DNA of 64,000 nt from Lytechinus pictus (lineage: Eukaryota), in the NCBI RefSeq assembly GCF_037042905.1, contig NC_087251.1, positions 20,586,001 to 20,650,000 on the forward strand, given 5' to 3'. Positions within the stretch are counted from its first letter, which is position 1, and each line of letters begins with the position of its first letter. Below the pieces are notes generated by a model. That model made no database searches. It was not told the DNA's origin and worked only from the letters and a program-made list of their open reading frames with translations. Of the stretch, positions 1-64,000 are shown piece by piece. The translations under genes were made by a program, and so were the position numbers.

Positions 1-1392
1 CCCTATTAGAGGCACCTTTCATTGATATTTCAAAGAAAGAGGTCCGTGTCCGACATAAAAATTGAAGTACCGTAACTAAGTAATATTGACATTGTATTAG
101 TTCAATATTTTGAATTTTTACATAATACTTATTTATACTTATAGTGATAATTTTGCAAATTATGCTTTAAACGTTATTTGTTGAGGTAAAATATGGTTTG
201 AATGGAGTAAACAAAATCAACGTGTTTGATTGTATGAGACTAAAAAGGAAAATATGAGAGGCTGCATGTGAAAAATCTAATTTATTTATTTTATTTGTCA
301 GATATAACGCAAGAAATACAAACATATCTCTGTATGAAAAGTAACCGAAGACAAGGAAAATGTGAAGATTGCTGCAAACATGTCAATTGGGTAAAGTAGT
401 GCTTTGCAATAATAAAACATAGAAAATAAGAGATAAATAAGAGATAAAATAAAATATTTTAAAGATACAATGACCTCAGAATACCGCCCCAGGATGTGCA
501 TATAGATCTAGAGTAAAGTGCCCAAATATCGGACACTTAAGCATAATTGGACAAAAACAAAAATACAATCATTGAATCAAATAAAAATCATGTTTTTTCC
601 GTAGTACAAATTTTTTTTTGGCGATAGATCGAACATGTGAAATCTCGGCAGCGATATTTCCGGCGGATATCACTTCCCCCTTACAAGATTTATTTTGGTC
701 ATCGATCTTTTGGAGTCCATAATTAGCGAGGGTCACAAGAATCTCTGGAAGTCAAAATCATGGATTTTACCCCTGGAATATTTTTTTATTGAGCAGCAAC
801 TTGGATCTACTGTGTGCAGTTCAATTGATATGTTCATGTATCTCATGCATGCAAGTCTCCTACCAGTGCGGGTCCCTGTAGTTATGGGGAGGAAGTTGAA
901 GTCATTTTTGTGCGATATTTGGAACCGTCCGATGTTAGGGGACTTTACTCTGTTTTGTGAAATTAGGCAAAACTTTAAAATGTCATATTTTTGGCATTAT
1001 CGTGAAATAAGTCAAAGTCACCAGTGACAAATTTCCACCAGGATCATTTTTCTACTTGATAGACGGTCTCCACATCAGCCACATGGACTAGTCGTGTGCG
1101 CAATTTTTTTTCTTTGACGATATTACTCTGCCCTCTCTCGATCTCCCTCCCACGCGATCTCATTCTCTTCCCCCTTTTCGTTCACTTTGCTTTTTCAGGC
1201 CAGGCGCATTGCCAGGTGTTCTGTGTTGATTTCTACTTGTAAATTTCAAAATACGCGCAGAGTGCGTATTCTAGTTCATTTCTACTTCAGAAAACGCCCT
1301 AAGTGCGGTCTGAAACTTACAAGTAGAAATGTACTATTAAGACCGTTGTCTATTCCAATAGTCTGAAACCATGCACTTCCTATCAACTGTTC

Positions 1393-1740
1393 TTCAAATT
1401 TGTCACCAGCTATGGGATTTCGGAGATTTAATATACTGCTGGTGACAAATATGAAGAACAGTACGTAGGAGACGGATGGGTTGAGGCTATAATGGATAGC
1501 CTACTATCTTAATTGTTGAATTTCAAATTTGTCACCAGCTATGGGATTTCGAAGATGTAATGTACTGCTGGTGACAAATTTGAAGAACAGTACATAGGAG
1601 ACGGATGGGTTGAGGCTTTAATGGATAACTTACTGTCTTAATTGTTGAATTTCAAATTTGTCACCAGCTATGGGACTTCGGAGTTTTAATGTACTGCTGG
1701 TGATAAATTTGAAGAACAGAATATAGGAGATTGGATAATA
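1393..1740. repeat. 129-bp tandem repeat (~3 copies), each unit with an internal 18-bp inverted repeat
   Basis: TTCAAATTTGTCACCAGC...GCTGGTGACAAATTTGAA units starting near 1393, 1522 and 1651. Confidence 0.85.
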
Positions 1741-2055
1741 AATTATAAACTTAAATATTTCTGTATTGTATTTATTGGATAGTTAACTGTCTGAAAGTGG
1801 CAGAGTGGTATTGAAGAGGAGGGAAAAGAGGGGTTGATGGAATAAAAGTTTAATTACTCTTAATTTAGTGAAAACAAGTGGTGACAAATTTCACGACCAA
1901 TACATAGAGTCTAAGAATATTGATTCATTAATTGGATAATTAACTGTCTAAAAGTGGCAGAGTGGTCTTGAATAGGAGGGAAAAGAGGGGTTGATGGAAT
2001 AAAAGGTTAATTATTGTTAATTTAATGAAAAAAGTGGTGACAAATTTCACGACCA

Positions 2056-3184
2056 AACTAGCACATCAATGATGTGGAGCTCATCCGGCATCTTGCAACA
2101 AAATTTAACACAATTTTAATTTCAGCCCAGTTGACACTGTAGTGAATGATATTGGTGACATAAATTGAGGATATAGAATTGAAATTGATGAAGAAATGAC
2201 ATAGAAGCATTTTTTGTGATCTATGAATAAATTTCATATAAATCAGCATAAATAATTTTCTAGTCAAAATTTCTTAACTCTTGTGTAGAACCTTGATGAA
2301 CCTCATGTAGCTCTCAGATGGAACAAAAATAATCAAAATCAATCAACAAATAAATAAGTATTTTTTGTGAGTTTTGAAAATATAAGAATAAATAAGCATA
2401 TTAATGAGTTTCAAAATTCTGTGTTGAAATTTTGTATCACCACCTAGAGCTATCATATAAAGCAAACAAAATTGAAACTGACCAACAAATGAAGGAGAAA
2501 AATAATTTTTTGTGATTTATGAATAAATTTTGCATAAATTTGCATTAATAATTTTCTAGACAAAATTTTAAAAATTTTGTGTACAAGTTTGGTGTTCCCC
2601 ATGCAACTCTACCAGATGGAGGAAAAAAAAAATCAAAATTAGTCAACAAATAAAGAAGCATTTTATATGATTTTTTGAAAATACGCATAAATTAGCATAA
2701 AAAATGTTCTAGTCAAAATTTCAAAATTCTGTGTAGAAGTTTGGTGAACCTCATGACACTCTACCAGATGGAAGAAAAAGAATCAAAATCAGTCAACAAA
2801 TTCAGAAGCATTTTATATGAATTTTTAAAGATATGCATAAATTAGCATAAAAATTGTTCTACTCAAAATTTCAAAATTCTGTGAAAAAGTTTGGTGAACC
2901 TCATGAAGCTCTACCAGATGGAAGCAAAAAATTCAAAATCGGTCAACAAATAAAGCATTTTTTGTGAATTTTGAAAAATGTGCATAAATTAGCATATTTA
3001 ATGAGTTTCAAAATTCTGTGTAGAAGTTTTGAATCCCCCACCTAGTGCTATCATATAACATGCAAACAGAATTGAAATCGGACTTGAAATGGCGAAGAAG
3101 AAGCATTTTGAAATTGTGGACTGACGACAGACGCCACGCCACAGCATAAGCTCATCTTGCCCTTCGGGCCGGATGAGCTAAAAA
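2056..3184. mobile_element. Helentron/HINE-like (CvA/Tsp-type) non-autonomous element with an internal ~145-bp tandem array
   Basis: Subterminal IR AGCTCATCCGGC (2078-2089) / GCCGGATGAGCT (3168-3179), terminal hairpin 3149-3179, GACGAC/CGCCA microsatellite, A-run flanks; interrupts a ~156-bp tandem array. Confidence 0.7.
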
Positions 3185-3211
3185 TAGAATCTAAGAATAT
3201 TGATTCATTAA

Positions 3212-3796
3212 AGGAGAATGAAACTTTTGGAGCAAGTTAGCTTTTGTGAAAGCAGAAAAATCAAAGAATCAGATCAACAAAAGTTTGAGTAAAATAGGAC
3301 TAGCAATAGAAGAGTTATGAGCATTTGAATGTCGAGATCACTATTGCTATGGAGATCCTCCCATTGGCAATGCAACCAAGATCTATGATGTCACAGATGA
3401 ACAACTCTCCCCTTTTGGACACTGAAAATATACCCCAAAACATCTCTTTTTGCTCATTCTAATCATATGACAAACGATTCATCAATGATATAATGTTGTG
3501 AAACCTCTGTACTTGTCCTCTCATAAAGAGAACACCTCACCTTGTGATAGACTCTATAAAAGTGAGAATATAAGTGAAATAAGTACTAAAGTAATGAGAG
3601 AGTTGTACGTGTGTGACATCACAGTTCTTGGTCGCATTGCCAACTGGGAGGATCTACATGGCATTAGTGATCTCAATATTCAAATGCTCATAACTTTCTT
3701 ATTATTCATTCAATCTTCCTCAAACTTTCAACAATATGTTTCTTTGATTTTTCTCTTTGATATGGATTCAGCTGGTTTCAAGGGTTTCATTCTCCT
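3212..3796. mobile_element. Kolobok-like MITE (TTAA target)
   Basis: TTAA|AGGAGAATGAAAC...GTTTCATTCTCCT|TTAA. Confidence 0.8.
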
Positions 3797-4178
3797 TTAA
3801 TGGATCGTTAACTGTCTAAAAGTGGCAGAGTGGTCTTGAAGAGGAGGGAAAAGAGGGGTTGATGGAATAAAAGGTTAATTATCATTATTTTATTGAAAAA
3901 AGTGGTGACAAATTTCACGACCAACAGAAAAGAATTGACAAATTAAAAAGCAGGAAAAATTAAACACTAAATAAATCAATACTTCGTTAGTGATCAATTC
4001 AGGATAAAACTCACTTTCTGGAAGGGGCGGGGAGATCATTCAAACAATCGAGGGAATCAATACGGCATTTAATTCGACCCCGGAATTCGACTGTCATCTT
4101 ATTTTGCATCTATATTGAGCAAGCTGGAGTGGGTCGACTGTCTTTGGAAAATCTGAATGCTGGTAGGAGTCAGCACAA

Positions 4179-4480
4179 AGAAAGTTATGAGAAAAAATAT
4201 GGCCATATATCATAACCTTGACCTTGTTCATTGAATGAGTGGCCATATCGACTTATCATGTTTGAAGTCACTGGAGACACAAGCAAGACAAGTTATCCCG
4301 CTCACAAATTTCTTCGCATGTAACCTTTTCAATTATTCAGAAATTTGTGAGCAAGATAACTTGTCTTGCTTGTGTCTCCAGTGACTTCAAACCGATAAGT
4401 CGATATGGCCACTCAATACTCATTCAATGAACAAGGTTATGATATAGGCCTATGGCCATATTTTTTCTAATAACTTTCTT
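4179..4480. repeat. Long near-perfect inverted repeat (~135-bp arms, ~25-bp loop)
   Basis: GTTTGAAGTCACTGGAGACACAAGCAAGACAAGTTATC / GATAACTTGTCTTGCTTGTGTCTCCAGTGACTTCAAAC and flanks. Confidence 0.9.
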
Positions 4481-7139
4481 ATTTTTCATCCAACATGTCC
4501 GATTTAGATGAAATTTTCAGTGTTATGCTTGTTGGATTTTTCTCTTTTTATTCAATTCAACTTTTTGTTAGGGTGGACTTTTCCTTTAAGTAAAAAATGT
4601 TAACTTAAAGGAAAAGTCCACCCTAACAAAAAGTTGAATTGAATAAAAAGATAAAATAGGCGCGCGCGCAGATGGGGCCCATGTCTAGGCCCTAACGGGG
4701 AAAGCAAGGAATGGGACTGTACATAAAACTATCATCAAAATGGCACAATTATGCCGTATGGAAAAATAGTCTCATATAACAGAATTTAAAAAAAATCATA
4801 TCAGTGAGCAAATTTATAATTTTACAAGGAATTCACTCTGATTTACTCCTTACCATTGCAGCATATACTGGAAGGACCAATCTGTGGTCTCCTTCTAAAA
4901 AAAAAATCCTTTAAGTTTCAATTAGAATTAGTTTCAGCTCCAATAACTACCGGTACCTACGGTGGCTTGCATTTAAGAGAAGGGAAATAAAAAAAATGTT
5001 GGATTTGCCATATCTACCTCTATATGATTTGCCCATAGTAACGTTATAGAATTACACGTAGGGTCTATATCCTGGGTATACATATAAATAATTACACACA
5101 AACATATTCAAATATTGGTTTTTTTTATTGTTTTAATCATACAATATCTCATTTTTTACAGATTTGATAAATAACTTGACTGAACCATGGACATTTCACA
5201 AAACTTTGTTTCACAGCAGCAAAATTAGGAGAAAATATTTCTTATTTCAGATAATGAAATACGAAAGAAAAAGTGAGTGAGTGATGTCATCATTGCCCTC
5301 ATTTGCATACAAACCAAGATGTGCACGACTTATTTTGTGATAATAAAGCGAATCTTTATTACATTTTTTAATATTACATCTGAGTTTGATGACATTTTCA
5401 GTGTTGTGCTTTTTTGATTTTTTCCATCCAGCCTATTGTTGAGGTGGACTTGTCCTTTAATTCGGGATGGGTTCTTATTGCATTCAATTTATTTTTTACA
5501 GTTGCTACGCTCCTCCACCCTTTCTCTCACTCGATATTTTTAAAGCCCCAAAACCTGCATGTGAATGCAATAATTCATAAGAAAATAAAATGGATCTCAA
5601 TCATGTACTGGATCGAGGACAATGTGTGGTCAAAAGAGCTTGAGGCTCAGGCCAGTTTTCATTTGTTCGTGTATATATTGGTTTTCCCATTGGTGATTAA
5701 CCTGATCAAATCAGTCGGTTCACATGTCCCTATATAGCCTACCGGGAGACAGTACTAATTTTTATCACTCTAGTATTTCTTTAAAGATTTATGTCCCGAA
5801 ATTTCACAATACCATGAAGAAAAAAAGAAAACAAAATAAAAAGTAAAGCAATAACAATTTGAATTCTTTGAACTATTAAAAAGTTTTATAGCACAGGGGC
5901 GGCGGAACGTATTTTCTCATGGAGGGGGGGGGGGGCAAAGCAAAAAAGAGCACTTATAATCAATAAGAATTGGTGCAAACGGGCCATGAGATTATCATCT
6001 GCGTGAAGCAGTTGAACTTGAAACAGAAATGATTTCTGATTGAAAAGATAGGATCTAGGGGATCTAGTTAGGCTCATCCGCGAGCGAGAGTGCACATGGC
6101 GAGCGGTTTGGGGAAAAAAATCAAATCTGAAGTTGTAAAACTCTCTTTTAGTCAATATGGCGCCAAGTTTCTGTTAAGGGCATCTTTGCGCGATGTTGCA
6201 AACGCAAATCGCGAGTTCATGCTTTTAGACATTTCAAAATTAATCATTGCGAGTAGTTTTTTTATAATCTAAAAAAAGATGTATATCAGACGGGCGCACA
6301 GCGAGATGCATTTTTTAACAATTCATCTTGTTTTTTAACATCCGCCCGCCCCGCAGGGCAAGTCCGCCCACCACGTGATTTTCCACCGTTTCTGTGACTG
6401 GATGTAGGTTTTGTTGATAATGTAATGTTAACCTGCCCAAAGGTAGCAACATACCCTGGCGAAGGTCATCTGCTCGGAATTCCAGAAAATTACGGCGACT
6501 CGTCCATTTCGAGGCCATTTTTAAAAAAAAATCCTAAATTTTTCAATATTTTTAAAAGCAAAATTTGCCCCAGGGTGGGTCAGGACGCATGTTCGCCCAG
6601 ACGGCAGTGAAAATTTTCTTTACGGCCCATTTTTCATGATTTTTGCCAAAACCGTATGTATGTCATCGCCGAAAATAAGGTATTAGGCATATACTACCTA
6701 GACCTCTATACATCCTAAATCACGACCTTCCTGCTAAAGAAATGACGATTCTAGAAGAGCGTGAAAAAAGGGGGGCTGACTCGCCCCGCTCTCCCCTGGC
6801 GAGAAAAGAAACCTGTTAAGGACTGCATTTAGTGACTAATGAATAGGATACATATCTTACCAATTGGATAAATGCGGGTGCGAAGCATGAGCCGAAAAAA
6901 TGGTGATATTCCAACCTATAAAATTGTGTTTTACTTCAAAAAGGGAGTTTCATTTTGAAAAAAGGGCACGTATACATTTAATTCATTTTGAAAAAAGGCA
7001 TTTTCGGTTTTGAAAAAATTGCACTTTTCTTCTGTTGTAGTTTGCACCTTTTTGCTGTGAAATTGCTATTTTTTAAGTAGTTATAGCCTATAGTAAATAT
7101 AGGCCTACAATTTTTGCACCCCCTGTCAAGAAAAATGTT

Positions 7140-7750
7140 TTTTTGAGATACCGTAGACTACGAAGACGTGATTTTCCAGCTTCATTCAGCTCAGCTTCAA
7201 TAACGAGAACATCGCTTCAATTCTTTTTCCTGCACGGACAAATTTCAATAATTTTGATCCAAAATGACTAATCAAACTATGGAAGAGATTTGTGACAATT
7301 ATTTCGCATCGATGAATCCAATAGCTTACAAAATTATAGAAGAAAAGAGGAAATGCATGGAGAAAAACAGGAGGAATTGGGAGAGATTGACGCAAGCTGA
7401 GAAGGACTCGCTCCTCGACGAGTGGTTTATTGACCCCGATTTAAAAATTAGGTATGAAATTCGTCTTCAGGGCCAACTCCCAAGCAATAAAGAAGCCCCG
7501 CCGGAAAGTTTTCCGCGGTTGAATATCCAAGGAGGAACGAAGACTGTCCAATATACTGAGCATGAGGATGGGTCGCAAAGCAAAGGAAACGTAAGTTTGA
7601 TTTTAAAAATTGCCCTGGGATTTTTTATTTAGGCCAGGTGATATTACAGAACTGGTAACGCTTGCGACCCGAAACTCCCCGGCCCGCGCACTTCCGGGTT
7701 CCGAATGATCATCGCCACGCTGCGGCGGTACGCTAGTAGAGACTAGTAGT
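7140..7750 (+). promoter_or_regulatory. CpG-retaining promoter/first-exon region of the C1orf198 homologue
   Basis: CpG-rich sequence around exon 1 contrasts with the CpG-poor introns downstream; no TSS can be fixed from sequence alone. Confidence 0.4.
7264..7590 (+). CDS. C1orf198: C1orf198/DUF4706 homologue, coding exon 1 (join 7264-7590,11694-11744,16577-17287,19588-19662; ~387 aa)
   Basis: ATG 7264; YFASMNPIAYKIIEEK...WERLTQAEKDSLLD...FPRLNIQGGTKTVQY resembles the recalled DUF4706 N-terminus (YFSSLSPMARKI...WARLPPAQQDEIID...FPGLRGPTGQKVVRF); GTAAGT donor at 7591, phase 0. Confidence 0.9.
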
Positions 7751-10201
7751 AGAGTGAGTGACAGAAAATAATTTCAATATTGTACGCTCTAAACTTTCCA
7801 ACATCCTTCCAAAGGGAACTTGAATAGAAAGATGATGAAAAATTGTCAAACACCTTTTCAAAGTCTTTATATTCTCAAAATAATAAAATGTGGTCAAAAA
7901 TAAAATAACTTTATACGATAATACGTACGGTACTGTCTACTGATTTTATTTGTTGTTTTCTCAATTTTTTCATTTATAGACCTAGTCATACTCAGACTCA
8001 GTCATACTAGAAAATACATGTTCAGAAATACGATACCTTTTCAAGTGACCAAAATATTTCACATGCGAAGAGGGGTGAGATTGGAAGCTGATATCGCATA
8101 AATGAAAAACAATTTCAGCAACATTTTTACATACCGGTAGAAAAGTCTGTTCATATTTTGTAGGTATTTCTGTATTTATAATTTATGGTGAAAGTTCGTT
8201 GAATTTTATAAAAATAATGACATGTGTTTGATATGATAGAATTCATGAAAAGTGTTCAGTAATAATACAATCCACTACTATACATAATCTAACTTTTAGT
8301 TTTAAGCCTCATTACCAGAATAACAAAGCCCCCGATCGCGATATTTTTAAAAGCGGTGGGCATATTGTTTATCGACCTCGAAATGTGACCGAGACTTGCC
8401 ATGTCATTTGCGAACAATTTCCAGTAGGGAAATTAGAATAAGTGCAGAATACCCCACTTGACGAAAGCATGGATGATTGATATGACCAACGACCTACGAT
8501 GTGATCGGATGTAGGAACAACATTGGTCTTAAATTGAACATGTTCCCAACGATGCTACCTCGAGCGATGTTCGTGCAGGCTCCACTCCACTTCACTACCG
8601 CTACACTACGCTCCACCTACCCGAACATCGAGACGGTGAACCAGTTCGGATACCGAGTCACAAAGGTGGGATGGAAATCATGTTTATGGTATAAATTAAA
8701 GAAAAAAAATATAACGAGAAAAATAACTTAATATCTTACTCTACACCCGTATTTCACTCCGTTTCCATCCTCCGGTTATCCTCAAAATTTGTGATTTTGG
8801 GCCAGTATCTTTTTCCTCACACGTATTATTCACGGCTGATTTCAAAACATCGTATGCGATCGCGATCGGTCGCAGTTCAAACCAAGTTGGCAGGTGCAAA
8901 ACTGCACTAGCACCAAAATATTTTCATTCATTTTAATTTCATTTTGGTCAAATTAAATCTTACCCTGGCACTAGCTTATCATGCATTTGTAGGTGTTTGA
9001 TGGGATCATTGTTTTCTTCTGCATGTGTACAGTAATAAATTTAAACTAAACAACAGATGTGTGACCGAAAATTACAGCTTCCCGTATTAAGGCATAACCA
9101 ATGATGATTATTTACTTACATTTTTCCAGCTTTTCCACTTTTTCGCCTCCGGGCCTTTTCTCATCTTCCTGTTTGTGACTTCCTAATAGTCTTCATTCAA
9201 ATTTTTCTTTTTTTTAAGTTAAAGTAACTTTCTTAAATTTGCTATCATTTTCTTCTCCTTTTGGAGCCTCTTCTTCTATTTTTTTCTGTCAAAGTCCCCC
9301 CCCCCCACCCTCTTCTTCCTTTCTTTACCAATGTATAGACCTACAGGCTACATTATACACAACAGCTAATAAGTCAACAACTTCTGTTATAGATATTTGG
9401 TGCTGCTACTTAAGTTCTACACTGTACAATGTATATCTCCAATGTACATGTTTATTACGAACTTCAAAATCCACTACAGTACATCCTAGAAAACAAAACA
9501 CAACTTTACATGTATTACAGATACATGTCTGTAAAGCTTAGGTCCTCCTTTTTTAATTAAAAAAAAACAAACGTACAGGCATACTCTATGCATAAAATGA
9601 TATGATTGAGAAAAGATTATTTGAAGAGAGTCCTAGGTACGTATACCAATAATGCAGGACTTACCTGAATTTCAAATAGAAAATACTATAAAGTTTATTG
9701 TCTGCCCTTGATTATGAATCAGGAAAAATGAATAAGGAATAAAAAGAAGTAATGCATACAAGCCATGCATATCCAATTTAATAAAAAAATCTATTTATTC
9801 CTGCTCTTCATATACATTTAGCATCTCATCATGCACTTTACAGAATACCGAATGCATGGTTGATCGTCAGCAAAGCAGAGTGTGAAGGAAAATGAAAATT
9901 CAAACTCTGTTTTCTGTTATTGCAATCAGCCTAGCACTCGGCTAACTGAAAATGTCTTTGTTTTGTAAAATTAGTGAACTGGAAGGATAACTTCAAACAA
10001 ATAGTCTTTATCATTCCTTCATTTTCCTTGGATTACATACATGTACAGTGTAGAAGCCTACTGTATAGAAGGGCAGAAAATTAACTTTCCAGAAATGTGA
10101 TTCAGATACTGCCAACCAGATTGATTTTGTTGTTCTACTCTTCATTTTTAAAGCATGAATGCATATTACAAGTTAAAAGAGGACCTAGCTCTGTGTCATT
10201 A

Positions 10202-10624
10202 GGTGGGTTCAGACCGCCTCGAAGTTCGTCAGTTCCAGGTATTTTCTGATCGGGGGGGGGGGGGGGGGTGGCATTTACCCCGATCAGAAAATACCAGGTA
10301 ATTTGGAAATGTGAAAGCAAATTATGCGTAATCTCCCCGGAAGAAAATTATGAGAACTTTCACTGGGATTTTTCCAAGGTCGTAAGTATTTGGCAATGTG
10401 AAAGCAATACGGGTGGCTGCTGAACTAGCAATTTTGAATCTCCCGCCTTGCTAGCTTGCTTATCATACCGTACACTGCGCATGCTCGTAACTTCAGGAAC
10501 TTATCCTGAAGAGATATATTTTGGGGCGTTGTGAATGTGGGAATAATTAACAGGTATTTACTTGCCTGAAAAAAGTTCTTGTAATTTAACCGGGATTCTT
10601 GTGATCAAGGCGGTTTGAAACCAC
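10202..10624. mobile_element. Harbinger-like MITE
   Basis: GGTGGGTTCAGACCGCC...GGCGGTTTGAAACCAC imperfect TIR, TTA on the left. Confidence 0.6.
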
Positions 10625-11693
10625 TAGGCATTTATACTATGTAAGTGATAATTCTAAAAAACTTTTTTCCTGGCATGCACTGACTACATGTATAGGCCTA
10701 CTCCTTACTTTCTTCATTATTGGAAACACTGGCGTACAGATGGGGGAACCAAAATTTTCATGACCAAAGAAAAAAAAAGAGAAAAGGAAAGAGGGGAGGG
10801 TGAAATAAATTATTTTCTGAATATTATGTTAACATATGTTGGATTTTTGTAATAAAAATGTCAAAATTGGTCACTTGCTTCGCTCGCTTGCAACTTTTTT
10901 GGCTCATTACATGTAAAGTACACCACTGATTGGAAAGCTTACTTTTCATTGAACATTGACTGAACAAAAATGATTTAAATGGGAAGAGAACATTTAAATG
11001 TAAGCAAATAATTGAAAAGTATCATCAAAATCATATGTACATGTATGTAAGTTAAAGAAGTTACATGTACAACACTTTAATAAAATTTTATTTCAGTTTT
11101 CCTTAAAAACATTGAAATGCACACCCTGGTCAGCATGCAAATGAGGGAACCAGTAGCTACCCACTATTTTCATATATGAAATAGTTTTCAATTTTACCTT
11201 TTTAAGTTTTACAAGTTTTAATTCCTCCTTGAATATGTGTAGTGGAAATTGTTCAACTTATTGCGAATCATTTATTAAAGGTGATTCTTTATTGTCAAAT
11301 CTGCTAAAATTGAAATATTCATCATGTGTGACATCATCAATTTTTTCATGATACATGTATGTCACCCATATTGTGCATAACTATTTCATATATATAAAAA
11401 AAAAATAAACTTCATAGCTTTCTTCAAGTACATCTACATGTACATGTATCTTATTTTGATGAAATTTTCAGTGTTCTGCTTGTTTGATAAAGTCAAAGTT
11501 CAACCAATTTTGTTGGGTTAGACTTGTCCTTTAAAGATATTACTATAAGAATTGAAGATAAGATATATGCATAATAATGTATATTGTTTTGTCATTTTCT
11601 TACTTCTATATTGTATGATACAGATTTTGAAATACTTTCTTTATGTACCCTGTAGCTACTGGTTCATTTTCTTCCTTAATTTTTCTCTCTCAG

Positions 11694-11744
11694 ACAATTA
11701 CATGGAAGGATGAGTTTTCAGGGCCCTTCTTATGGGAGACTAAG
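11694..11744 (+). CDS. C1orf198: C1orf198 homologue, coding exon 2 (TITWKDEFSGPFLWETK)
   Basis: Polypyrimidine tract + CAG acceptor at 11691-11693, GT donor at 11745; 51 nt, phase 0/0; matches the conserved WQDEHSAPFSWETK motif. Confidence 0.9.
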
Positions 11745-14056
11745 GTTTGTTGCCTGTCTGGAGTGATTGACTGACGCTTTAGTGCTTGTTGTCCACCTAT
11801 TATCCTTCTTTGCATGCACCCTCTACCCTGTTCACACTTAAAACAGGGAGTTTAGAGAACATGCTTTAAACAAACACTGGTATGAAGCAGGCTCTCAAGC
11901 TCCCTGCATGAAGGAAGATACATATATGTAGATGCTCAAGTTTACATTAACAGCTTTGAACCTTTTCCAAGTTCTGAGTTTCCACAGATTTTTCCTGGCT
12001 TAATAAAAAAAAATGAGAGCAGTTGAGGTGGGCACTCATCTACCCAAGGTAATCACATTCATGGCCTTGAGTTAATCTAAGCCTACATGTACAGTAAGTG
12101 GTATTGTACTTGCAAATTTCAACAACTGCAGAACTCTAAATTAACTTCAAATGACTTAATTGTATAAATTTATGAGTTGTTAGTGTGAACAGGGTCTTGG
12201 ATAAATCAGGATTAGATTACTAACCATTCTACCTTTCATACACTGCATTGCTTATCCTTTCATTTACTATACATAGCCTTATTTCTTCCTTGAAACCAGG
12301 GTCGAAACCATAAGGAACTAGATGAGAAGATGCAGAAGGGATCCTGAGCCAAACTAGCTATGATTGTCACGTCTCAGCACCCTTTTACTGTAGCTCTTTA
12401 ATAGACCTCAATTACAAATTTATTGTTTATCTACTGTTGAATGTTTTTTTTTTTTTACATTCTTTTCAGCTTAATAAGATAAATCTGTACGTCCATGTGC
12501 ATGTAGCTTTGTGTGTGGGGGTGAGTGTGTTTGTGTGGGGAGGGGATGTAAAGCTCTAAATTTGGAATAATGATGAACTTGTTACAGTGTAGATTTAGTT
12601 CTTTGCTCACATATTCATATTTTCTATCTATAGATAAAGAGATGAAAGGGGAAATTTGTTCAGTTTTTCAATAAGTTATTTGAAACTATTTGGTTATAAA
12701 TGGCTATGCATACATGTATTTCCATCTAAAAACTTGACCTTGTTGTCTTTTCAAATACTTTATACTGGCAGTGATAAAATAGTGGTTTGATTAAACATTA
12801 CCAAAAAAATTAGTTTAGAGAAACTTTATGAAGTACATGTAGACAGAATGTTTAACAAAATAATAATGAGTTTAGATTTTATATTCAGAAGTTTTTTTTT
12901 TTGCATCCAAAAAGTGTGCAGTGTTTTTCACACCCTCCCATGTACATTTCCAGCACTAGCCCTTTTCATGTACACTGAACACCATGTACATGTAATGAAC
13001 ATTTACACCAGAATGATAAATATGTAGTGTAGAAGAGGTCTGTAGAACTTTACTTAGTTATAATTTTATGATTTTATCAACATGCATGTCTGTACATTAT
13101 CACCATCTGCACGGTATTGACATTGTCATCATTACATGTAGACTGTGCTGGTTTTAATTTTGCATCTTCAGTGTTTGCGTTTTGTTCATTTTTTTTGTTG
13201 ATCCAGTACTTTACACATTCCCATCCTCAAACTGTTGAATGCATGTGTTTTGAAAATGTACTTTGTAAATCATTTACCACAACCCTTTTTTTTCAAATGT
13301 TAAGTACACCTGCATGCACTGTAGACATGTTCAAGTAGAAAACACAAATACTATAGAGCCTACATGTACTATCAAAAGGCAATATTTCCATGTTCAGAAT
13401 AATGTATTCATGTACACTGTATACTGCAAATATTTAATGATATTTTAAAAATAGAGAAACATGTACTCTACATGTATTGATGAAGGTTTGACAAAACTTC
13501 AACCAAAAAAATATGTTTAGATACGGTACATATTACTTTATGATTTTTATGAGAGTTATTTTTGTAAATATGTAGTTATGATTTTTTTTAAGAGTTAATA
13601 TTTTTTGATATGCTATCAGCTCCCTCATTATACTGAAAGAGAACATAATTACGTTACCATCAGAATTAGAAAGAACAAGGAATTTCATTGTCAATATGAT
13701 ACATACATGTATTTCTGGAGTAAAATTACATTTTTGTTTCCAAAATACAACAAAAAGCATTAATACTGGTAACGTAAATCTCATCTATAATGCATCAGAG
13801 AAAATCTAAATCAATCATGTTTGAAGTGCATCTGGATGTTTGTGACGTGAATGTACTTCTACATGTACATGTAATTGTGGATAAGCTACATGTTTATAAA
13901 ATATTTTGTTATCCAGCTACATGTAAGCCACGTCATACTGTATGTTCGTAGTACATGTACTTGAAATGGGAGAAAGCAGAATTTAGACCAAGGATTCTGC
14001 TTTTTTAAGAACTTGTTGAGAAACTCTCTATGAAAACAATTAACCACAAGTTATTT

Positions 14057-14415
14057 CCCGAGGGGGGGGGGCAGTCAAATATATTGCTGTACACACACGT
14101 GACCAAAAAAACGTGTTTAAAGGGGTGTTTTTTCAGTTTGGACGCAGGCGGCACGTGCACTCGTTAAGGGTATCAAAAACACAAATTTTCAAAAAAGGGG
14201 GTATTTAGGGTATGCTTTTTTCCCAAGCCTTTTCCCCGGGGTCATATTCTGGCTTGTTTTGGTGCCAAATTTGTAAATAAAGCCTGCAAAAAACTTGTTT
14301 AGGGGGTTATTTTGCACACAGAGAAATACTCGTTTAGGGGGTGTTTGATATTAATAATTTGGCCACGCGTGTGTACAGCAATACATTTGACTGCCCCCCC
14401 CCCCTCCCTCCCGGG
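14057..14415. mobile_element. Unclassified TIR MITE (CCCG-G-run termini)
   Basis: GGGGCAGTCAAATATATTGCTGTACACAC...GTGTGTACAGCAATACATTTGACTGCCCC; direct repeat TTATTT (or GTTATTTC) on both sides. Confidence 0.75.
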
Positions 14416-16576
14416 TTATTTCTTTAGAGTTAATTATGTCAAATATTTGTGCAAAGTGGCAATTTACATGCATGTTTTCCCTGGATTATTAGGCTTGTAC
14501 ACTAATCCACAAATCAAGGATAAATAAATTGCTCAGTAAATGTGCAGGAATGAACTTGTCATATGAATTAGTGCTGAGCCTGGTGTGGAATGTATTGATT
14601 TGGTCTTTGCTGTGATCTATCCTCGCTTAAATTTGACAAGTATTAATAAATTTGTAAGTACCTGTTTGTGAAAAAGAACTTCTGCTCCTACATTTGTTTC
14701 AAATTTGTTTGACAACTAACAAAAAAAATGCCTCTTTAGTTTGCTGTAAGTTCCTACTGTAATTCCTCTTTTGGAATTCTTGTTGCAGTGTTCTGAAGAG
14801 TATTAACAAGACTTATAGCAATGAGTGTTTTTGTTTTGAGCAGTTGTAATCAAATCAACTAACTACGTGTACAAGTTAAGGGCAAATGGGCAATCCAACC
14901 TCGATAATGAAGTGGTACAGTACATATACTGTTAATTGGAAAACAGGGGGGGGGGAAACAAGGTTTTAAATGCTTGAAAAAATGGTCAGTAGGACAAGGA
15001 ATAAGAAGTTGATTGTTTTGACAAATGACATCCAAGCAAATCTCAAATTTCTAATTTAGTGATTCAACCTTTGCATGGTAGTGGATCACTCTTCCTAAAT
15101 TTTCAAGATTTCAAAAACTTGAACATGATTGCCTTTCACATGTATGCACATTATTGTATATTTTGCTTGTAATAACAAAGGGTTTTTGAACCCCTCAAAG
15201 CCAGTAAATATAATACACATAAATATACTTCATTTGTCCAAACTTTCATGAAACCACTTCTCTAATTATCTGTTTTTCAACTTTGAAACAACTCATCATG
15301 AGGGTTGGATTTCCTAACAAAGCTTAAATTGCAATTAACTACATGTAGTAGAAAAAATGTGTTCTTGTAAGGCCTACACATGACAAATAAATTTCTATTT
15401 TATATATTGCCTTTACTTCTGATGCAGGGCTGCTTCTTGTGCGATTTTTCTCTTAAAGTCTGCCACTTGGTAACCAAAAAAATATTTCTGGGCAGAGAAA
15501 CTGATAAGTTCTCACACTATATGACTACAGTGTACATAATTTGTTGGGATCAATGGATTCATTTGTTTATTTTTTCCCTGTTGCATTGTTATTCTGATGG
15601 GAAAGGCTGGTAGGATGTCATTTAAAATTACTCATCCAAATATCACTATTGCATGGCTATTTGACTTTCAATGATAATGATATTCATTATACTGTTCATA
15701 AAAAGGGAAACTGTCTACAGTTCTACATGTACACAGTACTAGCTTTTCTGATAGTCTTTGAAACATATACATGTAGAGTTGTACAGGTCTTTCAAAAGTT
15801 CTTTAAAAAGTTACTCATTCGTTAAATATTTGGATAAAGTTATTGTCAACCGAAAATTCACGTGAAAAATAATGTTTCTTCATTTTCATACAACTTTTGC
15901 AGATGGTAATAGGTAAAATTTTATCAAAAGTTTTTATGCCTGTATACATGAATGTGTACATTAAGTTTGATAAGTGTATACTTTTCTGTCTTGAGGTGGG
16001 GGGGGGGGGTTGCACCCACAAATGTACACCATGTACATGTAATAACACTTTACCCACAAATGTTCATGTAAAGGGTTTGGGGCATTCGACTTCATGTACA
16101 TGTATTAGTCCTTTGAAACATACATGTACTAATCATTTGTAGCCCTTTATCACATTAATTATAAAACACTTTGCAAAAAGAAATATTTTCTCTTTTAGAG
16201 TCAACTCTCTTTGCAATGTTATTTTTTTTATTTGTTAGATACATGTACATGAATATCCCAAAGAATTTGTCACTGCATGTATATTTATTTCCTTTATGTA
16301 CTCATTTTATAGGGCATGTCAACGAAAAATTTAGATATTACAAGAAAATGATCTTTGACTGTGTGGAGCTTAGTGAGTCTACAAATGTAGTTTCTGTACT
16401 CATGTGCATGTGTGTTGTGCTTTTTGTAAGTCATAACCAATTGGGTTGTTTTCCACATTTTTCACTAGGTCTCCGTCACCATCCCAATGAGACAAAGTTA
16501 GAATTCACCATTCTAGGAGTTTAATATAGCAGTTTCGTGAATTTTCTAACTCTTACTATTTCATTTGCAACCTCAG

Positions 16577-17287
16577 TGTCAACAGGACCTACCCATGATG
16601 TCCCCTGGATCTATCACAGCACAATCAACAAGGAATGGAGAATATCCAGAGAACAGATTCTCTCTCGCTCTTGATGCCAACGATGAGAGCCAGCTCATTG
16701 TTAACTCTACAAAGTCCAAGGGGAAGGACGGTAAACGGGCACCGGATCCAGCCGAGAAACCTGACAAGACAAAACTCAGCAGGAAGGATTCTAAGAAAGA
16801 GGAGCGTGCCAAGGAGAAGGAGAGGGCCAGGGAGAAGGAGAACCAGAAACGAGAGTCTCCTGTCCCCATAGTCCAACAGCAACCGAAGATCGGTCAATCT
16901 CCTCTTGCCGATATGAACCAGATCATGATGGACAAGAATGGAAAGGGACCAAAGAAAGAGAAGACAGAAAAGGCCAAATCACCAAAGGCCCCTAGAGGAC
17001 GTGGCTCGGGTAAAGCCTCGCCTAGGAGGGAAGGCAAGAAAGAGAAAAACTTTGACCTGGAGGGGCTCCTTCCTGCATCTGATCCAAAGGAGGAAAGGTC
17101 CCTAGAAGGAATCAACTTTTCAATGTCTGGATTGGAGACAACGGAAAGTGATGGACTGTTGTCATCGACCTCAACTACTGGAGGCCTCACCTCTGGACCT
17201 TCGGGATCGGTGCAGCATACCCCTGTGCCATCTTCACCACCACCCTCTTCACCTCCTGCTTCAGCAGCAAGTGCTGGAAGTGATCAG
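16577..17287 (+). CDS. C1orf198: C1orf198 homologue, coding exon 3 (K/E-rich and S/P-rich low-complexity region)
   Basis: CTCAG acceptor ending 16576, 711-nt open frame (ORF 16565..17359), CAG|GTATGT donor at 17288; phase consistent with flanking exons. Confidence 0.85.
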
Positions 17288-17431
17288 GTATGTATTTTGA
17301 ACACTTTAGACTACAGTCATCATGCTCCATCATACAAACTTCATAATAAAAGTACATAGAATTTCACATTCAAATAAGATGTTGTGATTGTTTTGTTTTT
17401 TTCTATTTATTGAAATAACTTGTTATTGTTA

Positions 17432-17688
17432 TAGAGTACTGAAGTATGACGTCAGTTGCCATGGTGTCATGGCGGGCTGGTTCTCAACAGTCACAGCTGA
17501 CGATCGTCTGTACGCATTTGTATGACTTTAGTTCGTCTGAATAATGGGTTGCAAGCGATCAAATTCCGGTAGCAGCCATGTTCTCCTATGAGAAACCCAC
17601 GCTTTCATTCGGCGGGTCCATTTGTTTTGAACCAGTCCGTCATGACACCATGGCAACTGACGTCATCACTCATCACTTCGGTACTCTA
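17432..17688. mobile_element. Palindromic MITE
   Basis: TAGAGTACTGAAGT..ATGACGTCAGTTGCCATGGTGTCATG / CATGACACCATGGCAACTGACGTCAT..ACTTCGGTACTCTA. Confidence 0.7.
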
Positions 17689-17975
17689 TTGGGATGGACT
17701 AGGTATTTTAAATAAGGAATTAAATTACTTTATTGAAGTCCATATTTCTCTTGTCAATTCTTTTTATAAGATTTTTTTTTTCTCAGAATGCAATTTATTG
17801 ATTGACTCTTCGGTGATTTACTAATGGATAAAATCAATATTAGGATTCTGTTATTGTATCTGTAAAAAAGAAATGTTAAAAATGATTTTAGCTTCATGAG
17901 TTGATCAATCCCTGAAATATTTTGTAGGCTCATTTACAATGCCCACAATACATTGAAAACCATATTTACATGTAA

Positions 17976-18515
17976 AGGTCAAGTCCACCCCCAGAAAATT
18001 TTTGATTTGAATCAATAGAGAATAACACTGAAAATTTCATCTAAATCGGATGTAAAATATGAAATATATGACAGACATTTTTAACTTCCCTTAATTTCAC
18101 AGAACAGTTATGTGCACATATTGGTCGGTATGCAAATGAGGGGACTGATGACATCACCCACTAACCACTAAAACAAAGTTTTATTCCTTCCTGAACATGT
18201 AGAATTACCATTGTTCATACATGTATTATGGTTCGGTCAAGTTGGTCCTTATTATCAAATCTGTAAAAATTGATATATTGTATAATTCAAACAATAAAAA
18301 ATAACAGAAATAGTGAGTGAGGGACATCATCGACTCTGTCATTTAAATGTCACTGAGCTATGCATATAACTGTTTTATGAAAAATGAGCGAAACTTTAGG
18401 ATGTCTTATTTTTGAAATTTCCTATTTTGCATATATGATTTTGATGAAATTTTTAGTGTTACATGTATACTTGTTTTATTTTTCTCAATTGATTTTTCTG
18501 GGGTGGACTTGGCCT
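17976..18515. mobile_element. Kolobok-like MITE (AGGTCAAGTCCACCC family)
   Basis: AGGTCAAGTCCACCCC...GGGGTGGACTTGGCCT; left TTAA altered to TTACATGTAA; related partial copies end near 4585, 5457 and 11530. Confidence 0.75.
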
Positions 18516-18887
18516 TAAAAAAGGAGGGGGAGTGGAAACTTAATATCTGCTCAAAACTTGATTTTGATAATGTACTGTAAGTAATAGTCAGTTCTTTTAT
18601 AGCACATATCATGTACCATCTCATCTTGGCCTTGGAACTGTGATATTATTACCCTAGCCTAGCCTGGCAAACCTTTAACAGCACAAAAAAGTAATGATTT
18701 AATTACAACAATAATTTTCTTACAATTCTTTGAGAATTGTAGACATACTACATGAAACATGATTATCGCACCATCAAGCTTAACAGATTAACTTATAATG
18801 TAAGGAATTGTTTTAACGATTCTAAGTCACTTTGATAAGAAATCTGTATATTGAACTTCTAATTACTTGATGAAGGTATAGAGTTAT

Positions 18888-19035
18888 ACTTTAGTCACAT
18901 TTGCTGTACGGCAACCATACAGCGAATTGAAAATAGCAATTTTATTCATTTTTATTCAACCACCTATATGTAGCTGGTACAAAAATGTTAAAATGGCTGT
19001 TTTCAACTTGCCGTAGAGCAAATGTGACTGAGGTA
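18888..19035. mobile_element. Small palindromic MITE
   Basis: TAGTCACATTTGCTGTACGGC...GCCGTAGAGCAAATGTGACTGA. Confidence 0.65.
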
Positions 19036-19277
19036 TTAAATAGTCATCCAACTTTCATACATTTATCAGTTTCTTAAATCATTGGTTTTTATTTTTGCTG
19101 TAGAAAGTATAAACATCCTTTTGCTATTAAATCAATTAGTTAATTACATGTATATGTAAATGAAAACTTTACATTATCTTATTGCACACTTCACTTTAGT
19201 TGAATCAATTTAAAGAACCCCCCCCCCAAAAAAAAAAAAAATATATATATATGTTTGTAATTTCACTTCCATTTCGT

Positions 19278-19537
19278 GGGGCATCGTGGTCTAGTGGTTA
19301 CGAATCTCGTCTTTCAATGAGAGGGGTGTGGGTTCAAATCTCAGCCATGGCCTGTTTTCCTTTAAGAAATTTATCCACATTGTGTTGCACTCAACCCAGG
19401 TGAGGTGAATGGGAACCCGGCATGTACCAAGCGCCTTCAGCAGCTGGAGCTACAGCCGGGGTAATATATAGTGCGCCATTGAATAGGAAACTATATAAAT
19501 CGGCGCCTCATAAATGCTATATATCATTATTATTATT
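19278..19537 (+). mobile_element. tRNA-derived SINE in the last C1orf198 intron
   Basis: A box TGGTCTAGTGG, B box GGTTCAAATC, CACTCAACCCAGGTG domain, (TTA)n tail. Confidence 0.75.
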
Positions 19538-19587
19538 CCATTCCATAAGTGAATTTAAATATTTTCCTTCTTTGATTCCATCCATAG

Positions 19588-19662
19588 GCTTCTGCTTCAG
19601 AAGGTGGCGGAGGAGCCGAAGGAGAGGAAGGGGCTTCCTTCGATTTCTTATTAGCATGGTAA
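19588..19662 (+). CDS. C1orf198: C1orf198 homologue, last coding exon (ASASEGGGGAEGEEGASFDFLLAW*)
   Basis: Pyrimidine tract + TAG acceptor ending 19587; C-terminal FDFLxxW-stop like the recalled C1orf198 terminus (GFDFLDNW). Confidence 0.88.
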   Translation, partial: ASASEGGGGAEGEEGASFDFLLAW

Positions 19663-21337
19663 CCAACCATCCACCGATGACAGCTAGGGCTGGATCAGCT
19701 AAGGATTAAAGAAATAACATTAATGGTTATGAAAAGCCATGTAACTTGTAACTTTATCTTGAGCTTTGCCATGAATATTTGTAATGTACATGTACAGCTT
19801 CATGTTTTATGTCGCCATATGAAAAGAATGAACTTGCTGGCTCCAAGTAGTTTTTTTTTTGTTCAAAGTGAAATGCCAACAGGGTAGTATCATTTGAAAT
19901 ACATGTATAGGCCAAAATGGGTGTTCTAAATGTATTACTGCCTTCCAATGGCATAAGGAAGTATTAAAGTAATGTATTTGAATTATTAGTATTTTCTTAT
20001 TGCACTCTTTTTTGGGTTCAAATTTGCATTTGTTTTTGCGACACAAAGAAAGAGCAACATTTGTGATGCTCAAGCAACTCTTTTTATAGACTGTTGTTAC
20101 AAGTTCACTGTGGTCAGATGTATGACATCACACAATCTTAGTTCGTGCTGATGGGTTGTTTTTTTCTTTGGATCAGGCATGCTTCCGAGATCTTCAAGGA
20201 TGTAGAGCTAAATGTCCTTCATAGATTCAAAAGGAGAATTGTTGAGCCATTTGCTACTAAAGCAGCTTTTCCATTTTGGGCATGAACTGCAGATTCTACA
20301 TAGACCGTGTTGATTGTAAGAGAACAGCCTATTACATGTACTGTATGTGCATCTCTTGATAAGAGATATGTTGTGCAAGATGTAGTTTTTCATTAACATT
20401 CGTGTAAATCAGAGATAAATTTTGCTCTTTGGTTGGAAATATCACATTTCTCACTTACTTCCTTTTGCCATTAGACTATAAAAAAATAAGTGTTTCTCCT
20501 GAGGAGAAATCAAGGCATATCAAGTTATATAAACAAATTATAAAAGAAAATTGCAAGAGGGGATGAGAAACATTTTTTTGGGGGGGGGCTTTTAGGTCAG
20601 TGTGGTGTTTTGGCCATGGTGTTGTATTTCTGAATTCTTGCCATTTGTAGACACTATTAACGGCAATTGTCAGTAGTTATTCAGCTGATTTATGTACAAG
20701 AATAGACGAGCATTATAAAAAAAAATTAAATGAATGTATGCATTATCAGTCCTCAAATAATATTGCCCTTGCTTTTAGTAGGCATTTTTTTTTTAATTCT
20801 CTGCTGGAAAGAGAAGTTTGGCTCCATGAGTCACTTCAATCGTTAGATATTCCTAGATCAGCATTTGTACTGCATGTGGCTATTAGTATTGCTCCAAGAA
20901 CTTCTTGAGTACAAAATGGGAATTCCGATTGAAGTGGGCTGACCAGGGTGCTCTTCCCATAAAGCTGTTTGTAAGTAATGCACGACTTCTACACATGACT
21001 GTTGAGCTGATTATGAGTCAAGTTTTCACCGGTTTAAAAAAAAAACAGACTGATGTGTTCATAAACCTCATCAAACTTTTACAAATAATAGTTTGCATTT
21101 TGCTCGTTAACAAAGAGGATTTTGAGAGATCAGATTTCAACTAGCTGCAGGGGAATAAAATTGATTGAGAATCTGATATCACCAAAGAAGTGGTCACCGG
21201 TCGTATGTATAAAGTCATCCCATAACTTTCAAACATCTTCATGAAGCAGTGGCGCCCCATTATATGTTGCATGGTCTATGCCCCTATGCACAGGCAGTTG
21301 ATGTCTTTTTTTTTCTGAACTCGCACTTTACTAGTTA

Positions 21338-21739
21338 AGACCACCGCACACCTTACAACTGTTCGCGATCCGATTTTGGAACAAATCGCATTTTGCTCAT
21401 TTTCTAAAAATGTGAATGGAACATATCATTTTATTTGAGGTTAAAATTAATTGAAAGAATACATTTTGAAAGATTGCAAGCCTTTATTTTGGAGTAAAGG
21501 CAAAATTGGTTTCAAATTGTAGCCAATCGTACGACTGCTATGACATCATTACGACTAGATATCAAATTTGCTTTTATTCTAAGGATGATAGCATAGTCAC
21601 AGATTTGATCATAGGTATTCGTACGATGATTTTGAACATTACACAGTAAGATATTCCTTGTCTCAGTATTAGCATCAAATTCTACTAGATTTTATTCCAA
21701 AGTCGGGTCGCAGATCAATCGTAAGGTGTGCGATCGCCT
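21338..21739. mobile_element. Harbinger-like MITE in the putative C1orf198 3' UTR
   Basis: TTA|AGACCACCGCACACCTTAC...GTAAGGTGTGCGATCGCCT|TTA. Confidence 0.7.
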
Positions 21740-24700
21740 TTAGTATTGCCCAAGTAATAGGGACAGGATTCTTCAATAGATGCAGGTACTGCTTTCTCTG
21801 TGGTGCTAAGCTGGCAGAGAAGCCATTTAAAGTTTGTACATGGTGTGGCTTGAGTAGTTGTAGATACCGTACTAGTTGGTACTCAATCATGTTCTTTGAA
21901 TCAATGCAAGTGCTACCTGCAGGTATTGTCCAGTAACACAACAGGTGCTATAGATTTCTGGATTACGCCCTCTTCCTTTCTATGCAGTCATGGCTCAAGG
22001 GGCTTCAGAATGGAGGTGGACATTGGACCTTTTTGTTGTAAAGATTTGTATTTTATTAGTTGTGGGGGGGGGGGGGTCATTGATATGTAAGATATATATA
22101 GTTTAAAAGAAATGTAGTATAATATATTGAAGAAACTTTTATTTTGCTTGTTCTGTAGTCTGTACCAGCCCATTTTCAAAGTAACCCTATTCCCATTTCC
22201 TTTCCCCTTGAAAGTAAATCTCCAGATTCCAGAGCTGTCTGTTTCATTTTACACAATGCCAATCCTTGAATCGAGTTGTAGAATATAATCAATGCAAAGT
22301 GGGTTTCTTTCTTCATTTGTCATTGAAAGAATATCAAACTTATGAACTTTCTCTTGAGGTGATGTCAAGGTTTCCTCCGTAAGATTGGATGTAGCAGAGA
22401 ATCAGGAATAAAGATTTCTTTGTTGGAAGAATTGTGTAGGGCTGTAAGAAATGGTTGTCATGAAGGATATTACTCTCTTTTAGACAAACTGAACATGCTC
22501 TTTGGTTGGGGAAGGAGGTATTTATTGAAGGATTTTGCTGAAGTAAAATGGCTACCTTGGGCCTATAAAGAAGATTAGATGGTGGGGTAGTTTAATTATC
22601 TGTTTAACATGCAGTCTGTTTTGCAAAATGTGAGTTATCATTTGCATCGATATTAAATCGTCAGATAAATATTTGTTTGATTTTGTAGAATTGCAGACAG
22701 AAAACAGATTGTATCAGTATATTCTGTGTCATAATAAACAATTTATCAATCCACGTTTTTGAAAGCAATCCTATTTAAGAGATGATGCTAATCTCAGGAT
22801 TATCACCATTGGTCATGTCTTAATCCATTTAATCTGATTTTGTATGCTCCAGTACTTTCACACTTCTTCCTGTCAAGAAAATTCACATAAGGCAACAAAA
22901 TATCTGACGATTATTTTATGTGATAACACTTTACCTTTACATGCAAATTCTTAAAGATTTAGCATGTGACAATGTGCATGTGCTAGCTGATGTTTGGTGA
23001 GATTGAAGTTCTTGTAATTTGTAAATTCCTGGTAACCTATTAATTTCAGTTGTTGAGAGGAGAGCACTTCTCTTTCACATTTTCAGGCTAAATGCCTGTG
23101 AGTTAAACAATATGTTTGAACAAATTACATTTTTGGATTCCCATTAATTTAGCACACATTTTCAAAATTAGAAGAATACATATTTTCATCATTAGGAAGA
23201 TGTGACAGCAGATGATCATGATCATACTATTTGCAGATTACCTTGATAAAAGATTATTTCGTAGTGCATGTCTGTGAGTTGTTTGCAGTAGAATTTGCAC
23301 TATTTGGAAATACCCCCCCCCCCCCCATTCTTGTATTCAGTGTAAAATTGTCCCCACCCAACTTTTTCTGTGTAACTATTAGAGTCAAGTCTCAGTTTGC
23401 AGTTTTTAGTGACAAAGCAGTATGTTATCTGCTTGCTATTGACACATATCTGAGCTAACCAGTATCAGATTACTCATCTCTCAATGATATCTCCAGGCAT
23501 AATCTTCTACTAGAAATCAAGAAGAAGCAATTATTGCTTTGCAATATACTTTACATGTACATTTCTAACTATTAATAGTTTTGCTATTACTTGCAGGTCT
23601 AGGTTCAGACATATGCATGAATGTTTTTCATATAGTGCAGTATTTAGAGTCTACCTGCAATATGATTCTGTTCAATACATTTGTGGTACGAATAAGTACT
23701 ACAAATCTTCAAATCTCAACATTCATATTTTCTTAGGCTTCATTTCCTGAAGCATTGTTATTTTTCTTATGAGTAATTTTCAATTTTGGAGTTTCAAGTT
23801 TGTGAAAAGATTTCTGGTGAATATTTTCAGCAGTCTTAAATTGTGATTTGTTAATGATTTGTACTTGAAAATATGAGAAGTTTGACATATGTGCATTTAC
23901 CACTGCTTATGGTAAGCCATGTATGAAATGTTGCAAATGTTGTAAGCAATTTTATGGAACACCTTAAATATAATTTGTAATGAGTTTTCATAGTGTGATA
24001 GAAAAAATAAATCAGTCATTTTCATTGTATTCATATTTATTGTTTATACAAAACTTCTACATGTACCTGTAGTTTCATTGATATGAAAACTTATCAACCA
24101 CTGCTCTGGTCTCATTTGGGAACAAAATTCAGTAAATTTTTGCTTGTTTAGGAAATAAACCATCAAAACAAGAATCAACAACACAATATTTGTGATATAT
24201 GGTGTTTTTTTAGCGGGGTATCATATTTATTTGTCCCCAAGTACTTGTGAAGTTAATCACACTGTACAACTTCCATTTAAATGGATTATACATTGTAATA
24301 TGTATTCAAATTTATTTAAAGCAGTGCTGATTAAAAGTTATTATATTCATTCCTATCCAACTGCAGTCTTTGAATTGGGAATATGATTCCAATCTAATGC
24401 AACCAACTTGAATAGCCTACAGTGCAGACACTCCACTCCCCCAATTTTATTAGGTAGTTGGAGAGATAGTCTGTTGAATAGGACTTAAGAAGGTGTCAAA
24501 TCATAGCCAAAAGCTCAAAAATTTGCTAATTTGGTTGTATACTGTATTCAAACATAATGATTTGATTTTCATTTAACTTTATTGGTGTGGAGTATCCATG
24601 TTTGTTATACTTATGTTTAAAATAGAATATATATGTATATTTATGTTTGAGACTGAATGTATTCAGGAAGCTCTCTGTGTGCCAAAATATTTATTTATTC

Positions 24701-26230
24701 ATATATATGTTTGTTTAGTTCGTGAATTTGTTACATCAGCGCTGCAATTTAGCTGTTAGGCACTTGTGTATGTTTTTAGATACATCATAATGTCTTGTAT
24801 TGTTTATGTATTCTCATTTATTAGTTTTATATTTTTCTATTGATTGATTTATTTTTTAGTACCAGTAGGTATAGAGATTTACAGGTATGTGTTTCATTTT
24901 ATGTTTCGATGCATGTGACCAAGTGTATTTGTTTTCTAGTATCATTAATAATGTAATTTGAGAAGACACATATTTGAGGAGGGTAGGATATGTAAGAATA
25001 TAATGCAATTATATCCAGAACAACCCCTGTCTTGTTGACCATTACACCCATCCCCCTCCGCGACTCCATTCAGAGACTGGACCTGTAGTACAGGGGCAAG
25101 TTTCACATAGAGAACTTATAACTTTGTCATTATGGTAAATACCTTGATAACAGAGCTCTGGGCTCAATCAGAATCAAAGTTTTCATGGTAATTATTATAA
25201 TCCAAGTCTTTATGAAAAGGGGATGAGGGTGATGTTTTAAAACACATTTTTTGGGGGAAACTTTTTACCATTGACCAACACAATTTTGTAACTCTCAATT
25301 CATCATTAGAACTTGGCTCAGCTTTCTTTTACCAGTTCTTAATTCAGTATCAAAAGACTATGTTAAGGTGTCTTCCCTAAATAAGTTTATAAATTTTCAA
25401 TAAAATGATCTGCTTGCATTCGGGCTTTTGAGAGAGTTGATACATTTGGGGTCATTTCACCTTGTGTCAATTAATTTGGTTTCCAGATCAAATTACCGTC
25501 AATGCTTAAGGTAATCTATTAGATAAAGATATACTAGTATTTTATTTCATTGCTCGTCAATGAGCTACATGTAAAACCCTCAAGAGGGCGTTTTCTCTGA
25601 AGGACAATATATTTTGATATTTCATTCAGGGTTCAATCCTTGTCTACTGTACCTATGCCCTTGAGCAAGGCAATCAACAGAGCTATTTTGTTGGTGCCAA
25701 TGTGTGCACATGTTTAAAAAAAGGGGACACATAATGCCCAAACTGATCGTTTATATGCAATTATACATAATTGTATGTATTTAAGATTGTAGAGTATTCA
25801 ACAATTTCTATTTTAGTATTTCTTAGCATGATGTATTCCTCTAATACATGTATATAGCTTACTGCATGCTCCTGAAGTTGATTTACTATAATTTTTTCTG
25901 AAATAAAGTAGTTTAACTTAGATATCTGATTCTATTTGAATGTTCAGTAAACTTGTTCATCTGTGAATTATATGCTGGGTGCTTTTTTGAAAAACATGTG
26001 AGAGAGATTATTTCTAGTTATTGAAATCATGTATCAATGTATAGGAAATGAAGGACACCCTTTGATTCATCAAGAACAATATTTTCCCCATTAAAACAGT
26101 AACGATTTTCCTTAAAATGATGATGAAGTATTATTGGTTTGCACTATGTATTTCAGATTTCTCTAATTCATTCCAGCTGGCATAATTACTAGACTACATT
26201 ACAAATGTTCCATCCTGGGTAAGGGTCCTG

Positions 26231-26440
26231 GGGGTGTTTCACAAAGATTTATGTATGACTTAAGTCGCACTTAAATCCCGACGCGTACATGATATGCAAC
26301 ACGCGATCTTATTGATAGATACGCAGTAGTGCCCGTCCTCATGACACGATCTGACCAACGCGGTCAAGCCTTTTATACCGCATGCAACTAGGCATTTAAG
26401 TGCGAATCTAAGTCATACTTAAATCTTAGTGAAACACCCC
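26231..26440. mobile_element. Harbinger-like palindromic MITE
   Basis: GGGGTGTTTCACAAAGATTTA...TAAATCTTAGTGAAACACCCC flanked by CTG/CAG. Confidence 0.75.
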
Positions 26441-27523
26441 CAGGCCCTATGTCATTAGTTAAGGTCCTTAGCTGGTGATGTTCAGTGTTTTAAGTGACTG
26501 TCATATTGCCTCCAGTAGAGATAAGATGTGCATTGACTAACTCTAAATTAATATGTCTGTAATTAGAAAAGAAACTGCATTTTTATTCGTTTGTTTATAA
26601 AGTGAAGCAAAGGCAAAAATAGTAATGTCGTTTCTGCACTGTTTTTTCGTAATTTTTTTCCTGTAAAATTAAAGGAGTCAACCTTGCCATGGACCTGTAG
26701 TATAAGACAAAAGCAGTTTTAGAATTTATTGAATGGGTTACTATATACTGCAAAAAAGGGGAGAAGAAAGATATGAAAAAGAAGTTATTCCTTATGGGGG
26801 ATTTTACTCTTTCTATATTGCATTTAATTATCAAAATAATCCCCCCAAAAAATCAAACTTGAATTTATTACTTGAAGATAGTGCTAGATCTATTCTAGTC
26901 ATTAACAAGTTCCCTATATATTGTGGTGATGGGAATTAGGGAATCATTTTGCCAAATGGCTAGTGCAATGTTACTCAGAGCTTGATGTATGAAATTTGAA
27001 AACGGGCTAATCCAATATGGGGGGGTTCATTGTATTTGTGAATGATAGAAATTCTCGTACATGTAATGGTGACAGATTTTCTCAAATATTTGCTTGTTTC
27101 CTTATTAGTCATAAATAAGTTGAATTGAGATAACATGCAGCAATATAGGAAGTCTTTATGTATCATCAAACATTGTGAATATTTGTCAACTTGTTAAAAA
27201 AAACATGAATTGTATACTGCATGTAGAATTATTTTGTGCTAGCAATTTTTTTTATTATTACTATTGTTAGTATTCATAGAGAATTTTGCACAAATTTCCT
27301 GCTTTGTGTCATGCATGGAACATGTATTCCATTTGTGATTATTGTTCAATGTTGCAAACCTATATTAGAATAAATAAATATAGTTATTAATTTGTAATTT
27401 CTTGTCTGATTTTTTTTCTTGTCAATTTTAGTTTTCTGTCTTGCCGTTACGGATAATATAGGCATATTTGAAGGATATGTATGTTTAACTACCAAACATG
27501 AATGTACATTATTAATACCGTAG

Positions 27524-28362
27524 TTTTTGTCTCGCCTGCATAGCAGAGCGAGACTATAGGCGCCGCTTTTCCGACGGCGGCGGCGGCGGCGTCAACATCA
27601 AATCTTAACCTAAGGTTAAGTTTTTGAAATGACATCATAACTTAGAAAGTATATGGACCTAGTTCATGAAACTTGGACATAAGGTTAATCAAGTATTACT
27701 AAATATCCTGCCTGAGTTTCAGGTCACATGACCAAGGTCAAAGGTCATTTAGGGTCAATGAACTTAGACCATGTTGGAAAAATTATTTTCAAAATCTTAA
27801 CCGAAGGATAAGTTTTTGAAATGACATCATAACTTAGAAAGTATACGGACCTAGTTCATGAAACTCGGGCATAAGGTTAATCAAGTACCACTGAATATCC
27901 TGTGCGAGTTTCAGGTCACATGACCATGGTCAATGGTCATTTAAGGTCAATGAACTTTGGCCGTGTTGGGGGTATATGTTAAATTACCATCCTAGCTCTG
28001 AAAGTTTATGGATCTAGTTCATAAAACTTGGACATAAGAGTAATCAAGCATCACTGAACATCCCCTGTGAGTTTCAGGTCACAAAACCAAGTCAAAGGTC
28101 AATAAACTTAGGCCATGTTGGGGTAATTGTTGAAGTGCCATCATAACTTTGAAAGTTTATGGAGAGAGTGAATGAAATGTGGACATGGGTGTAGTTGACA
28201 GTCTCCGTTCAAATGTCATTTATGGTAAATGAACGTGGTATTATGTCAGTATATGAATGATGTTTTTGTGAATGATTATTTTATAGTAGTTTTCAAAGTT
28301 AGCACTGCTGCTATATTAAATTGCGTAATGCAGGCGAGACTGCCAGAGGCGTTCCACTTGTT
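27524..28362. mobile_element. Helentron/HINE-like element with ~190-bp internal tandem repeats
   Basis: T-run, GTCTCGCCTGCA subterminal IR with hairpin 27529-27554, (GGC)n microsatellite, repeated AAGGTCAAAGGTCA-containing units, TGCAGGCGAGAC at 28329-28340, CTTGTT end. Confidence 0.75.
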
Positions 28363-29977
28363 CCTGTTCTTATTGACATTTGGTATAGTGGTGTACAAAA
28401 TGAATGTTTTTAACCAGTGGTATAGTCACATTTTGGCTTAGTTTTTTTTTCCTGTCAATCTCCAAAAAATCAAATAACTTTGATAAACATGATTTGTCTC
28501 TCAAACGGTGCTTTGTTATTATTTTGTTATCAAATATAATGTTAGGAGGATCTTTGGATGATGTCTGATATGAGCTCTTTTCACCTTGGTCTACTAATAT
28601 CTCAAATTTATCCTGTACATTATTTGATTGACAGGTTATAAAGTATTTATGAAAAAAAAACATTGTATCACCAAGAAATATATTTATGTAGACGATATTG
28701 TATAAGTAGGCAGGAAACTATTTTATTTGATGTAAATTGGCAGGAATTAATCTATATTTCACAAATTTAGGTAAGATTTTCAGCTCCCATAATCTTGTTT
28801 GGACGGGGTTTGCCTTGACAAAAACGGTTTACAGTGAGCATGACGACCCTCCCCCCCCCCCCCCGAAAAAAGATAATCAATGCCCCCAAACGGCCATTTT
28901 CTTAATTTTAATTTAATTTGCTCAGGGATTACCCTGCCCTTCATTTGTTGGGCTCATCAAATATTGGTCCCCATAGCACCAGGGAGCGGACTTATGATGG
29001 TCGCCCCTGTCCCAATTTAAAAAAAAGGATGGAAAAGAAGAAAAGAAAGAAGGGCCTGGTGCAGGTGAAATACGGGAAGAAAAGGGAGAAGATAAAAGAG
29101 ATGGAAAATATAGTTGTCATAAAGCAATAATTTTAAAGAGGGAGAAAAAAGTTTTTCTCGCAGTAGCACAGGTAGCATTAGATTATGATTATAGACTTGT
29201 ATTTTTTTAATAGTTTTCCGCACACGGGCTCGCCATAATCGAATTAAAAGCATCTTTGTGAAACGTTGTAACGACATCCTTTTAATGAAATTCAGATATG
29301 CTTGTACCGAGTACTCTGTATCTATAGAAAAAAGGCCCCGAAATCTCAGCCCTCCTGTCACAAATTTAACTTCTAGAATATTACAATTAACCCTCTCCCC
29401 CCATACTTCACTTGTTTTTAGTTGCACCTAACTGGTGAAAATGCAGTGCCTCCCAGAAAATTATCCTTGTTCTCTAGATGCATAAGTGCTATTCCTCCAA
29501 TCACACTACTTTTGGAGTGAAACGATCTCACTCCCTTTTGGATTTAAATTTGCATCTTTTGAAGACGTATTGTACCTCTTATGGATTAAAAATGGACATC
29601 TTTAAGTACTTGCAGTTTACTCCAGGAAGGATTGGTCCCTAATATATGGGAATGTGATTAGTGATCAGATAAGCTCTTTTGCATTTATTAACCTTATCTC
29701 AAACATACAAACAATCTTCTTTCATGGTGTATCTCACATGATACTTCACGAATAAGTGAGTAAAACAATCTGCAGAAAGGATACCAAAAAAAATGAATAA
29801 ATTAATTAATCAATTAATTAATCAATAAATGAATAAAATCATCTGAACATTATTAAGAAGTTTTAAAACTCTGACAAGTGGTGGCGAGGTTACGGTTCAT
29901 TCAATAATCGCTTTTCGACTAAATGCACTTTTTAGGAATTTGGGTAAAAACGATTGTAAAACAGTGATTCTCATAAG

Positions 29978-32245
29978 CATGGGCGGAAATCCCAGGGGGG
30001 ACGTGTCCCCCCTACCAAAAATAGTAGGGGGGACACAATATCAAATGTCCCCCCTACTATTTTTGGTCTTTTATGATGGAGAAAAATGCATCATTCACAT
30101 TCAAAATAATACATGTATTTTGGACTAAATGACCTTGCATTTTGGGTGAAAACCTTTGTTGATTTTTTTGCTTGTCAAGTTTTCCAGAGTGAATAAAATA
30201 AGATGAGGGGAAAACTTGGAAAATAAAAAGAATCTTTCATGTCACTATATAAAATTTTCGCTCGCGCTTCGCGCTCGCATTGCATGTTAGCCGATCTTTC
30301 AATATGGAGCTTAAATATCATGTTTGGAAGACAATATACATTATACATTTCGCCTCGGAAATCGAACTTTCATCATTTTTTGTGATTTACAAACGGATTT
30401 TAAAAAAAGTGATCTGTAAAAGTTACAGCTTTATGGTCTAAATATTGACATTTTCTACTCGCACTGAGAGCTCGCAAAATTCGATTTATTCAGTACCTAT
30501 TATTTTTGTGTATTCCATTTAGTTTGAAAATATCCCTTTTCAAGTCTGATTGTCAAAACGTAGCAGATAGTGCTACTCGTATTTTGATTGGCGAGTTATG
30601 TATGTCTCAATATTGATTTTCATGACAGTTTATCAAAGATTTTGGCTCGCGATTTGCGCTCGCATTGATGGTTAAAAATATTTTAACTGATGCATTCTAT
30701 TCCTAATTACAAAAGTGCTTGAAATGTCCAGTTTTCAGGCCATAATATCATCAGATTTCTTGCCCGCATTATGCATTAATAAATAAGATATCAATTTAAT
30801 GATTAAATTGTCCCTTTTGTTTCATCTCGCGCTTAGTAAGAGGAATAGGAAGATAGTCATCATTTTCGTATGATTTGTCCTAAGGATGTCCCGGTCCTAT
30901 GTCAAAACTCAAATAATAATGAAAAATATCAGCTCTTTATTAAGTGTGATCCATATCCACCTCACAATTTTCCTAAAAAGTGCTTGAAATATATAGCTGA
31001 AATTGACTATTTTTTTCAGATCGGAATATCAAATAGTTTAAGCTCGCGCTTCGCGCTCGCTGATAGATGTGTAAAATGTCGAGATTCTAGGTCTAAATCT
31101 TAAACACGCTCATATTTATTCAGATATTCAATTTGTTCTCTATTTAAATTATTATCCAGTTTCAGATCACAATATCAAAAATTTTCTGCTCGCGCTTTGT
31201 GCTCGCATTATTAATGTTGAAAGATCCCCTATTACTCATCCTTTTCATGATTTACAAAACATGAGTGTCCCGTTTTTAGGTCTAAATCTCGAATTTTTCT
31301 GCTCACGCTTCGCTTACATCAATTGTTTAGTTATATAGCTACCCTGTTCACGATTACAAAAATTGATTAAAATTTTCGATTCTTTTTGAAAAAATGTCAA
31401 AAATTTTCAGCTCGCGATTCGCGCTAGCATTGATTATTGAAATATGTAACGTCTTCATGGCTAAGTGCAAGCAGTCCTTAACAAGTACCTTTTCGATCAA
31501 TTCAAATTAAACGTATATGAACATTTTCTGGCTGCGTTTTGCACTCGCTTTATTAATGTAAGGACCGGGTGTAAGAAAGACCCCCCATTACTCATCCTTT
31601 TCATGATTTACAAAACATGAATAGTGTCTTGTTCTTAGGTCTAAATCTCAAAACTTTCCGCTAGCGCTTCGCGTTCGCATCAATTGTTTAGTTATATACC
31701 TATTATATGTTTAAGTTACAAAAAGTGCTTAGAATTTCCAGTCTTTAGGTAAAAATTTCAAAATAATTTCAGCTCGCGCTTTGCGCTCGCATTATTTGAT
31801 TGTTGAAATATGTAACGTCTTCATGGCTAATTGCAAGCAGTCTTTAACAGGTACCTTTTCCATCAGTTAACCTCTGCTCGCACTTCGCGTTCGTAGTAAA
31901 TATTTAGTTGTATATACATCTTTTTCAGGATAACAAACATTGCCCAGAATGTTCAAATTTTAGGAAAAAAATACATAAATTTTCAACAAAAAAAATTGCT
32001 CGCGCTTCGCGCTCGCATTATATAAATAAGGACAATGATATCATATATTTATGTTGATTTATAAGAATAAAGCTAAAAAGTGACCATGAGGACTACTCCT
32101 TCAATGAAACAGACAAAAATTACCTTCGAGCGGCCGATCGGGGATTAACATACGGCTGAAAATGTTTTCGCCCCCCCCCCTATTGGCGAAGGCTGGATCA
32201 GCCCCTGTTGTCCCCCCTACCTTTCGGGACAGATTTCCGCCCATG
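29978..32245. mobile_element. Non-autonomous hAT-type element (2.27 kb) with an internal GCTCGCGCTTCGCGCTCGC-motif array
   Basis: CATGGGCGGAAATC...GATTTCCGCCCATG TIRs; 8-bp TSD CTCATAAG (29970-29977, 32246-32253). Confidence 0.88.
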
Positions 32246-33652
32246 CTCATAAGTGCACTAACCCCTGTAAATTGCACATTAAGCCATTTGAATAATACTA
32301 TCCGGAATACAACTGTTAAAAATTGTATTCTTGAACACATATTTTCATAAAAACAATAGACATAAATGGAAAAATATAAAATAAATAAGAAATTTACAGA
32401 ACAATAAATAACAAGAGAATTCATTTAAGTTTAGCATTCTTTGGTAAACAGTTATTGTTGGGAATGCTTTCCACCGATGTTTTGCAAATGATTTGACATC
32501 AAACCACCTAATTTGATAGAAATTATAAATGGAGATACATCTCACCTGCATAATGTGACATATATAGCGAAATACAAAATAATTTCGTAACCGGAAAAAA
32601 TATAGATATAGCGACGCCTTCTGCAAAATTTCGCGGCGATCGGACTTATCACTGCCAAGATCTATCTGGGGCCCGATCTGGAGGTCACTTGTTGGCAGCC
32701 CATCCCAGTAAAACCTTGGTCTGAAAAGACCCAGATAAAATTAGGCTTAATCGTGCCTTGACTTGATATAGTTTTAACCAACATAAATTATTATAATAAA
32801 TAACAATGATGATAATAATACCAATTTCAATTACATCGCCATAACGACAGAATACTAAAGTGGTTCGATAGATTAGTAGATCACGAGTCTGTCACTCGGA
32901 AAAAAAAAAGAACCATTCGGCTCAGGTCATAACTTCGGGAGTGATTTACGCGCAAGAATCCAGATATCGTAAGGGCGTTCCAGGGCGGAATCCCCCTCAA
33001 TCTATTTATCTGACAGAATTGTCCCCCTCGAATTTAAATGCTAAATATTGACTTTTAGAGACAAGGGACAAAATCTAGACCAATCTTCTCAATAGGTAAA
33101 ACGCTATATTTTGATGGTAAAATTGAAACAATTTTCAATTTACTTTCTCGCTTAAGATCAATTACCATGGACCTACTATTCTGGTATATCTCAAAACAGA
33201 TTAGAGATGACCTTCGTTGCCCCCCCCCCCCTCTTCCCCTTATAACATATTATAATCGCCACTATTGTTAGACACACACGTGATAGTAATTCTTAATTTC
33301 CAATAATCATTATCGGAATGTAATTAGCGAATGCGTTGTTATTGCAAAGTTTTGATATATCTCTCCTGTGGTATATAGCTCATTGATTAATTTGAATTAC
33401 CCATTTCAGTTTACCTTTATCAAAACTGTAATGATGCAGAATACATACAAGTCATTGTCTTATGTGACTGAATATTCCGCCTGTGCTAACAAATTGGGGC
33501 ACTGACAGATGGGGGAGGGTATTGGTGCCATGCCCCCTTCCAAGTTTCATCACCAAGAAAAGAAAAAGAGGAGACAAGGAAAGAAAAGAAACGGAAAAGG
33601 GATATTAGTTTTTCGTATTTTTTTTTTAGCTCATTACGCTTATTCTAACATA

Positions 33653-35541
33653 CAGTGGCGTAATTATGGGGGGCGCGTGCCCCCCCCCCCCCCCCCCATC
33701 GGCTGACACAAAAAAACGGGGGAAAGGAGAAAAAAGGGAAAAGAAAGAGAAACGTAGTGGGGAAGAAGAAATTATTGTATATTATATTATGTTATATTAT
33801 ATATATTATACTATATCATATTACATAAGAATTTTTTTTTACTTTATGAAACACAATTTGCTTAGGGCCTGTATAGGGTCTATGTCTTCATCATTCCTGG
33901 TGTTCGCATCGTCTGATCCTGTTGTACTAAAGCTCTTCACGAATTCCTAAAAACAATTCTTAAAATGACCCTTTTTCTGGTCTGAAAGTCCAAAATTTTC
34001 AGCTCGCACTTCGTGCTCGCATCATGGGCGGAAATCCCAGGGGGACGTGTCCCCCCTACTCAAAATAGTAGGGGGGGACACAATATCAAATGTCCCCCTA
34101 CTATTTTTGGTCTTTTATGATGGTTAGAAATACATCATTCAAAATCGAAATATAAAACATGTATTTTGGGATGATAACCTTTTTTTTTTTTTTCTTATCA
34201 AATTTATTTTCGTCGAATTGACCTTAAGTTTGGGGTGATAACCTTTTTTTTTGCCTGTCAAATTTTCCAGCCCCTCGTCCCCCTACCTTTTGGGAAAGAT
34301 TTCCGCCCCTGGCTCGCATCATGGTCAGTAAAATACGTATGGTCTGTTAGTGAATTCCTACAAACAAGCCTTAGAATGCCGTTCTTCAAGTCTGATTTTC
34401 AAAAAAAATTAGCTCGCGCTTCGCCCTCTCATTATTTTATTAGTGAGATACGTATCATGTTCATGACTACACAAAGTGCTTCGTGTGTTTAGAAGTAATT
34501 CTAACAAAATTAGCAAGCGCTTGGCGCTCGCATTATATGACTATTGTGAGATATGTATGCTTTTCATGAATTCCTAAAAATAGTTCTTAAAATGTCCCTG
34601 TTTATGGTTAATATATACAAAAAATCAGCTCGCGCTCGCACGTTTGTTTTGTGAGACGACCCTTTTAAGTCTGAATATCAAACATTTTCAGCTCGCGCTT
34701 CGCGTTCGCATTATTTTATCAGTGAGAAACATATCCGTTTAAAAGGACTGGGCTATTTGAGATGTATTGAGAACTGAGGGGCCATGATGCCCCCCTTCTG
34801 ATCTCGGCCACCGTTCGCGCGATCGCGCCAAAATTTGGCACGCACATTCTTTATCACATAAAATACAAGCCAGTAAAAAAAAATCTGAAACCAATAATTT
34901 CTTATTTATTATGAATAAAATATTCAAATTTATTCGTGAAAAACATTATTTGCAAATTTAGCACCCAATTTCACTTCATATTTTCTTTTTTTCCCAAGAT
35001 GTCATCTTTGTAATCTAATTCAACGGTTTCCACAAAGAAAAATTGCGAAAGCCAACGTTTTCCTTATGTATTTCTTTGTTTTTAGAATTTCTTATGTATT
35101 TCTTTTTGTTTTTCATCGTTTTCTTTAATGGAAATTATTACAGACCATTTAATAACTAAATTAAACCATAAAATAATTAAGCAGACTGATTATAATGAAA
35201 AATAATCACCCTATTATGAATTTCATCTCATAGACTTTGTACACAAAGTAAAAAAAATAACAAATTTTTGGCATGATATTGTCTCGTAAAAACGAGACGT
35301 CACGATGCTATACCCGTATATCGCGAATTTGGTCTCAAAGGTAAAATTCATGAAATTTTGCGGCGCTATCTTTTTGCGCTTCGGAAATATCGCGCGAAGC
35401 GTCGAGAGGGGGCATCATGCCCCCCTCCCCCTATTTTTAGGGTTAAAATGTCTTTATTAGGTCGGTATACCTGGCAATTCTGATTCAAAACTTTTGTTGG
35501 TGCCCCCCCCCCCCCATGCCGTGACCAACGGTACGCCACTG
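33653..35541. mobile_element. Non-autonomous hAT-type element (1.89 kb)
   Basis: CAGTGGCGTA...TACGCCACTG TIRs; 8-bp TSD CTAACATA. Confidence 0.85.
34023..34311. mobile_element. Short hAT MITE (same family as 29978-32245) nested in 33653-35541
   Basis: CATGGGCGGAAATC...GATTTCCGCCCCTG; 8-bp TSD GCTCGCAT. Confidence 0.85.
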
Positions 35542-38510
35542 CTAACATATTCGTCTGCTGTGCAAACCCTTCACTCGAGTTATAAGGGTCTGAATGTGGA
35601 GCCTAAAATGCCTTGTGTACTGAACGCCCTAATTGAAATAGCAAGTTTTATATATGCTAGTCTTTTTGTGGAGACCCACTTGTTGATCAAAAGTTTCAAT
35701 CATGGTGTGTGCCTACAGACTAACACAACGACTGTATCTTTTTGGCCTATACGGATGTATTCATGATAAGTTCAGTCATTCATCTTACTTTGCGGGAGAC
35801 ATTTCCACTATGGAACTTTCTGGGGTAGAAATTATTTCGATTGTCGATGCGCAATAGTTTTTTATGTGTGTATGTGTCTGGGGGTTTTATTTCATTGTCT
35901 ACAAAAGCACATGGAGAAGCTAGCTAAAATTAAAATATAACATTAATCACATTTTCACAGAAAAAATAGGCCGAGGGAGTCATCACCCATAATTAATGAG
36001 AATGAATTGAATTATGTTCATTGTATCTCATAACCCGACAGTATGGACACTGAATCAATAGCGCAATATTTTTTTCAATATCATGAGTATTATGACATGA
36101 ATTATGGCACAAATTTACAGAGAAACACCATTTATGCACAGAAAGTGTTCTTACACGCTCGTTAAGCATAAACAATTATAATGGAAAGCTAAAATTTGGT
36201 AATTTAAATGCCAGAGAATAGAGCCGTCTTTTGAAACTAGGGTGCGAAATATCATATTCCAAGCCACATCGATGGTTTATAATTTTTATAAACTTATATC
36301 AACTCTCTCTTTTAATAAATGACCTTTAATTTTCGTCTTGCTTGGGAAAATTGAGGAAAAACAACAACGTTAATTAGAAGCGTAATTTTCCCCATTATTT
36401 GTTATCAAATACTTCTCTGTTCCTTCACATTCAGTTTATCTCATTTAAGGTGACATTGATCACGTTATTGATCTCTGCATTCGGGCTCATAAGACATCAA
36501 AAGTTTCGGTTGTACCGAAGAAACAACATGGACATAGGCTGTCAATGTGTCTTACTAATATTCTAGCAATGCCCGTAATATTGAATCAATAATTTTGCGC
36601 TTCGCGCTCGGAATGTGTCCCTAAATTGGTTTGTGTGTACTTCACACCCCTTCCCCTCTTCAAAAAGATCTCCTTATGCCTTTAATGGATGAAAGTGCCA
36701 CACCGAAAGACAGTTCTTAATGAGGAAAAATCGTGATATCGCAAGGGCACCACATTGCAATTAGGTGATTACAATCCTGCATGACAACACAATAATCTGA
36801 TTAATGGAATTCTCAATTGTTATGGTTAGAGCATTACGTTGATTGAAAATATGTGTCGGAATATGATTGCGCTACAGCTAGTATTCAAAAATTTATTACT
36901 TATTATGACTCAAATTATGACATTTGAGGTAAAAGCTAATTTTCGGTATTGACTCATTTTTGATAGACGGATTCGCGAATAGAGGAATAAAAATCAGAGA
37001 TAAAAAAAAAAATTATGTAATTTCATCTTGATTTTCTTTTTCTTCAAGAAATCAATGAATAATTTGAATATATATCTGTATATTTTCTAGTTTTCATTTA
37101 TGTTTGTTACACTATCGTCCAAATTCAATCCCCACTCAAGTGGATATATGTCTATAATTCACCTGTTTCACTCTATAACATAAAAAATAAAACCAAACAT
37201 TCAATTGATCATGCTTTACCAAATCAAATTGACAGCAGGAGAAGGTCTATTAATTCATTGTGTCTGTATCATCGACTTTGGAGCCACAACAAGTATAACA
37301 TCATAGCACTGCTACTTCATCTAATTCAGTTATCAATTGAATTATGTTACCGCTTCGCAATCTTCGCAATTGACATTACTTATGGCAAATCATAACGTTT
37401 ATAGATACATTGACAAACAAACGAACTCCAGCATTTCTATGACCTTTTCTTCTTGGATACAATCAAAATATTTATCACAAGTTTGTTGCTTTTGTTTTTA
37501 CTGTTTTTATTGATTATAGGTTGAGAGCACTTTAAACCGTAGGAAACAATCACTTTCTGCCAAGCGGGGGAGGGGGCATCAAATTCCATGGATTTGCGTT
37601 TTCCTTTTCATGTTTGCTGCTTTTTTTAATCTGTTTATTGATTATACGTTTGACACGTACGTAAGATGTTGAAAACGATTACTTTCTTCCTCGTGAGCAG
37701 ACACAATTTATCAAATTTACGTACGTAAGATGTATAGACCAAGGTGAAGGGGGCACCAACCACAAAAATAACAGGAATTGTCTTCTCGGAATTGATCACT
37801 ACCGATTTGCACAATGCTTTAATAGATCTCCCGTGTGGGCAAAGCAGTTTCGGGGTTACTAGGGATACGGCCCCGCCAAACAACCGGAGGGGCTTTCAAT
37901 GCGAATAATATGACTTCGTCGATAATCCCGCCTCGGTAACAAAAGCGTGACCAGAGGGGTGGAAAAAAGAAGGCCCCCAATCAAGCCGATTTGAGCTTTC
38001 AGTACAATAGCTTGAGGAATTGTGAGGTAGTTGGTACTCACTGAGCTGCATAACACAAAAAACCCATAAAATCGATACAATACTTTGGGTAACTTTAATG
38101 ACGTACATATAACAGTCTTGGGTTTAGTAGAATAGTTCGTCAATCATATACCAGATGATCTGCCTTCTGAAAGGTATATACAAGGAAATAGACAGGAAGA
38201 AATATATATATGAATTCAGCTTTATTCTGCTTTTTTTTTCTTCAAGACGACAAGATTCAGGGTTGCAAATTTGAGATGAACACCTTTCTACCAGGACTTT
38301 GCTACGAATAGGTATATAGTTGTGATATATCATCACTGCAGTGAAACCGGTTGACCATATAGACAAGGACCTACATTCAATGCGGACATTCTTACTTCAT
38401 AAGAGTTCGTTCGGGGAATCTTCAAGTGAATTGAGGGGACCAAAATTAACTCCAAACAGAGTGGATATTTTTGTTTTCATATAACCACCAAGAGAACATA
38501 AACTGTCACA

Positions 38511-38701
38511 ATGGGTATCGTTTCAATTGCCAAAGGGCTTCTGGCCCGAGTTTTCTTTGCCGTGCATGGGATTCTAGCAACGTGGCGGGCTACAAGTGTA
38601 TACCAATCAAATATCTACTACGTTCTCCTGGCGCCTCTAATAGTTTTGCCTGTTGAGATGGGTATAACCTTTGGTTGTACTGAAAATGGAGAATGGAAAT
38701 G
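38511..38701 (+). CDS. TMEM26: TMEM26 family multipass membrane protein, coding exon 1 (join 38511-38701,46159-46324,47805-48449; ~333 aa)
   Basis: MGIVSIAKGLLARVFFAVHGILATWRAT...GEWKW resembles the TMEM26 N-terminus; TG|GTAAGT donor at 38702 (phase 2). Confidence 0.88.
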
Positions 38702-39414
38702 GTAAGTTGTAAGATAATAAGACAGTATGTGTGAATTGTAAATTTGATCGAACAGGAGAGTGTAATTAAAGTACAAGATGTAAGGTTTTCAGGGAAAATT
38801 AAGTAGTACCTAGGAGAAAAAACATGATAAGTAAAATTGCGCGGTATACCACCATGCAACTAAAAAAAGCGAAAACAACAACAACAGAAGATTAAATGGT
38901 CACAGAATATTCATGAAATAAAATGCTTGCCTGAAAAATATTGTCATATTTGGAAAAGTATATTAAGTGTTGGTACATACATGTATAGGCTTACATAATG
39001 ATATACAGCTTTTCAACGTGTCGAGTAGTTTCTTGTCTAGCAGGAGTGTAGCTAGTGTTTTTTTTTTACATGAAATTTATTTCTGACAATTGCAATTACC
39101 ATGAGTGTATAATAAGTCAAATAGGAACGATAGAATGTGTAGGTATGTATATGCGATGACTCTTGTATATCAATCATAAATTGTATCTTCAAATTAATGA
39201 GTATGTAAGGAAGTGATCTAATATTGCCCCTATCCTCCAATTGTTTATACCTGGAATGGATGCATTTGTAAATCCGCAGACCTTTCATAAGATAGAGGTC
39301 CAAAAATGATGGGTCATCGTTTGTTTTGATGATCGTTTTTATTCATGTACTTATTTTCCCTGAATACCAGTGAAAACGGCATTTAAAGGCCAAATCACAC
39401 ACAATGATGATGAA

Positions 39415-40047
39415 AGTTACCTTGACCTTGAAGTTACCTTGATGGCCACATCTCACTGTCTTCATGACGAGGGTGTACAGATGAGTGTGGCAGGGTTAAG
39501 GAGGCTCTTAGAGCACATTTAAAAACCCAATTTTGATAATTGTACTTTAAATTGCAGGAGTGTTGGTGCCTTAACTGTGGACTGTGGGAGTTTATTCCAT
39601 TGATTGACAACCCTTTGGCTAAAGAAGTGTTTCCTTATATCCAATCTAGATCGTTGCTTAGCAAATTTAAGAGAGTGTCCTTTTGTTCTGGCACACTCTA
39701 CTCTCTGGAAATAATTGTCCGGGTTTGATATGTCCATTTGTGTAATGATTCGGTATGTTTGAATGAGGTCTCCCCTTTCTCTCCTCCTTTCTAACGTAGT
39801 GAGGTTTAATCTGGCAAGCCTGTCTTCATAGGATAGATCATGGATATCAGGGATCATTTTCGTAGCTCTTGCTGGGACCTTCTCCAGTATTTGTTTGTCC
39901 TTTGCTTGGTATGGATTCCAAGTCTGCATTGCATAGTCCAAGTGTGGACGTACCAGCGATTTGTACAGTTTCAGGATTACTGTCTTGTCTGTTTTTAAAT
40001 GTAAAGTTGCGTTTGATCATCCCTAGTACCATATTGCCTCTCTTGGC
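39415..40047 (-). mobile_element. CR1-clade LINE 3' fragment (C-terminus of ORF2, frameshifted)
   Basis: ORF 39519..39941(-) ILEKVPARATKMIP..LSYEDRLARLNLTTLERRRERGDLIQTYRI..TKGHSLK..RKHFFSQRVVNQWNKLP; short TCAAGGT tandem tail at ~39415-39441. Confidence 0.88.
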
Positions 40048-41051
40048 AATGATAATAATATCATTATTACTAAAAACAAATTAATGGGTCATAGCCAGAT
40101 TATAATGTTTAAGGGACCACATACATATTGACGGGTCTAGGAAATTGAAAGGGGGTGCAACCTGCGAGTGAGGGAGGAGGTGTCCTTAATTATGGGTGTA
40201 AATAAGAGGGAGTATATTCTTTCAAAAGTCTTGCGTAATCATTAAGATTGCGCAAGCTGCAATATACTGACCCGAAAACTGGAAATTTTAAGCTCATGAT
40301 ACTGAACAGAATGAAAATCATTAAAATAGACTACTCCGCTTATTTGATTCATAATTTGACTTAAATTGGTACAAACATTATTGTTTTTTGTAAAAATTTA
40401 TTATTTCTCATATGCAAACTCGTTTTCGTCTTAGTTATTCCAATTTCATTTAACAGTCATATTGCTTATATTATGTGGAAAATATAGAAATTCCAACTTC
40501 AAACGTCAAACATGAAATAAACCGTAATTCAACATTCTAATTGAGGCGCAGTATCACACAGTGTGTTTACATCGTGGACTATAATTATGATGATGCCATG
40601 CACGCTTTTAAAATGCTCAACATTTAACAGTTGGAACAGAATTTTACACTAACACCAAAACAGTATGAGTGTTCACAGTGCCTATACGTGAAATGTGATT
40701 TACCCTGTAAGGGCCGTAGCCAGGAGTTCTTGTGAGGGGGGGGGGGGGTCTGAATTAGAAGAAGTGAACCTTTTTCCCGATACACATTCTGACTGGCAAA
40801 TACCAAGAAAACTCAATGGGGGCCTCTGGGGAGGGGGGATTATTGGAAACCTTGGAACTTTCCATCCACCAAGCTAAAATGAAAGACTTGATTCCTTCTT
40901 TTTTTTTCTATACATTTTTTTCTGTTGGCGAGCGTCGGGGTTCCGCGGAATCCAGGGAACCCCATGGCTGCGGTCCTGTCTTACATTGTGTTACATATAC
41001 CATACGGTACATTGGGTCAACTTCGCTAATTTCGGACCAATACTTAATTAA

Positions 41052-42557
41052 AGGTCAAGTCTACCCGATAAAAATGTTGATTTGAAGAAAAAGAGAACTG
41101 AAAATTAAAAAAGCATATCACTAAAAATGTCATCAAAATTGGATGTAAAATAAGAAAGTTATGACATTTTAAAGTTTCGCTTATTTTTCAAAATTACTGT
41201 GTATGCACAACTCAGTGACGTGCAAATGAGTGATTCGCTGATATCCTTCACCCACTATTTCTTTTGTTTTTATTGTTTGAATCATACAATATTTAGATTT
41301 TTACAGATTTTACAATAAGGAACCTCTCTTACAACCACAAAATATTAAAACAATGATAATTACACATGTTCAGGGAGGAATAAAACTTTGTTTCACATGA
41401 CTACGCGGAGAACATTAGAATGTTTCATATTCCATGTAATGAAATACAAAAAAAAATGCTGAGTGGATGATGTCATCAGTCTCTCTATTTGCATACTGAC
41501 CAGGATGTGAATATATTCTATTACGTGAAATTTTACTTCCGATTTTGATGATTTTTTTTTTATTTTTTTTTTTATTTGTATGTTCTCATTTACATCGTCA
41601 CTGTATATTGAACAAAAATAAAAACAACAGCATGATATACATTAGAATTCAACTTAAAAATTGACAACATTATATAAATATAGCAAGAAATTTTTTTAGA
41701 TACATGTTCAATAGTAAGCGAACATAATGCCTAAATTGACCTTTCAATCTTTGTTTTACAATTTTTCCAAAAAATACTTTTCTTTATATATATTTGCTCT
41801 CCATTTTATTTCTTCTAAGAATATTTCAAATATTTCTTTAAAATTTGATTTTCTTTTTTGTTGCAAAATTGTATAAGAAGCTAAATTGATTAATACATTT
41901 AAGAAAGATATAACGTTGTGTCTATTACCACCATGTCTACCAATCACAATGTCTTTATAACTTATATCCACATTTTTAATATTCAGATTAATGGTAACAC
42001 AAAAGTTACTGAATTTTAACCAAAAGAGTCTAGAATAATGGCAATCATAAAATAAGTGATAATAGTTGTCAATAGTTTTACATTTAAAACAGAGTGGAGA
42101 TTCTGCCAATTTAAATCGAAACAAATATTCATTTGACATCAAAAGTTTATACAAAAATTTAAAGTTGAATTCAGCTAAACGAAATTCTTCAATGAAAGTA
42201 ACTTTTTCTTTCCAGATATTGTTCCAAATCAAATTTTCTTTGAATAAAGTGACCAATATTGTTCAACATTTGGGGTTATAAACTTTTTATCCACAAGAAA
42301 ATTGTATAATCTTTTAGAAAGTTTAACAGATTTTTACTTTGTTTTATATGTAAAACAGGATCATGGTCCTTCAATTGAAAGTAGCTAACAATTGAATGAT
42401 TTGGGCAATGTTCGATGTGAATCGAAATTAATTTGGAGTTGTATACCAGAAAAATGGAAAAACATTTTGGTTAATGATTTTGATGAAATTTTCTGTGTCG
42501 TGCTTGTTTGATTTTTCTCTCTTTATTCAAGCCAATTTTTCGAGGTGGACTTGTCCT
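41052..42557. mobile_element. Kolobok-like MITE interrupted by a Tx1-like LINE
   Basis: TTAA|AGGTCAAGTCTACCC...GGTGGACTTGTCCT|TTAA. Confidence 0.8.
41552..42475 (-). mobile_element. 5'-truncated Tx1/L1-clade LINE fragment with poly(A), TSD and 5' inversion
   Basis: ORF 41756..42256(-) with the zf-RVT-type motif SPLCFKCKTIDNYYHLFYDCHYSRLFW; poly-T from 41552; 11-bp TSD GATTTTGATGA (41541-41551, 42476-42486). Confidence 0.85.
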
Positions 42558-42959
42558 TTAAAGAACGAAGTCTGAATCAAACGACAGTTGGAGGTTTGAT
42601 ATGTTTGTTCTTTTCAGTTTCGGACAGGCGAATCAATAGCAAAATAATCTGAAATAAGGTTTAAGGAAAATTAAAATCTACATTTTGACCAGAAGTAAAT
42701 GATACTGAATTACACGTTTTGTATGTCTGATATAGATTGCCGTAAGTTTAATCATGGATCCTACTAGAACATGGTTTAATCGAACGATTCTGATGTAAAA
42801 ATTAATACTTCTTCGCGGCTAGAAATAATGAAAATGAAATCTATTTTTGTGCGACACTTTGGGCATAGACATGGTTATTTCCCACGACCTCAACAAAACA
42901 TCAAGATCAGATATCATGATTAGACTGTACCTCAATCATTTCTTTTTGTACACCGCCCC

Positions 42960-42960
42960 C

Positions 42961-43001
<41 letters not shown>

Positions 43002-43012
43002 TCTCTCTCTCT
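42960..43012. repeat. (CT)n microsatellite
   Basis: Directly visible. Confidence 0.95.
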
Positions 43013-43338
43013 TCTCTTCGTTTTCTTCTCTCTCATCTCTTCCTCCCCCTCCTCCGTGCACCCTCTCTTTCCCATTGTAACTATATTTCTTCGAGTCTCA
43101 TTTTAAAAGTTGTTCAAAATAATCTACTATTCTGTCCTCAGTGGAACATTTCGTGAAATGACTTGTTTCACGTTTTATTCGACAGTAACCATAGTAACAG
43201 TGCTTCTCAGCCAATCAAAATCAAGGAAAGTTGTCAGATCCGACAACTTGTCAGACAAAATGTTGATGAATTGCTCCCTTTGCACTTCTGTTGCGTACAT
43301 CTGTCGTGTCTTTTTTGTCAGTCAACATGGCATTTTGA

Positions 43339-43552
43339 AGGTTTCCATGACAATTCCTCTGGAGACAATTGCTCCTCTCTCTAAATTCCACACACTAATC
43401 GAATGACCAACTTCAACCCTTATAGATTTAACACTATACACCACCCTAAACCTAACCCAAACCTAACATAATACCATATTGCAACCCTAACCCTACATCT
43501 TAGACGAAATTAAGCCCGGAGCAATTGTCGCAGGAGCAAATGTCGTGTCACC
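43339..43552. mobile_element. TIR MITE containing telomere-like CCTAAC repeats
   Basis: GACAATTCCTCTGGAGACAATTGCTCC / GGAGCAATTGTCGCAGGAGCAAATGTC inverted ends around CCCTAAACCTAACCC..CCCTAACCCTA. Confidence 0.55.
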
Positions 43553-45669
43553 CTGGGGGTAGGTTGATATCTAGGCGGTGCTGTGTATGTATACATACAT
43601 GTAGGCAGCACCCATGGAAATCAGTTGGTATGCCAAAAAAGTAGAAATTTGACCAAAATCGCCTTTATTTTTTGAAGGAAAACTTTTTTCTTACGCGTGT
43701 CAATTTTTTATACTGAGTTTACCTTCATTTTTGTAGTGACAACCTTTTATTCTCATTTCCAGGATTAGTTTTTTGCTTGTTAAATTTGGAAAAAAAAGTA
43801 TTCTTGTAAACGGGACAACATGGCAAGTAAATGTTTTACATTTTCTTAATGCACGAGGTCACCTGACCTTGCACACTGGAATGGAAAATCGCCTATTTTA
43901 TATAAACAAGGTTATACATATCACATAATTATTTGTTTGGGATAGCCGCAGTATTAATCTTCGATATAGCAATCTTTGAAACAGATATTACATCCATATA
44001 AGATGCCATGGCGATACAGGAAAAGTGCGATGTCACGCTTTTGCCTTTGTCAAAGTTATAAGCAATCATTCATGACCAAATATCAATTCTTTTAATTACT
44101 CCACGAATTTAATCCTATTGTTTTCAGGATATTTTCCATATATTATTGTTTTATGTAGTGACATTATATTGTGCTTCTTTTTATGACTACTTAAAGTGAT
44201 TGCCCTTTTTAATGTCTGAATATATAACATTTCCAGTCCGTACTTACGTTCGCATTAGTGGATTGGTGAGATACGTTTGCTCTTCATTAATTCCTAAAAC
44301 AGTTCTTAAAATGTCCCTTTTTCTAGTCTGATATCCAAAAAAAATCAGCTCGCTTTTTGCACTTCGCACTCGCATCAATTGGTTAGTGAAATACGTATGG
44401 TCTTAGTGAATTCCTACAAACCTTTATTAGAATATCTTTTCAGGTCTGAATTTCAAAAAATTTCAGCTCGCGCTCGCAATATTTGATTAGTGAGATATGT
44501 ATCATAGATGATTACTACAACGACTTCAAAAAGTGCTTCATGCGTTTAGGCGTAATTATATTAAACAAAATAAGCAAGTGCTTGGCTCTCGCATTTCATG
44601 ACTATGGTGAGATATGCATGCTCTTCATGAATGTATAAAAAATAGTTCTTAAATTGTCCCTGTTTGGGGTCAAAATATACAAAAATTTCAGCTCGCGCTT
44701 CGCGCTCACATTAGTTGATCAGTGAGATACAGCACAGTTCTAAAATTTCTCTATTAGGTCTATATACCTGGCAATTGAAAAAAACACACCTACGAGAACA
44801 GAAGCAACAAAGGTAATTCAAGCAACTGAAACACAGAAATTATTATATTGTGGACTTTTATGTGAGGGGGGCCGATTCAATTAGATAGCAATGTATTGTA
44901 TTAATTGTTTGTTTGTTTGTCGCCATGTGCTTTAAACACTCTATCCTATCATTTCTTTTTCATTAATACAATCAGGGGGTTTACGACACAAAATAGATAA
45001 TTGTTTAACCATGCCCGCGTGTTGGTTATTGAAAGGCATGATGGCATAAAGAAAAGAAAATGTATTGATTAATTCCAAGTTACATGTATTGCCCATTCTG
45101 CCTATTCCGCCTAAACCTGGATAGGAAAAAAGATATAGGTTGGCTCAGATACGCACGGAATCCTATGGATTTTGTCTCGCTATTTATCAGATCCTTGCTT
45201 GGGTCCTGATTGTTCAGAGACTCGCCAAATAAAGTCTTCTAGAATATTGCTTGGATACTCCATAGCGCCCAACCAGCGTCTTTCCCCTGCTTCTGTCTTT
45301 CTCTATACATCGTGCCATCGTGCAGATATCCCCATCTAGCTCCTGCCATACAATATTGCGAATAAGAAACACTGTGAACCTGTAAAGAGAGGAGGGGAAA
45401 TTGTATCGATCATCGACTCAGCAAACGAAATCAAGAGCAAAACAAATACTACTTCGCCAACATCCCCAGACAGAAATACCGGGTAAATGATAAACAATAT
45501 TGGTCAACAATGTCAGTTGAGGCCTCTTCCCACTATCAAATTCCCGGATCGAATTGCTCAAATCGACCCACCATAAAGAGTTATAACTATGGTAACTTTG
45601 TCATTGTGTCATTGACATACAAAATATTTTTGCATAAAGTTGGTGACTGACGTGCCCAATTTAATGTAT

Positions 45670-45998
45670 CAGTGGCGGATCCAAGGGGGGGGGGGCACAG
45701 CCGGCCCGTGTACCCCCCTTTTGAGAGCCATAATAAAAATTTGAGACGTAAAATACCGATTTTACCTAAGTGTGCCCCCCCCCCCCCTTTGAACGTGAGA
45801 ACCTTTTTTTGGCTTGACGAAATGACCTCAAATTTGAGGTGAAACCCTTTTTTCTTTTTTTCTTTTTTTTGCTTGTCAAATTTTCCGCGGACGAAATGAC
45901 CTACGATTTTAGGTGAAAACCTTTTTTACTTTTTTGCTTATCAAATTTTCATCGGGAAAATGTGCCCCCCCCCCTGGAAAATCCTGGATCCGCCCCTG
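45670..45998. mobile_element. hAT-type MITE
   Basis: CAGTGGCGGATCCA...TGGATCCGCCCCTG; 8-bp TSD TAATGTAT. Confidence 0.85.
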
Positions 45999-46158
45999 TA
46001 ATGTATAACAAGTCATGATCAACATTTTTCTAATAATATATTTAGTTCGTATTACTATCAGTATATCTATTCATTCAATTTTATTTACACGTTCATGAAC
46101 CAAGATATATATATAATTTGATTGACTGTTTCATTTCCCCTCCCCTGTATCAATGCAG

Positions 46159-46324
46159 GCTCTGTCCTTCAGTTCTCCTGTATCTACTATCTGTGGTCCC
46201 AAGTCTCTGGCTCCTCCAGTTTGATCTCTACAACACAAGGATAGATTACAGAGATGAACAGGGATGGGAGGAATGTTCGGCGGACACAGTCTACAATTCA
46301 TCATCACTTGAAGCAGTACAAGGG
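46159..46324 (+). CDS. TMEM26: TMEM26 homologue, coding exon 2
   Basis: CAG acceptor ending 46158 completes the TG|G Trp codon; (W)LCPSVLLYLLSVVPSLWLLQ resembles TMEM26 [27 protein letters not shown] donor at 46325. Confidence 0.9.
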
Positions 46325-46794
46325 GTAAGTCTTGTCTGTTTGAATAAGCTATGCTGTACTATTTTTTCGCTGGACAAATAAAAGAAAAATCCATCTTAAT
46401 TGTTACCTGTTATTAATATTATTAAAAAAACGGATTGGCCAGATTCTCTATGATAATGGACACTGAACATAACCATGTTTCAGTGCCTTCTTATACTAAG
46501 AGTTTTCATGGTTTTGCAAATAATGTTTTAGTTGTGAACATCTGATATTATATCTGTTTCTCTGACAAAGCAGAGGGTATCAACCATACTGTGACCAGCT
46601 CTACGCGACAAGATTATTTGCCATCCTTTTTATTCTGGTAGGGTTCAGACCTTTCAGAACCATCTTTCACCGAAACCTCGTTTAGCCACATTTTAAGGTC
46701 CACTTTATACCAATATCTAATACTCCGCGTAGCTATTGGGTAGAATCGGAATGTGAAGATGTTTTTTCCCGAACTATGATATACTTAAGGTCTA

Positions 46795-47552
46795 GTGGGT
46801 GTTTCATAAAGATGTTCGTAAGTTAAAGGGATGGTCCAGGCTGGATACATTTATATCTCGATAAATACAGTAAAATTCACAAAGCAAAATAAGGAAGTTA
46901 TTGAATTTTAAAGTTTTGCATTATTCCGGTGAAACGGTTCTAGGCATGTCTTCATGAATATTCATTAGGTGGACTTATGATGTCATATCTCCACTTGTTC
47001 TTTTGTATTTTATTATATGAGATCAGGTTTATTAAAAAAAATTCTACCAAGAACTAAAACAATTGGATTGACAACTGATTAAGTGCATTAGTTATTTCTT
47101 GCCGCAACTTATATCATCATAATGGAGACACATAATTTACACTTGTATGAAAAAATGAAACAATTATTATTTCATGTAATAACATAAGAAAAGGGAAAGT
47201 GGAGATGTGACATCATCACCCCACCTAATGAATATTCATGACGATGTGCATATAACTGTTTTCACAAAATATTGATAAACTTTAAAATTCAATAACTTTG
47301 TTATTTTTTATCCGATTTTGATGAAATTTTAAGCATTTTGCTTTGTGAATTTTACTCTATTTATTGAGATATAAATATTTTCAGCCCGGAACATCCCTTT
47401 AAGAGTGACTTTAAGAACGACTGGCGAACCTTTCTTAAGGCTAAATAATCATCAATTAATCTTTAATGGTGAATATCATTCACCACAACAAAAGATCACC
47501 AGTCGTTCTTAAAGTCGCTCTTAACTTACGAACAGCTTTATGAAACACCCAC
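46795..47552. mobile_element. Harbinger-like palindromic MITE (split by 46827-47398)
   Basis: GTGGGTGTTTCATAAAG...CTTTATGAAACACCCAC; arms re-join across the TTAA insertion. Confidence 0.75.
46827..47398. mobile_element. Kolobok-like MITE nested in a Harbinger-like MITE
   Basis: TTAA|AGGGATGGTCCAGGCTG...CAGCCCGGAACATCCCT|TTAA. Confidence 0.82.
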
Positions 47553-47804
47553 CAGATCCCAGCAACTTTGTGCCATTTGTCGTCACACGCATTATTTGTC
47601 CCATATTTTCACGAATATCTCTGTAAAAATTTATCCCCAGTTGCAAAATACCTACGTCAGGTTTCCTATACTGTTGTCAAACAGAGTCTTTTGATTTATA
47701 TCCGAAAAACACGGTCATTGTTAAGTAGTTTATGATTTAAAGATTCTGAACATCTTGTCTCTTACACTTTAACTGTATCCGTTTGTGTTTTATGTTGTTT
47801 CCAG

Positions 47805-48449
47805 GTCACCATCCCCGTGGAATTTTCATCGGTTGAATGGGAGCTCATCCTTCAACAGACTCTTTTGTGTTTGCTTATCCTCGGCCGATGGCTCCTTCCT
47901 AAAGGCGACCTTACCCGTGACCAACTTTCCCAGCTTCTCCTAGTCTACATCGGTATGGCTGCTGATATCTTGGAATTCAACCTTGAAAGCCTCAAAGACG
48001 AGAAGGTATTCTGCGATGTCATCCTTATCGTCCTCATCCTCGGCATCTGGAGCTGGAGCTTGGTGCAGTTCTGTCTCGTGTTGACGTCGGTGGCCGGGAA
48101 GCGACGTCGTGTCGTTCTTCAGGATGGCAGCAATAGCTGCTCTGCCGAGTGTTGTTCTTGCTGTTTATGCTGCCGGAATGAAATGTGGTCCATGATGGTC
48201 ACCCTGATCATGCAAGACGGTCCGTTCCTGGCCATGCGGCTCTACCTGATGATAAAAGTCAAGATCTTCAGTATTATGATGGTTTTCTTCACATGTAAAA
48301 ACATCCTCGTCATCCTGCTCCAGTTGTATCGCATGATCATCCTCTGTGGACAGAATGAGGTAGAACCAGAAGAAAATGAGGAAGGTAAACCTGACGAAAA
48401 CAAGAACAGCGCGGCCCCACCAGATGCTGTTGTAGTTGTGAGTTCTTGA
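47805..48449 (+). CDS. TMEM26: TMEM26 homologue, coding exon 3 (terminal)
   Basis: TTTCCAG acceptor ending 47804; LILGRWLLPKGDLTRDQLSQLLLVYIGMAADILEF, WSWSLVQF, QDGPFLAMRL and FFTCKNILVILLQLYR are characteristic TMEM26-family motifs; TGA at 48447-48449. Confidence 0.93.
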   Translation, partial: VTIPVEFSSVEWELILQQTLLCLLILGRWLLPKGDLTRDQLSQLLLVYIGMAADILEFNLESLKDEKVFCDVILIVLILGIWSWSLVQFCLVLTSVAGKRRRVVLQDGSNSCSAECCSCCLCCRNEMWSMMVTLIMQDGPFLAMRLYLMIKVKIFSIMMVFFTCKNILVILLQLYRMIILCGQNEVEPEENEEGKPDENKNSAAPPDAVVVVSS

Positions 48450-51261
48450 TAGGCCGATAAATCCAAGGTGTCCTTGGGATTTGACTCACAAACAATGTAT
48501 GATTCATGCGAGTTACAAATTGATATGTAAGAACAATGATTTGAGATACAATTTCGAGGAAACTTAATTTATGATCAGAACGATCACTCTTAAATCTCGA
48601 AGACTCAACAAGGAGAAGAAGGCCAAGACATTGAAAGATTTAAAGCGATTCATCAATATCATGTATTTATGTATAATGTTATCTTCTCCCTCTGTTTCTT
48701 TCTTTCTTTCCAATTATTTTCAACGATATCTTATCTATGAATTTGATTTCATTTTGTTTACACTTGTTTTTATACTGTATCATACAAATACTCTGCTTCA
48801 TCTTAATTTGAGAATTTTGGCTAATATTTGTAGAAAAACTTTTATGAAATAATAACTTTTGAAATCATTTCGAAAATACAATACAGTGGTGGATCGATGT
48901 TACCCCCCCCCCCCCCACCCCCCAGCTTTCCTCGTCCATTAGAAAGCGAATACCATTTCTTCATCCAGTAGGCGATGAGCACCAATTTTGTTCTGTCACC
49001 TTGCATTTTATGTCTTTTTTAAGACTTGTAAATCAAAATAGCGCACTTTTTATATATGTATATATTTTGATTGAGATTGTCATGAAGAGAGTTATATGTT
49101 AATGTGCCTTATAAATACTTGAATATACGTTGAATCTTGATGTCACGACATATTTATTCCGTTTTCGCCTTACCAATCTGTCGTTCTGTTTAAAAAAAAT
49201 TGAAGATATTGCGTTATTATGAATAGAAAATAAGTTTCAAATATTGAGGTGAAATAAGAGCAAAGTTTTGTTATTTTGTTTTCGATATTCATGCCTGTTA
49301 AAATGTGACAGGAACGTAGACAGATTTCAGCTTGTACATTTTTTATGACTCTGCCCATGATAGTGTAACATTTACCCATCTCATTTTCGTTCTCGCGTTT
49401 TACAAAAGAACAGTTTGGCAGATCAACTTCAAGTTTGGGTCTCAGTCTCTCAGATCAAGGGCTGAAAAAACGATTTTAAAAGTAGGTGTTTGAAAATGTA
49501 AGAATTTGAATTAAGATGGCGATTTTCATATTTTTGTATATGTAACTGAAAACTAGTGGAGGCTAAAATGCCCTGCAGCCCCCTCTCCCGCAGCATCTGG
49601 GTCATCATGTATGTATAGTACTGTATAATGGCGATCTGATTACCTTCGATCTGACAGTCTAATTACATTATGATCACTTTTGAAAATTTTAGAAATTAAG
49701 TGATGACACATTACCTTAGATAAACCGATTGCGGAGGGCGGAGGCATAAATTTTGATTGTTCGCAGTCGAGAATCCATCTAGTTAATTTTGTTTTGTAAC
49801 CCTATGTTGGTATTCTAATTACTTCAGTGTGTGATCAACCCCTGAATATACTTCAATGATATTATACACGAGGACAAAATGTGACAAGGAGATATCTATG
49901 TTGGTTTTATTGTGCCTTTGTTGTCTTGCCTTGCGCTTATTTTGTTTTGATAGTCACATTAGTTGGGAGCTGGCTATAAAACATACCCTATATCGGAAGC
50001 CTTTATTGATTTATATTTAAATTAGTTTTATCTATGAACAAAAAATCCTTCAGTATTGTCACTAACACCGGATTCGACTTTGTATTTATCTTTGATGGTA
50101 TTCTCTTTTTTCACCAAAGTGTTGTGTTATTTTCACCTTGAAAATGAAGCTTATTTATAAATTAAAGGACTCAAAATATTTGTATGGATTATAAGTATTA
50201 TGTATAATTGTTCGTATTAATATTAATGATTATGCGAGGAAGTGTCGGCAAAGAGGAAATGAGCGAGTAATTTTTCGGGGAGAAAAAGATAATTGAAAGA
50301 GAGGTGGGTATATAAAAGGTATATACAGACAGGGAAAGAAGAGAGAGAGGGGAGGGGGTCAAATTGGCCATGAGAAGAAAAGGAATAGAAGGATGTGAAC
50401 GATTAAGGGAGTGATTCGGATCGGTTTTAGTACTGACGTTGGGGTTGGAATCACAATGCAGAATTACCTCCCCCCTCCCCCAGCTCTATAACATCACCTA
50501 ATTTGCGGGGTATAAAAAGAAGCAATGCTTGTTAAGACACTGACCCCCGGGCACTGACCCCTGGTATAAGAAAATTGTAAAAGTATCTATATAATTCACA
50601 TGCAAAAATTGATGCATAATAATAAAGGGGATTATTATATCTCTAGAAAACACTTTGATTACAATATGCAGATGTCCATTAATAATATACTTGTTAGCAA
50701 TTTTAAAAATAAAATACACTCTAAAAAATATAAGGTAAAAATTCTCCATGAGGGTAATTATGATGACCAACCAATTGGGCATTTTGGGGGCATTTTTATT
50801 TATCCAGTGTAATGAAAATTTTGCCAATTCTAAAGTAATTGCTGCTTATTTTTAACCGTACTGGACAATATGCTTCCCGCATTGGGTAAAATCCTGCCAA
50901 AAATTGGTTGGACACATATTACCCTCTTGCTGGTTAAAAGTTTACCCATATATATTTACAGTGTGATAAGAGGAAAAAAATTGAACTGGGAAGGACAAAA
51001 GATGAAGTTCAGAATTATTTATTATTTTCAGGTGAGTTACCAAAAATGATGATCAACTTTAAAGATTCTTTGTTGGACCGCGTGGTGGGTTCATTGCAGT
51101 AAGGGTTGGTGCATCGAATTCATAGGACAATGTAATATTGTAGGATGGGGTACACACTAATCCGGATTCAAGAAAACTGCTACAATTAAATACGCTGATT
51201 GTAAAAAAAATCCCCTAAGGGCCATAATGTCACATAATGACACAAATGTTATCCGATGTTA

Positions 51262-51525
51262 AGGCCTGGTCCCACTGGCCGACGGACACAAAACGTATTC
51301 ATAATGGATACAACGGACAAGCAATATTTTGGGGAGGCTCCATCCGTTTTCATCTGCTCCAGACAATGGAGAAAAAATGGCGATTCTCGATGGATATTGA
51401 GCGTATGAAGCACGTATTCAAAGAGTACACAACGGATACATAACGTTAAACGTTTTCCAACGGATGGCAAGTTCTTTTCGGTGTTACATTTTCTCTGCAT
51501 CCGTAAGTCCAGTGGGACCAAGCCT
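51262..51525. mobile_element. Harbinger-like MITE
   Basis: TTA|AGGCCTGGTCCCACTGG...CCAGTGGGACCAAGCCT|TTA. Confidence 0.78.
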
Positions 51526-51952
51526 TTATTGCTTAGGGGCCAAGATTTCGTTTTTATTTTTTTTAATTTTTTTTTGGGGGGGGGGGTAAAAAGGTTATCG
51601 TTTGCAACTTTTGAAAAAATTATCAAAATAGAAGGGGGCCATCCGGATCCAATGGCAGGGGCACATGTCATTTTATTTTACATTACCAATATTAGAGGAT
51701 CATCCATGGGCTATTTTTATTTTTAATATAGGTTTTCCCTTCCAATTTCATATACGAGTCACTTAAATTTATTAATAAGCATTTGAATACGTTTTCCCGG
51801 AGACATCGGTCATTCAAATTTTAAAATCAGACAATGGGATTCATTTAAAGATACTATATCATTTATAATTATTCCAATAAATTTATGATTTGATCCATAA
51901 TGGTTAGTCGCGTGCATTTCAGTGTCCGAAATGGTTGAATAAAACACTTTAA

Positions 51953-52554
51953 AGGGATGGCGCAGGCTGGAGATATTTTTATCTCAATAATTAGAGTAAA
52001 ATTCACAAAGCAAAATGCTGAAAATTTGATCAAAATCGGATAACAAATGACGAATTTATTGAATTTTACATTTTTTCCGGTGAAACAGTTCTAGGCATGT
52101 CTTTATGAATATTCATTAGGTGAGCTGATGATGTCATATCCCCACTTCTTCTTTTGTATTTTATTGTATGAAATTAGATTTTTCTACCAAGAACTAAAAC
52201 AATTAATTGGATTGATAACTGATTGTGCATTAGTTATTTATTGCCGCAACCTATTTCATCATAACGGAGACACATCATTTACACATATATGAAAAAAATG
52301 AAACATTTATAAATTTCATGTAATAACATAAAAAAAAGGAAAGTGGGGATGTGACATCATCAGCCCACCAAATGAATATTCATGATGATGTGCAGATAAC
52401 TATTTTCACAAAATATTGATAAACTTTAAAATTCAGTAACTTTGTTGTAAATTTCACAGAGCAAAATCCGATTTTGATGAAATTTTCAGCATTTTGCTGT
52501 GTGAATTTTACTGTATTTGTTCAAATGCAAATATTTTCAACCCGGACCATCCAT
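51953..52554. mobile_element. Kolobok-like MITE, same family as 46827-47398
   Basis: TTAA|AGGGATGGCGCAGGCTG...CCCGGACCATCCAT|TTAA; internal sequence closely similar to 46827-47398. Confidence 0.82.
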
Positions 52555-54583
52555 TTAATGCATGGCTGATCGTCAACAAAACGGAGTCAGTGGCGTAAAA
52601 AGCGGGGGGGGGGGCAGGGGGGCAAGCTGCCCCCCCCCCCCCCCTTGGCGGATTTCACCGGGAAACTAAAAAAACGGGAAAAGAGAAAAGGGAGAAAGAG
52701 AAAAAGGGAAAGAGAAAGAAAGAAAGAAAGAAAGAAAAAAGAAAAAATATGAATAGAGAAAATGGAAGGAAAGCGGGAAAAGGAACGGCAGAACTTTTTA
52801 GAAAGTACAAAATATCCTGAAATACTAATACTTTAGCATCATTAGCAAGAAAGGGATATAAAATCAAAAGATGTGACTTTAATGGCACAGGTAATAATTG
52901 CAGGAAAATGGGAGAAAGAGGCAAAAAGAAACGGGAAATGAAGGTATATAGAGCCACAAGCTAAATTGAAAATCAGAATATGAAAAAAAGGGACAAGAAA
53001 AAAATGAAAAGAACTTAATACGACCGGGCTGCCGAGGATTAAAAAATATAAAGAACGAGAAGAAAGGTGGATGGCGTATATTATAAGCTTGCTAAATTTT
53101 ATGCAATGACGGTCGCAATCAGGACAGTAGTATGGTGGTACGTATAGCGTCATAACTAATCCCTATTGTTCTAAACAATAGAAATGTGAATTATAATCCG
53201 ATTATAAATTAATCCTCTTATGAAATATGAAAATATGAAATATGAATTATGAAATATGAAATATGGATTATAAATTATGGAAATATGGATTATAAATTAT
53301 GAAAATATGGATTACAAATTATGGAAATATGAATACATGAATCGACAAGTATGAAATATGGATTAAAATTAGAACAATAGGATTTAAAAAAAAGATGGAC
53401 GGTCAAGTGACGTAGCAAAGGTATGACGTCATAGAGTGACGAAACCTGAAAAACCAAATGACGTCATAGTGGGCGCGACAACCAGTCCGAACCACTCTCA
53501 CCAGTGGATGTGTGGATCCAAGATCGTCAACAAGGCAACGATTATTTTCCGAGGAGGAGTAGAGTACGAGTATGGTACGTGGGCATGGACTTGTACAGCG
53601 GTCAAGCACAAAGGAGAGCGTCACGGTAAGGAGATACATTGAAAAGAAAACCAAATATCAATAGACAGGGACTTATTTTGACACCAAACCATGGCGTCAT
53701 GCATCTTGCGAAAAAACAGCGCGCGTATTACGTAATAGCTCTTTATTCGTATTTGAACTGTCATAACTTGAGTATCATATCGAACAGATCGATCAACCAA
53801 GCGGGTGGTATATTTCGACTAATTATCACCGTTTATTACGCTTGTTTAACGTCATTTCTTGTTGTATTACGCTGTTCAAAAATTCGAAGAATTTATTCCT
53901 ATTTCTACTTTCCGCTCTTTGATGCCTATTTTGTCACCCACAAAAGTTTATACTTTTTCATACTTTCTTAACTTTTTTAAATTACTTTCATTCGTTAAGT
54001 TTATTCGATTTTCTTCCAATATTGTCCCCATTTTCTCCATTTTCTTCATATTCTCCCATTTCCTTATTTTCTTCATTTTCCTCGATCATTTTGTTCATTT
54101 CCTCCAGTTTGTTCATTTGTCTTTATTTTGTTCATTTTCGTCAACCATTCATATCACCATTCCGTCATACCGTCATATCCCCATTCCCGTCATACCGCCA
54201 TTTCACCATCCCATCATTCCGTATTACCGTCATTTTACCATTCCGTCATCCCATCATTCCGTCATATCGTCATATCACCATTCCTTATTTTCTTCATTTT
54301 CCTTGTTCCGTATTACCGTCATTTTACCATTCCGTCATCTCATCATTCCGTCATACCGTCATTTCACCATACCATCATTTCCCGTCATACCACCATTTTA
54401 CCATTCCGTCGTCCGTCATCTTATCATTCCTTCATCTTACCCTTTTGTCATTTCACCCTCTCGTCATACCGTCATTTCAACACACATGACATCATAACAA
54501 CGTATCAAAATTCGTCATACCGTCATTTCAACATTCCATCAATATATTTTGGGTGTTTTTTTTTTCATTACACAGGGGATCGA

Positions 54584-54914
54584 GGAGCCGTGGTGTAATG
54601 GTTCTGACTCTTGCCTTGTAAACAGAGGGTCGTGTGTTCGAATCCCACCACGATCTGGCGTTAATCCACACTTTGCCACTCTCGACCCAGGTGCTAAATG
54701 AATACTGGTAGGATGTAAAAGTCATTGTAGCTTGTCCAGTACTGTGTGCGCGTCACCGGCAACTTACTGGGATACTCCCCAGGGAGTGGAGGATATGCAC
54801 ACTTTATGTGCGGGAATGACTTATTGAATCCGATGACCGGGGTAATAATATATCTGTTAAGCGCTTAGATACGTCAAGCGCTATATGATAGTGGATTATT
54901 ATTGTTATTATTAT
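54584..54914 (+). mobile_element. tRNA-derived SINE inserted in the Polinton-like element
   Basis: A box TGGTGTAATGG, B box GTTCGAATCC, central CACTCTCGACCCAGGTG...AATG domain shared with the SINE at 19278, AAGCGCTATAT + (TTA)n tail. Confidence 0.8.
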
Positions 54915-55257
54915 GATCAACGAAATTTCTTCCAGGGGTGGTTGTTAGAAATATGACATACACTGGTAGAATACAATAAAATGAATACCATGGTTGATAC
55001 AGTGTGATGTTAATATATCAAATATTTTAATAGTCCAAACCAATATGTTGTATCTGCGAAATACATACGTAAAGGGTTTTACTTTTTCATTATTTTATCT
55101 GTATAACATAATTCTTTAGGTCATGGATCGGAGATACTGTAAACTGTTATGTATTTTGAAATATAATTAAAACAAATTGCATTTATCACACGGATTTATG
55201 ATTAATAATTAGACCTTCTACAGTAACACAGTATTCGACTGTCTCTATGTCCTGGTC

Positions 55258-55921
55258 TCAGTTATCACTTGCTTCAGTCCCTTCCATATCTTCGTCACCA
55301 TCATCATTCTCTTCAGGTTGATACTGGAACAGTCCATCGAATTTTGTCCCATGTCTGGCGAGGACTCTTTGAATTGCTTTCCGAACATTCATACCTTTCT
55401 CTACTTTTTCGTTGACATCGGATATGATTTCCTGATTGGTTTGGTCTTCTTCAAGAAATAAGTTGTGCCTTAAGAAACTGCATGGAGTAGCGGTCGAAAA
55501 AGATGCGTTTAATAGCCCACAGTACTTTCACGTGAGCCTTTTCTTTAGCTTCTTCATCACGCATGCTCTTGGATATATATTTATCGTACTTTTCATCCCT
55601 CAGTTGTTCGGTAGCTGCCATCGCCTCTTCGTACCATTCTTGATACGCCAGGTTGTCTGCTGGTTCGTCTTCGTCAGGGATCTCTGTATTTGTAGATTCA
55701 TCTTCTCCTTCCTCTGTATCAGAATCACTCTTGTCAGTGTTTTCATCATAGCTTTCTCCAACAATGCTGGAATCTTCATTGTAACCATTTTCAGTCACAT
55801 CTCCATCATCTTCCATATCAGGGTGTAGATCTCTTTGATGCCTCTTCAAGTCGTAGTTTCGACTATACGACCTATCACACATTGAACAACCGTATCGCTT
55901 TACTGTATCGCGAGTATTCAT
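55258..55921 (-). pseudogene. Frameshifted ORF inside the Polinton-like element: single C2H2 zinc finger + acidic tract + helical domain (~220 aa when repaired)
   Basis: ORF 55451..55921 encodes YGCSMCDRSYSRNYDLKRHQRDLH followed by a D/E-rich tract; removing 4 nt near 55480 continues the frame FLRHNLFLEEDQTNQEIISDVNEKVEKGMNVRKAIQRVLARHGTKFDGLFQY...EASDN to TGA at 55258-55260; TATAAAAA on the - strand at 56007-56014; CCAACATG start context. Confidence 0.75.
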
Positions 55922-56179
55922 GTTGGCCCAGCGAATTCAAACTTGCAAATGATGAGCTGGAATCAGAAATGTTGCCTTTTATTGCGTTTCAACCTGCAAA
56001 TGTCAATTTTTATACCGAACGGCGCGTGTTGACGTCGCATTATTTCTACTCCTCCGCTGACGCCGTATACAAAATTGTGAATCGATAGTGTGTTAACCGG
56101 TATGACAGAATGACGGGATGGTGAAGTGACGGAATGATAGGATGGCAAAATTGCGATATGACGAAATGACGGCATAACG

Positions 56180-56800
56180 GAATGGCGGGATGACGGAATG
56201 ATGGGATGACGTTATGGTCGATATGTTGGTATGACGAAATGACGATATGACGGGATGATCATGGTGAAATAGCGGTTGACAAAATGAAGGCATGACGAAA
56301 TGATGAGATGGCGGAATGATGGTATGACGGAATGATTAAATAACGAAATGATGGGATGACGGAATGATGGGATGACGAATGATGGTATGACGTTATGGTC
56401 GATATGTTGGTATGATGAAATGACGATATGACGGGATGATCATGGTGAAATAGCGGTTGACAAAATGAAGGCATGACGAAATGATGAGATGGCGGAATGA
56501 TGGTATGACGGAATGATTAAATAACGAAATGATGGGATGACGGAATGATGGGATGACGAATGATGGTATGACGTTATGGTCGATATGTTGGTATGATGAA
56601 ATGACGATATGACGGGATGATCATGGTGAAATAGCGGTTGACAAAATGAAGGCATGACGAAATGATGAGATGGCGGAATGATGGTATGACGGAATGGTCA
56701 AATAACGAAATGATGGGATGACGAAATGATGGGATGACGAATGATGGTATGACGTTATGGTCGATATGTTGGTATGACGAAATGGCGGTATGACGGAATG
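56180..56800. repeat. 181-bp tandem repeat (~3.3 near-identical copies) next to the right TIR of the Polinton-like element
   Basis: GTTATGGTCGATATGTTGGTATGA recurs at 56211, 56392, 56573 and 56754 (period 181). Confidence 0.9.
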
Positions 56801-58096
56801 GTGACATGACGATATTACGAAATGACGGAATGGTTGTCGAAAATGAACAAAATGAAGAAAATGAACAAATGTGAAAATGAACAACTGAAGAAAATGAACT
56901 GGAGGAAATGAACCAACTGATCGAGAAAAATGAAGAAATTATGGGATGACGGAATGACGGATTGGTAAAATAGCGGTATAACGGGATGGTGAAATGGAGG
57001 TATGACGAATTTTGATACGTTGGTATGATGTCCTGTGTGTTGAAATGACGGTATGACGAAAGGGTGAAATGGCAAAAGGGTAAGATAAAGGAATGATGAA
57101 ATGACGGACGACGGAATGGTAAAATGATGGTATGACGGGGATTGTGATATGACGGAATGACGGTATGACGGAATGATGAGATGATGGAATGGTAAAATGA
57201 CGGTAATACGGAACAAGGAAAATGAAGAAAATAAGGAATGGTGATATGACGATATGACGGAATGATGAGATGACGAAATGGTAAAATGACGGTAATACGG
57301 AATGATGGGATGGTGAAATGGCGGTATGACGGGAATGGGGATATGACGGTATGACGGAATGGTGATATGAATGGTTGACGAAAATGAACAAAATAAAGAA
57401 AATGAACAAACTGGAGGAAATGAACAAAATGAAGAAAATAAGGAAATGGGAGAATATGAAGAAAATGGAGAAAAGGAAGAAATTGGAGAACATTAATAAA
57501 ATGGGGACAATATTGGAAGAAAATTGAATAAACTTAACGAATGAAAGTAATTAAAAAAAAGTTAAGAAAGTATGAAAAAGTATAAACTTTTTGGGGTGAC
57601 AAAATAGGCATCAAAGAGCGGAAAGTAGAAATAGGAATAAATTCTTCGAATTTTTGAACAGCGTAATACAACAACAAGAAATGACGTTAAACAAGCGTAA
57701 TAAACGGTGATAATTAGTCGAAATATACCACCCGCTTGGTTGATCGATCTGTTCGATATGATACTCAAGTTTACATGTATGACAGTTCAAATAAGAATAA
57801 AGAGCTATTACGTAATACGCGTGCTGGTTTTTCGCAAGATGCATGACGCCATGGTTTGGTGTCAAAATAAGTCCCTGACTATTGATATTTGGTTTTCTTT
57901 TCAATGTATCTCCTTACCGTGACGCTCTCCTTTGTGCTTGACTGCTGTACAAGTCCATGCCCACGTACCATACTCGTACTCTACTCCTCCTCGGAAAATG
58001 ATCGTTGCCTTGTTGACGATCTTGGATCCACACATCCACTGGTGAGAGTGGTTCGGACTGGTTGTCGCGCCCACTTTGACGTCATTTGTTTTTCGG

Positions 58097-58253
58097 GGGA
58101 GCGTTTCATGAAAGGACTTGTCGGACGTTTTATCCGACAAGTCCCATTTTATCCGACAGTTACCATAGTAACAGTACCTCTCAACCAATCAACATCAGAG
58201 AAAGATGTCAGATCTGACAACTTGTCGGATGAAAATGTTGATGAAACACTCCC
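58097..58253. mobile_element. Harbinger-like MITE inserted in the right TIR of the Polinton-like element
   Basis: GGGAGCGTTTCAT...ATGAAACACTCCC termini, 3-bp CGG duplication, absent from the left TIR; related copies at ~43141-43278 and ~25092-25220. Confidence 0.8.
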
Positions 58254-58924
58254 CGGGTTTCGTCACTCTATGACGTCATACCTTTGCTACGTCACTTGAC
58301 CGTCCATCTTTTTTTTAAATCCTATTGTTCTAATTTTAATCCATATTTAATACTTGTCGATTCATGTATTCATATTTCCATAATTTGTAATCCATATATT
58401 TCCATAATTTATCATCCATATTTCCATAATTTATAATCCATATTTCCATAATTTATAATCCATCTTTCATAATTCATATTTCATAAGAGGATTAATTTTT
58501 ATAATCGGATTATAATTCATATTTATATTGTTTTGAACAATAGGGATTAGTTATGACGCTATACGTACCACCATACTACTCAGGACAAACAAATTCTTAG
58601 CCATGGGCTAGTTATATCCCCCTATGTCGATCATAACCTGTAAGTAGGGGTAGAGCTTTACGCCTGCTAGATTTACCGGACAAAGCCTCTCAATGTTTGC
58701 TTTGGCTAAATTTTCAAAGCTGTTATCACATCAGAATTTAATTTCAAAATCTTTTTTAGAAAAGGCCAAACTTTTTTAGAAAAGGCCAATGTGTTGTGTA
58801 TGTACCTCATAGAGATATATGCTAATATATCTCTATGATACCCGCGGTTTGATAATAAAGTGGCCATCTGCAATGTTTAAAAATATCACGAGGTTCCGGG
58901 GCTCCGCCCCGGACCAGTGATGGC

Positions 58925-59091
58925 CATTGGCGGCGGAAGCCCAAAATTTTAGAGGGGGACCACCAAATTTTTGACAAGCAAAGAAAAAAAAAGAAAGGTT
59001 ATCAAAAAAATATATAGGGGGGATCGTCCCCCCCACCTCAAATTTAGGGGGGACATGTCCCCCCCCCGTCCCCCCGCTTCCGCCGGCTATG
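58925..59091. mobile_element. hAT-type MITE
   Basis: CATTGGCGGCGGAAGC...GCTTCCGCCGGCTATG termini; 8-bp TSD GTGATGGC. Confidence 0.8.
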
Positions 59092-59787
59092 GTGATGGCA
59101 CCAAGAGGGAGGCACGGGGGCATTTGCCCCCAATGAGTTGACCCCACTTGCCCCCGAAATTCTGAATTTTGAAAGTTTATGTTGTCATAAGCATCCTAAT
59201 AAATCTGCAAAGTTCATCAAAACAGCTTTTCGTTCTTTAAATTTTGTAAATTTTCTCATCGATTCACTGTTAGTTCTCAGCAATATGATTATGTCAACAC
59301 AAATCTTTCAGGTCATTATAAAATTCAAAATTTCGCTCGCGCTACGCGCTCGCAGTAAGTTGAATGAGACAAGTAAATTGTATGTTCACATGGGGCATAC
59401 AAATCCAGTGTTCAAGTCAATATGCTTCTCGCGATTAGAATTTTCATTACTCGTTTTATGCGAGATACACATACTGCGTACTCACAATTTTCATAAATAA
59501 AAAATTCTCAGCTACGCACTCGCATCAATTGTTTAGTTAGATAGCCATCCAGTTCATGATAACAAAAAGTGCTTAGAACGTCCAAGTATCATCTCAGGAT
59601 ATCTAAAATTTTTAGCTCGCGCTTCGCGCTCACATTATTTATTTGGTGAGATATAATCTGCATGATCCAATCCAAATAGCTGGTCCTTAACATGTCCATT
59701 TCAAGTCAGTATAGTGTCTACATTGAAAAAATCCTGTTCATACCAGTGATATGACCGGGAAATTTTTGGCTCTTGCCCCCCCCCCCC

Positions 59788-60005
59788 CACAGGCGGCGGA
59801 AGCGGGGGGGGGGACATGTCCCTCCCCCCTAAATTTGAGGTGGGGGACGATCCCCCTCCTAAATTTTTAGTTGATAACCTTTTTTTTTGCTTGTCAAAAA
59901 TGTTGTTGGTCCCCCCCTAAAATTTTGGTTGATAACCTTTTTTTTTTTTTGCTTGTCAAAAATTTTTGGTGCCCCCCCCTAAATTTTTGGCTTCCGCCGC
60001 CAATG
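59788..60005. mobile_element. hAT-type MITE, same family as 58925-59091, opposite orientation
   Basis: CACAGGCGGCGGAAGC...GCTTCCGCCGCCAATG; inserted in a poly-C run. Confidence 0.7.
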
Positions 60006-61212
60006 CCCCCCTGGCCACCGATCCCTGTTACGCCACTAAACGGAGTGTCGAGTGTGTCTGAACGCCAGCATGTAAAACCTTCATTTTATGAAATTATTGA
60101 AATTCAAGCCTTATTACAAATAAACCAGAACTTTGTTATTTTTTTACCATTTTCTATAATTGAGGTATCAAATTAAAGAGCAGATGTACTTTTTACAAAT
60201 ATGGTTTTCTTTTTTAAACCAAGATACTGCAGCCTCGCCAAGTGACTTTTTGGTATCCCTTTTCGCTCACTCATGCGTGAATGAGGAATAATCATTTGTC
60301 TAAATTTGTGATTAAGTTATGAGAAAATCATTGATAAATCTCGGTTTCGTTTTTTTGTGTGGGACGCACTGTAGAAACTGTAGGGCCTTGGAAATTCTGG
60401 TGGAGCGCCATCTATTGAACGACACTTGCCAATGATACGAGCGCGCACGTGTGACAATTTCTTGTTTACATTTTGATTTGCCTTTGCCTTTGCCTTTGGT
60501 ACATATTAGGATACAGCTTAAATTGATCTCTTCAAAATCCAATAAAACACCCGGAACAACGAGTGGCAACCATTTCGACACATACAACTCAAGGAAAAGC
60601 AAATTGATTTCTGAATCGTGAGTATCAACAAAGATTGATTCAACTGAAACTGCTATTATTTAACCAGGTCCAGGCCAGTTACAACATATGGTCATGCATG
60701 TGTATAATCACTATAAATAATTAATCATGATAATGAATAATGTCGCCATAAATATACCCACTACCCAGGGGCCACTCTAGGCGACACCCCAATACTTACC
60801 CGTGCTAATAAACTGGGACTCCACTCACGCGCATTTGGGCCGCCCTAGCTTAGAACTAAGCAATATTATCTAGAAATTGTTACATTGTAGTCATGAAATA
60901 TGTTCTATTAAATAAATTGATAATGTTTAATCGGTACTCACCGGTTCTTTTGTTGCATTTTCAGACCATTTCTCACAATTCTTCGTAAATATCTGCGGCA
61001 AATTTTGTCGCCATAGACAGCTTAACATCCATCTTTATTGATAAATGGAGCGCCCTTTACGATAGTAATGCCGCGGAGAAATCGTTAGGCATTTTGGCCT
61101 GTGTTCAAGGCGTAGCTGTTCTATTTTTTTTTATAGGTATGAGATCGAAATCACAGCGAGTATTTACACTCTTCCATAATGATTCCGAAAGGGAGGCGCA
61201 ACACCCCCCACC

Positions 61213-61529
61213 CACAGGGGTGCAAATTCCAGGGGGACATGTCCCCCTCACCTAGAATAGTAGGGGGACACATTATGAAATGTCATCCCCCTACTATTTT
61301 GGGTCTTTTCATTCAAAATCGAAATAAAATATGTATTTTGGAAGAGACGATCTTACTTTTGGGGTGCCCTTTTTTTTTGCTTGTTTGCTTATCAAATTTC
61401 TTTTGGTCAAGATGACCTTCTTTTTGGGGTGATAAACCTTCTTTTTTGTTTTTGTTTGTTTGTTTTTTTCTTGTCAAATTTTCCAGCCCCTGGTCCCGGC
61501 TACCTTTGGGGAGAGATTTCCGCCCCGTG
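61213..61529. mobile_element. Degenerate copy of the 29978/34023 hAT MITE family
   Basis: CCAGGGGGACATGTCCCCC...AATAGTAGGGGG...GATTTCCGCCCCGTG; TSD not clearly preserved. Confidence 0.6.
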
Positions 61530-62774
61530 CCTAACAGTACACTTGATATTGTTTGCGAATCTGCGTGGGCGTCGGGGGCTGGGGGATGAGGAAAAGCGGT
61601 GAGACGAGAAAAAAAAATAGAAGGAAAAAGAGGACAGAAAAAAAGTGAACGAAAGAAAAATTAATGGAAAATAAAAGGGAGGAGAAAATAGTGAGAAAAG
61701 TGATGGGTAGGTCGAGATTTTATGTGTCCGTGCAAAAAGAAATGAGCAGAGGTTGAGATGTCTGTTTGGGCAAATGTCTGTCTGTTTGTTGGACTGGCGC
61801 CTGTTGCAAAAATTATTAAGCTGATGGAATCAGAAAGTTCCAACTGCTTCATGTCATACCAACAGTGACAGGATTAAGCGGTTGTATATATATAAATCAC
61901 GCTCTAAAACTGTGTTCTTTATTAAAAAGTTGTCCTTCATATTCATTTTCGCAAAAGAATATCAAGTTTTCAATTAATTGTCTATAGTTATCCTGTTTAT
62001 GATAAAAATACTTAGAAATTGGGTTAGGTTAGGGTTATCAAATTATCGGGGCAGAAAATATATTTTTTCAGTTCGCGCGTCGAGCTGGCATTAGTGATCA
62101 GTGAGATTATGTTTTTAATGACATTCATTCTATTCACAGCAATATATTATTAAACATAGCCGCATGAATTATAGATAGGTCTATAGTTATCAGGTGAATA
62201 ATTTACCGCTACACACTGATCATGCGGATACTGTTTTGTAAAGGGGAATTTCACCTTGATAAAAAGATTGTGAAAATATAGGCCAAAGAAAAATAATTTC
62301 AAAACATCGGTGAAGGTGTTATTAAAAAAAAAATGGAGTTAGTAGAATTTCGAATGCTTGATTTGTGACGTCATAAACGAGCAGTTGCTCAATATTCTAT
62401 GTAATACAAAATGCAAAAATTTTCCATTTTTAATGGACCGTAATGACCCACTTTTTTCTTTTTGGAGAGAGTATGAAGTTATCTATTGATATACTGAATG
62501 TACAATAAAAGTCATTATCACGTATTTCTTGACATTTCATTTACTTTTTACCATAATTATATCCGATATAGCTGCTCGCAAAGGCCTACGCCGTCACAGA
62601 TAATTATTTAAAAAATCTCACCTTTAATTTTTTTTTGGTGGGGGATGGATTTTTCCTGAACGCATACCAATTTTTCAAATTATTTTTTCTGCTATTTTCA
62701 TAATTAACTTTAAATAAATTCACCTATGCACTACTTAATTTTTTCAAAGACAAAATAACAAAATTACATCTAGT

Positions 62775-62920
62775 CTTCATCATCACCATCATCACCAACT
62801 TCATTCTCATCATCATCACCACTACCACCATCATTATCATCATCATCATCATCATCATCATCACCGCCACCATCACCACCACCATCATCATCACCAAGAT
62901 AATTTTCATCATCATCATCT
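62775..62920. repeat. (CAT/CAC)n trinucleotide microsatellite
   Basis: Directly visible; gives rise to the spurious poly-M and poly-D ORFs. Confidence 0.95.
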
Positions 62921-64000
62921 TTCTTTTTTTTTCCCCTTCCCTTCTTCTTTTTTTCCTTCCTATTTTCCTCCCTTTTTAGAGGGGCACACCACCAAATAAA
63001 TATGTTTGTTGTTGTTGTATATAAGTTGGCGGATGCCTCATGAAATGAAATAAAAGAGAAAATAAGGAAATGGAAAAAGTAAGAAGAAGGATAAGAAGAA
63101 AAAAAGAAAGCCACACAAACAAGACAAAATAATATCAAAATTTTGTAATAAAGTCAGTCAGTTTAATAATTATGTTTTCAATGAAATGAGACATAAAAGA
63201 ATTGAAACAAGTAAAAAGGGCTACATCATAGTTAAAAGAAATAGAGGGAAGCTCCGAGACAATAAAAAGTGTAAAAAAAAATCAGAAAAGACTTTGAAAC
63301 ACTCTGAACACGAGTATAATATAAAAAAAAAATGGGAATAAGCGAGGACAAGTAGGTGAGGGACCCCCCCCCCTCTCTCTCTCTAGTTATTTACTCAAAC
63401 TCGCATATACAAGAGAAGAAATTCTTACTAATCAAAATATTGCGAGCAAAAAGCATGAGCTGACATTTTTTTTAATATTCAAAACTGATAGAGAGACACA
63501 TTTTGAACAATTCATGAAACATAATAATCATTCATTATAGTTACCAATCGGATTGCGACAAGATCTGAGAATTAGAAATTCATTAAAAGCATAAAATTGT
63601 ATAACATTAAAATAAGACGGGCGCAACGCATGAGCTAAAGCTTTATATACCAATTAAAAATTTGGACATTTTTAGCGCTTTCGGTGGTCATGAAAAAGAT
63701 TCATATTTCATGAAAGCTCAAATCCCGAGGAGGAATATTTTTTATTAATTGACTTAAAAAAGGCTGTTCTAATTAAGCCCCATTTAATATTTGATTACAA
63801 GTCTCGTTAAACAGTAAAAGAGGAAAAAATAAAGCATATTGTGTTCCTCAATTCTCTTTCTCTTTAACCCTATATTTTTTTTTTTTTGGGGGGGAGGTAT
63901 TTTGGTTAAAAAAAAGAGAAAAAACGATAATTGCTGGCTAGTGGGTGTATAGTGGTAGGGACACCCCGCCCCCACCCCCCCCCCCCCCCCGTAGTTACGC

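Follow-up and report, generated by a model that had tools for sequence, protein, structure and literature searches.

Why should a single octamer be crowded into the body of one gene, and how did it get there? In the window (the whole stretch of DNA analysed, 64 kb long), TACATGTA occurs 45 times, with 40 copies at 9400-27100, none at 1-9399 and five at 27101-64000. The local Markov expectations for 9.4-27.1 kb were 0.65 (order 0), 0.58 (order 1) and 1.56 (order 2); the higher-order expectations are too high because the octamers themselves inflate those models, and against 0.58 the 40 observed copies are an excess of about 70 times. Shuffles of the whole window gave a mean of 1.21 copies and a maximum of 5. 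TACATGTA was the top 8-mer of 9.4-27.1 kb, where the runner-up TA-NNNN-TA word had five copies. An exact word search thus bore out the excess described in a first-pass annotation of this DNA, together with every octamer coordinate given there, including the doublets at 11435/11441 and 13860/13866.

The octamers lie in a DUF4706 gene, which we take to be a member of the C1orf198 family (Table 1). Contigs of run X1 extend to 27355, and the stranded X21 reads indicate RNA from the + strand. No run listed as matching is recorded as RNA. It had been claimed that the octamers saturate the C1orf198 transcription unit. The host gene itself is supported by the DUF4706 domain and by RNA to about 27.36 kb, but saturation is wrong, because the CpG-rich 5' part, including the first 1.4 kb of intron 1, carries no octamer, and the octamer marks 2.4% of TAs across the gene and 3.8% in intron 1. 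Intron 1 holds 28 of the 40 copies, intron 2 holds 4 and the 3' UTR holds 8 (the final one at 27058), with none in coding exons. CpG o/e was 0.36 in the octamer region versus 0.77 and 0.87, and the octamer count was negatively correlated with CpG o/e (rho -0.53, 64 one-kb bins). The octamer excess tracks CpG depletion, not transcription. Since the gene body is CpG-depleted, it is probably germline-methylated, a reading taken from CpG loss in one positive gene.

Table 1. Coordinates of the features discussed, as positions in the 64-kb window
Feature	Position	Strand	Basis or detail
CpG-rich 5' zone, o/e 1.14, probably transcribed, 0 octamers	7150..9000	.	CpG and word counts
Exon 1, DUF4706 host gene	7264..7590	+	Pfam PF15797, E 6e-19; GT donor
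Companion words TACAGTGTA/TACACTGTA	9418..15534	.	9418, 10044, 12583, 13413, 15526; none outside gene
Field of 40 TACATGTA octamers	9507..27065	.	Exact word count
In-gene MITE copy, 5 octamers	11020..11532	.	Homologous-copy alignment
Exon 2, coding, no octamer	16577..17287	+	RNA-type contig links exon 2 with exon 3
In-gene MITE copy, 3 octamers	17965..18520	.	Homologous-copy alignment
Exon 3	19588..27400	+	Stop 19662; 3' UTR ~7.7 kb; AATAAA 27369
Octamer by substitution in repeat, no length gain	30110..30117	.	Repeat alignment
7-nt gain (extra T + TACATG), right arm of long inverted repeat	57771..57779	.	Left arm near 53765
Orphan TA, CAGTG... end	60321..60373	-	GGGACGCACTG followed by TA at 60361-60373

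CpG decay from TACGTGTA, TACACGTA or TACGCGTA would agree with the CpG depletion of the octamer region. However, these precursors occur 1, 1 and 0 times in the 64 kb, and ACATGT is at background once the octamers are collapsed (9 versus 7.8). For 10 octamers a homologous repeat copy could be compared; a CpG precursor was present at 0/10 of these sites, a length gain at 9/10, and a substitution at the remaining one. CpG decay is therefore refuted as the main source of the octamers, and we give it virtually no chance. The octamers are insertions at TA sites. The substitution case (Table 1) is background rather than a scar.

The gain had been described as +6 letters. It was exactly +6 at three octamers (17967, 18460 and 11062), whereas the others gained +3, +5/6, +7, +10 or, for a doublet, +16. 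At 17967, the insertion is a clean +6 at a MITE terminus, and it is missing from nine other readable MITE ends and from a tenth. At 18460, the +6 is accompanied by one extra substitution, with 10 letters between the anchors versus 4 in 7/7 anchorable arms, out of 11 other arms. The further case at 57772, also presented as +6, did not hold in that form: its gap is 7 nt and the site lies outside the gene. The MITE copy at 11020..11532 carries octamers at 11038 (+10), 11062 (+6), 11352 (+5/+6) and 11435 and 11441 (+16 together), and that at 17965..18520 carries them at 17967, 18218 (+3, not clean) and 18460. In-gene MITE copies bore 8 octamers on 88 TAs versus 0 on 183 outside the gene (p ~1e-4; p 0.006 within the same family only).

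The direct repeat flanking CATG was TA alone in 44/45 sites, the remaining site being a doublet, and longer target duplications are therefore excluded. Footprints of the hAT/P type consist of a target duplication of about 8 bp or of flank-derived inversions; here TA is the sole repeat, the core does not vary and the flanking bases stay close to background, and this type was rejected. With the doublets removed, the positions around the octamers showed no clear single-base consensus (1/24 cells at p 0.003).

We believe, with a probability of roughly 0.6, that Tc1/mariner-type elements that target TA and have CAG...CTG ends left the octamers in the germline as excision scars, with both 2-nt overhangs kept. 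The TA sites gained six letters, occasionally slightly more or fewer. For Tc1/Tc3, it is established that TA is duplicated on insertion and that two transposon bases per flank remain after excision, and the available text of one study describes 2-bp overhangs (10.1101/659086). At this locus, both non-complementary CA-3' overhangs would usually be retained and filled across the break, giving TA-CA-TG-TA. The filling may be the work of an X-family polymerase during end-joining; for example, Pol mu has been described, in the part of the paper accessible to us, as filling non-complementary 3' overhangs in a template-directed way, and more poorly above 2 nt (PMC2396419). TACAGTGTA would come from a 3-nt cut at one side, and TACAGTA would be the 3-nt product as usually resolved.

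This origin predicts particular companion words, and TA-Nn-TA words of the gene body were ranked after the octamers had been collapsed. The +6 word was found 40 times versus about 1 expected. TACATA (+4, n=2) was found 33 times versus 23.6 (rank 1 of 10), and TACAGTA (+5, n=3) 11 times versus 4.4 (rank 1 of 32); both lose significance after correction. TACACTGTA, which forms the +7 class with TACAGTGTA (n=5), was found 5 times versus 0.31 (p 1.8e-5, rank 1 of 512). Among 10 one-base insertion variants of the octamer, those with a central G/C alone were enriched. TACA-N-TGTA occurred 7 times versus 0.92 expected, and spacers of 2-6 showed no excess, so the joint lies at the octamer centre. The TACAGTGTA/TACAGTA companions, which would fit CAG...CTG ends, speak for a Tc1-like source.

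The first-pass annotation took it as established that Tc1/mariner elements can leave TA-CA-TG-TA footprints, but TACATGTA is not the canonical one: the dominant products in the published material that we could consult are +4 (Tc1) and +5 (Sleeping Beauty), and neither is dominant here. In C. elegans, Tc1/Tc3 footprints are TACATA/TATGTA, with the +4 product dominant at 78% (PMC12632400, 10.1101/2022.08.01.502254). As far as those texts go, they resemble the present scars in being TA-bounded and built from terminal CA/TG bases, and the mobilisation is somatic and dependent on end-joining; the difference is that the product is +4 and somatic there and +6, inherited and fixed here. Sleeping Beauty shares CAG ends and mixed 2-/3-nt overhangs, and its dominant +5 footprints TACAGTA/TACTGTA (the former mildly enriched here) are accompanied by six minor types; TACATGTA and TACAGTGTA are missing from the eight types given in the accessible portion of that report (10.1101/659086). 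The Tc1-type scar reading also needs extra events for the +3, +7, +10 and +16 cases.

A Minos-like footprint is +6. If an element ending in CATG on either side were cut with a 4-nt stagger, its self-complementary ends would rejoin in one way only, which would account for one +6 product being dominant and for the +4 class being weak. We regard this as very unlikely: no TA-CATG...CATG-TA was found in the window, and such an element does not predict an extra central base.

The Tc1-type source itself was searched for in the 64-kb window, which holds 40 scars and no complete TA-CAG...CTG-TA element. An end at 60361-60373, which we take to be Tc1-like as had been proposed, is present as GGGACGCACTG followed by TA, but it has no partner end within the window, and no link between this orphan end and the octamer scars was shown. 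The excess of scars over standing elements would also suit a one-step insertion that leaves no lasting element, either by a hit-and-run abortive transposase or by an undescribed repair or templated-insertion activity, with TACA/TGTA half-sites written at TA breaks of methylated gene bodies. The irregular gains (+3, +7, +10, +16) and the non-canonical footprint speak for it, as does another assembly, in which the extra central base is A/T (5 versus 0.65) and the G/C-centred companion was not significantly replicated (2 versus 0.57). On the other hand, the G/C-centred companion in the window fits real CAG ends. We know of no enzyme for such an insertion, and we consider this route unlikely, although it deserves some weight.

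Four runs were aligned to 9400-27500 at a likeness of 80, with repeat copies dominating. The indel rows listed (12 of 540) and the joints listed (15 of 1182) held nothing informative on a polymorphic 6-nt indel or a full element at an octamer TA; 40 of 1802 substitution rows were listed. In a run of the best-matching organism, a 6-nt gap was absent at 4/8 UTR sites that can be judged, and at 12711 a relative reads TACATGCA, a substitution with no gap. Contigs of a related organism across five sites displayed no 6-nt loss, though their gap totals would allow one.

Alternating purine-pyrimidine tracts of TA, CA and TG could give rise to the palindrome by slippage or by template switching, in a microsatellite-like manner. 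In metagenomes, the triple-octamer pattern was found at at least 118 loci (flanks for 80), most of which are alternating tracts or tandem repeats, with a median alternating run of 16 over 863 sites among the loci listed, and five viral contigs contain comparable runs. In the window, 11/45 sites lie in runs of at least 14 versus 9.8% expected (p 0.004), and two gains fall where the MITE consensus reads TACATC. However, the median run of the window is 11 and 20/45 sites have 10 or less, the clean +6 sites previously held only TA without a CA/TG template, and other words of the alternating type show much less enrichment (TATATATA 4 versus 1.2, TACATATA 6 versus 2.2). We believe that slippage is quite unlikely as the source. 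The MITE-end pattern was found at 0 metagenome loci.

Another explanation would be that selection keeps the octamers as sites for a DNA-binding protein, since TACATGTA is described, in the accessible part of one paper, as a proven site of a Myb-related factor in Phytophthora promoters (PMC11134190). In the present gene, however, the octamer avoids the promoter zone, it lands as insertions within MITEs and an inverted-repeat arm, and it has a decayed halo (34 one-mismatch words versus 17.7 expected), and this explanation is hardly credible to us. Stacking of the octamers was marginal (9/40 versus 4.5 on average in simulations, p 0.06).

If the octamers are Tc1-type excision scars, the cycle would have been concentrated in the CpG-depleted gene body, with which the octamers correlate. 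As to the cause, excision may be stimulated by methylation, the transposase may be directed to CpG-depleted, probably methylated chromatin, or breaks there may be closed by end-joining and not by homologous repair. In the text available to us, CpG methylation increases the excision of the IR/DR elements Sleeping Beauty, Frog Prince and Minos, a route from methylation to more excision; it does not help the simple-TIR Tc1, nor Himar1 or Hsmar1, and excision of simple-TIR elements is reduced (PMC3680223). That system also differs in using plasmids in human cells and H3K9me3 chromatin, not an invertebrate gene body (PMC3680223). In rice, excisions of DNA transposons were likewise recorded by comparative genomics; according to the portion of the report at hand, the sites are mostly deletions and filler DNA, without a single stereotyped scar, insertions exceed excisions (about 2.6-2.8:1 for Mariner), and just 8/94 excisions over all superfamilies were 'perfect' (PMC4423477). 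The rice figures weigh against the Tc1-type scar reading.

Because the octamers are most likely transposon excision scars, the field may be a fossil record of germline transposition and repair. Cut-and-paste activity would then be undercounted by standing copies, and a fixed scar would preserve otherwise invisible events. More tentatively, and with the odds against it, a stereotyped +6 TA insertion process may be steered to germline-methylated gene bodies and leave far more scars than standing elements, through either very fast Tc1 turnover in which end-joining keeps both overhangs, or a one-step writer not yet described. If so, germline methylated chromatin could be mapped from sequence alone by octamer density, and +6 TA insertions would be a major source of frame-preserving indels that has so far escaped recognition. 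A 6-bp scar preserves the reading frame, so two residues could be added to proteins; no such insertion occurs in the coding exons of the DUF4706 gene. If the link with CpG-poor gene bodies holds genome-wide, whether methylation promotes excision or biases repair becomes testable, and the link bears on the open question of the role of invertebrate gene-body methylation.

We found nothing describing such scar fields in the literature listings searched, whose coverage leaves outside most subscription and older papers, among them the original Tc1, Tc3 and Minos footprints. In none of three metagenome groups picked by eye (3, 3 and 5 loci) did the CAG series rank first for n=3 or n=5. Pfam matches were found in 0 of the 16 frames scanned, of 45 listed, at loci L048, L060 and L061. 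At these three loci, the octamers are dispersed, CpG o/e is 0.47 and TACA-N-TGTA occurs 7 times versus 1.21 expected.

The window contained 45 copies of the octamer TACATGTA, a CATG flanked by TA: 40 in 9400-27100, none upstream and 5 downstream. Whole-window shuffles gave a mean of 1.21 copies and a maximum of 5, and Markov models fitted to the region predicted 0.58 (first-order) or 1.56 (second-order) copies against the 40 observed. The enrichment claimed in the first-pass annotation, whose listed octamer coordinates were all correct, thus persisted under local composition models.

Each of the 45 sites was checked against the remainder of the window; this comparison and the MITE alignments together gave a homologous copy for 10. 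Length had been gained at 9 of these 10 sites, with the direction of gain resting on several copies at the MITE sites and on a single pair at 57772. Decay of CpG by substitution was considered as the source of the octamers; a CpG precursor was present at 0 of the 10 homologous sites, and the counts of the three precursor words across the 64 kb were 1, 1 and 0. The octamers are therefore insertions, as had been proposed, and carry no CpG-decay signature at the homologous sites. The earlier value of +6 agreed with the alignments at 17967 and 18460 and had to be corrected at 57772.

Gene features and octamer sites with a homologous copy
Feature	Position	Strand	Length change	Remark
Exon 1	7264-7590	+		DUF4706-coding
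Exon 2	16577-17287	+		spliced to exon 3 in X1 contig
Exon 3, coding part	19588-19662	+		completes frame
Poly(A) signal AATAAA	27369	+		in 3' UTR of DUF4706 gene
Octamer	17967		+6	at MITE end; MITE alignment
Octamer	18460		+6 (anchor-to-anchor spacing of 10 letters against 4)	in 7/7 anchored arms; 4 arms unanchored
Octamer	11062		10 letters vs 4 in three arms, 8 in fourth	7 arms unanchored
Octamer	11038		+10	readable as TACATA stacked on TACATGTA
Octamers	11435 + 11441		+16 jointly	no clean +12; manual count
Octamer	11352		+6 with wide anchors, +5 locally	
Octamer	18218		+3	
Octamer	57772		+7	between inverted-repeat arms, 97-100% alike on both sides
Octamer	30110		no gain	substitution

The host DUF4706 gene has a predicted three-exon frame of 370 residues, and a contig of X1, an RNA-type run of the best-matching organism, supports the exon 2-3 splice. 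Further X1 contigs extend this RNA to 27355. In the RNA run X21, first mates were nearly all minus in repeat-free bins, the pattern that plus-strand RNA yields in most stranded libraries. Intron 1 held 28 octamers, intron 2 held 4, the 3' UTR 8 and the coding exons none; the last octamer lay about 300 bases upstream of the poly(A) signal. The 3' UTR (19663-27400) is very long (about 7.7 kb), contains several MITEs and is covered by RNA-type contigs.

CpG o/e was 0.36 in the octamer region versus 0.77 and 0.87 outside. Octamer count fell as CpG o/e rose over 64 one-kb bins (rho -0.53) and over 20 bins within the gene (rho -0.50), bins not being independent in either case, and the 18 bins below 0.5 contained 35 of the 45 octamers. 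In intron 1, the CpG-rich first 1.4 kb had 0 octamers on 114 TAs, and the remainder of the intron had 28 on 625 TAs (p 0.009, boundary placed by CpG). Two in-gene MITE copies carried 8 octamers on 88 TAs, and six complete or fragmentary copies outside the gene, from that family and a related one, carried 0 on 183. The Tmem26 gene (CpG o/e 0.71) had 3 octamers over 10 kb. The link is not strict, since CpG-poor UTR bins at 22-25 kb have 0-1 octamer each. The octamer field is genuine, arose by insertion and is linked to the CpG-depleted gene body. Because CpG loss is heritable, the depletion would reflect germline methylation, judging from base composition. In cnidarians, an excerpt of PMC8857917 states, constitutively expressed genes and their intronic transposons are methylated. 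One out-of-gene MITE copy has a 9-nt gain with ACATGT at 4490-4498, which may be a decayed octamer; its consensus position matches that of the +16 gain at 11435, a possible hot spot.

At 44 of 45 sites TA was the only direct repeat around CATG, ruling out target duplications of greater length. Once the octamers were collapsed, the top TA-Nn-TA words in the gene body were TACATA, TACAGTA and TACACTGTA/TACAGTGTA. Only the last survived correction (5 versus 0.31 expected, p 1.8e-5 among 512 words), and it had 0 copies outside the gene. Among one-base insertion variants (n=10), only central G/C was enriched, and TACA-N-TGTA was enriched at spacer 1 and not at spacers 2-6, as expected from two ends joined at the centre. 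Such joints would mostly pair CA with TG and sometimes CAG with TG. Excision overhangs are 2 bp for Tc1/Tc3 and 3 bp for SB (10.1101/659086, in excerpt). A Pol mu-type polymerase would close such breaks; part of PMC2396419 describes templated fill-in by Pol mu joining non-complementary 3' overhangs, weaker beyond two bases. In three loci of another assembly, TACA-N-TGTA occurred 7 times versus 1.21 expected; the spacer base was mostly A/T, so the CAG reading was not replicated there. These loci lie on metagenome contigs that are non-coding and low in CpG and over which TACATGTA is dispersed (21 copies across 17.5 kb, matched clusters excluded).

We believe, with a probability of roughly 60%, that the octamers are Tc1-type scars in which both overhangs were fully retained. 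They share with Tc1/mariner footprints the gain at TA and the TA-only duplication, but do not match the canonical product; the published dominant footprints are +4 for Tc1 (PMC12632400, 10.1101/2022.08.01.502254) and +5 for SB (10.1101/659086). With that product unmatched, and the element and its occupied allele putative, we did not assign them to any known type of footprint. The window yielded no standing CAG...CTG element alongside its 40 scars. For rice Mariner, insertions exceed excisions according to an excerpt of PMC4423477; the window is reversed, with scars and no element. IR/DR elements are the sole class stimulated by methylation in the relevant part of PMC3680223, which complicates the Tc1-type reading here. 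Clustered octamers in public collections were mostly microsatellite-like among the matches listed, so presence of the word is not in itself diagnostic; those of the window lie mostly within ordinary sequence. In five viral contigs (L001-L005), TACATG units form short, localised runs, and the remaining sequence is free of the octamer. In the literature searched, whose coverage was incomplete, we found no description of comparable scar fields. The contributions of this window are a matched comparison of MITE copies inside and outside the gene, the gap across the CpG-rich 5' zone, the 3' boundary defined by RNA and the centre-junction series.

One-mismatch octamer words stood about 16 above background per 40 intact (ratio 0.41). 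By our own calculation, which is sensitive to the choice of background model, scars from a single burst would stand at about 5% divergence, and under a prolonged steady state the ratio would be near 1.1. No polymorphism was seen at four of the eight UTR sites (23552, 24058, 25845, 27058), X1 gap letters numbering fewer than 6. Site 12711 reads TACATGCA in both DNA runs of a related organism, so it is older than the split or was made by substitution. Across 19020-19535, a contig of that organism has about 180 letters versus about 515 in the window; a tRNA-like SINE near 19270-19500 may be missing there.

An element of about 5.45 kb (53126-58580) has long inverted arms beginning AGTAGT and a 6-bp flanking duplication, CAGGAC, which we take to fit a non-autonomous Polinton. 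Its interior holds repeats with an 8-bp period and, on the minus strand at 55454-55936, a C2H2 zinc-finger frame, and its right arm is broken by a MITE near 58095-58255. The Tmem26-family gene (38453-48449, plus strand) was identified by Pfam for the last exon and by eye for the first; its intron holds remnants of reverse-transcriptase elements, recognised by eye at 39.5-40.0 kb and by a weak zf-RVT match at 41.8-42.3 kb.

Follow-up and report, generated by a model that had tools for sequence, protein, structure and literature searches.

Whether a short insertion with Polinton-like ends is the relic of a resident Polinton, or an element with a history of its own, is the question raised by positions 53126-58580 of the window (the whole stretch of 64,000 nucleotides analysed here), where 5455 bp have been inserted in an animal genome. 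The original prediction of exact inverted termini, a perfect 6-bp flanking duplication (CAGGAC) and inverted repeats of about 1.4 kb that make up half of a 5.45-kb element is borne out: the duplication is present at 53120-53125 and 58581-58586, the arms are 50% of the element length and, by direct sequence reading, the terminal 46 bp at each side are exact reverse complements, against the 24 quoted. The termini are AG...CT, with AGTAGTA as the first bases, and the arms are about 97% identical to each other (1367 of 1413 alignment columns). The features are these.

53120..53125, + strand: left target-site duplication CAGGAC, 6 bp, within a high-copy host repeat, flank depth high
53126..54539, + strand: left arm of the inverted repeat, 1.41 kb
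53126..53382, + strand: Polinton-derived end, AGTAGTA terminus followed by tandem repeats
53471..53542, + strand: PC4-like gene scrap, 24 aa at 67% and 60 bp at 88%
54029..54540: 9-bp and 8-bp minisatellites, left arm
54575..54915, + strand: SINE-like insertion with a tRNA-like head, A- and B-box-like motifs and an ATT tail
55262..55921, - strand: cargo gene (C2H2 finger, acidic linker, helical domain), start 55921, end about 55262
56009..56014, - strand: TATA-like box, 93 bp upstream of the cargo ATG
56096..56980: extra 8-bp minisatellite, about 0.9 kb, right side only
56981..58580, - strand: right arm of the inverted repeat
58097..58253: MITE-like insertion, 157 bp, right arm only, with short inverted ends and a 3-bp CGG duplication
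58581..58586, + strand: right target-site duplication CAGGAC, 6 bp

The Polinton-derived end, which includes 7/22-bp tandem repeats at 53219-53365, is 77% identical to the ends of Polintons of 17.4 and 21.5 kb on contigs C3 and C17, and the assignment of the termini to Polintons is upheld by resident elements of 17-21 kb that have the same termini together with pPolB, ATPase, protease and integrase. A PC4-like gene adjoins one end of the C3 and C17 Polintons, just inside it; its scrap is found in both arms of the window element, yet is outside the long element's own 551-bp TIR. The minisatellite confined to the right side contains a 181-bp higher-order repeat in 3.5 copies.

In L025, at 9601-9680, a paralogue of the host repeat has a single CAGGAC and continues into the right-flank sequence, so that the proposed look for an empty site found one, though it is an empty paralogous site and not an empty allele of the window locus. 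In each of three public sequencing runs, taken to be of DNA, 21-22 contigs depart from the stretch at 53126, and in a fourth one contig continues like the right flank. Among the public runs listed as containing the sequence, none is of RNA. An assembly artefact from fold-back reads is ruled out for the window copy by the 3% difference between its arms and by the insertion in one of them, and is further contradicted by both duplications and the empty paralogous site. An inversion of the core with respect to the sibling L001, which has the same core and a different duplication, was rejected because the arms of L001 are symmetrical. With its gene frameshifted, an arm likeness (0.971) near the lowest in the set described below and ends no more than 77% like those of any long element, the window copy is an older and probably passive one.

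The cargo gene is present at no fewer than 85 places on 19 contigs (150 of 283 candidates were scored), in 44 of them as divergent pairs, and a stop codon occurs in 6 of the 150 scored candidates. Places with pPolB or capsid-gene matches number 20, and the closest listed match to the gene is 59.6 kb from any of these. From the 45 places fetched come 30 complete units of 4215-8612 bp (at 10 of the 45 one or both ends are absent from the stretch fetched, and L032, which duplicates the L031 insertion, is not counted). Their 30 target-site duplications are all different, 29 being perfect and one having a single mismatch, and such a multiplicity of copies with different 6-bp duplications supports the earlier idea of a satellite. 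The supposed non-autonomy also holds, as matches to pPolB, integrase, ATPase, protease or capsid genes are found in none of the 30 units, the window element and 29 others, by tblastn at E<=1e-3. Many of the units are near-perfect palindromes, the arms being 50-100% of the element. They sort into seven families, A (that of the window copy) to G, in most of which the gene is doubled. An open copy is kept in 27 of the 30, keeping in mind that the loci were chosen by similarity to the protein, so that open copies are favoured. One insertion has been amplified into a 20-gene array.

Six of the seven families share nothing except their ends with long elements, and for each family it is a different long element (77-97%). 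The matching end is 257 bp at 77% for family A, 957 bp at 96% for B, 472 bp at 97% for C, about 400-750 bp at 85-89% for D, 278 bp at 90% for E and 813 bp at 94% for G, whose partner has a very divergent polymerase; for the ends of F the assembly has no matching long element. The long resident elements, referred to here also as helpers, have a 6-bp duplication too. Both arms of family B hold some 960 bp from one end of a helper whose TIR is 640 bp, and L026 carries the other end of that helper plus its PC4 gene on one side. Against the long elements with which it shares ends, the window element aligns over about 260 bp and the 60-bp gene scrap and no further, and none of 54 long-element loci gave a match to the cargo gene (tblastn E<=0.1; profile E<=1), a count for long elements covered in part, with some 5-10-kb stretches left out. 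The proposal of a plain deletion derivative is not supported by these two results, nor by the occurrence of the same gene in seven families with different ends.

The single cargo ORF that had been predicted does mark a gene, but a frameshift near 55480 has left it with 156 amino acids, short of the 219 aa of the full protein; the broken gene matches the open 219-aa copy of L001 at 97.6%. In 5 of 9 copies examined a TATA-like hexamer is present at -60 to -93. When families A, B, C and D are aligned as DNA, the ORF alone matches. Between families dN/dS is 0.04-0.16 at dS of 1.2-4.4, and the gene is under purifying selection there; within family C the ratio is 0.06-0.31, and within family B 0.33-0.73 with few changes. 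D and G are sister families in the protein tree (100/100) with unrelated ends, which suggests end swapping, and in L037 the gene belongs to family C and the outer ends are new. A and B are also sisters, mirroring the relatedness of their helpers, a pattern that fits descent with the helper as well, and gene and helper identities rank alike, in a comparison of four pairs only for which the capsid row for B is from the related C12 element. D and G nevertheless speak against strict co-divergence with helpers.

In Pfam searches of the element ORFs the finger alone is above noise. Of 38 compared, its helix has R at -1 in 28, D or N at +3 in 32 and R at +6 in all. The folded part of the protein, the helical domain, modelled with a pLDDT of 96, is of 110 aa and all-helical; Foldseek gives no match to it at E<=0.001, and the best VIA Z, 7.2, covers helices 85-156 only. 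ESM Atlas had no usable match for the protein, the helical domain matches no transposase or nuclease family, and no SF1 or other helicase family is represented among the element ORFs. Four distant homologues follow a packaging ATPase of the Polinton type in fusion proteins and form their own clade (97/93), apart from the clade of the mini-elements (100/99). Close homologues from outside sit on contigs of 1.0-4.2 kb; scans of viral and metagenome contigs for homologues gave nothing, and one further scan a single finger-only match. The cargo protein most likely binds DNA and would act on the helper programme for the benefit of the satellite. That it is a DNA-binding regulator of helper or satellite genes has a shade under even chances; a predicted adaptor steering packaging via the ATPase is a doubtful, if arguable, case, and some role other than these two is more doubtful again.

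The best reading is that of an old lineage of helper-dependent Polinton satellites, with replication, packaging and protein function presumed. The element in the window, its gene broken, probably belongs to a set of inverted-repeat satellites of 4-9 kb, in several families, for which Polintons resident in the same genome likely supply the enzymes of copying and insertion. Insertion as a unit, 6-bp duplications, absence of core genes, shared ends and a selected gene all support this, and since the ends are those of resident Polintons and the conserved gene was not found in those Polintons, use of Polinton copying and insertion machinery is likely. By pairing of its long arms, a released single strand would form a panhandle, in whose duplex end the protein-primed polymerase of the helper could find an origin. 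Copying through this structure would keep the arms alike and may also let them grow inwards, leaving one helper end on both sides and the gene doubled; the helper's integrase would then insert the product, and the ends could be renewed from whichever Polinton is active by template switching or recombination. Tentatively, and with the balance slightly against so full a claim, the units may be an undescribed class of Polinton satellite: a self-standing old palindromic lineage with one zinc-finger/helical gene, swapping ends between unrelated Polintons and outnumbering its helpers several-fold, whose protein switches on the helper or steers packaging, the homologues on short marine contigs being of the same kind in other animals. 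A search of papers gave no description of such elements.

The gene could instead be an accessory gene of autonomous Polintons absent from the assembly, with the minis as defective copy-back-like derivatives and the selection between families having acted in the autonomous parents. The fusion of distant homologues to Polinton-type ATPases would suit this, as would the missing long partner of family F, the merely 77% likeness of that of family A, and A and B being sisters as their helpers are, and searches of one genome assembly give lower bounds. It is nonetheless unlikely, as a search of the long elements whose ends six families share did not find the gene, the ATPase-fused clade is separate from that of the minis, selection is seen within family C, and D and G are sisters despite unrelated ends. 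That a resident Polinton underwent a single internal deletion and decayed in place has a precedent in L012, an ordinary-looking deletion relic in the same genome with its ends 3.7 kb apart and a capsid-gene fragment, and the window copy is degraded; the core shared with L001 at a different duplication, an interior that aligns with none of the long elements fetched, and 30 units with different duplications refute it for practical purposes.

Equally remote is an autonomous transposon of another superfamily with the small zinc-finger protein as its own mobility enzyme: a single conserved gene is present in every family and its failure to match known folds leaves room for a catalytic role, but identity of the ends to those of Polintons reaches 97%, the 6-bp duplication is as in the long elements, and the 110-aa all-helical domain resembles no transposase or nuclease family. 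Maintenance for host benefit, with the units suppressing Polintons as palindromic decoys or as sources of hairpin RNA and the protein acting as a repressor, might be read from the near-perfect palindromic form of most units, which contain 0.3-1 kb of sequence from Polinton ends, from the amplification to a 20-gene array and from minis being commoner than long elements; it is very improbable, dispersed insertions with different duplications in several young families being as for a selfish element.

Among known systems, non-autonomous Polintons, reportedly treated by Kapitonov and Jurka in 2006 as Repbase-type deletion derivatives, resemble the units in having a partner's ends, no core genes and several copies; unlike them, the units have an interior that is not from the partner and their own selected gene across families with different partners. 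Foldback elements (sea-urchin TU, Drosophila FB) have similar kilobase arms with short tandem repeats and a small middle, but make 8-9-bp duplications where the units have 6-bp ones and Polinton ends; no link in the literature between the two was found. Phage satellites such as P4 and PICI/SaPI are helper-dependent with a regulatory gene of their own, and copy-back or snap-back defective genomes are self-complementary and built from one helper end; the units are like these in presumed helper dependence and in layout, and differ in being eukaryotic DNA elements and in having neither an integrase nor a replication gene of their own. With Polintons/Mavericks (polintoviruses, adintoviruses) they share the 6-bp duplication, long TIRs, short terminal repeats and AG...CT ends, at 4-9 kb and without pPolB, integrase, ATPase, protease or capsid genes. 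One published Polinton is given as 17,487 bp with a 6-bp TSD and a 584-bp TIR (PMC3014272), and Polinton length as 15-25 kb (PMC6431247). Mimivirus transpovirons are described as small linear DNAs with TIRs, dependent on a larger virus and able to integrate (PMC5499653). The parallel is a small TIR-bearing element with a dependence, for the units a presumed one, on a larger virus; transpovirons encode an SF1 helicase, which the units lack, and the units reside in the genome of an animal, with ends that are the helper's. The adintovirus 'Oncoid' protein is described with an LXCXE motif beside paired CXXC (PMC8502044). The cargo protein differs in having a C2H2 finger and, in all 39 proteins inspected, no LXCXE.

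In keeping with a satellite, the units have a conserved gene of their own that is not from the current helper. Polintons are regarded as endogenous viruses, and to our knowledge their life cycle in animals has hardly been observed; a gene-bearing satellite, if real, implies a free replicative Polinton phase worth parasitising, and would be a third player in the conflict between host and Polinton. The units also mark the cis sequences required for replication and integration and, being short, numerous and young, lend themselves readily to use as markers of free linear DNA, of what particles contain and of insertion polymorphism. A survey that identifies elements from hallmark genes, as in bioRxiv 10.1101/2023.10.06.561300, would miss the units, and short reads break at their arms.

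Two smaller insertions lie within the window copy. The sequence at 54575-54915 is common to the siblings L001 and L021 at 90-94% and is labelled a putative SINE from its motifs, ARAGORN and Rfam giving no match there. The 157-bp MITE-like insertion has further copies in L047 (97%) and elsewhere in the window, at 43173-43278 (85%).

The window element (53126-58580), 5455 bp long, is flanked by two copies of CAGGAC, and its termini, beginning AGTAGTA, are exact reverse complements over 46 bp, which confirms the inverted termini, CAGGAC duplication, long TIRs and size of about 5.45 kb of the original prediction. The arms, 53126-54539 and 56981-58580, are identical at 1367 of 1413 aligned columns and contain tandem repeats of 7/22, 9 and 8 bp. 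The middle of the element holds:

54575-54915, SINE-like sequence
55921 to about 55262, minus strand, the single gene
an extra minisatellite

A frameshift near 55480 disrupts the gene. Its broken gene, arms that differ by 3% and a pair of passenger insertions mark the window copy as an older and probably passive member. On its left the element abuts a host repeat of high copy number, a second copy of which has one CAGGAC and then right-flank sequence. Contigs from three public runs, 21-22 per run, depart at 53126; the whole 5455 bp was therefore inserted as one unit. Other short inverted-repeat elements adjoin the insertion (window 58920-60010 and 51949-52558), namely MITE-like copies with G/C tracts and an inverted pair of 93 bp.

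That the ends are those of a Polinton was borne out by searching the genome with them. The first 84 bp have 22 matches in its 812 Mb, and paired end matches delimit elements of 17,389, 21,486 and 18,659 bp, each with its own 6-bp duplication. The 17.4-kb element codes for PC4, pPolB, an ATPase of A32/IVa2 type, an adenoviral protease and a chromodomain-bearing rve integrase, and its 442-aa ORF, without Pfam match, is by position and size a putative capsid protein. The window element and these long Polintons have in common only 257 bp (77%) and a 60-bp PC4-side gene scrap, the scrap being in both window arms though outside the 551-bp TIR of its Polinton. With so little shared, and with the gene not found by tblastn or a 51-sequence profile in 54 long-element loci (the long elements covered in part), the plain deletion derivative first envisaged is not sustained. 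L012 (G000:C5:54902686-54906358), 3.7 kb long, has related ends and a fragment of the capsid gene; it is apparently an ordinary deletion relic, in contrast to the units. A 35.8-kb Polinton with duplication ACTGTC (L017 560 to L018 9395, G000:C8:34647060-34682895) appears to enclose a second Polinton of another lineage.

A search with the protein's helical part yielded 283 candidates; the 150 that were scored are 62-100% identical, 6 of them contain a stop, and the split copy of the window is not included. On the scored candidates the gene is at 85 places on 19 contigs, as 44 divergent pairs, 39 single copies, one triple and one array of 20, while pPolB or capsid-gene matches are at 20 places and the divergent polymerase adds five more. 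Among the 45 gene-bearing places retrieved, window included, 30 hold simple units, 4215-8612 bp long and with AG...CT ends. Each has a duplication of its own, 30 in all, of which 29 are perfect, so that other short copies with different 6-bp duplications, which the original prediction said to look for, do exist. The other 15 comprise a segmental duplicate (L032, dropped), three multimers or compounds, each within one duplication, a 32-kb element with a broken gene and 10 without one or both ends in the retrieved stretch. Arm identity is 0.966-1.000 and the arms make up 50-100% of the length (29 units measured). Core-gene matches are absent from all 30 units; 27 have an open gene copy, the loci having been chosen by protein likeness, which favours open copies.

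The array of 20 (L040 4560 to L103 5441, G000:C17:8.134-8.181 Mb) spans 47 kb in 4.1-kb units with one outer duplication, ATACGC; an inner right end has the same flank behind it, suggesting that the insertion was later amplified in tandem. One family F multimer (L066 2411 to L102 8646, G000:C1:8757111-8773346), 16.2 kb long, lies within a single outer duplication, AAAGTG; inside it two ends are fused to each other, with 7 and 25 terminal bases missing. A 26-kb compound (L061 1963 to L107 8011, G000:C6:21.766-21.792 Mb) has family D units at both ends, one duplication, TACATG, around all, and a middle without a gene copy. Downstream of the gene in both family F arms (L066-L068, L076) is a relative (68%) of the SINE-like sequence at window 54575-54915, in opposite orientation, perhaps by chance or for use as a 3′ signal.

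By ends and protein the units sort into seven families, six of which each match the ends of a different long element.

Long-element matches of unit ends, by family
Family A (window element, L001): 77% to long element
Family B: 957 bp at 96% to long element
Family C: 472 bp at 97% to long element
Family D: 85-89% to long element
Family E: 278 bp at 90% to a relic with pPolB
Family F: no match among this genome's long elements
Family G: 813 bp at 94% to long element

About 960 bp of one helper end is in both family B arms, the TIR of that helper being only about 640 bp, and the unit L026 has the other helper end with PC4 gene on one side. Across families A, B, C and D, alignment at the DNA level is confined to the ORF (70-74%). 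Ordinary Polintons are the source of the family D ends. Those of family G come from an element of 14.6 kb that has TIRs of 2987 bp or more and a polymerase resembling the others at only 27-35% across 116-168 aa; the unit L037 has the family C gene and a new outer 465 bp. In the 43-protein tree D and G are sisters (100/100), and their different end sources, like L037, point to end swapping. A and B are also sisters (100/98), and their helpers are likewise the closest pair (capsid 71%).

The 14.6-kb element (L110 614 to L111 5238, G000:C19:4647614-4662238; relatives at C15:2.04 Mb and C29:1.04-1.08 Mb) has duplication ATGGCG, identical TIRs, an ORF with four fingers and a pPolB-like frame that is very divergent and includes a Vsr-like stretch. 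Integrase, capsid, ATPase and protease were sought in it and not matched, and it may represent a second kind of dependent Polinton, one with a polymerase alone. A 2.9-kb tandem array (L126, G000:C15:2.05-2.10 Mb) has family G-type right ends and, by ORF appearance, a putative reverse-transcriptase-like fragment.

The gene itself is old and under selection. By Nei-Gojobori on the folded parts of 13 open copies, dN/dS is 0.04-0.16 between families at a dS of 1.2-4.4, near saturation, 0.06-0.31 within family C and 0.33-0.73 within family B, where changes are few. The main rival to the satellite reading is repeated derivation from gene-bearing Polintons missing from this assembly, and we consider it quite unlikely. 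Run on 17 further loci, the profile picked out two elements that carry the gene and lack core genes, and beside the divergent polymerase it matched the finger alone. A profile search of proteins reached 37 clusters at E<=1e-30, a multi-finger protein among them, and the best ten full-length ones looked up are on contigs of 1.0-4.2 kb, as might be expected of units whose arms interrupt short-read assembly. Eleven proteins from this genome and five from outside form one clade (100/99). In four distant homologues the protein follows, as a fusion, an ATPase of Polinton type, identified by alignment in all four and by a Pfam A32 match in two; together with a further one from pearl oyster they form a separate clade (97/93); the gene is thus of Polinton ancestry, yet not recently excised from such a fusion.

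Non-autonomous Polintons as such were reportedly recognized by Kapitonov and Jurka in 2006. The window element is neither an autonomous Polinton nor a plain deletion derivative; it has the ends and duplication of a non-autonomous Polinton, and probably works much as a virus satellite does. Excerpts of earlier papers cover Polinton features, with non-autonomous copies not present in anole (PMC3014272), Polinton size and genes (PMC6431247), transpovirons and Tlr1, the ‘non-autonomous polintons’ of earlier work (PMC5499653), and the Oncoid definition (PMC8502044); in the portions seen of a hallmark-gene survey non-autonomous elements go unmentioned (bioRxiv 10.1101/2023.10.06.561300). Our literature search found no account of single-gene palindromic Polinton satellites; Repbase or Dfam may already include some families, without the satellite reading. 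A new class of Polinton satellite is a description we offer tentatively.

Insertion as a unit, absence of core genes, borrowed ends and a selected gene of its own are established, and a proposal for how such units propagate can be built on the model of fold-back replication in Polintons and adenoviruses. A single strand would pair its arms into a panhandle, and the protein-primed polymerase of a helper would initiate at the AGT repeats; copying through the panhandle would homogenise and lengthen the arms, helper integrase would produce the 6-bp duplication, and template switching to an active helper could refresh the ends.

The protein combines a C2H2 finger, a linker in which 24 of 53 residues are acidic, and a helical domain whose model has a pLDDT of 96 and gave no clear match in a structural search. 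That it steers packaging via the ATPase is somewhat doubtful. In the usual finger-DNA code residues at -1, +3 and +6 such as those of this finger make a DNA-reading surface, and among 38 homologues R is at -1 in 28, D or N at +3 in 32 and R at +6 in all. Of the roles considered for the protein, binding DNA and regulating helper or unit is the most plausible.
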